Shown in pieces: positions 1 through 64,000 of a stretch of 64,000 nucleotides of DNA; the stretch's first letter is position 1, and each line of letters opens with the position of its first letter. Position numbers and translations under genes: made by a program. The notes beneath the pieces were generated by a model. The model had not been told where the DNA came from. It saw only the letters and a program-made list of their open reading frames with translations, and searched no databases. The stretch is from positions 22,855,168-22,919,167 of the forward strand of contig OZ316892.1 in NCBI GenBank assembly GCA_973895155.1. The letters are read 5' to 3'. The DNA comes from Marsupella aquatica (lineage: Eukaryota; Plantae; Marchantiophyta).

Positions 1-1613
1 TCTTTAAGCCCCATCACAATACGGAACTAAAGTTTAGCCTCAAAGAAGGAATTCTTTTATAAAGAATTTGTTCGCAAAGCCTACACAATTCGCAACACAC
101 TTTTGCTGCCAGGTGTTTTTTTTCATGCCTTAGAGGAGGATTTTTAAGTAAACATTTTTTTGGGGAGGGGAAGAACCCCAAAATTTTTAATTTTTAATAA
201 GAATCTGCGAAAACCCCACGGAAAGGGGAAGCCAACAGGGCCAAACGGGAGGGCAAACCCAACAAAAGCCCAAGGCAGAGGCATAAAAACTCCAGGCAGC
301 AGCACAAACCATGGAGAAAAGCCAGCCAAAGATACTTTAAAACAATAACAGACCCGAAGACAGGATCAGAGAGATCCTGAGACCTATCCCAATTTAAAAG
401 ACCAACACCTGGAGAAACAATCCAGGAGAGAGACAAAAGATTGACCCTCCCGTAGGAAAAGTGAACCTGAAATGAGAGACCGCTAAACATCATTCGATGT
501 GATTCGGCCACCACCGGTGCCCAACCATCTCTGCTTTTCAACATCCACATGTTGTTTAGCTCTGATTCCTAGGGGAAACTTGTTCTTGCTTTTTCGTGCC
601 ATTGTGAGGTATCTCCGAATAAAATGACATGGCTGACAATTTTAGACCAAATAAACAAACAGAGAGATTGTGGTGGCAACCTTGTTTTTTAATAAGAGAA
701 AATCACTTTGGGTGGGTCAAATGTGGTATGCGCCACAGGTGCTTGTAGTAGTTGTAGGAATCATATTAAACAAACACAAAGTGCACATCACCTTTGGTGT
801 GCACCGAAATGGGTTCTTTGTAAAGAGAGAACATAATCTCCATACTTTGTAGATATTTTCTTTCTTTCCGAGAGCGGCAACCCCCTCCCCCACAAAAAAA
901 AACACCTAAAAACAAAACATCCGCCAGCCAAAAACATTTTTTTACAAAGTGCTGAGCTGAAGAACGTAGCACTGGTGACAGCCCACCTTTACTTTACCTT
1001 GTTCGAATTCGATCATACGCATGTTAAATGATTGAAAAACCCAAAAGGCAGCCGTCACCTCACCTTACATCAACCTTCCCTAGATAAAAACAAAAACCAA
1101 AAACATCATCCTGCTGGTTGATGTTGTGATTGATTCTCTGCCCATCGACAATCATGGAGAAAGCAATGCACATTAGAGGAGAAGAGGTACCTGGGAAGGT
1201 GAGCCTATATACTATGTATACATATAGAATAGATTAGCATAGTCAAGGTTGAAGATGGAAATTTGTGAGGCAGAGGGGATGTGGGTGGATCCAGAGGCAA
1301 GATGCCCAGACATGTAGAAAGTACACTAGAAAGTACCTACAGAAGGGAATCATTGCCAGTCATTTATCAAGGGCAATTTTGGCCGGATTTTACCTTGTAA
1401 CCCTTCCACCTAACATATAAACTAAATTTTCAGAAGTTTTCAGGTGACTTGCCTCAATCCTTAGTGAAACTCACTAACTTCGAGATTCTCCTTAGATCAC
1501 GGAAATTTCTGTAGACTCAATATAGATCTACATATACTTTATAATTCATGATTGAGGTCGACCGTTCATGACTTACTCGGAAGGGTGAATCTATAGGTCA
1601 TTATTATTAAATA

Positions 1614-1961
1614 AATAAATATATTTATTTCTTTTCTTTTCTTTGAAAACCGAAAGCAGACCCATCCAACAGAGGATAGACGTCCTGCTTTGGAGCATGT
1701 ATTTCTATGTAGGGCAACCACAAGGGGACAATACCCAGGGATCCCACAGGGACCCCTACCAGGAGGAAGAGAGGATTAAACCAGAACCCAAAGTGGACAA
1801 CCAGGGCTGAGGAGATAATCAATACTCCCACCACTACACCCCACCCACCCACACACACACACACATACCCTCCACACCCCTTATGTGTGGAGGGAGGATT
1901 GAACCTGGGACCTCGCGGTTCTAGGCTCATACTCTGGCCAATTGACCAAATCCAGTTGGTT
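1614..1961 (-). mobile_element. tRNA-derived SINE (family A), apparently full length
   Basis: The minus strand begins ACCAACTGGATTTGGTCAATTGG (A-box-like) followed by GGTTCAATCC (B-box), then a GT-rich body and an A-rich tail. It is flanked by the 14-bp TSD attattattaaata (1600-1613 and 1962-1975). A related copy lies at 51237-51529. Confidence 0.85.
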
Positions 1962-3325
1962 ATTATTATTAAATAGTTTTATTACTGCCTTTGAGTCCCC
2001 CTAAAGGCACATCCACCACTGTCCCCATGGGCACACAGAGATCTGTACAGGCAGAATCAGATACAGAACATGAGGGCAGCTCTGCCAAGTTCCCACCAGT
2101 CTTCCGTAAACTCATGTTCCAAAAATGTTGTGCATGTAAAACCCACCTTGATATGGAACTATTTTACCCATATGGGAGCCCATAATACATTACCGTGCTG
2201 TAGAGAGTCCACAGAGGTTTACCAGTTTTAGACTGCTAAACTTTTTAAAGCATCCATACATGGTTGGACTATGGTGCCCTCCCCAATGAAAAGATGCCTT
2301 GCACCTGTGGTTCCCTTTGGGCAAAGGCAGTAGTTATGTGCAACGGTGTGGAAGAAATGTGCAAATGTTGTAGGATGTGAATATTGTTGAGAATTCCAAC
2401 AATGTTACACACGAGAAACCATCAAGCGAGATCACACCAACGCCATGAATACCTTGTTCACCTTGGTCAAGGCTACACCTATGGGAATACAAGACTTTTA
2501 CTAAGTTCTGGTCACCATAGCCATGCCAAATCTCCATAGTAAACCTCCAAGATTGCTACTCTAGCTCCTAGCTTGCTCCCTACAAATGGGCATGAGGCTC
2601 ACTGAGGAGTTCTCCCTTGCTAGGTGAGAAGTCTAGTTGTGTCTAATCACCATTAAGGCCCCAACAGTGATTAGTGAAAGTGAGGTTAGCCAAAGACTAA
2701 GAGTTAACCTAACTAACATGTGGCAATCTGGTCAGGACCCTGGCAAGGGTATATACATTTTGCCAAGTCTGGGAAAAAATGATTGTGGCTGGAAAATACA
2801 GTAGACATGGTGTTGAGGTTAGGGTAGAGGACATGGATGACCATCTGATGGCGACAGTCAGATTGTTTCATGTTAACTCTAGTTACTTTGCTTCACCAGT
2901 GGTGGAAAAGATGACAAACTAGTAACTAAACTAAAAAGAGTGGCAAGGTATCTATTATTACAACAAAGAGTGCCAATGTACTAAATCTCAGACAAATAGA
3001 TAATACATGTTCAATGTTATTGATGTTGGTAATCATTTTTTGTGGAGTCCAAAGGTTTTGCTGTTGACCTTCAATCAAAGTAAGTCTGTGAACTAAGTAC
3101 TAACACCAATAGTGCACGCCTAAAGTAACAAATGTTACCACAATACTATTTTTTTATTCCACAACACTCTATGGAGCATAATGTGGCCCCCAAGAAAAAA
3201 ATCAATCCAAAACAATCAAGGAAGGTACATTCCAAAGACAACCAAATACATTGTGTGAGGTTGCATCATGAGCAAAAGAGAACACCACACAGCAATCACA
3301 GGACTTGCAACCCAAAATAGCCTTA

Positions 3326-3661
3326 GGGCTGTCTTGCATGTGCAAGAGTCCTAAAAAAAGCGGCCCTTACCAGCTCACAAATATCGGAAAAAAGTGCAAA
3401 CCAAATCTACCAGGAGTGGGGAGCAGATACACGGGAAAAACGTCCAGAAGTCTGGGTCGAAGACGACGTGTTATGTCTACCATTTTGTTTTATTATGATT
3501 TGAAGGTTGGGGACCTCAAGGGCCGGAAATTTTCCGGCCCTTGCCCTTGCAACTCCACCAAAGATGGCGTCAAGACTGCCGAACTGTCGCTTGATTAAAA
3601 AAAGGCCACGGGTTCATTTCAGGGCCGGAAACCAAAAGACCTTGTACATGCAAGACGGCCC
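3326..3661. mobile_element. Tourist/PIF-Harbinger-like MITE
   Basis: Terminal inverted repeats (TIRs) GGGCTGTCTTGCATGTGCAAG ... CTTGTACATGCAAGACGGCCC. TTA TSD at 3323-3325 and 3662-3664. No coding capacity. Confidence 0.85.
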
Positions 3662-4261
3662 TTAAATCCGCCATAAGGAGTATCATTTCCCCAAAGGCCG
3701 GTCCCACTCTGAAATTGGGGTTAGCAAGGCTTAGTGGGCTAAAGACAGATTAGAGTGTAAAGTGTAATAAGTAAACAAAAAGATTGGGATAGTATATATA
3801 AAGAAAAGAAACATTAATGCTTAAAATAATTAAACTAATAATAGGAGCATAGTATATATTTCTTACAAAGAAGAGTGACAGTGTATCTAAAAAATTAAAC
3901 TAAACACCGTGACAGAGTATATATATTTTCGTACATTTTTTTATAAAGAAGAGTGACATTGTAATAAATTTAGCATGCATAGATATTCTCCAGTTAAAAA
4001 ATCATTCCTCCTCCATCTCCATTTCTTCGTGATCACAGCTGAAGCTTTCGGCTATGGAAGCATGCATTCCAGGTGAGCGGAGAGAGCGCTAATGAGCATG
4101 GCGACGACTCTGCTTCGTTGCTCTCATGGACTTCATGACTTGATACTTCTACCGGACATCGCTGGCAGTGAATAAATTTGCGCAGTTTTATAATCCGTGC
4201 ACGAGGCGACCTCGAGAGCGCGTGGATGCTGCGCGAGAGCTCATCTTTCTCGTTCGTATTA

Positions 4262-4316
4262 AAGAAGAGAGAGAGTGAGAGAGAAACAGTGAGCGAGAGA
4301 GAGAGAGAGAGAGAGC
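4262..4316 (+). repeat. (GA)n microsatellite
   Basis: Imperfect GA dinucleotide run, visible directly. Confidence 0.85.
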
Positions 4317-4779
4317 GATGGCGGGAGCAAGCGAACAAAAAACATGCACGAAGTTACGGACGAACGGGAGGCGAATGGGCGAGAGAGAGTGCGAGCAAGC
4401 AAGCAAGCAATCGAGGGAGACGGAGGAGACGAGCGCAACAAGCTAAACGTGACGGGTGAAGACAAAAGAAGCTTTTCTGGACTTCCCGGGTGAATTTCTG
4501 GCGAGCGAGCTCTTGTGCGAGGGAAGGAGGGAGGGAGAGAGCGAGCTCGATTTTGGCATGGCTGGTGTTGGACCACGGCGAATCATCCATCCACGCTTTC
4601 CCGCACAGCGAGGGAACCTGTCAGAGGCTTTGTTGTTCGCGACGTTGCCGGCATGTTCGTGACGTGGGAGCGAAATATGAAAATGTCCATGAATTCGTCG
4701 ACGCCCCTTTTCTGCTTCCTCCTCAAAGTCTCCTAGACACCTCTGGTTCTTCTTCTCTTTCCATCACTTTTCCTTTCTC

Positions 4780-5255
4780 CTCGTTTCTCCTCTTTTCTCC
4801 TCGTCTCTGTAAATTCCATGACCCTTTTTCCTCCTCTTCTCTGTAAATTCCGTGACCCTTTTTTCTCGTCTTCTCTGTAAATTCCATGGCCCTCTTTTCT
4901 CGTCTTCTATGTGATTTCCATGACTCCTCTTTTCTCCTCCACTCTGTAAATTCCAATTCCATTACTCTTTTCTCCTCTTCTGTGTAATTTCCTTGAGTTG
5001 TCTTTCCTTGAGTTGTCTTTATAGACCCCATTCTCTTTACAGACCCCATGAGATGATCCTTCTAAAATCTCTAGCACCACATTGAGCCACATCATCGAGT
5101 CTAGCCACAAACAGGAAAGATGATGTTTTCTCCTTTTTGTGTGTAAATTCCATGACTTCTCCTTTCTCCTGTTCATGACTTTTGTTTTCTCCCCTTCTGC
5201 GTAATTTCCATGACTTCTTTTTTCTCCTCGTGTCTGTAATTTCCATGACTCCAAC
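4780..5255 (+). repeat. Degenerate pyrimidine-rich tandem repeat (core ctctgtaaattccatgac, ~35 bp period)
   Basis: About 9 copies of the tgtaaattccatgac-like core separated by CT-rich spacers. Confidence 0.75.
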
Positions 5256-6055
5256 ATCAGTCAGTCGACTCGTCAACTGCATAAAGCTGTTGAGAATATA
5301 CTACAGTACTTACCTTATCACACGTCTGAGATTTACTGAACTAGCCTGAGTCCTTTATCACACGCCTGAGATTTACTCAACTAGCCGGATCAAGTGCCCC
5401 ATTCTTGGAATATAATTAAAGGTGACTATATTCAAACGTCTAATTTCAGAGACCCACCCTGCACCCAATCTTCATTTTACACTCACAACCCAACTTTGGT
5501 TATGCCCTGGAGGCACAATCTAGTGTAGAGACTTCACTCTAGGCTATAGGCCTTGAAGAATAGCTTTAGATTGCAATTCTATAATTAGACTACCACTCTT
5601 CTTTGTCTATATATACTCTTTGCCATCCTTTTTGCTGCTGGTTAACTAACACATTGGTTAACCAATGTGACCGCAGTTAACTTGAAACAATTTGACAGTC
5701 ACCAGGGAGATGGTCTTCCATGACCTCTACCCTAACCACAGGACCCTTCCAACCCTTGACTTTAGGTTGGGTCTCTTACTTTGCTCCAACCCCTGCTTGG
5801 TTGGATGCCCCACCCCCCTGTCCCCCTTGGTCGAGGTTGGGTAAGGATGTATATTTAATTTAAGGACGGTAAAAAATTATCCGGCAATAAAACTGGCAAG
5901 ATGTTGATCGTTGGATCATTCCAAAACTAGCCAGAGTCAATCTACTCAACCAGCAATGTCACAAATCTCACTAGCAACATTTGATCTTCAAGCTAGATGC
6001 TACACTTAAAAAAAGCTCTCAAACCCTATGGCTTGAAAAGACCTACGAGAGAGGG

Positions 6056-6480
6056 GGGGCGCATCATGCAAACACTAGAGTATGTTGTTTTCTGTAACAT
6101 CGTTTCCCTGGAATGAACTTTTGCCCTGCTATTCCAATTCACATTCCTTCATGAACTCTTTTGCTATAGGATGCTAAGGGGATGGACGGATTGGCCCATC
6201 ATGCAAACACCCGTGCCTCACTTTTCGTTTGCCCCTTATTGTATTCAACTAAGTAGTATCTCTGAATTATATTCTATTGGGAGGGGGAGGAGGGCGGGCA
6301 TCATGCAAACACTACAGTACATTCTTTTCCTGTACCCCCTCATTTCCCTGGAATTAACTTTTGCCCTGCTATTCCAATTCACATTCCTTCTGTTGTTTTT
6401 GACAAGAGCTACACTAGGAGCCAGCATGCTGAGCATCATGCAAACACTCACCCTCCCTTTTCCTTTGGCCCCTTGTTGTC
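6056..6480 (+). repeat. Local direct duplication (~240 bp period, 120 bp sub-period)
   Basis: catcatgcaaacac occurs four times. ttttgccctgctattccaattcacattccttc occurs at ~6119 and ~6359. Confidence 0.75.
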
Positions 6481-9259
6481 TTGTGTTAAGTAGTATCTAT
6501 GATTTGGGGGAGGGGGGAATTTTTCCTTTTTGGCGGAAACTGGAAACTCAGATCCATTGATTAACCCCATGTGACGCATTGGACACAAAATGTTGTCATT
6601 TTGTATTAAACTTTTGTTTTCACGGATTCTGTGTGATCTGGGTATAATATAGCATTTACAATGTGCATGAGGAGTTTTTTAATCCCTATTGTTGTTCACT
6701 CACTATGTGCTGCTCAATCTGCCATCGCCAACAGAGCTTGGTATCAAATCCCTGTGAACCCTGGATTTTAACACATTTAACAAAGAGATCTACAGTGTCC
6801 ACAATTATTGATAAGTGCACTTTTTGGGTGTGCACTTATCAAGGATTGCAACACCTGGTTTAGTGTTTGCCGGATTCATCTTCCTGAGAGTGTGCACTTA
6901 GAGAGAGCTAACTTTAGCTTCATTTCCTCTCCCCTTCCCTCCTCTCATTCTTTCTTTTTTGGGAAAGAATTGAGTATCATGATTGAACTTGGGGGGCCAC
7001 TCCCTTCCTCATAAAAATTTCTTTGTAGAAAGCCCAGGTGCTCCACCACGTCCTTGCAATAAAAACTTGACACGCAAGAAAAAGAAGATTTCTATACACC
7101 TGGTTGCGTCGGGTTGGGTATCCCTGCTTTTTCCAAAAAGGAAAAAGAAGACTCCCATACCGTTTTGCAACAAAGTAAAAAGGGATCATATATTGAGGAA
7201 CCCCTCCTCGTAGTCACTTCGTTGGATCAGACAAAAGCTTATTTGGATTTTGCTATCATAACCAGTGCAAGGTAAATTGATCAACACATTTATGCATCCA
7301 CCCAATCAGTCACAAAGAAAGTCACAAGGTTCAAAATGAGGTATTTTCACAGCCATTGATTGTGGCGTAGCCCCAATAAGGATAATTTGGCCACAATTGC
7401 AGAGCTAACCTTACAGGAATCCCCTTCTCCCTTCCCCCCTCCCCAATGGCAAATCTTCTAAAACATCATTAGAAGATCTCCTTTCGACACTTGGTATTTA
7501 TGGAGTCTCTTCTCTTTCCTGTGTAACGCTTCTGGAGTCACCAAAGCACAACAATAATGAAATACATACAATATATTGACCTTTACTGGACTAGGTTGGT
7601 CACCAAACAAATACAACATCCAGATTTGCGACTACGTAGCCTAACTTTTGGAACAAATAAAGCTAGAGCCCCCTGAAAATGGTAAGCCAATGAAATGATG
7701 GTGCAAGATCCCGAATTCTGTAAAGAGATAACATATTCTGTGAAAGAGATAAAAAAGTTCAAAACAGTAATGGAAAGATGAGATGTTTGGGATTAAAAAA
7801 AGGGGGGTGCAAATTGACAGATCAGCCCTGTCTAATATAAAAGAAAGGAGGAGGAGATGCTAAGAATCTTCCTCACCAATTTTTTCTAGATTAATCCCTG
7901 ACTGTCAGATCTCCAGCTAGTAGGGTCTGTGGCTGGACGGGAAACTGACTGGCCCAAAGAAAATATACTGTAGCTAATCTCACCCAAAAGTGGTGAAGAC
8001 ATGTTAGATACTGTAGCTAGAATCCAGCAAATTGTTGCACTAAAGGAAAGGTTTTTCTCGTTCTCCAGGATGGGGGTGCAAATTGAAAGATCAGTGTGTA
8101 ATAATATAAAAGAAAGAAGGGGATACGAAGGAGATGCAAACAAAATTGGTGACTGAGTCTCAAATACAAAAGAAGAAGATCACATTCTGAATCTCTAGAT
8201 TCGGTGTTCCAGAACATTACAATGAAGAATGAGATTGTTGTGGCGCTTGCTTATTCGTTCAGGTCTTGAAGAAACGCTTCACTAAAGAAGCTATGATCGC
8301 ACTGTCAACAGAAGGATGAAAAGGCCCCTAATCATCGGAGTTGTTGCCTAGCGGATCAGCCCATCACATCCAACCTGCTCTTTCAATTTGGCTCATCAAT
8401 GGCCAGCGATGGAGTAGGTTTGACCCAACACGCCCCTTTCCATGCACGCTTCTCAGCCCACTGGCGTGGCTTACATGAGACTCTTACTGCGTATTTCGCA
8501 ATTGGTGGTCTACAATCTCTCAATTCGTTCGAGTCAGTTTTGTCAATTTCTTTATATGTTTGCTTCCCATCTGCCAAGGTTTGAAATGATGTGCGTCGTC
8601 TCCCCTGCTGCACGAGAACCTTCTCCTTCAACTCAAGCTGTGGGTGTCTTTTCATCTTTTGCCTGATAATCGTGTCTAATACGAGAATGGACAGACCCAC
8701 GGGTAATAAAGGTCGGTGCTCTATATATTTGCTCTCTCAGAGGTAACTTTTGAATGCACTAATAACAGTCAAGCTTAAAGAGAATAAGTGGAGTCTCTAG
8801 CATGCATGCGTCCATCATTTCTCTTGATTTTCTCCACTCGAGATTTCTGAAAAAGTAACGATGCCCGTCTAGTACCGAGGTTTACCGTTGAACAATCCCA
8901 TGCAAGGGCTTCTAAATGATGATGAATGGTCCTAGATTGGAGATGAATACCAACTTGGCTTCACAGGTAACAAAACGAGATTTGCAGAAATGGTCTTCTG
9001 GAAATTTTACTTCAAAGATGGGCATTCTTGTTGCTCCATTCGCCAATCGTACGCATGCCAACCACACGCTAGCCAAACTAACAGCAAACAAGCAAGGACA
9101 GAGAAAAGATCCAGGAGCTGTAAGCAAGGTTGGCAGAAACTATAATTCCAGTCGATGGGCAGAAACACACACACAGTAAGTGTGTTGCAAAATGGAGAAA
9201 TTGACATGGAATGGTTAACAAACTAAATAATGATTAGAAAAACCTGTCACTTCCAACAG

Positions 9260-10260
9260 CAACAGGTGGCCCTACACAAACAACTATGGCAACCGTTTGA
9301 AGCAAAACCGTGGTAATATGGTGTTTGCACAAAGCGTAGAACCGCGATTCCGAAAACATGTAGGGCAATGAATGATTAAAGATGCTGTCCTCGTGCGAAA
9401 GGGAGTTGTGATGGGCCTACACAGAAAACCATGGCAACAGGAAACCCCACATTAGAAACAAAACTGTGGTATTATAGATTCTGCACAAATCTAAAATCAT
9501 GATTCCAAAAACATGTAGGGCCGCGGTTTCACTCGGTCGGTTCTACACTGCTGGGAGTTCCTGGCTTTCGGACTCCTGGTTTTCTTGCAGGCACAGAAGC
9601 CACTCAAGCTTTTTTGAGTTACATCGCAAAGCGAATTGCATGTAGCACACGGGCACTCCTGCCCTGAATTTTGCATTTTTCAATAAAATACTCATTCCAG
9701 GCAAAAAAGAAAGCATGCAGGGCAATAAGTGATGGACATGTTTTCTTTCAAAAGGAGAGGTGATGGCCCTACACCAGAACCATGACAACAAGCACGCATA
9801 ATCATACTCGAAGCAAAAGTGTGGTATGGGGTCTACGCAAATCTAGAACTATAGTTTTAAAAACAGAATGATTAGAGACTCTTCTCTTTCAAAAGGTCGA
9901 GGAGATGGCCCCACACACATGACAATGGCAACAGGGGAGTACACTTTATAAGCAAAACTGTGATATTATGGAGTCTACACAACCTTCCAGAACCAGAATT
10001 CCAGAACTATGGACCGCGAAGGGCACGAAATCTGCACGTAGGAAATTAAAGAAGACCTACAAGTTGAATGGATCTTCACTCCAGTCCAAAAGCCCAAGCT
10101 CCTGCTATGATGAACGTCGCCGTCAAAGGGGATGGAACTGTCCTATGAGTGCAAAATTCCAAAGGAAAAGGAATTCACTCTGGTCCAAAGCGCAAACTCT
10201 GGCTATGATGAACGTATTCGTCAGAGGGGATGGAACACTTCTATGAGTGCAAAATTCCAA
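9260..10260 (+). repeat. Cluster of degenerate direct repeats
   Basis: Four copies of a ggccctacac...catggcaac...aaaactgtggtat module (~9265, 9410, 9760, 9903) and a ~98-bp tandem duplication (ctatgatgaacgt...gagtgcaaaattccaa at ~10105 and ~10203). Confidence 0.65.
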
Positions 10261-12025
10261 GAGAGATGTCAGAAAAAGGGATCACGTTGCCTCAATTTGG
10301 ATTCTAGGTCAATGGAGAGGTTGATACACACTGACCAGTCCAATCACATGCTAAAACCGAGTGACCACGAAATTTGCCCAGAAGTTTGTTAACCCAGCAA
10401 ATACGAAAGGTGATTTATTTCCTCATTTCCTTCGGCATGAAGCTGGTCTCTACTCCTCCAGAATAATTTTGAACTCTGGGTGACTTGCACCTCCAGGAGG
10501 CCAGAACACAGTTTCACCCAGAACGCCCACTAGTTGCTGTCAATTACAGACAGTAACTCGCCCTGAACTCGAAATGTTGGTCGACTCATCAGCCACTTAA
10601 TGTACTACTATATTACTTGGGCGAGTCTCATGTTCAGTTTCTCTTTCTGCGTTATTTCTATTGATCTCATCTGACGCAGTGAGGATTAAAATATGTCAAA
10701 ACTTGCAATGCAAATCGAATTGAAGGAAGTAAGTAGTACATGGCATGATCTTCGCTTTTGCAAAGTGACCTTTCCCCTTGTCTTGTGCTACAAAGTGGGG
10801 TTAAAATATGTAAAGCTATGTAGGAAGATTTCGCATTGAAGAACGTAAGGTCGTGTAGCTTAGTTTTAACGAATACCGAAGGGTGGCAATTGAATTGAGA
10901 GGAGAAGTGACACACATCACTCTGTAACAAGATGCCTTTGGGGAAAGCAGAGAAAGGGTAGAGTCGAGGGAGGATTGTAGTTAGGAACAGAAAATCGCTT
11001 AGAGTGAATACGAACGTCCATTGTCGCCTTCATTACATTATTGCACTACTGAACATCCTGAGCACGGTATATTAACTGACAGGCAACAGAGAAGGCGATA
11101 GTATTTTACTGGTTGAAAGGAAGGTACGAACTTCGAAAGCAAAACCCGGAAATGCATAAGCTTACATGGGAGGAAATGAAGGTGACTTATGGATAAAGTC
11201 GGAAACCGAAAGTACTCCAAGGCCAAAGTATATATCTTCTTGCAGTCGATTTACGTGAACCATCCGAAAGGACTGCGAGAATCAATAATCAACTGTCGTG
11301 ATCTTCTGTGTAGATTAGACAAACCGCCGTTGTAGTGAAAACTAATTGCATGTAAGGAAAATGTCGCAGCCAGGATGTGACATATACAGTTCGTTGAGGA
11401 CAAAATGAACTTGTAAGGACATCCAACACCAATTGACTAGTCAAGTTATGCATCGACCAAAATGTTCAGCTAGTGGCAAGCTCCAGATGAAAGTAAGGCA
11501 CATTTGACTACAACAAAAACTTGTCTGAAAGGCATTCCGTCTTTAAGTAATGCAATATAACCAGTTGCAAACAAGTTGAAGGTATGCTCCGACGCACATA
11601 ACTCGTCTTGTCCGGCCAGTTCTTTCAATCATGGACAATAGTGGTGCACGGCTAGGAAGAATAGTATCCCAAGACTTTGCTCTCCGATTGTTCCTAATTA
11701 GAGACCAATCATTGGAGAGACTTAAGTGATTTGGGTCAAAGCAGCCTTGGAAATCAATAGCTGAAGGGGTGCAGTCCCTTCCTGTGTGATCCAAGATTTT
11801 ACTCTCAATATGTTTCGAAGCAGGATCACCTGCTCTCTAGACCTTCTATCCAAATAGCAGAGGCTTGACTTGAGCCAGCATCTACACAATTCTCCCATTT
11901 CTATCTTACATCTTTAATGAATAATATACAACCGAGTTCATAGAAGAGCAGCCTATTTACAAAATGAATGAATTTCAAGTGCCCGAAATTTCAGGCAAGC
12001 AACTTGCGAGGACCTTCACGGACAA

Positions 12026-15000
12026 TTAAAGAATACCATCTTTGAAAGGGCTGTTCTCCTCGAGCACTTCTAAGGCAAATTTTATCTGCATTGCCAATCG
12101 CAATTCAAGTTTTAAATTAGTCAAACAACACTAACATATCAGACATTCATTTGACAAGAGGTCAATTGCCCCTAAAAACCCCGAGAATCCGGATCTCTGC
12201 CACGTCCTCAGCCTTGCGCCTGTAGTGTGAAGAGAAGGCCGAGATATAAATTCGAAGCTTCAAACATCTATCCAATCATAAAAGCGAAACTACCCCATAA
12301 GGTCAGAAAAGTGGTTACCTGTGAAGTTTCCTGATAGAGAAACCTTGCTATTGCTTCTCGAAAGTCAGGGTCAGGTATGTAGTGAGCGCTATATGTCGCT
12401 CTTGGAATATAACCACGCTGGATCTTGTGCTCCCCTTGAGCTCCAGCTTCAACTTTCTTTAACCCCCACTCAATTGCTGCTTCTATGGCCTGTATCAGGA
12501 AAACCAAGGTAGTACGAGGTATATTAATAACTCTTCACAGAAATTTTGAACGGTGAGAATTCTATACTGCTATCATAGAAGATGCAGAGAAATGCTACGC
12601 GCACATTCAAGGTTCTAGTTTGAGAGGCTAAACAAATGTCCCTTTGGAGTTACTTGAACAGGTAGACATGCAATTCGCAATCAAACACCACCAGGACACA
12701 ATCATCTGAGCCGAAACTAAGCTAATTCAACCCGATGTCCATGTCTCAACTAAGGAGTGGAGAGGCTGAAGGTGACAAGAGATGACATGCCTGATAGTAG
12801 CAAGCCTCAAAGTGCAGGCTAGGATAATAAGTATTGGGAGCACAGCCCCAGTTGCGACCGAAGAGTGTATCGCCACCTATCAAATTCAAAGCACCTCCAA
12901 CAATGTGTCCCTCGTCCTCAGCCACAACAAGGAGGACACGGTCTCCCAACCGAGATCCCATGATGTGGAAAAACTCACGAGATAGATAAGCCTGTCCCCA
13001 TCTATGTAACGTTGCACAAATGTTAGGTGACTTAAGAGGCCCAATAAATGCTGTTACTCACACCATGCAAAGTATTCTAAGACCAGTATAAAATAAGCCT
13101 TATTCTAAAAAAATGGATTGAGGATGTTCCAGAAATTAATCATCGATTTGCTTGGTTCGAACCCAATCCACATGGGAAATTGCAACCGGAAAGTCTGTTT
13201 TGTTTGTCTTTCTAGTTTCTGTACTGGTAAGCAACAAAAAGAAGTTACTTTAAGACCAATCTCTTGTTAACGAAACCTGCCCGTCATCGAGTGTAAATTT
13301 TTAAACTTCGAAGCTACTACTTGAAATTAATTACCCCTATAAGATTGATTTCACGTTGCCCTCACCACATCTTCCAATCAACAGCGAAGTAACATCATTC
13401 GCATCCTACATATGGGAGTGAATTGTCTCATGAAAAACGTCATTCACAACGTCTGATTACCATTCCACTAGTCCATATAGTGCAAACCTGTCAGTATATT
13501 TACTGTATTTTAGTACCTCTTCGGACTCCCTAAGCTTTCCTGAGACCTTTGTGGTCACAGAAAACATTGATTGTGAGAGTTTCAACCTTGAGATCCGCAA
13601 AATTCCTTTAACGCGTATTCTACTGCGTACTTTAAAGCCATTAGAAAACCACATGTGATTTAACCTGTGTTGGCAAACTGCGTTGCCGGGAGATGATAAC
13701 AAAATGCAAGGGGCCTTACTTGTTGTCTGTTGTGTTGCGATAGAAGTCATAAAACGAATCCCAGTGATGTGACTGCACGAATACCAAAGATTACTTCATG
13801 GTCAGACAAAGAAGAGCTCATTCCTTACTAAACATTTTCAATAAAACTAAGACTCGAAAAGCAAGAACTAAAGTCAGCGAGGAACAAAACAATTGTCAAT
13901 TGTAATGACCAGGGTATTTTGTTCAAATGAACATATAAAGCAGGACAGTAAGAGCGCAGACAAGACTTCTTCGCTTCCTTACTAAATGTATCGAAGTCCA
14001 GATCTACTATGGAACACGGAAGCGTACCATCAGCTAAAGTGACAAATATTACCTTGATGTCGTCGCCTCTTAACCGCTTCATGACCAGACTTTGGGTGTG
14101 AATCTGCACCCACCCACACCATGGAATATGTGCTCACTAAAACTGAAAAGTGAGCAATTTTTAGCCCCATCACATGATAAACACATAAATACCAGCAATG
14201 ACATCTGCCAGGAGAATCTGACAAGATTAAAGGAGTACCTTTTTGCGTTCTTGCCGTATATTTTTCCTCTTGCTCTGCTTCAAATCCATCAGAAAGTCGT
14301 CGAAGCTGAAAAGCATTCCAATGGACTTGAGATGAGACAAAGTCATGAAAGATTTCGACTTTCATACATTAAAAGTGAGGGTTTCGACGTGTTATGGACG
14401 TGGAACTGCATACACCGGCCCATGCAATTTCTAATGTTAAGCGACGATACGTGTGCACTTCACGTGTCTGCAACATTGCAACTTGTCCTACCTTTGCCAG
14501 ATCATTCAACAAGCACGAAAGTACAGATCTAAGTCTGAAGATACATTGTAGAAGCACGCCACGGAAAGGAAGAAGTCCAAAACAGGTTTGTGTAATTTCC
14601 TGGACCCTGGATAGTACATTTGAAAAATCTCTTCAAACTGAGCTTTGAATCATTAAAAAAAGCTCACAAACCCTGTTCTTTTCTCTTACTAGTACAACTC
14701 TAATTCTCACCTCCTGTAATCGCGGTTTTCCCAATGGTACTGCATCCCAATGCGCTGGAGGAAGCCCATCTTACCCATTTTAACCCACTCCTCCTGATTG
14801 GGAAATGTCACATGCACAGATGACACCTTCATCTGCTTCAACAGAAAAGGATTCTTAGCCAGGTTGAACTATATTATCTACATTGGATCTCTGCAGTGTA
14901 TACATATTAGAACATCGTCAACTTCAATTCACCTGGTTGGGTGTCCCGAGATTAAAGATCCTGTCAAATAATCCGGTGCCACGAAGTAATCGATTTCATT

Positions 15001-17386
15001 CATAACTCACAATTAGATACAATTTCGCTTTAATCATGTTACTGACTTAGCAGGACGACACTTCTCCACCAGGACTGACAGCTTGAAAATGCAAAAGGGA
15101 TAGCCAACTAAAAAATTATGCCGAGGTTTCTGTTGAAGTCAAGACTACCAGGACAGTGCCTGATTCCCAACAGTGAGCTTCAAACATGCAGGCTAGACAA
15201 GCCAGAAGACGTTCGCTGCTAGATTCGGGCAATCAAGCAAAAACGGACTTCTTTATCATCAACTCACATCAAGCCATCAAAGTCAAGATGGTGTACTTGA
15301 TGAGTAAGTTGTTGCATAGCCTTGCACAGACCATCAAAGACTTGATTCTTGTTCGGCCCTCCACGTACAAGTATCCGAGGTCCTGTTGCAGGTGTGAAAG
15401 GCACACAACACTGCAGTTTTGGATAATATGAACCCCCATAGCGAAAATATGCACTAGCCCAGGAGTGATCAAATACATACTCACCATACGAGTGACTGCA
15501 AAAAGCGTTGCAGAAAAATCAATCAAACAATGCGTTCATTTCTGGTTTCCAACTTCTCATTATATTCTCATGAAAATGAAACATAGTGGATCCAAAATAC
15601 GATATTTTATGAGATAGACGGTAATGATCTACGAGAATGTATGCAGATACCTAGACAAGGCTTGCCCAGATACTCTTAAGTAATTGATGTTCCATCATAA
15701 ACGCCTGCTTGGCCTTAGGTCCTGAACGCTAATAATAAGGGAAAACTTGGACAAATATTGAGCACTCAGGTGGGAAACTCTTGCATTACGAAAAGGTTTT
15801 GTAAGAGATAGAAACTTATTCATCTTTTGGGGAGTGGAGGTTCCTTTGCCGAGAGGGAAAAGTCTCTTCAAGAAATGGGGAACTAAGTCATAATCTCCTC
15901 TAGAAGTACACGCATGGAGTGAAAACTTGCTTTTGAATCAGTGAGCCCACGGTGAACTGTGCCCCACTCTACTTTTAAACGCAATGTTACCCTTAGAGTT
16001 TGGGAGTACAATGAGATCTGAACGTCTACAATATTAGCTTCACACTTGTGATAATATCACAATGACAACTAGACGATATCCTCCATAAAAATTGTAAGAG
16101 CTGACGACAGAGTAGCTTAAAATAGGCTCATGAGGAAATCACAAAGACAAAACCACCTGGGACATAAATCTGCAACTGGGGGGAATGAGGTTTCTACCTA
16201 ACTCTTACCTTTTATAGTAGAGGGGAACAACGCCTAACGCATTGCCAGCTTCATCTCGGGCTACAAGATGTTGAGCCACCCATCCTTCCTCCTATACAAA
16301 TTTATCAGTCAGCTCACAAATGATAGCAATGTTTGCAAAACATGTGACTGCCTTTTATGAGAATCTGAGAAGGGCATCAAGACATTGTCAACTGCGTCCT
16401 CTTCCTTCTACTCACCGGAGTAGCACTCTTGCTTTCCTCCAGGCTCAGTAGAAATGCATGCGAGACGAATGGGTTGGCGCATTCAGGCCCTGCTGCATCA
16501 ATAGCGCATGCATCCCAGTCTTCCTCAGGAATCAAAGATATCGATGAAACCACAGACACAGTGATTGTAGATAAAGGCTCCGGAATAGCTGCTCTCTCCT
16601 CTACGCTGCCAGGAGATACCTGCTTCTTACGCAGCCAAGAAACCTGGACACATCAGAATTTCCAGACGTACACGAAAGAAAACAGAGTAAAAGACAACAA
16701 CTGCTTCCGTAGACTCAGTAAGACTTCAGCGTATGCAGGTAGACTTACCTCGGCAGCTGAGCCAGTGGCCTGCTCTGCTGAAATAGTGAAGTCACACTGA
16801 GATGGTTGCAACACCGGTTTGCTTCTCTTCTGCCCCCAGAAGAATGCCCTCGTAACTAGCTTCCTTCCACCTCTTTCTTTCCTTCTACCATTCAACAATT
16901 CCTGAGAACAACTCATGCAATTTTATGAGTGCGGATAACTGGTGGCCCAATTTAACCAAACTGTCATTTCTAGTGACTGCTTTCCGAATTTAGGCATCCT
17001 CGAGACATTTCTAGGCCTAGAAAAACCACTGGAGAGCTTGCAGAGTGGCTGCTACACCAAAGAGCTGTCGATAGAAAAGGTTAAAAACCAAGCGAGCTCT
17101 TCGGCACTACATTTGTTTGCAGTCTACAAAACTTGCAGAATCAAAGGGCATTTTTATTGTCACACAGACCACAGAAAACCTCTCTTGAAACGACCCACTT
17201 GTACTCCGGTAGACACGAACACCAGAAACCCAGCTGAAATGGAAAACAGCACCGGACAGTACTCGAGACTCTCAAAGAGGTATAGCTATGGCCCCTCATC
17301 GAGATCCACACCTGGGTTGCAGCAGTCTGACGCGCAGCACCGAATCCGAGAGAAGCACCCACGATCGAAGCTGATACTGCGGCCAT
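12026..17386 (-). CDS. DUF482/FemAB-like GNAT acyl-CoA N-acyltransferase family protein, probably plastid-targeted
   Basis: Phase-consistent exons (minus strand): 17386-17312, 16901-16749, 16619-16416, 16291-16209, 15495-15297, 14832-14711, 14305-14239, 14103-14053, 13772-13720, 13001-12791, 12489-12319, 12085-12026. Motifs: NPFVSHAFLLSLE, KSHSYGEYVFDHSWA, YPKLQCCVPFTPATGPR, QYHWENR, GRNWGC, LHFEACYYQAIE, EAGAQGEHKIQRGY, ENSPFK. The 5' exon(s) are less certain. Confidence 0.9.
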
Positions 17387-17869
17387 CTCCACTACCACCA
17401 CCACCAAGAACAACAAAAACAACAGCACCAAGTCTCCAGCGAAATAGTAACAGAGTTGCAACTCGCAACTTCTGCTCTGCTCTGGACCGAATGCAAAGCT
17501 TCGTCTGAGGGGCTGATTCTCTTGCTACTGCTGTACTCTGGTGCCGCAGCATTAATTGTTTTTTATTACACTAAATATCGCATGCCCAGAATGTATGAAA
17601 ATGAGCTCCCATCCACCAAGAGAATGCTCGGATACCTTTTACACCTTCACTTTTTACACCCTCGCTTATTGACATCCTTACCAAACAGTTTACACCTTCA
17701 CCTCATTGACATCCTTCTTGTTTGCCAAGCGCTTTGAGTCATTAGACCCATAGACCTATCACTATAGTAGCCTAACCCTGGACCCAGTAGTCTGTGATAA
17801 GTGGAAAATGATGTACCAAACTGACATACCAAACCAAAAATGATGCACACAAGTTTCCCGGGATCCGTT

Positions 17870-18790
17870 GAGATACAAAATATTTTCCCCATTGAGATCA
17901 ATTGCAAAAAAGTTTGGGAAACTTTTGGAAAGTCTAACAGCAGTTATTCAAGCAGGTTACACAAATTTTTGGATGCAATTAAATGCGAGGCATGTATCAT
18001 TATCTCCTTACAAAAGAGATGTTCTTGACGACGGAGACAAGGGGTGTGAGAATCTTTATGAGGGAGAGCTAGGTGTTACCCTCTGGATTTTTCAGTGGTT
18101 ACATTTAATCACTGTCCAATTGATCTTGGTATCTTTGTGACAGTTTACTGATAGCACAAGCCTCAAATAGTTTTGGAGAAATGTAGTCAAAAGAGACCTT
18201 GAACATAGGATGAGCTTTACAGACATGTCCATTGACACCCTTTTTTTCCAAATAGTTTTCAAAAGCAAAGTTTGACCTTTAATATCTCCCTTCAGATCCA
18301 ATGTAAGAGGAGCTTCTTTTACTTGTGAGAAGAGGTTTGGGAATATCTTTCCAACCAGTCTAATATCCATAGTTTTTATGAAAAGTTGAAAGAGTTGTGA
18401 ATTTTAAAAGGCTACTCCATCACTCAGTGTCACTTTGTGCTTCCGGATGTTTTAAAGTAGCTAACTTTGGCATTCATTATCTCCCTCTATATCAATGGAA
18501 TCTAATTTTAGTAGGTTTGCTAGAAACTGCTCATAAAGATCTTTCCAATGATCCTAATATATCTAATTTTCATGGAGAGTTGAGAGATTTACATATTTCC
18601 AAAGACAGCCCTCATTTTCTTGCCACATTTCACTCATTTGCGTAATATGTACAGGAAATTTCGCCACGTGAACACAAAATGAGGGTTTTGTTGCAATTCC
18701 TGGCTTCCAAAAGTGTATTGGTGCATTTTGGAAATGGATGTCCACCTGGATATCCCTTTGCAAAATATACTCACTTGTTTTCATTATATT
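17870..18790 (-). pseudogene. Degenerate coding-like dispersed repeat (copy 1), probable TE remnant
   Basis: Nucleotide similarity to ~27130-27590 (atatctttccaaccagtctaatat...gagttgtgaattttaaaa vs atatttttccaactagcctaatat...gacttgtgaatttctaaaa). Broken ORFs. Family not recognised. Confidence 0.45.
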
Positions 18791-19226
18791 TTAAGAATAA
18801 AGATATACACTGAATCTATACTATACTCTATATTCTCTATATTGCAACCAGAGTCAATACTATGATTTGCATCTAAATCTATATTATAATTTGCTATCAA
18901 CTTGTATTGTTCATGAACTACTTGGTAGAGTGAAGCCAAGGCCATAATTTCTCTGCTAAGAGAAAATTCTGATATTGCTAACATTTAGATGTTATAATCT
19001 GCATTCAAAGTCTACCGTTCATGACCAACTCAGTAGAGTGCATGACCTACTTGGTAGAATGAAGCCATATGCTGTGATTTATCTGTGTAACACAAAAAAT
19101 TTGATATTGCACCCAGTCTCCTGATCTTTGAATCACAAGATATGCATAATAATCTTGTTTTGCAAAATGGAGAAATTGACATGGAATGCTTACCAAAGTA
19201 AGTAATTAAATATATACTAGATTTTG

Positions 19227-19405
19227 GAGGTATTTGCTTGATAGACCCCCAAAATGAAACTTGTTACTTGATCAACCCCCTGAGGTCTATAAACGGTCCA
19301 GATCTGAGATCGAAAGGTCCATCAATGGTCCAGATTGGGGAAAAGTATCGAGGGAGTTGATTAAGCAAACTTCTTCCAGAAGGGGGTCTACTAAGCATAT
19401 CTCTC
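19227..19405. mobile_element. Mutator-like MITE (~179 bp)
   Basis: 9-bp TSD tagattttg (19218-19226 and 19406-19414). Imperfect ~55-bp TIRs beginning GAGGTATTTGCTTGATAGACCCC / GGGGTCTACTAAGCATATCTCTC. Confidence 0.85.
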
Positions 19406-20907
19406 TAGATTTTGTGATCAAAGTCTATCATTCATGACCTACTTTGCAAAGTGAAACGATAAGCCGTTATTTCTCTGGTGACACACAATTTTGATATTTA
19501 GACTATCTTGTGAGTATGGATGGTCATGGAAAGTCCAGGTATGGGAAGTGCTTCCTGTGCGTACACACAACTATTTGGGCTAGGTTAAAAGGTGAGTATT
19601 TACTAGGGTATTTACATTGAGTTGCTTTAAAAATTTAGAAATTTATTTTGAGGTTTCACAATGACCCCAAAATAATTTCATGATTAATTATCTTTTGCGC
19701 CAACTGGGAGGTCCCTCCACTAAACCTCATGCAGCCCACAGAGCACATCATTCCGCAGTACAGCTAATATCTTATTCATTCACCTACAGAGCAATGTTTT
19801 GTTTTGGCTATTTATTGGCAGAAACCTCCACCTGCTTAGCTTTGGCTAATCAGTACAAAGGGGAAAAAATGATCAACTTGAACAAAAAAATTCCCAAAAC
19901 GGCCTCCTCCGTTGGATCCACCCTGACAAGAGTGGGCCATTGATGGATTAGCTAGGACTCACTAGATAGTGGCAACTGGCTCAGTTTGTCACTTGCTAGT
20001 ATCATCCTGGGTACCATTTCAACCTTAGCTTGTCTGATTGTTGCATTTGTTGCAGGTTTGATGATCTAAATCTGCTTTAGATGGTTGAAGATTTATTTAT
20101 TAGATGCTTCAATTGGTTTGATGGTCTACAATATAAATGTCCATTATAGAGTGAAAACATTTAGAAACACAATAGATTGCCCTTCTGTATTTGAGCTACA
20201 TACTTATTACAGAATTACAACTTTCAATCAATAATACCTATAAATACTTAAATAAGTACTTTAAGCTCAGTGTGCAAATTAACACATATTTATCTGCCTC
20301 ATTCAAAAACTGGTGCAGCAAGAAAGATAGACTTAGTTTCCAAGTTAGGGCTTTCTTCCCCCTAGGAAAAGGATTAATTACCAGGCTTATGAATCCCACT
20401 GACTTGAAATACTTAGATGTCCAATTATTGAAGCCTAAGAATTAAAACAATATTCAAGTTTATCACCAAAGTTTTGAAATGTTCATCTCATATTCCAATG
20501 TACATACATAGTCAAAAGTTGCATCTCTCTTGTGTGATGTTAGTCATTGTACTCTTTCTCCTTCTTGATTTTTGATACCTAGGTGTAATTTTACACAATG
20601 TTGATATTTATATTTGTTTTGTAAAGAAAGGGAAAACCAAGCCCCACAACTCACTAAACATTTTGGACAAGGAGCCTCTGTCCAATCTAGTAATTGAACA
20701 ATAATTTCTTCTCCCAGCTGTTCCACTGTACATCTAGCTGTCTGGTCAACCCATCCAATTCTCGATCCTTAGAGTAATGTCGTCCTTGAAGGCTTCATTT
20801 CCTTTGTCCTCAATCAAAACTATAGCCCAACCACTGGGCTGCATTTTTCAGTGTCATTGCTGAATGGAAGGAATGGAGTGGAAGGGGTCACTTGGGATTT
20901 AGCCACC

Positions 20908-23900
20908 ATGGCAACGGCTTGTTCAGGGATGATGACCTTTACGGTTTCACCGCTGGTTGCTCTATCCGTGGCTTCATCATCACCTTCATCCTCCTCCTCA
21001 ACATCATGCGTCTCTGCTTCGTTTTCAGTCAATCTACCCAAAAATTACAATGGCCTTAGCAGATCCCTTCCGTCCAGATTATTAGCCTCCCGCTCTGCCT
21101 CCCTCTTCTTGAAGAAGAAGCTCCACCTTTCATCTTCTACTAACTCCGGAGCAGCCAAGACATCTGTGGTTTCTACAGTGAGTTTGCTTTCTTTACTTCT
21201 CTTGTCTTAGTTGTCTTTTGCCCTTCTTGCCATGTTGCCATTCTTCCATCTGCGCCGGCTATGGCTCAAGGGCTATCTTTTCTTCACCCGTCAATATGTG
21301 ATAGCCATCTGGTGTGAGGCTCAACATGTGACAACCAAGTTTGGCTTTTGCATACAGTACAGATAAATTGAGTTTGATTGAGATGTGTCATGCAATTATA
21401 AGAAGAAACTCTCTCCTGTAAAACATAGAGCAAGGATAGTTATGTCCAAGATTGAACACTGATCTTTACAATTCTTGGCTGCTCGTGACACTCTAAGGTA
21501 CCAGTGCACACTAGTTTAGTTAGTGACATTAGCTAAGAATTTCAAATGTCAAAGGCAAGCAATTATATTCTTTTATCTGTGCATGTAATTCTGTCCTGAG
21601 TGTGTTCCCTTCCTAGATGTTGTATCAATTTAAGGCAGATTGTGTTGATGAAGTAGATACAAGCCTCAATAAATTGAAAAGGTAAAGGTGCACAAAGGCA
21701 TTTGTCACCCTCCCATCTTGAAGCGTCTCGTACCCTATTAATGTTTTTTTTTAAATTGAGAGCATTTTGTGAAGCATAGGGACGGCTTACCATCCATTGA
21801 AAAGTTTGCCTACACTATAAAAATATATTAGCCACATCAATCTTTGGTATCTTATTCAATATTGTATTGTAATATTTTCTAGGCTATTTTATGAAAAGGG
21901 TAGAATAGGATAGAGAAGGTTTATTACCTTGATGCTTGCGGTGTCTTATTGCTCCTTGGGCACATCGCCCTGCTTATGAAAACCATTACTCCTGTTTGTG
22001 TATTCGTCGGCAAGGGTGTTCACTCCCAATTGAAACTGGAGTTCTCAAATTCTCCCTTGCCCATTCTCCTTTCCTTATTCTTCCTGTATGTCATGTTAAT
22101 GGGAAGCACAACGTACCATCTCAATGAATCAGTCTGATGTTTAAGGGTTTGCAAATTTTGTTGTGCATTTCAGTGACTTGTCCGTGCATCTTTCACGTGC
22201 AGTCCTCTGACCTTCCATTGGTTGGAAACATTGCACCCAATTTTGAAGCTGAGGCCGTCTTTGACCAGGAGTTTGTCAAGGTATTTTGGGACCATAAATG
22301 TAGAACAGATTAATTTGCTGAGCTCCACATTGAGGCAAGTTGGGATGTTCAATTCCCTACTATTTGGAGGGACAATGAGTTTGGATTGTGTATCTTATAT
22401 TGTCTGATAGTCTCTTGCATTTAAAAAACAAAGAAGGTGATTTACCTGGACAGTGCTCGTTGCAGATCAAACTTTCGGATTATATTGGAAAGAAATATGT
22501 CATAGTTTTCTTCTACCCTTTGGATTTCACCTTTGTGTGTCCTACAGGTAAGCGATCCTAATATTGCCTATCAGATTCCCTCTTAGTTGACAGTAGATAG
22601 TAGACAGTTTAGTTTCAAGTAGTAATATATTAGTTACTTGTTGGGAGCCTCAAAAGCATAAGACAATCTACCCGACCATCTATAAACTACAGTATCATCT
22701 TTGGAGCATGCAACAGTTTGTAAGGGATTATTTACAGGACAATGGGCTAGCAATTATCATTTCTGGTCAATTTTATTTGTAGCATGTTGCCTGCTTCCGT
22801 AATTTTACTCTCTCCCACATCCTTCTCACAGAGATCACTGCTTTTAGTGACAAATACCCAGAATTTGAAAAGCTGAACACAGAAGTGATTGGGGTCTCCA
22901 CAGATAGTGTGGTAAGCCTTGCTCACTTATCCTTATTGTGTTTGTGCCTGATTTGTTGCTCACAAAATCTGTTGCTCAGGTTTTCATCATAAATTTTCTA
23001 AAGCTAACATCAAGTGCATTAACTCAGTTTATCTGTCCAGTTTTCCCACCTTGCATGGATCCAAAGTGATAGGAAGTCTGGAGGTCTTGGAGATTTAAAA
23101 TACCCTCTTGTCTCGGATCTTACTAAGAAGATTTCAAAGGCCTACAGTGTCTTGATTGCTGATCAGGTACATATTCTCAGGATGACAATGCTTTGTCCTA
23201 GACTACTAGCACATTTTGTGAATATCTACAAAGAGGGTCAATTTCCAGATAGAAAATGATTATTGCATCTGTTCACAGAAACCAACGGAGCCCATGCCTG
23301 GAGATGTTCCACTGGTTGGAGGTATTCCAAAGCCAGTGGTACAAACAGAACCTACCAAATCATTTGATGAGAGAACACAAAGATTGAAGAGGCCTTCTAA
23401 TGTCTTTGATATTTACAAGGTCATGGAGTGTGTCAGATTCTTCTTGTTTAGTACAATGTTAGTTGAACTCCCTTATTGCTTTCATACAAAAAAGTTTCAG
23501 CCTCAAGAGGTGTTACCTAGATCCTCCCGGCCAGAGCATGAAATCTGTCAATTCTAGCTCTGATAATTGTCAACGTTTCTATATCTCACTCAAAATCACT
23601 TGAAAAATCTGTCAATGTGGCTTGCTTGGTATGAACCAGCCCATTCATTTGGCATAATCTTATGTAAAAAGCTTTTCTTACAAATCAAGGACATTGGATC
23701 TTTATGGTAATTGAGGGTTGATGCAGGGCATTGCACTTCGTGGTTTGTTCATAATTGACAAGGAGGGCATCATCCAACATGCCACCATCAACAACTTGTC
23801 AATTGGCCGCAGTGTGGACGAGACTCTCCGCACCTTGCAGGTATACTATTTATGCCATCTTCAGGGGCTGTTATGCGGTCTAGACTACACAAAAACTGTA

Positions 23901-24281
23901 GGAAATGTTTTCTAAGTAGTGGCAAGTGGTCACATCTCACTGACACCACATAGTCATAGGGAGTACTTGTTTATAAATCTGCTTTGTTCTAATGATCTTG
24001 TGCCTTTGAGAGGAAGTGTGTGCACCAATTTTTTTGCATTCCTGTTGGAGTCTTGCCTTTCAATTGAAAGTCAAGCGATATCTTCCTTTTGTGATGGACT
24101 TTCTTGTCCTCTTGGAGATAGTTGGCCTTGCATCAGGATCCTCACCACTTATTTGTTGTGCCAGGCAGTACAGTATGTGCAAGAGAACCCAGATGAGGTT
24201 TGCCCTGCTGGGTGGAAGCCAGGTGAAAAGACAATGAAGCAGGACTTGAAGCTGAGCAAAGAATACTTTGCGGCCATATAG
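20908..24281 (+). CDS. BAS1: Chloroplast typical 2-Cys peroxiredoxin (~288 aa precursor)
   Basis: GT-AG exons 20908-21177 (Ser-rich transit peptide), 22203-22280, 22466-22547, 22832-22911, 23041-23166, 23727-23840 and 24165-24281 join in frame. Motifs: [34 protein letters not shown] and C-terminal YF. Confidence 0.96.
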
Positions 24282-26299
24282 GAAGACATGGATTGAAGCC
24301 TTTAAAATACATGCATGGAACATAGTTTTGGAGTTGACCTTAGTAGGAGCAGGTTAAAACGAGATAGTTAGTGGTTCCAAGGTGAGGACACTTTTAGCAT
24401 TCTGAACTTGGCAAATCCCCTCTACACAAATTTCTGGCCATTCCTAGTTTGTCTCTTTGACCTTTCATTATACTTATTGGATTTTGAAACATTCTCCAGA
24501 GTTCTTTCTTAAAGCACCTGATCTGTGCTAGTTGGGGTGCTAGTCAAAGGAACACAGGGTTGGTGTTTGTTGTGGTTCAGAATTATGACTGGTTTAAAAG
24601 ATCATGTTGCTAAGTGGTTTGTCTGCAATGTTATCTTTGTGTTCCCATATTGCTCCAAGAAAACTGGTATATATATTGCTTTTAAGTTTATTTTTGGTGC
24701 AAACTACACTCAATTCTAGTTGACAAATGCATGATCGGGTGAAACACCTTTTTGGTTTGAGTAAGATTGATATATTCTCATGAGACACATGGTAAAAAAT
24801 AGCATTATTGATTCCTCAATCTCTTATAATAACAGTACTTCCAAACAAAACTGACACTATTAGAACCATGCAACAATAACAGTTCACTCTTGCTTGCTCA
24901 TCCTTTTCTCTAATCACTACTTCCCCGGCTATTTCAAGAATTAGTGCTTGGTCCCAAACTATGCTATATAAAGGTGCTATATTACTTGTGCACATTTTAG
25001 TTAGGAAAGAACATAACTTATTTTGACCAGTAGCTTTTGATTACTTAAAGATAACTTTTACTGCAGTAACTGATGACCAACCCAACCACTGATGACCAAC
25101 CCAACCAACAATTACTCTACTTTAGGTGCTACTTGAAAGATATCTCTATTCTTCAACTTAAATCCGAAAGGACTCAAAGGCAAAACACAACACACCAATA
25201 GTATGGAACTATGAATGATCCTTTTTCCTTGATAGCAAACAATGTCCAAATTTTGCAGAGGGAAACAATAGAGGCCGTAGAAAAGTGTGGGTGGTGGAGG
25301 GTTGCATCAAAAGACATTTAAAGTTTGGATTAGCCACCCCAGGATAATAAGAGAGGAGTGAAATGTTTGGGGGGAAGGGAAGTTAGCGTACTCTTGGTCT
25401 CAAAAGACGTATGACTGTGCCATAAAAGTATTGTGTGTGGAATGCTTGGCCAACAAGAGTACAAATAATACCAGTCTTCCCTTTGTTCTCCAAAATGGAA
25501 AATGGCCACGGTAGCAATGCATGATTATTAATACAAGTGACATGGCTTCCTATTGGCCCACCTCTCTCACTGGGTGTGCAGGTGGGCAAAGTGCATTTCC
25601 TCCCTTTTTTTCTCCACCATTTTGCACCTTTTTAAGGGTTGCACTAAGTTACCCTTTGTAAGAGCTTAAAAACACTTACAAATAACGTACCACAGTAGTA
25701 TTCTTTTGACTTACACTTATTGATGAGTGCATTCCTTTTACGTAAAGGAAAAGTTGCACTTATGAGGCAGGGGATCACATTTAGGGGAAGGATGTACAAC
25801 TTAGAACCGAAGTAATGTTAATTGACGCATTGCATGCTGAGGCACTCTAGCTTGAGCATCATGTACTCTATAGCATTTACAATGTATGTGACATGTTTGA
25901 GTTTCTATTGCTGTTGATTCACTTTGTGAAGCTTGATCTGCCATTGTTAACACACCCTGGCAACATCTCTCCTGGCTGTGGTGCCTTGACTATTGCACAT
26001 TACACAATCAAGATCAAACCATATGCTCTTAATATTGATAAATGCAAATTCCAAGTTTCTGCACTTATGATGTACAGTTTGTTGTTTGACAACTACTAGC
26101 TCCAGTGTGGTAATAAGAAACTACTATCGACTCTTAGAGTAGTTGCAGGCTTTACAGTCATGTATTGAAATTCAAATCTTAAGGCATGAACCGACTAAGT
26201 ATTAATGATAAACTTTCATTGGGTTACTATCAGTAAATAAGTTCAACAGTAGGGAGATCCCGTGAAACATGGGGAGTCCTGCTATAAGGTCCGATCCTC

Positions 26300-27600
26300 T
26301 TTGCGATGAAACGCCTTAGGATGAGTAGGGATTGATACTCTCACTCATTTACACATAGGCAAAGAACCGGAATCCATCTTTGTTGAGCTCTGTAGTAAAA
26401 TTGACCCTCTGCGTGCAACATGGTCTCAATGACTCAACAATGTTGCCTGGAGAAGACTTAAGCTTCTTTTTCTTGAAGATACCATCTCAGCCCAATGGAA
26501 AGCAAACCAAATTAGTTAGCGGGCTGGAAGGTGTGATCCCGGGGTGTGATCAAACACAACCGTGCCACCCCATCACTCCCATATCACGGATTCGAGCCAG
26601 CTGCTGAAGAAAATTGTCAAAGCTGTCACCAACTTTGGGAGTACATAGGGCATCTTCAAAACTCAAGTTGATGTCTTCAAGACTTACTTGATAGGGTGGA
26701 CAATTTTCTAGCTTTTTTGCAACAGAAATATATCTTACCTTTGAATTTCCTTTGTAATACATGACATCTCTATCTCTTTCATGTTCAAGGCTGTCAAGTG
26801 GTCAAGCTACCAAGGAGACCTCATCATGTTTTTTCTTTTGAATGATCATGTGGGTCAACTGAAAACCAAGTAGCACTGGTAGTTTGCCACATACTGATCC
26901 TTTTTTAAGGACTACATGCAAACAATGCTGTTGGGGCAAACTCAGCTGTTTTGCGCCCCTGTCTGAAGGTTTTGTCAGTCCATAGGGGCATCTTGGACAA
27001 TGTGCCAATCCATCCAGGCATTTCCCAAACAAAGGATGTTGAATGTAACGAGAAATGCCCGGAGAAACAATGCTCCCATGAATAGAGCCCCTGAACCATG
27101 CAAATCCCCTGGACCATGATGCATTGTACACCTTCACTCATTCACAGCCTTCTTGCTTCCAAAAGGTTTCAATGGCAAAGTTTGAATTTCAACATCTCCC
27201 TTGATATCCAACAGATTAGTCTTTCTTGGGCTCATAGAAGTCTCGATAAAAGTGGCTTGGAAATATTTTTCCAACTAGCCTAATATATGTGGTTTTCATG
27301 AAGAATTGAGAGACTTGTGAATTTCTAAAAAATCACTCCATTGCTAGCTGTCCACACTTAGTTTTGTTTCCAAAAGTTTTGTTGGCAGCTAACTTTGACT
27401 TACAGTATCTCCCTGGTACTCAATGGAACCTTACGTCTGGGTTTGTTAGAAACTTCTTGGAAAGATCGTTCCAATGAGCCTAGTGTAGTCAAATTTTATG
27501 GAGAATTGAAAGACCTACATATTCCCAAGATAAGTGTCAGAGTTTCTTGTCACATTTCACTCATCCATATAATATGTACTATTGAGTCAATTGTGAGTGA
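26300..27600 (-). pseudogene. Degenerate coding-like dispersed repeat (copy 2), probable TE remnant
   Basis: Minus-strand ORF fragments (27137-26802, 26762-26550). The distal part is homologous to ~18270-18650. Confidence 0.4.
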
Positions 27601-27960
27601 GGTCAGACAAAGCAACTCGGGCTGGAAAGATATATTGGGGCTGCTTCCAAAAGAGCACGTCTGAGCTTTGATGGATGGGAAAAGGGGCTTAAGGAGCTCA
27701 TAGGAGAAGTTACTAGTGTGTGCCCTCAAGAAGGCCTCAAAGGAGGCTGGTGGAAACCTTACACTTATTAACCCCCACCTTGAGAATGTGGTTAATTTTC
27801 TTACCACATTTCACTCATCCACACAATGTGTATTAGATGAAAAGAAAAGAGAGTTTCACCTCACTCCATCCAGGTTGCAAAAGTCTATTTAAAAGCTATT
27901 TTGCAAACTTTGGGGGGTCCATCCTGGCTTCACTTCCCAGTCAAGGAGAGTGACCCACTA

Positions 27961-28631
27961 TTTTTTTTTGGTGTCTTGAAAGGAAACAAGGAAGAACACT
28001 TAGTAGACTCTCCCCACCCCAATAGTGACATACATCCATTGTACCGAACCCACAGATCCTGACAGAGATTCGCACCAGTTGGGAGAGAAAATCAAATCAG
28101 GGTCACAAAGTGGTCAACCAGGGACTGAGAGGATAATCAGGACTTCCATACTACCCACAAAACCTCTTGGTTCCGGGCTAATCCCTAGCTACTCCCCTAG
28201 CAAACTGACCTAAGCCAGTTGGTTGTGACCCACTACTCTAGACAAAAAAAGAGCACACATATACTTTTTACACCCCTATGTGTGGAAGGAGGATTGAACC
28301 TAGGAATCCCTGGCTAATTCCATAGCCAACTGACCTAAGCCAGTTGGTTGTTACCCACTATTCTAGACAAAAAAAAGACCACACATATACCTTTTACACC
28401 CCTATGTGTGGAATTAAGGGGGATTGAACTTCGTACCTCTCAGTTCCGGGCTAATTCCCTAGCCAACTGAACTAATCCACTTGGTTCTGACCCACTATTC
28501 TAAAAAAAAAAAAAACATGTACACATATACCTTTTACACCCATTGTACCCCCTATGTGTGGAAGGGGGATTGAACCTGAGACCTCTCAGTTGGGGCTAAT
28601 TTCCTGGCCAACTGACCTAAGCCAATTGGTT
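27961..28631 (-). mobile_element. tRNA-derived SINE (family B) plus three tandem copies of its 5' head and flank
   Basis: Poly-T (reverse-strand tail) at 27961. The TSD-like gtgacccacta at 27950 recurs at ~28225, 28350, 28488 and 28632. Each unit ends ...ccaactgacctaagccagttggtt, and the three extra units carry ggattgaac (B box, reverse). The body is homologous to 50887-51781. Confidence 0.8.
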
Positions 28632-29412
28632 GTGAGCCACTATTATAAGACGAAAAAGAAGCTTTGGTTCTGTCATCCAACAGCTACTTTAGAAGGCATC
28701 GCCGACTGAAAGACACTTTTTCGTGCCCTCCCTCAGCCCAAAGTATTCTCTTTCTATTATTGCTACACATTTTTTCCTTTGCAAAGCACAGCTGTTGACT
28801 GACTGCCTGCCTGCAATCGTCGTGTGGAATCCACTCGACCAAATTTGTAATCTCTCGCTGATGGTGGTGAACATGAGAAGACAGTGCAGCTGATCGCAGT
28901 GGGCAGACGAGAAGATTGGCTTCCAAGGAAATCTCCTCGAAATGCAGTGAGGGACAAGGTGCAGATGTGAGTAGACCCAGCAGGAACGAAGTCGCACAGG
29001 AACCCAGAGAGGAAATCGATCGAGGAGGATGCATCACTTGATTCTCCTGTGAATTTGCTTTGCAGCACTGGGGAGCGCTTGGAATGCTGCCACAATGAGG
29101 ATGGAATGAAATGTGCAGTCATTCTCTTTGGAGTCGTTGCTTGTTTCGCGAGATCGGAAGAAAGAGCGCAGGGAGGCAGCAACAAGAAGGCTTGTTGCTA
29201 GGTTTGACAGGGGTTGACGAGGTAGAGAGACAGTATGGATGCTGGGACATGGGTTGGTTGGTCGATTGCCGGCTGCTGGAGTGAGTGTTGTGAATCTGAG
29301 CTGCTCCTCGATTCGCTGGAAGCAGGAGGAATGCACGGTTCTGGGGATTGACAGTCAGAGGTTGTGACAGTGGGAGCAGCAGCAGGAGCAGCAGCATCCC
29401 ACCGAAAACACG

Positions 29413-32400
29413 ATGGGTAGGTCATTATCAAGCCTGGTCAGAATTCAACTTCTCTTGCTGACTTTATGTGTCTGTAGCTTCACGTTTGGGGTCCAGGATG
29501 AGGCATTCGATCCACCTTCTGTGGCGAGAAGTAGGGTGAGTATCACCCCCAAAAAGCAGGTGCAGTACACCAGAGCGGAAGAAGTGAAGAAAAAGTGCCC
29601 TAAATTGATTCCAAGGGAATTGCAACCTGAGGAACAAGCTTGGATGGGCCATTTGTTTCTCAAACGGAGACTGTCTTTTGAATTTGGATATTGGGAGGAA
29701 GCAGAGGCTGGATCCACTCCAATAGTCCCATTCCTTGAATTGAACGATACTGCGCTTCCTGCCAACTTGAAGCTAGCCGCATTTTCGGTCACAGATATTG
29801 CCAACAACGAGAGGCTCAAAGGTACATTGCAGCTGATAATCGTAGATGGGAGAACCCCTTATTTTATGCATCGTTCTCCCGGAGCTTCATTCACCATGCG
29901 TCGAGGGCTTTCGGTGCTAACCATCGAGTTGGAAGGGATTTACCAACCGACCGAGAATGAAGACGTTGTTTGTATGCTGGGATGTGCTTTTCTTCCATCC
30001 CCTGACGGAGGTGTACACTTCCCCAACATCCAGAATTCAGGTGGCTCAAAGGATTTGGAGAAAAACTGTGATATCCAGATTCAGCTCAATTATCCCCTGA
30101 ATTTTAATCTCACATCTCAGATCGTTCGAGGTACAGTTCAAAGCTTAGTTCCTGTCGGGGAGCGATATAATTTCGCCCCAATTACATTTTCTTCTCAAAC
30201 TGCAGCCAGATCCTACGAACCGGCCCCTGCAGAAGTTGTGAACAAAGCCTGTCCTGCTGACGCTTCTTCGGAGTTGGACAGCACTGGCTCTGCGTACAAA
30301 GGGCCTATCGACGATTATTGTGCTATCGCAAACCAATACTTTATGAATTCGCTGCTGGATATTGAGCCCAACTGGATGTGCAATGGGACGACTCAGAACT
30401 GCCGGAGGATTGGCCCATTTTCGAGCTACGCAGAGGGCACTGCTTATCAGGCGGATTACAACACGAGGAGGGCGCGAATTCTGGTGCAACAGTCCGTGTC
30501 TAATCCGTGCTACCTTGTGGATGAGGAGACCCCTTTAACTCTTATTCTTCGTCTTGTCCCTGCCGCTGAGGACGAGTTTACTGCTCGCCAGAGTTCTGGC
30601 TTGGACGGCCACACTCTCGTGGCGGAGGGTTACTTGACCAATCGCTCAAGCACGCTCTGCATGATTGCTTGTAAAGTAGACAGTGCTACTGGTCAGACGG
30701 ATGATTGCAATTACAGAGTCACTCTCCACGTCCCTCTCATTCTTTCCATCGAACAGCGTAATGTCTACGAGGGCAGCATTTCTAGCCTTCTTGCCCTAAA
30801 CCACTCTGAGTCATTCTTTCCCCTTGCGTTCTATTCTAAACTGGATCTGAACAACCGAAATCTGCCTGATGGATACCGCTCAGCCCTGCGTTACAATTAC
30901 ACCAGAATTGAATTGGCTGAAGCTGTTTTAAGTAAGTACGAGCCAGAATCCAGGTCCAAACTGAAGACACCCTGGTTTAAGTATCCTACGCTCATCGGAG
31001 AGGCAGATGGCCACTATCAGTCCCTAGCAGACGATCTGAACTTCCATAGCAACCTGAGCCCTAGTCAAGGGCAGTGGAGTATCATAAATTTTGATCTAGT
31101 AGCCATGGATAAGTATCTCCCTTTCCTTTATTCTGGGTTTCTTGAAGTGAATGATCTTGTAGGACCTGTGAATGACACCATCGTGACCAAAACTGAACCG
31201 AGGCCAAATCGTCGCCAAGAGGCTAGGAAGTATCTGAATTGCTCTGGTACATTGAACTTCGTGGGGGAGATGGGGGATGGCGAGGAGAACACGCTGACTA
31301 TCTTCACCGAAGGATTTTACAATCCTTTGGATGGACAGATGTACATGGTGGGATGCCGAACTATCAAGGATTCTTGGGAGCAGATTGCTCACGGTTCTGA
31401 CGACCTCGTTGAAGGGATGGACTGTGAGATTGAGGTTGTCTTGCAGTACCCTACGACTTTATCTGCATGGCTGCTGAATCCAGGTGTGAAAGTGAAGGTG
31501 CACAGCAATCGCCCTGTCACTAATGAATTCCATTTCGACGATGTCGAGGCTGAGACATACCCCATTTTCTACAAACGACAACGGGAACAGGTGATTACAT
31601 TTAAGAGCTTCGAAGCAGCTCTAAGTGTTCTCGCTCTCAGCCTGACCTTGATATGCATTGTCGGTCAGTTGACGTACCTTGGAAATCATGGGGAATCCAC
31701 TTCATACATCTCCCTCTCCATGCTGGGCGCTCAGGGTATGGGATATGCAATCCCCCTGATTACTGGTGCTGAATCTTTGCTGGCAAGAAAGTTTGATTAT
31801 AGAGAGGACCACTTTTTTCGAGAGAGCGGTTTAGTTGAGATGATTGTATATGTGGACAAAATTCTTACGTTGGTGGCTCTTCTACTCTTCTTACGCATCT
31901 TCGAGAAGGTTTGGAGAGAGAGGAGATCACTCTCTGAACTGGGGGATGCAGGGATAGTCCCCCGTGATCGGAGCGTGTTTGTGATCTGTTTTATTATCCA
32001 TGCTATAGGGTTCGTTTCAGTGATGGGTCTTCACTCTCGACACTCTCGGACCAGGGTTGAGATTGCGAATCCTAAACCAGCTGTCGAAACTTTGATAATG
32101 GAAGAAAGCATCAATCAGCTTTGGCCTGTTGACAATAGGTTTGATGGGATCCGGAGAGGACCTATGTGGCAGGTCTCACAGGAATACACAGGGCTCATTG
32201 AGGACCTGTTTTTGCTACCACAAGTAGTGGGATTCGGCCTGTGGGACGTCACTGGGAAGCCATTGAGAAAGTCCTTCTTTGTGGGGTTAACTCTTCTGCA
32301 AATAGTGCCTCATGTCTATGACTACCTTCGTCCCACCCGTTTCGGCTCTCCTATCTATGCAAACCCTGAATTTGACTTCTACACAGATGTGGGCAACATT

Positions 32401-32583
32401 TTGATACCAGCTCTAGCTTTGATTCTTGCTCTGCTGGTTTTCTGTCAGCAAAGATGGAAGGGGTTTCTCCGGTTGCCAAGAAGGTTCCTTTACCAACCGT
32501 TGGGAACGAAGAGTAGCGAGACAGAGCTCGTCTCAACAAAGGGTCGAAACCATTTGCCTCCCATCCCAGAAGATGATGAATAG
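29413..32583 (+). CDS. DUF2921 family multi-pass membrane protein (1056 aa, intronless)
   Basis: Long ORF with a signal peptide, a large lumenal domain (LEGIY, CMLG, TLVAEG, LCMIAC, EGFYNPLDGQMYMVGCR, DCEIEVVLQYP) and a C-terminal multi-TM region (YISLSMLGAQGMGYAIPLITGAE, GLIEDLFLLPQV, PHVYD, QQRW). Confidence 0.9.
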   Translation: MGRSLSSLVRIQLLLLTLCVCSFTFGVQDEAFDPPSVARSRVSITPKKQVQYTRAEEVKKKCPKLIPRELQPEEQAWMGHLFLKRRLSFEFGYWEEAEAGSTPIVPFLELNDTALPANLKLAAFSVTDIANNERLKGTLQLIIVDGRTPYFMHRSPGASFTMRRGLSVLTIELEGIYQPTENEDVVCMLGCAFLPSPDGGVHFPNIQNSGGSKDLEKNCDIQIQLNYPLNFNLTSQIVRGTVQSLVPVGERYNFAPITFSSQTAARSYEPAPAEVVNKACPADASSELDSTGSAYKGPIDDYCAIANQYFMNSLLDIEPNWMCNGTTQNCRRIGPFSSYAEGTAYQADYNTRRARILVQQSVSNPCYLVDEETPLTLILRLVPAAEDEFTARQSSGLDGHTLVAEGYLTNRSSTLCMIACKVDSATGQTDDCNYRVTLHVPLILSIEQRNVYEGSISSLLALNHSESFFPLAFYSKLDLNNRNLPDGYRSALRYNYTRIELAEAVLSKYEPESRSKLKTPWFKYPTLIGEADGHYQSLADDLNFHSNLSPSQGQWSIINFDLVAMDKYLPFLYSGFLEVNDLVGPVNDTIVTKTEPRPNRRQEARKYLNCSGTLNFVGEMGDGEENTLTIFTEGFYNPLDGQMYMVGCRTIKDSWEQIAHGSDDLVEGMDCEIEVVLQYPTTLSAWLLNPGVKVKVHSNRPVTNEFHFDDVEAETYPIFYKRQREQVITFKSFEAALSVLALSLTLICIVGQLTYLGNHGESTSYISLSMLGAQGMGYAIPLITGAESLLARKFDYREDHFFRESGLVEMIVYVDKILTLVALLLFLRIFEKVWRERRSLSELGDAGIVPRDRSVFVICFIIHAIGFVSVMGLHSRHSRTRVEIANPKPAVETLIMEESINQLWPVDNRFDGIRRGPMWQVSQEYTGLIEDLFLLPQVVGFGLWDVTGKPLRKSFFVGLTLLQIVPHVYDYLRPTRFGSPIYANPEFDFYTDVGNILIPALALILALLVFCQQRWKGFLRLPRRFLYQPLGTKSSETELVSTKGRNHLPPIPEDDE

Positions 32584-35500
32584 TTGATTGTAATTCTATT
32601 GTTGCTCGTATATGTTAGTGCAGGGACCTTATGTACTTTGGCATAGCACAAGATTGTAGAAAAGTCAGCCATGGGTTAAAATTTCATGCTTCATCGATGT
32701 CTTATTGCACTCTGTAGAAATGGCAGTTAGTGCCATCGACTTAGATTAGTCTCTACTGTACACAATTTACTCCTATGAAGGGATCACGTCAGATAGAGCA
32801 GGTCTTCCCAGCCGATACATTAGACACTCCCATCTTTGGATCCTCTACCGGGGCTTCAAAAGGAGATGTCCTGTCTTGATCCACCATTGACTTATCGTCC
32901 TAGATGCACACCGCATCACTGTGAAGGGATTATCGTGATCGCATTATGTCTGTCTTGGGGGTCTGGATTGAGCAGGAGCATGCCTGGCAGTGTGTCGGGG
33001 GTTCATACTAATCAGGTCTGCCAACCTCACATGTTTACAATTCACTGCAGCAGGATTGCAGCAGGTATTATGATACTCACTACCATTGAAGTCCGATGCG
33101 AGAAATTTTCATGTACACGGTTATAGAATTTTTTTTCTCAGATCACAGGAAGTTGCCTGCCTCTAATCCTTGTTGTGTGGCGTTCACCTAAGGATAAATT
33201 CGAGATCACTCAAAGTCCGACTCCTTGCCTCTAGCTTCTCTGTCAAACGTTGGTTTCTTGTTTCGTCATATGTACTTTGAAATCTATTTTATAATATTGG
33301 ATAGAGTCTCCTTCTTTTTGACGTTTTTCTTCAAATTAGATTTCCTCACTCCAGAATTTCTTCTGGACGTGTATAACGAGCGCGCACTCGCTTTGTAAAG
33401 CACCAAGGAACTTCTCTGCGCATATTTTCTGATGTGACGTATTATTATTTCCGACTACTCTACTCTCGCAAACCGTTTCGAGAGTTTGAGCTCCCATTAC
33501 TTTATTTCACTTTGTTAGACAATTATTACACCTCCATAGTGGTATGGTGTGAGGAGGAGAATCCTTGAGAAGACGGCAGTGTAAAATCGTCATCTCTCAA
33601 TCGAAATTGCTCGCGTAAACCTATATATAAAATCCGTGCCCTGGGTTTGGAGCGGCACAGGTCGTGTGGTTGTGACCAAATCGTCGTTGGTCACGGATCT
33701 GGTAAAGGCTACTCGTCACATTTTGGAGAAGGTTTAACTGTTTGTCTCGAGCAAAGCTGTGGGTTCAATCGATCTCCCGATCCCAAAGTCCTTACCTACA
33801 TTTCATTCTTGTCCGCCAATGTTCAGTTAAAATCACTTTCTGCTTGTTTTGATCTTTCTCTTACATTGCTCATTCCTCTGTTGCTATACTTGGGAAAATT
33901 TTCCTCAATGTTCAAATCTATGAAGGGGTCTTTGTTTCAATCCTACTCTCATTGTTATTCACTGGGAGATACTCTAAATCGGTTCAACATAGGCCACCAT
34001 GAACAAGTCTCTCAGGTTGGGTCCTGTCAATGCAATGAAGGATTGTTTCTCGTCCCTTCCCTTCCCTGCCGTTCCCTTCCATTTCTTACTTTCTGCGCTT
34101 CCCTTCCCTTCCCATCTACCCCAGAAAAATGCCTCCAATGCATACATTCCTTGGTAGCTTCTTCAGATTGTAGAGCATTGCCCCACCGTTTCCCATCCCT
34201 CTAAACTGTAAACTGCGAATTTCCAGTTTTTCAGGCATCAACGGCAGCGGGTGCTTCTCGTGTATAATAAATAGAGATGCCAGAGCGCTGGAACAGCAGA
34301 GGCCATGGCCGAAGGAAAAGTTAAAAGGACGCACGGTGTGGCTGCCCACCCTTGATCTAGATGGCGCCGACCTCCTGCCTCGGGCGAAAAGCAAAAGAAA
34401 AACGGATAGCGGATTTTTTAGCAGAGGGCAACCAATGTAAGCTTCGAATCTTGTAAAAAGGTTTTAGTGATATGCCGGATATATAGCTGTAGGGCGATGA
34501 TTGGTTAAGAAGGTTTACATTCCTTTAATTTACCGTGTCCTTCGCTGAATCATAGTCTCTTCGTGTCGAAAACACTTCAGATCCATGTAATACAAGTAAC
34601 GAAACTCCTACAAATCATAAACGAAACCACAGGTACTAAGCTAGAGAAGGCAAGACAAGAATGGACCTGTGCCACAGGTCTGCATGCTGGCGTGTAACTG
34701 GTCAGCCAGTGCAGTGGACAGTTTCCACTTTACAGTTCATCATGATAAGCTAGCTCACAGATGCACTTCATCCATAAAACTGAAATGTGATCACCTTCAG
34801 AGAAACTAGGAATCCTAAGTAGGAAAGGAGGACAAGAGATCGCAAACCAATATTTCAGGCTCGGAATTATTTGAGGCCTCAGCATGTTGAAAAGCTACAG
34901 TTTATTTGCTGCTCCCAGCTTCAACTTCATGAACGTACTGTACGTACTCGTTAAAGTTCTTGCGATGAAGCTCATCCAGCTAACAAATCGAGCTTTACAT
35001 GCCCGGTCCTTCCCAACTACAGCCAGGTGGCCACGTTGTCTACAGAAGGACTGAGCTTATTATTGAAGGCTCTACGGTGGGGGTGGTACCGATTATTATT
35101 CTACATAATTATGTATTCTTGTATTCTTGTATTCGTCAGACAGTCAATATATTTCTTATTGACTGCTGCAGTAGGAAAAAAAAAGAGAAGCAAAGCTGAC
35201 TGCATGCTCCATCGTTGTACTAGCTAGTCTTCTCTCTATCTAACTACATCCGATTGATCTATCCGCAGTCAGGATGCACTCTGAGCAGTGCCTCCAACTC
35301 AAAACTCGATCAACCCTGATGAGTTGAAAAAGGCGGTAAAGAGCTGATGTGTCCCAAACTGGTACTTCAGTGAACATATATAGTCACTGGTATCTCTGGG
35401 CTCAATAGAAGGTTGTGAAAGCGTTTGAAACTCGAATTAAGCCCATCATACTATTCATAAGATCTCGTCCGTCATGCATCCAAGCCCAACATCTCCTCCG

Positions 35501-36408
35501 TATCTCCCACCTTCTTTCAGAATACAAGCAATTAGCGGCTGCCAGGCACCGGGGTACCTACATTTGTGCAGACAAACTCAGCACTGTCAGGATAGAAACA
35601 TACACAACGCCGAGATGAACTGTGCAGCATAGTTAATATAAATCAACAACAGTATATGTTCGTCAAAGAACAGGAATACTCAAAATAATCGCGTTTTCCA
35701 CAAGGTTCCAGACAGTGAATGCCACAGTTCCCCCCCTGGTCCCAGACATTTACTGTTTCAGCTCGTCTTGCGTACATCTCCCTTCCATATCGATTCTCAT
35801 ATGGCCAAAGCGGAACACACATCTTATTACATATCCAATCCGAGGAGAACAACGGAGCGCAAGATCACTTAAATGGTCTGTCCACGTCCAACGTACAGAA
35901 AGCTGTAGAATCACCAAACGTTCAGACGAGAGGCAGCCTGGTGTAATATATTTCTACTGTAACTCCCAATAAGTAAGGCACTGTAGAAAAGGCTCGATCA
36001 GCAGAAGGCGGAAACCGGAAACAATCTGTGGTACAACTAGAAAGGCCGACCAAGTGGTCAATCGCGAGTATCGTGGTTCAACTGAAGAACAAAACTTCAT
36101 AATGCATATCTATTTTCTGTCCCGCTTGGAAGCAATTAATGGGTTGTAATCGCAGTGAGACTCAGAACAGCTCTCGTCTAGCTTGTTACTTCCTTTCGGG
36201 TCTACCGCACCATAGTACCGAATCATCGAAGATGCGAAAATCATTCGGTCCACGCACCGCAGAGAAGCAAAACAAAGAGTAAGAGTAACAAACGGTGCTG
36301 AGGTGTGTCGTCATTAAGTAAAACTCAGCCCGGCCAGGAAAAAACGCACAAACGGTCTTGGAGAGTAATTCAAACAGTGTACGTCGCCGCTTGCATTGCC
36401 AAACAAAT

Positions 36409-36540
36409 AAATATAATTATGTGAATGGCCTACACGCAATAGCATGGAACGATGTAGATCGAGGACGAGAGAGCAAATATAATTATGTGAATGGCCTACA
36501 CGCAATAGCATGGAACGATGTAGATCGAGGACGAGAGAGC
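36409..36540. repeat. Perfect 66-bp tandem duplication in the LTP 3' region
   Basis: aaatataattatgtgaatggcc...gaggacgagagagc is repeated exactly at 36409-36474 and 36475-36540. Confidence 0.95.
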
Positions 36541-36553
36541 ATTTAATTAATGA

Positions 36554-37017
36554 CTAACTCTTGCTGCAAGGAGCACGGTCGGCTAACCGCTGCTGTCCTG
36601 CAGATTCCAACGGATTATTACTACATTACTGGTAACGGTCATTGGTCTGTCTGGAAGGAGCAGCATTGAATTAGCTCTCTCGTAAGCGAAACCAGAATGA
36701 TCTGAGTTCATACCGTTGCACATGGTGTGAGGAGCGACCTGACGCCCACAAGCCTTTGGTAAGGCTAGCGCCTTGTGAAAATCGACAGTAACGCCTGGCA
36801 TCGGATTGGGGTTCTTGGCTGCGTTGCAGAGGCAGTCCGCGCTCAGTGTCGTCACCAACTTACAGCACTGCCCTCCCTTGGCTGGATTCCCTGCAGACGG
36901 CGAATTTACGTATGGCAGGCAAGGGGAGAACTGCATCACGGGTGGGCACTGGCCAGATGCAACCACCAGCATGGCCATCAGCGTTACCGCCACAGCCAGC
37001 ATCACCTTCGTCGCCAT
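36554..37017 (-). CDS. Non-specific lipid transfer protein, type D-like
   Basis: Signal peptide MATKVMLAVAVTLMAMLVVASG and the eight-cysteine motif C..C..CC..CLC..C..C. A GT-AG intron (36713-36598) starts 4 nt after the last Cys codon, as in type D LTPs. Exon 2 is 36597-36554. Confidence 0.88.
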
Positions 37018-37185
37018 CTTCTGCGAGTCACAAACCGTGACAAGGAGGACCACTTGGCAATCGATCTCTGGAAGCAAAGCAATTCACTGTAAACAAAAGT
37101 CGAATGGCCACAACTATAGCTGCACAAACAAAGATCTCTGAACGCCCTCAATTCTCAATGGAAAGAATCGACTCGGGAACTGGGC

Positions 37186-37192
37186 ATTTATA
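37186..37192 (-). promoter_or_regulatory. Putative TATA box of the LTP gene
   Basis: TATAAAT on the minus strand ~170 bp upstream of the ATG. Confidence 0.45.
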
Positions 37193-37829
37193 ACGAACCT
37201 TGAAGGTTGAATATATGTGCAGCACTGGTCTTCCGTTCCTAGTTCCTACGTGGTACCCGGCAGCCTTCTCGATCAGCGGTCGGCCATGCAAATCTCCAGA
37301 GCTCCAGATCAGTGCACTCACCTGTACTACGTGTATTGCAGGTTACAATCGATCACTTTCAATGTCAATTGAGCTCATCGATCGAAGCTTCGAGCTCGAC
37401 CGGACCATGCATGTATAGCAAGTATCACCGGGCAGGTACCCGTACTGTACAGCAAATTGAAATCCTGTTACATCTGAGAATTTGTTGCCGAAGAGAGATC
37501 TCAGGACGATATGGCAGCTAGCGACATCAAACTAATACAGCGAGTTGATCGAGCAAGTCATTCAATTGAGAGCAACCTGTTATCAGTCCCTAAATTGAAC
37601 ATTCCAAATCACTGTACCACGATATTGACTGGCACCATCAGAGGCCTCGACCCTCCATGTGGCCATCATTTTTGAGGTTGTTAACTTCATGGGTTCTCAG
37701 ACACTCCACTCCCATTAGTTGTTGTCAGGGGTCTCGTTGAAGAATGAGAAAATGCTATCAGACAGTCACATCAGCTAAATTTACTCTTGGCCAATTCTCT
37801 CGGTGCCCTTGCCAGGTTGGAAATTTCCC

Positions 37830-38335
37830 ATTTGGCTGATCTCGCTGAGTCACTATTTCAACTTGTTGGCCTTGATAAGAGCATCTCGAACCGACCGAAG
37901 GGGTTTTGTTAATGTAATGGGACCAAATTCATTAAAATGCAAAAGTCAGGTCCAACCCACTCAATGAAACTATATGGGGTTTTCAGGAATGGAGTTTCTT
38001 GGCCCACTCAGCTGATCTCACTTTTTCACTTGTTGACCTTGATAAGAGCATCATTCTCCAACCGGAGGGGTTTTGTTGCTGTAATGGGACCAAATTCAAT
38101 ATAATGCAAAAGTCAAGTCCAACCCACTCAATGGAACTCTGCGGGGTTTCCAGGAAAGGGGTATCTTGGCGGCCCACTCAGCTGATCTCACTTTTTCACG
38201 TGTTGGCCTTGATGAGTGTATCTCCAACTGAAGGAGTTTTGTTACTGTAATGGGACCAAATTCAGTAAAATGCAAAAGTCGGGTCCAACCCACTCAATGG
38301 AACTCTATGGGGTTTCCAGGAATGGAGTTTCTTGG
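37830..38335 (+). repeat. ~170-bp tandem repeat, 3 copies
   Basis: tgtaatgggaccaaattca...tgcaaaagtc...tccaacccactcaatg recurs at ~37913, 38081 and 38246. Confidence 0.9.
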
Positions 38336-41300
38336 TTATTAGATCTATATGTGAAAGAGATTATACACTACTTGACTCTTTACTTGGTTTGGTTCGTTGT
38401 TGGGTTTTGGGTTTTCAAGATTTCAGTTCATGGTTGTCAGATACTGATGTCTGCTGTTTAGGAAAATTACCCTATCAGGGTTTCTATTGGCCATGATCAC
38501 AGCCACAATAGATACTTACAGTGAACTCAAACATGGATGTTGTCAAACTGGGTATTTTACACTTGGCTGAGTCACTTTTTCACTTGATGGCCTCATTGCA
38601 TGAAAATTTCTAAGGGAAATCATCACTCTGCTAACTGAGTTGCTGTTTCAACTCAAAAGTTAGAAGGTTTCATATGCCAATCACTGATGATTGGGAGCAA
38701 CTGATACCTCATTCCCGGAGTGTGTCAATGTCATATCATTTTGAATAGTCTCTAAGACAGTGAGAGTTTGTTTGATGTTAGGTGAAACCCCCTCATCAAT
38801 CCTATCTACTATCTTGGTGGCCAGAACCATATCTCACCAAATCTTCAAGACAAGAGTTCAATGTTCAAGACAACCAGAAAAACCCCAAATCCTCAAAGTT
38901 TCTTCTTATGGATGCTGATACAGTAGTCATAATTACTTTTTGCAAAATATAGTTTGTTTTTGTTTTTTGGTGCACAGTGTAAAACTGTAACATTATGGAA
39001 ACACTTGGCTGGACAGCTATGGCGGGAGCTATGGGGACAGATTCAGGACATGGGGAGTATTAAATTCCAGACACAACAGCGGGCACAACAGCCTAAAAAT
39101 CACAACAGCCTGAAAATCTTTCTAGGAGGGAAAATGCCATGGGAATCGGTGTTTTGTGTTGACATGGGAATGAACACATGTTTTGGCTAGGTTCCAGCGA
39201 AATGCTGGAAAAAGTAGACTAAGAAAACTTTTTGGCTCGAGAAATTAAAATGACCACCTGCTAAACTAAGTCTGGGAGCAACCTCTAGAATATATCTGTA
39301 TGCCATCAAAGATAGTGTCTCAACCGAATTACAAATACCGTAGCGGACAGCGGCCTGAGCGGGGGCCTGAGTAGCTCCCATGTGCTTGATTGAACATGTC
39401 CTAGAGTCCATCAATGTGCTAACTATCATTCCCTTAACTTCAAATACAATTTTGCTTCAGTCAACGACAACCTTATATATGAAACCCTGTCAAAGGTAAC
39501 TTTTCCAGCTTAAATTTAATAAAAAATAAGAATATACTAACAGTATCTCCACTCCTTCCTTGTTAGTGTACATAGATAAGATGCATCTACTGATTGATTC
39601 AACTTGCCTCTTAGTCTCACTTACAACAAATAGAGTTGCTCCTCCAAAATATTTAATTATTGACTATTAATTAGTTCTATGTATCACCTTGTAAAAGTCA
39701 CTATATCATGCTGCCAAAACTCAAAGGGTGCCTTAAAGGACCAATGCTGTCCAAAGAAGCTTGTGAGGACTTAAGAAAGAGGGAGAGCAATCAACATGTG
39801 ACACTTCATCTGCCAAGTCTAGAAGAAGAAGAGTAAGACAGTAAAAATTTTGAAAATTTTGAAAATTTTACTGGTTTCTCTTCATAAACAGGACTCCTTG
39901 GATTTTTGGCTTGTTGGTCTTGTTAGATTTTGTCTAGCTTCTTTAGACCACAGGTGTCTATTGCACTAAAGAGAGGTCAGACATTCACTATTCTTCATAG
40001 GGTCAATGTTGTTGGTTTTATGGCTTCTAGACAAATTCCACTTCAGGACCCTCCAATGCGGTTTACACCAGAGCTCTAGAAGGCTTTTCAATTTGTTGCT
40101 CAGTCGGGCTTTAGTTCAAAATTGATTAAGAGAGCCCAGAAAAGTAAAAATTAAATAGAAGGATGACATAAGGTTACATAAAATTTTAAAAATGATTAGA
40201 AATAAATTGGACACAGGGATATGAGGAACTTGTGATTCTATGAGGAGGGTGTACTTTCAACCTAGGGCCAGCTGCAGGCCAGAGGAAAGGATCCAAGAAG
40301 GACAGGCGTCAGCAGCTGATAGGCATGGCCGGGGACTCACATGCAGGCTTGCATGGGAATACTTGCCGCCGGAGTGTCCCGGTATTTTCCTGGTAACTGC
40401 ACATCAAAATGCGACAGCCTACAATGTACTTGGTGATGTAGAAGGAACAATTGGGTTTATCATGCTGCATGGTGTGGAAAATCCATCCAATGTGTGGGCA
40501 CATGCCACATGGCATAATACACCTTATGCTGTTGCTTTTTGATGTGCAATTACAAGAAAGGCATGCCAACCGGGGAGGGGCGGAAGGGAGTACGTACCAT
40601 AGTAGGTACAAGTCACAGTTAGTTCATTGTTGTCCTCCGGTACAAGTCACAACTACCAACCCTGCAAGGTAGGGATGGCAGACACACATATAATGAGCTA
40701 CAGTACAAATCCGAGCTGCATGACTGGGCAATGGGTAAGAGGGGTCTTGGCAAGGGCCAAGGCAGGGACATATGGGTCCTCTATTGCTAGGACCTTTCCC
40801 ATGGTCCTCACTTATTTCTTATTTTATTCCTACCCATCACACATGAACTTCCAATATTTTGAGAACTAAAGATGTTAGGGTTTTTCTAACCCAAATTTGA
40901 GCATTGAAGATGATAGGTGTTTTAGAACAATTTTATAATCGTTTTGAAAGGATAGGGGTAAAAGATAGTTAAAAATTATATTTCCTAGGGCATTTATTAC
41001 CCAAAAAGGTTATAGGTGACATGGGGATCCCCTCCTTCAAGTGAGACCCCAAGAAACTTATCATGTATGTTTAAGTAATCAGGAGGGACAGTAGTGCAAT
41101 GCACTAGCTTTGTATTTGAAGGAAATAGCAAGTACACCCTTTCTTGTAATCTTTTGTATATTCTACACTGTTAGAACTTGTATGGTCAAATATAGATAGT
41201 CTCCTTGTGGCAAATTAAATGCCAGACACTATGTGTTGATGAACTCTGTTGTCCTCTTCTTTGGGGCATGGATGATTCACTGACTTAAAATTGGAAACTG

Positions 41301-41732
41301 CATATATACACTCACAAGAGGTGATGCGCTTTGTTTTGTCTTCCATTATTAGTCAATTTGAAATAAAGGCTTCTGATTCAAGAAATTCAAAGAAGTGGCT
41401 GCTGCATTGTATTCTGACTGCTAGTTTTTATGTTCCATAATATGGATTTTTCCAAGTTAAAGAGCAAAACTGAAGCTGCTAAAAATGCATGGTCAGCTCA
41501 GAATCTCTGCTGCGCAGGGTGATGAAGCTCTGCCTCCCTGATGTGTTTTGCACTTGCAATAACGCTCTGAAAATTGATTGAAAAAGAATATAATAAGATA
41601 TGATATATCTTGGTGATTAAAAGAATTTAAATCACAACTCGATCCCTATATAAGAGCTACTAAAAGAATTTAAAACACAACTCCCTGTATAAGAGCTACG
41701 GGTAACTCTCATTATCCAGTGCATATCATTTA

Positions 41733-42012
41733 GTTTCACCAGTAATGGACTTGGGTTCCACTTTTTATGGTCACTACATTGTTCACCAGGGGACAACTTG
41801 CATTATACAGTGCACATTGTTAAGTCTGGGAATAGACTTGGGTTCCACTTTTTATGGTTAGTACACTTTCACTAGGAATGAACTTGGACTCCACTTTTTA
41901 TGGTTAGTACACTTTCACTATGAATGGACTTGGGCTCCACTTTTTATGGTTAACTGTACAGTTTCACTAGGAATGGACTTAGACTCCACTTTTTAAGGTT
42001 AGTATACTGTTC
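41733..42012 (+). repeat. ~46-50-bp minisatellite, ~5 copies
   Basis: Unit ttcactaggaatggacttgggttccactttttatggttagtacact. Confidence 0.85.
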
Positions 42013-44540
42013 ACGCGACAGGAATTCAGCCAGCAGAGAATGGGGCCCTTAAATATGGGCAGGGGTGCCCTTTTATATGGCCGGGTATGTTCTATATGGG
42101 CAGGTGTTGTTTAACATATGATCCTAGTGACCAAAAGCCACTCATGGTTTGTATGTGATCTTTGAACGTGAATAGAGGTGAGGATAAAATAGTGTTGTAC
42201 CCTCAATGACAGCAGCTGACCAAAGATCTGGCGGTTTCACTGTTTCACGATAGCCCTCGACCCTTGATCGTGACAGCAGCTGACCAAAGATCTGGCCATT
42301 TCACTGTTTCACCGTAGCCCTCGGCCCTCGATGACAGCAGCTGAGCTCTTTTCAGGCAGCCTCCCTAATCCATCGACTCTTCACATGCGGCTCCTACTCC
42401 ACCGACTCTCTTCACAGGCGGCCCTCTTCTGAAATGTGGTGCACTACTCCCCCGACTACTCCTGGCACTACTCCGCCTCCATTCCCATTTTCACCCTCAC
42501 TCTTGATACAATTATTCCCCCCTAAGTCACTGTCTACAGGCTTCAGTCTAGACTGAGGCCTTCAAAGTCACTTTGCATTGCAATTTAATAATAAATTTCT
42601 CATTTTTTGAATATTATAGAAATGATGATAAAACTTATTGTACATGATCATCATTTTGTCATACATAGCATCCATGGTCTTTTAATCCTCAAACAATTTG
42701 GAGGGACCCTACATCATTTTGACATATATAATATCCATGGTTCTATCCATCCACATACATTTGGTGGGGCCCTAGAGTCACGGTCTAGAGGCTTCACTCT
42801 AGAAGCCTAGACCCAACTCTAGCTTAGGCTTCACTGTAGAAGCATAGACCCAACTGTAGCTTGTGACTCCATTTATAAGTAAGATGTAGTTATTTTAGTT
42901 GTTTCCAGCTAAATAAATTTGGTGGCATGGTCTTTGATGCATTGTGTCTACCCTACCATGATGACACTGTTGCCACAACTGATAAAAAAACAATTGGCTG
43001 AAGCTACATGGCCTGATAACACCCCTCTCGTTGGTCACTTGAAATTTAAGCTACGATTTTCCAATTGTCAACATCTCGGCGCAGCACAATCTGTTATGGA
43101 GGAAAGATTTTTAAACCACACCTGCCATACAAGCCACATCCCTCCCTCACTACTCCTCATTCCTGTCCTGTGGTGAAGAGTGTTCCACCATAAAAGGTGG
43201 GCATTCACCACCTTTGTGGAGCTCAGGCCCACTCCTGAACTTATGCACTTTATAATGCGAGCTACAAGTAACCTGTCGCTCTTTATAGGTGCAGTTGTTT
43301 AACAGAAAGCAAAATTACGAGAGGAGCAAAGGTCCATAGTTGCTACTATGAGACATTCATCTAATTTTCATTTCTTACATCCTGTACAAGACACTGTCTT
43401 CAGTCCCTGCCGGTAATCACACATCAAAATGTGGTTGCATTCATTGATTGAAAGAAAATAAAGAGGTTTATCATGGTATGCAGGGATGTCATACACCGCA
43501 TATATCATATTTTGATGTGCAGTTGCATCACAATAGGCTGAAGCATTTATAAGCCTGTACCCGGTGAGATCCGAGCTTAGCAAACATAACTCCAAAGGAA
43601 GAGAGACCTATGAGACTATTGATTCAACATTTGACTTCAGCAGTACGTACTTGTAGAGATTTGAGAGCAATTGACGGGTGACTGTTTTCGCTCCAGGAAC
43701 ACTCTCCCGTTGTCTTCCATTCTGGGTAGTATCAGCCTCCGGACTTAGAAGCTAAAGAGCATACCAGCAAAGCCATTCCAGAAGTTCTTCAATTCGTGAT
43801 TACTCATTCATGTCCAAGAATTGGTGAGATTAGTGAATGTCAAATGTCGGCCCTCACATACACTCGTTGTCAACTTGGCCTATCGCAAAGACGTTCGTTT
43901 GATTTAGTTCTAAGTTTCTAATGGACCCCAGAGCATGGAAACTAGGCACCAATTCATTGTTTCCCCCTGGATTTCACGAAGTTCTTTTCCCTTAGTGAGA
44001 TGGGTAGCTCACTAAAACTTGGGTTTAATTGTGTGGACCTTATTTGTACGCAAAGCTGTTCAAGTCAGCCAGTGTTGATTTGGACTGGGTATTTCACTGC
44101 AAATACTTTTTCCATGTTCGGGAACCATAAGCAGCTGCGATATTTATCACTGCATAGATTAAGAATCGAACATTTTCCGGAGTTCGTCACCATTGCTGTC
44201 TTCATATATCTGCAAGAGCTGCTCTTTTGACTATGCCTTCGTAACTTATGAGGACAAGAAGAGACTCATCACAGAGAAAGGAAAGGTGTACAACGACCAC
44301 ACGAATCGTTCAGTAGGCACATGGCATTTTTCTTTCCAAAACAGCTAGAGACGTGCAGAGTAGATATCCATCCAAGCCGATTATTCAGACCTACCAAATT
44401 CTAGTCCTAAGACTTGACATAGTTATTACTGCTAAGAGTCAGAAATGCTATATCACAGGGAGAACGGCAACCTTCATCTATCGGCCAAGAACTATCGCAT
44501 ATAACAGATACCCCTCAATCCATGAAAGTGAGGATTTCAC

Positions 44541-47500
44541 TCACGAAAGAGCATCTTGGGCCTCGGTGATCATAGCCATGAAGTTTCTAGCAGCTTTCTC
44601 GCCAGGATCGCTTTCTGAATCTACTCTTTGAATGCTTCGCACATCTAGGATGTTAGAGCCCTTACCTCCATCACTTATATTAGAAGTTAAGTCTGTGGGG
44701 GTACGCATGTCTGCTACTAGCGCTGCCGCTCTGTCTTGAAGACTGCTCATGTCTGGCATGTTCGAGCCCTCACTGGCACTGTCGGAATTAGGAGTTAAGG
44801 CTGGAGGGAAACGCAGGTCTGCTACCAGCTCTGCAGCTCTCTCGTGCACTGATCCAGCGACCTCTACCGGTATGCTCTCTGTTGCATCATCGGCACCATC
44901 ACCAGCATTATTTGTTGGCGTTTGGATGCTTTCATGCAGTTCTCTTAGTGTGTCTCCCCCCGTCTCTGTGGCTTTTCTAACAGCTCCACTGACAGATTCA
45001 CTTACATCCTGAGCTCGTTCTGTCACCGACGCACCTAGTTCTGAACTCTGTTCACTAGATCTATCTAACCACTCCCTCATCTGCTCAGTAGTTCCCTCTG
45101 AATTTTTGTTAACGGAATCAATTGCAGATCTGGCCCCATTCTTCGTGGCCTCAACAGCCTCTCCAGACTTTTTGTTCCCTAAACCGGTGACAGATTTTGC
45201 CCAGTTTGTCACGTTTCCTGCTTTTTGCTTGATGGAGCCCATCAGGGAACGAGGACTGTGAGATTCAGTTTCCGAGCGATCTTGATCAGATGCAGAGACC
45301 TCTGTTCGTGCTTCCGATGACGGTGCCTTAAGGTGCTCTGCTGTTTCTTTGGCAGATTCAATTCCCTCTGCTGATGTGGCTTTAGCTGATTCTTTCATGT
45401 CTTCCACTGTCTTAGAAGCTTTTGCAGTTTCTCCTTGTGCTGCCTCCTTCAAATTCTTAGCCTTGTCTTTCACGGAGTCAATTGCTCCATTCGCATTCTC
45501 TGATATATTTGCTCTTGATTTTGATTCTGCATCATTCCTATCATCATCAAGAGTAGCCTTACCTGCTGGTGTTTCCAATGAATCAGTCACATGCTTCACC
45601 TTTTCTTGAGTCAGTGCGATAAACTCCTTTGACGTTGCGTTAACAGATTCCATTCCCTCTCCTAGTTTTGCTTTAGCCGATTCTGCAGTGTCTTGGACTG
45701 TTCTCGATGCGTTTGCTGCTTCTCTTTGGGCTGCCTCGGTCAAGTTTCTGCCCTGATCTTTCACTGAATCAACTACTCTATATGTTGTATTTGCCCGTGA
45801 TTTCGAGACTGAATCATCGTCACGAGCAGCCTCAGCTGCTGGCACTTCCGACGACTCAGTAGCATGCTCCAACTTTTCCTCAGTTGGTCCCACGAACTCC
45901 GCTGCTGTTTCTCTAGCAGATTTGATTCCGTCCGCTGATGTGGCCTTAGCTGTTTCAGTGACGTCCTGGACCGTTTCAGATGCGCGCCTTGATTTTTCTT
46001 GGGCTGACTCTTTAACATTGCTAGCCTTGTCTTTCACTGAATCAACTGCTCGATTTGCATTCTCTGATATTTTTCGTTTCGATTTTGAGACTGCGTCATC
46101 ACTATGATCTTCAAGAGATGCCTCACTAACCTTCCCAAAATTTTCTTTAGCTGCCTTTGTAGCTTTTTCTGCTGCTTCCCTCGCTGAACTGGAAGAATTG
46201 CTTGCCTGAGTTGTAGGTGATTCATCAGCAGAAAGCTTGTTGCCCGAGTCTACCGCAGGGTTCTCCAATGTCCAATTTGGGTCCCGGGTCAGTGTCTCCA
46301 GAATGTCGTTGGCCAGCTCTAGAGCATAATCGGTCTTCCTCGCTTCCTTGTATTCAGAAGATTGCTCTGACCTTCCTTCAAGCGAATCCCGCTGTTCCCC
46401 TGCGGCCTCCTTTACATCTTGCACAGCTCCTCCAGAATTTCCTTCAACAACCTTACTAACATTCCCTGCTTTGTCCCTGACAGTTGCGGTTGCTTCTCCA
46501 GCTTTCGCCTTGGCAGTCTCAGTGACATCACCTGCTGTTTCCTTGGCTGACTCGGCCATCTCTTTTCCCTTCCCATGTGCTACCTCGGCAGCTGCTCCTA
46601 TTTGTTCTGGTACAGACTCCTTACCGTCTCCTTTACTCTCTTCAGTTTTTTCAGTATTATTTGTCCCGGTCGTTTCAAGGATAGAATCTTTAGCATCCTT
46701 CGCTGAGCCGGTTACAGTCCTAACTGTCTCGGCACCTGCTTCAGGGGCATTTTCAGCTACTTCCTTCATAGACTCAGACGCATCCCCTACTGTGTCCTTA
46801 GCTGAATCAACAGTTTCTCTCGCTTTGTCTTTGAGAGCTCCTGTAGTTTCCTTGGTAGAATCACTAGCTCTCTCAGCCATGTTCCCTACAGTTTCTTTGG
46901 ATTCATCTATTCCGCCTTGTAAGTTTTGCTCAATGGGCTGAGTTGCCTCCTTTATAGAGTCCTTTGCTGATCCAACCCTTTCTGCGTTGGATGTGGTAGC
47001 CTCTCCTAGACTCTGCTCGGATAAATCAAGTGCTCCTTTTGTCGACTGAGTTCTCTCCTCTGTTGCGTCTTTTACCTTTTGTGTGCCTAGCCCAGTGACG
47101 TCCTTAATCCACTCCATCACCCCACCAGCTTTCTCGTCTACGGCTTCGGTTGCACTTGCTGTTGATTCCTTGACCGAATCTTTTGTCTCCATTGCAGCAT
47201 TCCCCATAGATTCCTTTACTGATCCTAGCTCTCCTTTCGCTGATTCAGAAGCCTTCTGTGCTGCATCCTTTGTTGACGCAGCTGCTTCACTGCCCGTCTC
47301 TTTTACTGCGTTTTTCATCTCCTCTGCTCCTTCTGCAGTGGACTGTGTTGCTTGATCTGCTTTTCTCCCAGCAACTCCCAGAGATTCCTTTACCGATCCT
47401 AGCTGTTCTTTCGCTGATTCAGAAGCCTTCTTTGTCGCATCCTTTGTTGACGCAGCTGCTTCCTTGCCCGTCTCATTTGCTGAGTTTTTCATCTCCTCTG

Positions 47501-49419
47501 CTCCTTCTGCAGTGGACTGTGTTACTTGACCTGCTTTGCTCCCAGCAACTCCCAGAGATTCCTTCACTGATCCAAACTGTTCTTTCGCTGATTCAGACGC
47601 CTTCTTTGCTGCATCCTTTGTTGACGCTGCTGCTTCACTGCCAGTCTCTTTTGCTGAGTTTTTCATCTCCTCTGCTCCTTCTGCAGTGGACTGTGTTGCT
47701 TGATCTGCTTTGCTCCCAGCAACTCCAATGACGTTCTTCACCCATTGAGTCACTCCACCAGATTCTTCCTTCACATCTTTAGCAGAACCTACAGAATCCC
47801 GGACAGAATTGTAGGCCGAATCTGCCGATTCCCTGCCTTCTTGTACCGTCTCTTGGGCAACTTCGTTGACATCCTCAACGGTTTCCTTAGTAGAATCAGC
47901 GACAGATCCTACTGTGGCTTTAGATTGTTGAATACTATCGCCTGCCATTTGCTTGATTGACTCTGTTGCAGATCCCATTTTTTCTTGGACTTCATCTGCC
48001 TTTTCTGACGTGGCATCAGCGGCAAAGCCTAATCTCTCCTTCAGTCCTTCGACGGCGGTCCCTGCTGTTTCCATAGCGGATCCTACTCGAGATCCTATTT
48101 TCTCAAAACCATCCCCAACTGTATCTGGAATCCCTTCTACAGCTGCCTGTGTCTTGCCTGCAAACTTATCTGTAGCATCCTGGGCCATTTGCTTTTTGGA
48201 ACCAACGATGGATCCTATCGTGTCCTGAGCTTGCCCTACCGTTTTGTTAGTTGCATCCTTAGCATTCTGGACTGTCTCTCGGGTTAACTCAGCAGGATCC
48301 CCTGATAAGGCTGATGTGTTCTCGGTCAATTTTGTAGCAGGCTCTACACCCTCTTTCTCATTTCTTACAGTTTCTTTCATCGCTCCTCCGGTTTTCCCTT
48401 CCACCGTTCCCATGTCATTCTCGGCAGGTTGCTTGTTGGACTCAGTAGCAGCCTCGATTTTCTCCTTCACGGTGTCTAGAGCAGCTCCTGATTTTTCTTT
48501 TGCTGTAGCGGAAGCACTCTCGGCTGACTCACTGACGTAATCTGCTGTTTCTTGGATGGGCTTAGTTGCTTGTTTTGCTTTCTCAGTAATTTGCCCTACA
48601 TTTTCTTGACCTCTCTCCCTCAGATCTGGTGGTATCTTCTCTTGAACAGCTCGAGCGATATGGTGCAATTGATCGGTTGTCTTTGCATTATCTATTGCCT
48701 CCGAAATCTTCTCTGAAGTAGCCAAGCTGATCCCTTTCACTGCCTCGGCTGTATTTTCTGTTCGTTCCTTGCACGTATAGAATTTGCATAGTCAATGACC
48801 GTGTTTACACATCAACGACTGAACAATTCCCAGACATTATTGCTGACCGACAATGTACATATATCAATTAAGCTATGACCAGGCAGTTGCCTTCAAACAA
48901 ATCCTCCATCACAAACATGACCTTAAACCAATGAGAGGCTTGATATTCTTTGTGGACTCATCAAATTCAAAACTTGAGGAATCCTCCGTCACCTATAATG
49001 CCAGAGTGTCGCATCATCATCTAAACACTTAACAGGTGATAACAAACACGGAACAGAACGAGCATACTTCTCCCGTTCCTTGAAGGGGAGAGATGGTGTT
49101 ACTGAGATTGCCTTTGGAGACCAAGCAAAGACAAATGATAAATATGAAGAGACCAATTTCAGCTGTGCGAAGGCAGATTCAATTTCTCATACAGGAAGTC
49201 AAGTCAGCTTAAACAATCACTACGTGAATTGATCTTGCAATAAAAAATCATCACTGCCAAGTATAATCTAATATACAATACATAACGTCACAGGTTTCAA
49301 TTTTCAGCTCGGACGATGAAGTAATTGCAGACTAGTTCCTAAGCATTGTGCAAACTAATGAGCTTACCAGAATTTGCCGAAGACTCGTCCTCCTCGCGGA
49401 GTTGCTTGAGGCCTTCCAT
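44541..49419 (-). CDS. Very large LEA-like (group 3/LEA_4-like) hydrophilic repeat protein, ~1440 aa
   Basis: 4.2-kb ORF rich in A/E/K/S/T with repeated amphipathic motifs (AKET, VKDKA, DSVK). Phase-consistent upstream exons 49419-49368 and 49111-49068 splice to 48767-44541. The exact start is uncertain. Confidence 0.8.
47210..47727 (-). repeat. 174-bp (58-aa) coding tandem repeat, ~3 copies, inside the LEA-like gene
   Basis: gcaactcc anchors at 47371, 47545 and 47719. Peptide GVAGSKADQATQSTAEGAEEMKN... is repeated. Confidence 0.9.
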
Positions 49420-49854
49420 GCTCGCCAATATCTTGGAGTAAATCCCAAGGCCCCACTGCAGCATTTCCAAACCAAAATTTCAACAGAGTTTGGGTCGAAT
49501 TTCAAGAATTACAGAGGCGGGGAAAAGAAAAAACAAATTACAGAGGCGGAATCAGCCTCTTGCATGCTACTCTCTACGAAGTCCCCAGTTCTCATGGCCC
49601 CGATATGATTTTACGGAGACACCCAGTTTTACAACCGACTGCTGCCACAAACGCAAGCATACGATAGTCTAGAATGATTCTTACTCCATCTCCAATTTAT
49701 TGCAATTACATTTAGCCGATGAATGACAGTAACAAAACAGCTCCTATGAAAGACAGGCAAGCTAATTCTTACATGCAGCTTTCGTTGATGTACGACTTTC
49801 TCAGGCAGAACTGTCGACAGTAGCTTTTCGAATGTCTAATCGAGGTGAGCGACT

Positions 49855-50620
49855 ATGAAGCTTCCAGCAGCTCAGTCAAACAATTTCTTTTGGGTACCCA
49901 ACAAACCTCAACTCAAGTCAAGAATCCGCCTCTTGTCTCTTCTAACCTAATCGAATACCACAGCTGCCTAGCTGGCTTCTTAGATCTCTGCGAATGCTCT
50001 CCTTAGTACAGCAGCTAACCTAACAATTGTCCCTGAGATTTGCCGAAGGGAGTCCAAACCAGGGATTCAAAGCTTCAAAGCTGTGACAGCTCAGTCAAGC
50101 ATGCAATCTCGCTGTAAACCTCAACGTGCTCGAGTTCATTCACTTCAATTTCTTCAAACAAATCTCGATACAGGCCACTAAAGCCTCTGACCAGGGCTGA
50201 AGGTTGATCTCACGAGCTCACCCAACCCAACAGAACTGAGTCAAATCTTCAAGCTGCGACAGCTCAGTCCAACAACTTCGATAAGAATCCCCACTAGCTC
50301 GATGATCTACTTTAGTTCCCACAAACAACACGTCTCGATACAGCCCACTTGAGCATGCGACGATCTCTCGAGATTCTATGCACTACTGCACCTTCCCTAA
50401 CTGTAAAAACGCTGATCTCACCAGCTCATCAGATCCCAGCAGATTCAAAGCTCCATTCAATAACTTCGTTGTAAATCTCAACCAGCTTGTGTTGATCTAC
50501 TTTAATTCCTACAAACGACTACTCTGGATACAGCCCACTAGAGCATTCGAGGGACAGCTCGAGAGGACCAACGCTACGCCTTCCAATGTCGTGACTGCTG
50601 ATCTCACCAGCTCACCATTC
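49855..50620 (+). repeat. Degenerate ~190-bp tandem repeats upstream of the LEA-like gene
   Basis: Recurrent cagctcagtc, tctcgatacag..ccact and gctgatctcaccagctca motifs. Confidence 0.55.
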
Positions 50621-50925
50621 TAGCAGGAGCTTCAATTTTGGGCAGTCATGCAGGAATCATGACGAAGAAGTCGGCAATCAATCAGCTCTTCACACTTGGC
50701 ACAGACGTAGCTACCAGCAGCACGTGTCCAGATCGTCTGGAGAAGTAGAGTTTCCATTTTCACAAATTCGTGCTTGAAGAGTGTGCATGCATGCGTAGGG
50801 CTCGTTGGTTGAAGGCTGTGGCGCCTCGTAGCAATCCGTCACTGTAGTTCTGGATGTAGCATTCCTTTGCAAATAGGATTCTTTTGTCTTGAAATGAAAA
50901 GTAGACTCTCCCCCACCCCAATAGT

Positions 50926-51221
50926 AAGGGTGTCTCAAATGTTAAGAGATGCGGGCTTTTAGTGGGTCTGAGACTTTGACGTGGGGGACGCGGACTTAAA
51001 ATGTTTGGTACTCTGAGTTGGCGACCACATATTTTTGCCCACGCTTTGTCATGCAGGCAGGCTGACTCTCTAGGGCCCTCTCAAAGTTCACCACCCCCCC
51101 CCCCCCAACCCCCTTGGTTACACACGCCCAAAAACCATGTCCCGGCTATAGTTCCTGCCACATTTTTTTGCGGTCAGTATCCCGGACTACGAAAGAGAAG
51201 CACAAAGATTGAGATGCCCTG
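50926..51221. mobile_element. MITE-like insertion nested in the SINE
   Basis: Imperfect TIRs AGGGTGTCTCAA ... TTGAGATGCCCT flanked by duplicated TAG(T). Absent from the homologous SINE copy at 28 kb. Confidence 0.7.
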
Positions 51222-51236
51222 GTAGTGACATACATT

Positions 51237-51529
51237 AAATAGCAAGTGGTTTTTGTCAATTGGCCAGGGGATTAGCCTAGGGGCATGTGTGTTTGTGGGT
51301 GGGGTGTAATGGTGGGGTGTAATGGTGGGAGTACTGGTTTCTTTTCAGCCCTGGTTGGTTGCTTTGTATTCCTGGTTCAACCCTCTCTCCTTCCTCGTAC
51401 AATCCATATTGGATCCCTGGGTATTGTCTCCCCTTGTGGGCTACCCTACAGTTGTGCAGATTCCAAAGTAGAATGTATATCCTCTATTGGATGAGTTTAC
51501 TTTCGGCTTTAAGGGCAAAACCAAAAAAA
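51237..51529 (+). mobile_element. SINE family A copy (internally deleted head) nested in SINE B
   Basis: Reverse-complement homology to 1614-1961. A-rich tail. TSD gtga(c/t)atacatt at 51225-51236 and 51530-51541. Confidence 0.8.
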
Positions 51530-53313
51530 GTGATATACATTCATTGTAAAGAACCCATTTCAAGGTGAGACCCCACTGTCCCACACCAGGAGGGAGAGAG
51601 GATTAAATCAGGGTCACCGGGGCCCAAGGAGTACTCAAACCTCCCATTCACTATTCACAAAACCCATCTCACCCACACACACATATACTCTCCACACCCC
51701 TGTGTGTATGGAGGGGGATTGAACCTGGGCCCTTCAATTCCAGGCTAATCCCCTATCCAACTGACCTAAGCCAGTTGGTTGTAGGATTCTTTTGCAACAC
51801 TTTGTCTTCCATTATTTAAAGGAGAAACACTTATGTATCACACGGCCAACAAAAAGCAAAGGAGACAACACCCAAAACTAACAAAGGGAATAGGACCCCA
51901 AAGGCAGGAGACACACTAAAGGAGAGAAACCCAAAAAACCTCAAGAAGACCAAGGAGCCCAAAAGCATGAAACCCAAGAAGAGAAAGAGACAATATAAAT
52001 CCTTATTGAGCATGCTTGTGGTTATAGGTCATAGCCCAAATATTGGCTTATTCATAGGATCAACAAGCCCTTTACCCAGACCTCCCCATGCCCATCCGTA
52101 CTCACAAAGCATAGTCTTATATGTATAAAAACATCACTCAATGGAATTGTGATGAATGCTATACTTCAATCACAAATGACATTACAGAATGATGTAGATA
52201 TGCTAGTTTGTAAGACTTATTTTCAACACATTGGGTGAGGGGCAGGTGCCTCTTGGAGCTGTGCCTTTAGGCTTTTGGATGGAGACTGCTTTACCTGGCT
52301 TTTACCTCATATTTACAGTCTGCTGGTGCTATGATTGTTTGAATGATCAAACTTACTTCTAATCTGACTCCAGAGCCACAGTTCTTTTTAGTTAGTTGGG
52401 AATTTTGGCCAAATTCTCACCCAAAATTTGTGTTGGCTACTAGTATAAAAGAATGTAAATCAGATATTGGGACACCAATTCTCACTACTCTTCCTTGCTT
52501 AGGACCCCATCAGATTTGGCAGTCACATTCAAATTGTGGAAAATCTAATGGTGCAGACATATCTGTCAAATATGACGAAAGTGTCGTTGACCACAAATGA
52601 GATGGTCAAGCGATTGGACACTGCAGGGAGTCAGCTTGGCAACTGGATGTCATGGAGTGCAAGCTCTGGGAGAGTGGCAGGTTGGGCATGGAAAATGCAC
52701 ACATTGACACCTTTAGGTTCAATCACTATATTCATTAAAACTGAAATTATAAAGGATATAGGGAAATTTGGCGATTTAAAAACATAGTTTTAGGCATGAA
52801 TATTGTAAATTTGGAAGATGAAAAATGAAAATTCAAGCATCATTAAATGTAAATTTGGGGACAAAAAAATGAAATTTTGGGAAAGTAAAATATTAAATTG
52901 GATGATATTAAAAAACATTTGGGTGATAAAAGTGTTCATTTGGTTGGAAAATAGATAGAATCTAGTAATAACATATAAGCTTGGATAGCATCTATATTCA
53001 AAACATTTAGCTTGAGTAAGATATCTAACTAAGCACCAATACAATGGAATGACTATAGTGTCTAGACAAAGTTAACTAGGATGATATCCAACCTACTAGA
53101 AGGAATGAAATGGCATCATTTTCTAGAATTAAAATATACTAAGACAAATAAAATAATAATTATAAGAAAGTCCATTCAATAGCTTTGAGAGATCATAGAG
53201 TATTAATTTGATTGTCTTGTTCTCTCACTTTAGACCAACGCATGGAAATCAACTCGACCCTCTTAATCACAAGTCATTTGAGTGGAGACTTGTAACCTAC
53301 GAGTTCTATCAAT

Positions 53314-56300
53314 CTACTCATCAATTATACCTTCCATGTAAATTTTGAGAGTTTTCAAAACATTCTTAGGAATTGTCAAACCTCTATCCATAATATTTTG
53401 TTCTTTAGCACCTGACTTAAACCCATACATTGCAGAATTTGCAAACTGTCAACTTTGAGTAACATTGTCAAACCCAGGTTTGACACTATTGAATAACGGC
53501 ACCAAGTCTTAGTGGTTTGAAAGCAACGTTCATATCGAACATCATCCTTTGCATCATGCTTACCATGTTTAGGCCTCCACCATTGTACTTGGAACATAGG
53601 AGCATTCCTAAGAGGAATGCTCTCAACAGACGTTGAAGAAGACCCTTCAATATGTTGCAAATCTGTTGAGGGAACCTCATGGTTTGGATCCACACCACCC
53701 AAAGCTCGAACCAACCAGAAACGCCCTTTGCCATTTTCCTGTTCCCATTCATCCTCTGGACGTAAAAATACAAAGTGACCTTCTTGAATATCTTGTAGAG
53801 GAATCCAACGTGTAGGTTCTCGCTCTTGTCGTGCACCAACAAAGGGTGCAGCTTGATCTTCCATCTCTTCCATGTACTCATTTTGAAGGTCCATCATCTC
53901 TGGATTTTGAGAAGGTTCACTTGACGGCTGAGATGTCCCCAAAATCATCTTGTAACCTGTGCCATGGTTAGTCTTTGGCCAAAAATCAGTTGTCAATGGC
54001 AAATGTCTTTCCCCCTCCCCTTCTATTGTAAGTTCCTCGGACAGTGCTTGCACAAGATTCTCCCAATATTTGACCAGAGGAAATCTCTCTTTATATGCTG
54101 TAGAGGTCTCATCCTTACAAATTTTCTTCAAGAAATCAATATAGCGATTAAGGAATGGGATGATTTCTCCAGCCTTCTTTTGTACATCCCCAGATATAGG
54201 TTTTGCAAATGGTTGGCCTTCCGGTAAAATGAGCGCATTTGTGATGGGATCAGTTCTCCAAATGGACCTCCCCATTGCCGGAAGCCAAGGTTGCTTGACA
54301 TGTGCTTTATATTGATACACTGGCACATTATCCCTCATGGAGAAAAGAAATGCCACTGGTTTTGAGTGACCTTCTATCTCTTTCACCTGGAAAGTTTTCA
54401 AATACTCCTTGTAAGATGCAACCTCTTGAATCAATCGTGGTACAGGATGAATGCTTTCACACTCCCAAACCTCAGCCATCAACCCCAAGAGGGTAGCAAC
54501 CTCTTTGTATCTGACCTGTTTGGATACTTGAGAAAATAATGCATCCACGTCTTCATGGGTGTGGCCAACCATGAGGAATGACATTTGCACAGTTTCAAAC
54601 ACCCCCCTGCTAACAAGCTCAGTGCAAAATGCCATCACATATTGATTTTTGTTATCTTTCCCTGAATTGTCCATCTGCAACGTTAGGTGCCTTGGTAAGG
54701 GCTTGAAAGAGCCCCTAGTAGTCTTAGGATCATCCTTAGAACCAACATCCACTGTGCTTGACATTTTAGTCTCCTGACCATCTTCAATGCCTTGAAATCG
54801 AACAATTGAAACATTTTTGGGTTCCAAGTAACCGGCCAGAAATGCTTCAAAGTCTAGAAGGGACTGAAATATTGGCCTAGTTGCATTCCAATTCAATCCC
54901 TCAAGAAGGTCTCCAGTTTTGTCTCCTGTGTAATCTTCCAAATCTCGGAGGCATTTGGCCAAAGATGTCACGGTAAAGTCTGCATCTCCAGGCCAAAGTC
55001 CAGTCAAACTGAAATGTGCATACACTCCAGGATCTCTTCCATGGGTTAACATCCCAGTAAGAGCAATAGGCAAAGGCTGACCACTACCAGAGAGGGATTT
55101 TGGAGTGGGGACCAACCTGGGGATCCAAGTCTTGGCTTGATCCATCTTATCGTGAATAATGCAAAGATAGTTTTGAGGATCCTTCTTTGCAAGAACCCTA
55201 TGAGCATAGTAAACATATCTTCTTGACATTTGTTCACGAAGATGTCGCGCTCTTTTCTCTTCAATCTCTGCACGCTCTTTTTTTCTCTTCTCCCGCATCA
55301 ATTGATCTTTGAACTCAGTGCAAAATGTGCACTTGGCAAATGCACTTCCCTTGTGAAAGTCAAAATTATCAAATGAGTTTTTCCAGATGTTGTACATAGT
55401 AACTTCAGTAACCTTAGCAAACCCATCTAATTCCATCTTGGTAAACACCTCTTGGAAAATCTCCTTCTTAGTAAAACAAGATGGGAGCCGATATTCAATA
55501 GTGTCAGTGCCGTTGGACCCACCATAGGGAAGATGTGGCATTGGTTCCCCATTTTGGATTAAAATGGACTCCAACAAGGCGCGAGCATGCAAAGTGCTTG
55601 ATCGTGTCTTCCGTTGTCCCTGATTTCCATGGAAACCAATTGTGCAACCAGCTTCGTATTGATTTTTGTAGTCATAGTACTTTGTTGTACTGAACCCATG
55701 CATTTTAATAAATGCATCTTTACAAACCACACGTCCCTTTAGAACAAAAAATCCCTTTCTCTTGACTTGCTCCTCTCTACACCCAAAGAGACTAAAGATG
55801 TGACTTGTTTTGTTGTCACTTGACATTCCATGGTATTCCCTCCTCATTGCCTCTAAGTCCTCCCTGGGCATGTTCAAGCAACACTTCAGCTTGCAACAAC
55901 CTTCTCTTTGGATGGAATCAATGGACTCCTCGTTAATTTTCAAAAGTGCCCTCTACTCCAAATGCCTTTTCTTCCTCTCCTCAAGATCAACTTTTGTCCT
56001 CCTAATGAAATTGTATGGTCTTTTTGTAGGTTTACCATCACCATCCGAATCCGGATCGCCCTTAGTTCGACCCGACTCCATCCACTTCTCTGAAACTTCC
56101 TCAAGGATATCCCCAAGAAACCTTTGAGACAAAATCAATAGAAGGGATTTGATTTCCCACCTCACCAAGCCAGGGGTACCAACACGGATATTTGGAAATA
56201 ATCCGGGTTCATTGATATTCACAACAGCAACACCAACATGATCTGCACCAAGAAGTTCATCGTCAACGGCACCTGTTTCAAATGGGACCGTGATAACACC

Positions 56301-57044
56301 TGTTGCAACCTTTCGACAACGAGAAGCGTCATACAAATCAACCTCCTCCGCCATCCAGTTGGAACGTAGTGTAAAATCTTTTAATGGAAGATCATTAAAA
56401 ATATTTGAACTACCAAACACGCCAAAATCTCAAAGAGTGCCCTTTTTAGAAACATGCGCAACATCCCAGATAACCCAGGTATGCAAGGCCTCTGCTATTG
56501 TATCAGCTCCAGGGTGCGAGTATGGCAATTTTTGATTTCCCTTAACAATATCAAATATTCTTATACTAATGCGACCAACCCCGAGTGTTTCAGTATGACA
56601 AATATCCATCGGATTTGTCTTGAAAACAACTCCATTTGCAACCAACTGATCAAAAATGAACATCTGAACTTCATCTCCTTCCTTGAGCACGTCCTCTTCA
56701 ACCCTTGCATCACTTTTGGATTTATCATTTCCAGCATCTCCAGCCAAAGAGAAATCATCGACATTGATTCTTCGGCGCTGAGTTGATGACCTCAAGTATG
56801 CCAATGCACAATCCCAAATCACGCAGGAGTCAATTGCCTCAGCCAATGTAGAAAATTTGGGCAAAGGAAATGGAAGTTGACGCGATCCATCAAAACACTT
56901 TTCGATCAATACCCCAATTCGATTGTCCCCTAGACAAATGTTCTGTATAGTATCCTGGGGGTCAACCTTTTGAACTATCCCAATTGCCGTTTCAAATCCA
57001 TCGATCACCAATGACACTTCATCCCCTCGTGTAAAATTGATCAT
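53314..57044 (-). pseudogene. Sola/DUF7869-like DDD transposase with 3 N-terminal TNP1/EnSpm-like domains; interrupted by stops
   Basis: ORFs 57044-56430, 56420-55953 and 55943-53376 share one frame, separated only by TGA (56432-56430) and TAG (55955-55953). Motifs: FAKCTFC...H, IIHDKMDQAKT..P, LTLQMDNSGKDNKN, SFLMVGHTHEDVDALFS. A probable frameshift near 53480 implies the original C-terminus ended at 53314. Confidence 0.82.
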
Positions 57045-57170
57045 GATAGCGGACTATCTGTATTCAAATAAAGTTAGAAATTGTTAAGTTCCCCATGTTA
57101 CAATCATGTTTCAAAATCTGGACTCTCCTCCAAAAAATATTGTAAAATCACTCAAAACCCTAAATACATT

Positions 57171-57500
57171 CAAGTCGGGTCGGAATTATTTCGACCCTCC
57201 TCCAACATTATGTCTTGAAATGATTGAATTGACTAAACATTTACAAGTCGGGTCGGAATTATTTCGACCCTCCTCCAACAATATGTCTTGAAATGATTGA
57301 ATTGACTAAACATTTACAAGTTGGGTCGGAATTATTTCGACCCTCCTCCAACAATATGTCTTAAAATGATTGAATTGACTAAAGATTTACAAGTCGGGTC
57401 GGAATTATTTCGACCCTCCTCCAACAATATGTCTTAAAATGATTTAATTGACTAAACATTGATAAGTTGGGTCGGAATTATTTCGACCCTACTCCAACTA
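57171..57500 (+). repeat. 73-bp tandem array (~4.5 copies), each with a 21-bp near-palindrome GGGTCGGAATTATTTCGACCC
   Basis: Units start at 57171, 57244, 57317, 57390 and 57463. An inverted partial copy lies at ~57600-57621. Confidence 0.95.
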
Positions 57501-58661
57501 TTAAGTTGAAATTATGTCAAAACTATTTGTGAAACTATCTTGCTTATGCTTTTATATACCAGTTTAAAATGCTAGTTAAGATGACATAGTCAAGTTGGCA
57601 CGAAATAATTCCGACCCACTTCTAGAAACTATGTTAGTAATCACATAAAGGGGTACAGTAAGTTCTACACATGTTAGACTGTGGATAAAGGTTTAGAATG
57701 AGTAAAATATATGATCTAGAACCTAATGTGTAAATCTTAATCTAGGTTTGGCTTAAAGGTATTGAATTAGATGTAGTTGAGCTAGTACTTCTAAGATAAA
57801 TAAATAAAAACACTAACCTGCTCCGCAATATATCTCTGTCCACCCTTGTACAAGCTAAATGGGTACCTTGGATGCCAGCATTGTAACTCTTAGCACCACA
57901 GTGCTCACCACTGCCCTTACTAAACCTTGCATTCAACCATGCGGACCTAAACAAGGCACTCGGACAGAGGAGAGTCAGCGATTGTACCAATCACTGTCTA
58001 AATGACAATGAACCAAAAAATGGATTGTGGGAGGTCTATACTCAGTTTGAGAGGCAAAAAGCCCACATATTACCCAGCACACGAGTGGACACCAACAGAT
58101 CGGGCACGGGTGGATGAGGCACGCACCCAGCACACAAGTAGACATCGGATAGGGTGTCAGCCAATCACTCACGAGTGATAGGTGAGTTGCGAGCACACAC
58201 CGCTGACAGCTCGGAAGTTTAAAATTGGTAGGTGAGTCGCGAGTGGTCGTGAGTGGTCACACCATCGGTGACTCACGATCACATGCACCGAGGAGGGTCT
58301 CCATCATTGGCGCGCATTGATGCCTCCGTACCCTCTCGGATCCTTGCCTCCTCGGACTCCTCGCTCGCAGGGGGTATAGGAAGGCAGGCCTTGCGCTTGA
58401 GGCCTCATTTCCTTGCCTCCCTCTTGCCTCCTCTCTCGTCTCCTCACTCCTTGCCTCCCTCTTGCCTCGCTCTAGGGCTTTTGTTTTTGCCTCGCTCTTG
58501 GGATTTGTTTTCCGCCTCGCTCTAAGGCTTTTATTTCCGCCTTGCTCCCTTCCCTTTTGGGTCGCTCCCTCGATCATTGTTTGCCTGTTAGTGCCCTCTT
58601 GCAGCCTGTGGCATTCTCCATTGCTGCCACGTGTCATCTTAAATCTCACTCGCCCCTTACA

Positions 58662-61600
58662 ATGTCTACTTCCTCCAGTTCTGAAGCTTCCACCACCTCC
58701 GCCAGTTCTCAAGAGTCATTGAACTTCAATTATAACTCTCTGTATGAATATGACCCTGAAGACCCGGATGTCCAAAAATTGGTTAACAATGTGTTGGAGG
58801 CGTCAAAGAAAGCCCAGTTAACTTTTCCACGTAAGGCACCACCTGCTTCAACTTCTTGCCTCGCCCTTAGGGCGAGGCAACTTTACTTTAATTTGGATTT
58901 CAAACTTCTTATTAGGAAAATTTCTATATTCCTTTGCAGTCGCCTCGCCCCAAGGTCGAGGCGATGTCTACTTCATTCTAGATTTCTTGTTGCTCTGAAG
59001 GCGTATTGGACCTTGTATCTTACATTAATAAAGGATCTTTAGCTATATTCTATTTTTTGCCTCGCTCTTGGGGCAAGGCGATGTCGTCTGCATTCCTCAA
59101 ATGTAGTCTACATTCCCAGAAGTTGCCTCGCCCTTGGGGCGAGGCGATGTTATCTGCATTCCTAAATGTTGTCTGCATTCCCAGAAGTTGCCTCGCCCTT
59201 GGGGCGGGCGATGTCCTCTACATTCCTAAATGTTGTCTGCTTTCCCAGAAGTTGCCTCGCCCTTGGGGCGAGGCGATGTCCTCTGCATTCCTAAATGTTG
59301 TTTGCTTTCCAGAAGTTGCCTCGCCCTTGGGGCGAGGCGATGTTGTCTACATTCCTAAATGTTGTTTGCTTTCCTAGAAGTTGCCTCGCCCTTGGGGCGA
59401 GGCAATGTCGTCTGCATTCCTAAATAATGTTTGATTGCTTGGATGAGGTGGCAGGGCTAATTGCACTAGGAGCAAAGAAGATTTTGCAATCTTCTATTTG
59501 TCGCCTCGCCCCAAGGGCGAGGCACCTTGAAAGTTTTCCACATGTCAATGTTAAAAATATGATGCTGACCATTTTGTTTTCAATGTTTCTTACCAGGAAA
59601 AAATCTTGAGAAGCCGAAGTTAAATATTATGGACGAGGATATCAAGGACTTTGTTTTCCCTGACCAAGATACTCCAGGATTTAGATGGGCACTAGAAGTT
59701 GGGGTGTCGGCGGAAGGCAGTCTCTTGATTTGTTTCAAGGGCCTCACAAGTCAATTGAATGACCGCAAGACAATTGTTACTCTAGGTCCAGTCGTCCTTG
59801 TGAACATGGACAACAACGGCAATGCAACGATTATTGTTGAGTCCAATGAGAAATCTCAGTGGATGAGACTTCTAGTGCCAATAAAACTCTACTCGACTTT
59901 ACTGAATGTTGAGTGGATGGCTCGATTGGAGATAAGCGTAGCTGATATGGGATTCTTCCCAGATGGAGTAACAATTGATCAGATGTTTGAGAAGACGCGT
60001 TCTCAAATAAGTGGAGTTGACCTAGTGTTTGGATTTCTCTACGTAAAGAAGCACATGCATGACAATGCGGACAGTGTGGACCCTCCGTCTACTTGGATAG
60101 TTCAAAGGATGATTGATAAGGCACATTTTTCATACGAGCAAGCAATCGACAAGAGTTTCATTTTTTGTCCAGAGTTTCAAGAGGCCGCGTGCCGGACGTG
60201 GATTTCAGAGATGAAGAAAAAAGAAGCAAAGCATAAGGCAAAGGAGAGAAAGAAGACAGTGGAAAGAAGTGCGCCATCAAAGACAGAGAAGAAACGAAAG
60301 CTTCAAGAGCCGGTTGTTCAACAAGAGAAACAATCTGGGAGTTCACGCCGTAAGAAGATGGCTAAAAAAATGAAGATGATGAGGGCCCCCAAAAAAAGCA
60401 GACAAAGAAGGCAAAGGTTGCGAAATCAAAACCAATGTCAGGGTCGACTTCAAACTTTGTCTTGCATCCAGAGATGATATGTGTCCGACAGAAGGACCCA
60501 AAGAAGATGATGTGCTCAAAGGCCAAGAGGTTTTGCGTAATATTGAGCAGTATTATACTTTTGGCATCCGCGAAGTTTTTGATATTCCTGTAAAAAGTAT
60601 TAATCCGCCATCGGCCGTTTTTGTATATCGAATGTTCAATCTTTCGCATGCAATGGAGATATCAAAGTCTATGATGAAAAACCCTGGACAGGAACCACAA
60701 GTTGCTGATTTGATTCTGTATCGCGAGAGCACTAAACAGTTGCTTCATTATGACAACACACCTCAGGATAGGAAAGAGTTTTTGATTGGTGTGAAGAAGC
60801 ATGAGATCCAATTCCTTGCCATCAGTGGCCAGCATTCTGCAAGAGCTGCCCAATGGATCCAAGGGTGGGCCGAGACTGACGCCAAACTGACAGATCTTGC
60901 CAACAAACTAAAGTATAGGAAAGCAAGGATCCTATCTGACCTCACTCCGAAGACAATTTTGGTTGAGCATTCAAGTTTATCGAATGCTGTCAATGATACT
61001 ATGCAATTTAAGTCTTGTTTTTTAGAGACTATTGTTCATGCACGAAGGCAGTTTGAGGAGTGCGGGAAACCGCCGCGTCCAGGGATTGGGACCAATCAAA
61101 ATACAGACAGGAAAAACTATCAGGTACATGTTGGAGCAACGCAAACTATTCTTGATCCGCTTTGTTTAAAGATTGTCAATGGTAGAGGTTTGCCTCGCCC
61201 CAAGGGCGAGGCTGCCTTTTCTTGTTTTCCTTGGTTAGAAGATTAAAGCAAATGTTTGCCTCACCCTCAGGGCGAGGCAACCTAGACTAGTCTCTCTAAG
61301 AATAATTCCCTAGTTCCGTTTCAGTCAATTGCGGTTAGATGTAGAGGTTCGCCACGCCCTTGGGGCGAGGCGGCTTAGCCTGTTTCAAACATAGGTATAA
61401 ATTTTCTAACATATGCATTGTACCCTGAAACTAATGTCAAGTCCATTGGATATGCAGGATTGGTTTGCCCTGGCAAAGGTTACAATGGGGAAGTCAAGCC
61501 TAAAGAGCATTTATTGGTTACTTTTTGCCGAAGATGAGCTCTTTGAATTATGGCGGAACGTGTGTGCAAAATGGTTGAGTGGGAAGCTCCAAGACGGGGC

Positions 61601-63548
61601 TGGTGGGTATGGAGGGCCAAGACCCCCAAAATTGATCACTCCCGGTACCTTTCGATGCTTTGAAGGAGAGATTAGTAGCAAACAGATAATTGAGATCTTG
61701 AAGGACGTTGAAGAGGAGCGTGTCTTGCTGAAGAAGGATATCACCAACAAATCAGAGCTTGTCGCAATGGGAGACTTGGCCCTTACAATCAAGATAATGT
61801 CCAAATTGAGAACAGTCATTATTGGCTATTTCGTGGAAAAGTATCGTGAGAAGTTTCCTGTTGGCACATCTTGGGAGTCTCTGGTGATATTGTTGCCTTC
61901 CTTGAAATCTGAGCTTGAGATGACAAAATTGAGGAGAGCAGCGGGTGAGGTTTACCTCAACAATTCATTGAAGAAGAATGTGGTCAAGGAGAGTTTCCCA
62001 CAAAGTCTGATGGTCAGACTAGATGGGTTGTTATGTAAAGAATTTGGTGGGATTGGTCGTTCTCGCACGGAGCCTTTCTTGACATTTTTTAGTGAGAATT
62101 TGATGAAGACGACCGTGCCGGAAATGCTACAAGAGCCTTCGCCTTTGTGTCCTCTTGCCATTGTTGACTTCAGTAGGCTTCGACAACATGTTTGGACCGA
62201 TGCTGAAATTATTGCATTACTGCAATACATTGTGGATCTTCCAAGAAATCCAACAATTGTTGTTGTCATGACTGTGCATCCGGGGCCACTTGCTGCAAAC
62301 ATTTTGAGTGCCCTTAGGAAATTGCAACATGAAAAGGGAATGGACATCCACGTCGACTACGGGAGCTATCGACGGAGTGATACACCAGTTCCAGAGGGCT
62401 TACTTTTCAGTTGTGGTATGGAGGAGATAATCTTTGCAGGAATCACCACTGAGGAGAAATTTGATTGGAAGCAAGTGTTCAGGCCTGGATTTAATTGCCA
62501 ATTTTCTTACAATTCGGCGATCGACCCTGATTTCCAAGTGGAAGACAAGACGGAGAAGCAAGATAAGAATAAGAGTAAGACAAGTAAGGAGACAGAGACT
62601 GAGTCAACTTCGGCATTTCACATTGGAGATTTCTTACGAAAGGCTCCCATGTTTGAGATGGTGGGAAGTAGAGGTGGCTTTGTGAATATTCACGCTAAGC
62701 CAAAATGTATGCTGCAGAGTATTATTGAATTTTTTTCGGCTGAAGGGGAGACTATACTTGACTTTTTCTCGGGAGGACAGGTTATGAAGGTGTCATTGTT
62801 GTGTTTCAGAGAATGCTTTGTGTATTCAGACACTAAGGATGAATATGATTTCACTCAGGCATATGGAAGGGTTCTCTGCGTGAAAGTTCCTTCCATAATG
62901 AGTGACCGGATGGGCGGTTCCAAATTTGGTAGAGCCCGCGATGGGGTTTCCGTGCATGTTGGTGCCAAAGAAGGCGTAGACCAGGGCGAAGATGATATTG
63001 AGGAAGGAGAATTGGGTCACGACACAGACGACAGGGTCACCCAAAATTTGGATGAACGTGGAACACAAGTGGTAGGTATTCCCTACTTTGGTGTGGGGTT
63101 GGCTAATGTTGTGGGTCGACCTGAGGGCGACCCACCAAGAAATCCCTTTGCCGGTGTAGAGAATTGGATGCACCAATCGGACCCAGATCTTACATCGTCC
63201 ACATCGGATGCACATTGGAAGGCAACCGCAGATGGTCTAGGCAATATTGACGCAGTAGAATTGGGAGAAATGTTAGACATTGGGCTTGCAAAGGAGGATG
63301 ATCGTCAAGTACCTGAGACCGCTGCAAATGAAGAAGAGAAGGCAGGTGCTTCAAATCCTCCCCTGTCTCCTCTATATTGCTCATCAGAGACTAAATTGGT
63401 TTTTACAAGTGCTTCTACAGGAAGCCCCATAGTATTATCATTTTCACAAAATTCTGGATCTGAGATCGGCAAGACTGGATATATGAAAACAGTCCGTCCT
63501 GCAACTCATTTTATATGGAGAAATGGACCAAATGGAACAATTTGCTAA
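58662..63548 (+). CDS. Spliced transposon-borne gene: ParB/Srx-like domain plus N6A/N4C DNA methyltransferase-like domain (at least one frameshift; possibly a pseudogene)
   Basis: Exons 58662-58830, 59597-61123 and 61458-63548 with GT-AG junctions in matching phase. Frameshift(s) at 60365-60480. ParB-like: FDIPVKSINPP..YR...FLAISGQHSARAA. MTase-like: HAKPKCMLQSIIEFFSAEGETILDFFSGG. The 3' end may splice further. Confidence 0.65.
59057..59425 (+). repeat. ~65-bp tandem array (~6 copies) carrying the palindrome GCCTCGCCC-TTG-GGGCGAGGC
   Basis: Palindrome starts at 59059, 59125, 59190, 59254, 59318 and 59383. The array lies in predicted intron 1. Confidence 0.95.
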
Positions 63549-64000
63549 CATAGTGGAGGAAGGGTTTGACCCAGGTATACTTTGGATCTAAAAAATGGCA
63601 ATTGAATGTAATTAATGTTTTTCTAGGAGGGTCGCCCCAGGGTCGTTCCTCTCTACTTCAAATGCTATAACAAAGTTTGTTTGATTTCAAATTTTGAGAG
63701 TTTTCCTCCGTAGTAATTGTTTAAACTTTGAGTTGCATTGACTAAGGGCTTATGTTAATGTTTCCAGAATTCACTCCAATACTACACTCTCCAATTCGGC
63801 GAAAGCTCTTGGTTCTTGACCTTAACAAGATTTGTTGGGATTGCATTAAGACCAAAAGCTCAGGACCATGGCGAAATCAGACAAGTTTACGTGGTGTGCA
63901 CTGGGGGAGACGTGGAGGGTTTAATTTCATGTATGTGGAGCGCCCATACCTCCACGAATTTCTATATGCAGCTTTCATGGTTTTTGACGTCGCAATTTGG

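Follow-up and report, generated by a model that had tools for sequence, protein, structure and literature searches.

A broken, most likely Sola1-type transposon in the liverwort Marsupella aquatica, with a divergent gene of predicted ParB and methyltransferase folds

Organization of the element

The window analyzed here is a stretch of 64,000 nucleotides from Marsupella aquatica (contig OZ316892.1, forward strand). Its right part (52724..64000) is one high-depth repeat, a DNA transposon with its left end at ~52724 that extends past the window end. The depth step is seen in two contig sets, X3 (82-180 in unique flank bins versus 15,521-218,449 in all bins between 52,501 and 64,000) and X2 (0-96 in the flank versus 2,053-20,830 in element bins), these values being summed contig depths, which do not equal copy number. 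At the boundary, a deep X2 contig begins at 52722 and a unique X2 contig stops at 52750. The probable left terminus (52724..52745, plus strand), recognized from its sequence and the depth step, reads CACTA and is preceded by AAT, the four preceding bases being CAAT. No significant inverted match to this terminus was found at the right of the window, which holds the left end only.

On the minus strand, 53314..57044 encodes a broken transposase matching DUF7869 (PF25273, E 2e-44), likely of the DDD type and Sola1-like. A single frame starts at the ATG at 57044 and is interrupted by stops at 56430-56432 and 55953-55955, the latter position being a sense codon in X2 and X3 contigs; the homologous C terminus sits in a different frame, with a frameshift near 53500, and ends near 53314. 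The 91 homologs comprise 44 from Riccia sorocarpa, the rest including cnidarians, molluscs and a sea urchin. A CxxC...H motif is conserved across their alignment, and three clusters of conserved aspartates lie within the catalytic region (D268 in 76/76, D271 in 75/76, D428 in 83/83, D468 in 76/76 and D470 in 75/75, numbered on the 858-aa ORF and counted over those rows of the alignment of 92 that have a residue at the position). Judging from conservation, these clusters likely supply the catalytic residues, in motifs that we take to be Sola-like. EnSpm/CACTA elements are defined by CACTA/CACTG termini with a 3-bp target-site duplication (TSD) and Sola1 elements by terminal inverted repeats (TIRs) with a 4-bp TSD of AWWT bias. 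The TnpD-type catalytic domain of EnSpm/CACTA (Transposase_21, PF02992) gave no match at E<=1 in three window ORFs and six transposase homologs, DUF7869 being present instead. The transposase N-terminal region gave a weak, sub-threshold match to Transposase_23 (PF03017, E 0.024), and among solved structures the transposase profile had no match.

Head-to-head with the transposase, on the plus strand, lies a spliced accessory gene of three exons (58662-58830, 59597-61123 and 61458-63548; 3,787 nt, ~1,262 codons). Exon 1 (phase 1) is predicted from its ATG, a GTAAG donor at 58831 and GT/AG signals, with a phase agreeing with the acceptor at 59596. Exon 2 encodes, as judged from folds and homologs, an N-terminal domain, a lysine-rich linker and a ParB/Srx-fold domain (~60566-61003, motif SGQHS); it carries two frameshifts, near 60363 and 60472, and is one open frame in homologs P0017-P0024. 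Intron 2 (61124..61457, phase 0) shares its position with the metagenomic locus L001, and the exon 2-3 joint matches the natively joined homologs P0002 and P0135. Exon 3 encodes a helical region, a beta-class amino-methyltransferase fold (~62055-62900; motif IV DFSR near 62166, motif I DFFSGG near 62760), recognized by profiles, Foldseek and VIA, and an acidic tail, the C terminus being shorter in the window copy than in homologs. The window copy is defective, with stops or frameshifts in transposase and accessory gene alike. Farther right, within the high-depth zone, the plus strand holds the start of a third gene (63746..64000), a NIF/FCP1-type HAD phosphatase domain (PF03031, 23.2 bits versus a cut-off of 21.8, E 6e-5) that continues past the window end; this gene also gave a weak UBLCP1 match (E 0.047).

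Two palindromes form arrays in the element. Palindrome A (21 nt) has 12 copies at <=5 mismatches, which lie between 58858 and 61371 and exclusively in the accessory introns: nine in intron 1 (58831..59596), six of them in 64-65-bp tandem, and three in intron 2. The copies carry CG sites and occur in both orientations with unrelated flanks; one intron 1 tandem unit folds as a hairpin (z -4.5), and the equivalent L001 intron lacks palindrome A. Upstream of the accessory ATG, three palindrome A half-sites form a 25-bp tandem (58464..58547, plus strand). Array B (57171..57617), between the two start codons and 130-570 bp upstream of the transposase ATG, consists of a 73-bp unit repeated 4.5 times plus one inverted copy. 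Its tandem part (57171-57498; TRF score 586, 95% matches) has an imperfect palindrome per unit, with identical sites at 57177, 57250, 57323, 57396 and 57469, the inverted site lying at 57596; elsewhere in the window, palindrome B has two hits at 5 mismatches. A sequence-only reading of this DNA had described, within a proposed self-contained mobile unit, a transposase head-to-head with a spliced gene of ~1,260 codons, and two distinct palindrome arrays. The analysis confirms these features and supports one repeated unit with both genes: both genes and their spacer rise in depth jointly from 52.7 kb, with the step near 52724 common to both, and the palindromes are confined to the element; 20 simulated regions of matched composition contained neither of them. 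A single-copy host gene is ruled out by the high depth and the dispersed paralogs.

Predicted folds and motifs of the accessory protein

The same reading had proposed ParB/Srx and beta-class amino-methyltransferase folds, and Foldseek and VIA recovered both on structural models. The accessory protein is predicted to have a ParB/Srx fold, its ParB domain aligning over 95 residues with Myxococcus xanthus ParB (VIA, rmsd 2.3) at a Z of 8.4, which is close to the tool's caution level, pLDDT exceeding 52 in only one of five models. The 32 highest VIA entries, at Z 8.4-4.5, are ParB, Noc, KorB, PadC, SerK, SbnI, sulfiredoxin and two hypothetical proteins, which are presumably ParB-like; 7BNR is among the top matches, and later rows have Z<=3.2. 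Foldseek returned Noc (E 9e-4) for the predicted model, and a phage "ParB/Sulfiredoxin" protein takes second place among viral structures. Pfam gave no match for the ParB/Srx fold. The arrangement resembles that of the ParB, Noc and KorB clamps on parS, with an N-terminal ParB/Srx fold beside palindrome arrays, but differs in three respects: there is no ParA; the arginine of the CTPase clamp motif (GxxRxxA) is replaced, the GxxR position being S or T in all 79 motif matches among 155 proteins by a pattern that allowed R; and no helix-turn-helix (HTH) was detected. Helices are predicted after the ParB N-terminal domain, and a 10-sequence profile of this region brought up no HTH protein from the PDB.

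The methyltransferase domain aligned in the predicted model with CcrM over 196 residues (VIA, Z 13.7, rmsd 3.8) and gave 23 Foldseek matches at E<=0.001, M.MboIIA first. Its profile matched M.RsrI (E 1e-6), and the match to PF01555 (E 0.003) was under the cut-off. Fold and permuted motif order (IV...X-I) are those of CcrM, M.MboIIA, M.RsrI, M.PvuII and the bdelloid N4CMT, as well as of phage ParB-methylase fusions. All nine aligned proteins share motifs X and I without change, the SAM-binding motif being kept, and their motif IV reads DF[STG]R, with an invariant first aspartate. It reads DFAR in L001 and DFAR, DLAR, DLTS or DLIA in Riccia proteins. The hhalign alignment covered motifs X-I only, and DFxR is taken as the probable motif IV from its place after the model's first strand. 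Unlike beta-class enzymes, with which it shares 8-17% identity, the accessory protein lacks (D/N/S)PP(Y/F); the wider (D/N/S)PP(Y/F/W) is absent from all 19 listed family proteins. DPP(Y/F) is found in 12 of 14 prokaryotic matches, the other two sequences being truncated. Marking of DNA by the accessory protein is doubtful because of this DFxR motif IV and the missing motif in the 19 listed proteins, and its sequence makes a pseudo-enzyme more likely than a methyl writer. The invariant first aspartate of motif IV could be a sign of catalysis.

Relatives and comparable elements

The accessory family has 164 representatives at E<=0.001; its relatives are many in Riccia and Calypogeia, where they occupy several chromosomes. 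A tree was made in a quick version, the motif cut removing 9 of 43 rows. The sequence-only reading had asked whether the two genes co-occur divergently in other bryophyte and charophyte genomes. Two animal-like contigs, L021 and L024, carry a transposase head-to-head with ORFs that take the top two places among 815, both with the ParB profile (E 0.0014 and 0.012) and with the profile of methyltransferase motifs X-I (E 0.0008 and 0.002). The eight listed Riccia accessory tags, on the other hand, are not adjacent to any of the 44 listed transposase tags, the nearest being 11-16 apart. Each of the two contigs bears its own palindrome arrays, which in L024 flank both genes like subterminal repeats, and in both motif I is degenerate. 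Homology between the plant proteins and these ORFs is weak (hhalign probability 2%, E 0.022), and the profiles of the linker and of motifs IV-VIII failed to pick them out. First-round profiles (A2, A3) missed L021 and L024, and the refined profiles were applied to these two alone; the other 11 of 13 genome-contig transposase loci (1.5-6.4 kb) had no accessory match. No clean TIR/TSD pair was found at L021 or L024, a 14-bp inverted repeat in L024 (3564/11339, E 0.83) being rejected as it lies inside the methyltransferase-like ORF, and their assemblies held no second full copy. In a metagenome scan, one of 11 loci was plant-type (L001, 1.8 kb) and ten had bacterial-type methyltransferases. Viral contigs yielded no relative of the transposase or the ParB part, motif I matching ordinary methyltransferases only, and phage tblastn found no close accessory relative (best E 0.3; no match for the ParB part).

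The Sola lead of the sequence-only reading is supported by the design of Sola1-1_Ec32 of the brown alga Ectocarpus, which is a large DNA transposon (21.5 kb, AACCG termini, 282-bp TIR; best blastp match the moss Sola1-1_PPa) with a ParB-like and N4C/N6A methyltransferase gene of 1,104 aa opposite the transposase, for whose product self-binding is already proposed (PMC12477816). The likeness is one of description, and the part of the paper available does not describe palindrome arrays, motif state or a third gene. Our element is a new land-plant representative of this recently described kind, most likely Sola1. A second precedent is Plavaka (EnSpm) of the red alga Bostrychia, a giant transposon whose accessory genes PAG2 and PAG3 have PF01555 methylase and ParB domains, with tandem inverted repeats adjoining the ParB gene and self-binding proposed; the best match of its ParB is 7BNR, a top match here too (bioRxiv 10.1101/2025.02.11.637652). 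It differs in its EnSpm transposase and in its fusions, encoded by separate genes: one joins ParB to a 2OG-oxygenase, the other joins the methylase to SET. The novelty first claimed for our element was overestimated, its design and the self-binding idea being published for Sola1-1_Ec32, and ParB genes beside inverted-repeat arrays for Plavaka. A further suggestion, that such an element brought the 4mC enzymes of Marchantia, found no support: MpDN4MT1a/b belong to the host, carry TSPPY and have demonstrated 4mC activity (bioRxiv 10.1101/2021.02.12.428880), and the accessory protein has DFxR. The likeness, again by description, is that of a prokaryote-type beta-class amino-methyltransferase within a liverwort; the word ParB is absent from the main text of that report.

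Possible roles of the accessory protein

Our preferred reading, to which we give an even chance, is that this is a broken large transposon of the Sola1 group whose accessory protein, itself non-catalytic, attaches to the palindromes of its own element and so serves in self-recognition. Both proteins would be supplied in trans by intact copies. An accessory dimer would recognize the two-fold symmetric sites via the ParB domain together with the helical region that follows, and the methyltransferase fold would still bind SAM and DNA, without methylating. The bound protein could then hold the divergent promoter and the introns open against host 5mC silencing or, alternatively, assist assembly of the transposition complex. 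It would thus act much as TnpA of Spm does, or VANC of VANDAL. VANDAL is described in bioRxiv 10.1101/2025.02.11.637652, which names it as the sole demonstrated self-recognizing, self-protecting transposon. We count as precedents Sola1-1_Ec32, PAG3 of Plavaka and the inactive methyltransferases that DIRS1 elements carry. The transposase gene is depleted in CpG and CHG (0.44 and 0.71 versus 0.59-0.64 and 1.14-1.47 in two host ORFs); therefore any shielding of the element would be incomplete.

It is rather unlikely, in our estimate, that the protein is an active, non-canonical amino-methyltransferase, targeted by ParB to the palindromes, whose 4mC or 6mA would block or counter host 5mC, as proposed for Ectocarpus in PMC12477816. 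The models retain a whole beta-class fold, neither motifs X and I nor the aspartate of motif IV vary, D-F-x-R is kept in 10/10 close relatives (32-49% identity), palindrome A offers CG sites, and eukaryotic permuted methyltransferases include unusual motif IV variants. Against this, PP(Y/F) is missing in 19/19 listed proteins, the motif drifts in Riccia, motif I is one residue shorter than in M.RsrI, and it is degenerate in L021 and L024. Lower still we place the reading of the palindromes as transposase or repressor operators, with the accessory protein a structural transposition cofactor or autoregulator of no epigenetic role. The position of array B upstream of the transposase ATG, the weak Transposase_23 match and the subterminal-like arrays of L024 would suit it, but array A lies in accessory introns, distant from the ends, and the kept methyltransferase fold and SAM motif go unexplained. 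The second gene could also be passive cargo or an adjacent separate repeat, the arrays being functionless local tandem duplications. We regard this as improbable: no listed X2 or X3 contig spans both genes, the window ends before the right end, the listed Riccia tags are not adjacent and most palindromes lie within young tandem units, yet high depth is unbroken through the spacer, the head-to-head pair recurs in L021 and L024 (with an opposite-strand gene in Ectocarpus), and the two introns hold palindrome A in either orientation and amid unrelated flanks.

A broader and doubtful proposal is that of an ancient Sola-like lineage spanning brown algae, liverworts and animals, in which a prokaryote-derived ParB-methyltransferase would load on family-specific parS-like palindromes and protect its own element against silencing by the host, as a pseudo-enzyme shield or as a 4mC/6mA writer whose DFxR active site would be new, perhaps helped in plants by a CTD-type phosphatase borne on the element. 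Self-recognizing, self-protecting transposons are rare, and the papers found propose the ParB-methylase class for algae alone; the liverwort family widens it to land plants and probably animals. It offers explicit candidate binding sites and shows loss of the canonical catalytic motif. One may now ask not whether 4mC or 6mA is written but whether the protein is a writer or a shield, a choice that can be put to the test in liverworts, which are genetically tractable and have native 4mC. The sequence-only reading had missed that both genes are broken, that both key motifs are non-canonical and that a third gene begins near 63746.

Anatomy of a repeated element and its assignment

Frames, exons and motif counts bear out the anatomy proposed in the sequence-only reading, namely a minus-strand transposase, a spliced plus-strand gene and two palindrome arrays. 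The transposase runs on the minus strand in one frame starting at 57044 and interrupted by two premature stops, and the C-terminus homologous to its relatives sits near 53314 in another frame. A 23-bp inverted match (53481-53503 / 55484-55506) lies at this frameshift site, where contigs of X3, a public sequencing run, have a joint. The accessory gene (58662-63548, plus strand) has three exons totaling 3,787 nt; exon 1 is predicted. Homologs with exons 2 and 3 natively joined, along with an intron common to L001, a 1.8-kb plant-type relative, confirm the joint between these two exons. Exon 2 is broken by two frameshifts. Given that public-run contigs have a sense codon where one of the two transposase stops lies, and extra bases at both exon 2 frameshifts, these lesions are not common to all copies.

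We compared contigs of four of the eight listed public runs with positions 49001-64000. In runs X2 and X3, all bins from 52,501 up to the end of the window exceed the unique flank about a hundredfold in summed depth, which is not to be read as copy number, and this rise covers both genes and the spacer. A deep contig begins at 52722, and the element, whose probable left terminus reads CACTA, is well delimited on that side; its right end lies beyond the window. None of the contigs listed for the public runs bridges both genes. In partial lists of Riccia genes, no accessory and transposase locus tags are adjacent, which counts against a unit in that genus. Run X5 (organism C) covers the element (52501-64000), with identity reaching about 96% over 1.1 kb, and leaves the unique flanks uncovered, a pattern reflecting either horizontal transfer or low-level contamination visible at the repeat alone.

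The transposase matches Pfam DUF7869 (E 2e-44), and its alignment shows conservation of a CxxC...H motif and of three aspartate clusters; a Pfam search found no CACTA-type PF02992 domain in it. Among its 91 homologs, 44 are from Riccia sorocarpa, and more distant ones belong to cnidarians, molluscs and a sea urchin. Excerpts of PMC10741241 describe Sola elements as having a DDD transposase, a 4-bp TSD and variable termini, possibly exceeding 15 kb, and as present in moss; classification criteria followed excerpts of PMC5751038, PMC4455052, PMC3845634 and PMC6431247. Judged from its DUF7869 transposase, with aspartate clusters and lacking PF02992, and from these described Sola features, the transposon is likely a Sola1.

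The accessory protein and its candidate sites

The ParB and amino-methyltransferase folds that had been proposed for the accessory protein were both recovered by Foldseek and VIA on predicted models. The exon 2 domain is ParB/Srx-like in a moderate model built on nine sequences (pLDDT 68): Noc is the best Foldseek match (E 9e-4), and VIA comparison with ParB gives Z 8.4, with 32 family entries ranking above unrelated ones. Residues 200-481 of exon 3 are predicted to adopt a beta-class amino-methyltransferase fold (CcrM, Z 13.7), and M.MboIIA, M.RsrI, M.PvuII and the bdelloid N4CMT score within about 1.5 of the CcrM match. The conserved N-terminal domain (59597-60300, about 230 aa) had no match in Pfam, PHROG or PDB. 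The family comprises 164 representatives at 50% clustering; eight of ten looked-up members are dispersed Riccia genes, and in Calypogeia the copies sit on three separate contigs.

Methyltransferase motifs X and I do not vary among nine aligned proteins, the catalytic motif reads DFxR, and the ParB arginine position is S or T in 79/79 motif matches. Nothing was found for the suggested link to amino-methyltransferase genes of Marchantia, whose 4mC enzyme MpDN4MT1 has TSPPY, whereas (D/N/S)PP(Y/F/W) is absent from all 19 accessory family proteins listed. Palindrome A (21 nt, 12 copies) is restricted to two accessory-gene introns, and palindrome B lies between both start codons, with five copies in a 73-bp tandem and one inverted; neither arose in 20 simulations.

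We give about an even chance to the most likely model, in which intact copies would produce a dimeric accessory protein that attaches to the element's own candidate palindromic sites and, once bound, protects or licenses the element, its methyltransferase fold working as a pseudo-enzyme that holds SAM and DNA. The transposase gene is depleted in CpG and CHG, which counts against full shielding. The main rival, doubtful alongside the DFxR motif but compatible with the invariant motifs X and I, is an active non-canonical methyl writer. A purely structural or autoregulatory role, for which the same palindromes could serve, is unlikely, and passive cargo is very improbable.

A NIF phosphatase domain starts near 63746. 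A short ATG-started exon (63523-63571) overlapping the accessory-gene end could join in phase to this domain (63768-64000), and the two could form a separate gene or an alternative accessory-gene end.

Related elements

Excerpts of PMC12477816 describe Ectocarpus Sola1-1_Ec32 as carrying an opposite-strand gene with ParB-like and N4C/N6A methyltransferase domains, for which its authors propose self-binding and self-modification; the likeness to our element lies in the described layout, a ParB-like and methyltransferase gene opposite the transposase. Bostrychia Plavaka elements have ParB and methylase accessory genes and inverted-repeat arrays (bioRxiv 10.1101/2025.02.11.637652, in part), and Iyer et al. 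(PMC4738411, in part) report phage ParB-methylase loci as well as DIRS1 elements whose methyltransferases are inactive. Our literature search found no land-plant or animal description of the element, although moss Sola1 second ORFs may appear in Repbase Reports. The element is thus a new land-plant member of a transposon kind first outlined in 2025, to which it adds candidate binding sites, motif degeneration, a putative third gene and probable animal counterparts.

The latter came from a scan of prokaryotic assemblies, in which two of 13 transposase loci, L021 and L024, had long flanks. Since their genes are intron-split and their transposases cluster with animal sequences (quick tree, SH-aLRT 98), both are probably mis-binned animal DNA. 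At each, a minus-strand gene diverges from the transposase; it opens with a ParB-like ORF and closes with a motif X-I-like one, and these ORFs are the top two of 815 by each plant profile (E 0.0008-0.012). Each score is weak, and the relation to the plant gene is drawn because order, strand and locus agree. L024 has a 12-nt palindrome 30 times in two blocks either side of the genes, and L021 a tandem block of 2.5 kb whose units are palindromic; both loci are probable animal counterparts of the plant element. Their contigs (589 kb in G002 and 733 kb in G001, both bacterial MAG records) look eukaryotic, with introns, transposons and repeats, and these assemblies appear to contain host DNA. ORFs at L024 14663-20279 (minus strand) adjoin the element and presumably resemble Helitron Rep/helicase.

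Neighboring features

Neighboring host genes encode a DUF2921 transmembrane protein (29368-32583, plus strand) and a lipid-transfer protein (36583-37083, minus strand). These genes, and named close homologs that come from liverworts, mark the host as a plant. A low-complexity A/E/K/T-rich ORF of 1,416 codons with a 174-bp tandem (44541-48791, minus strand), which we take to be LEA-like, has apolipoprotein-type Pfam matches, all sub-threshold. The 535 bp at 51243-51777 show no clear TSD (TA-AATAG on the left, GTTGT on the right); with 36-nt imperfect inverted arms and raised depth in X2, X3 and X5, they are a probable MITE.
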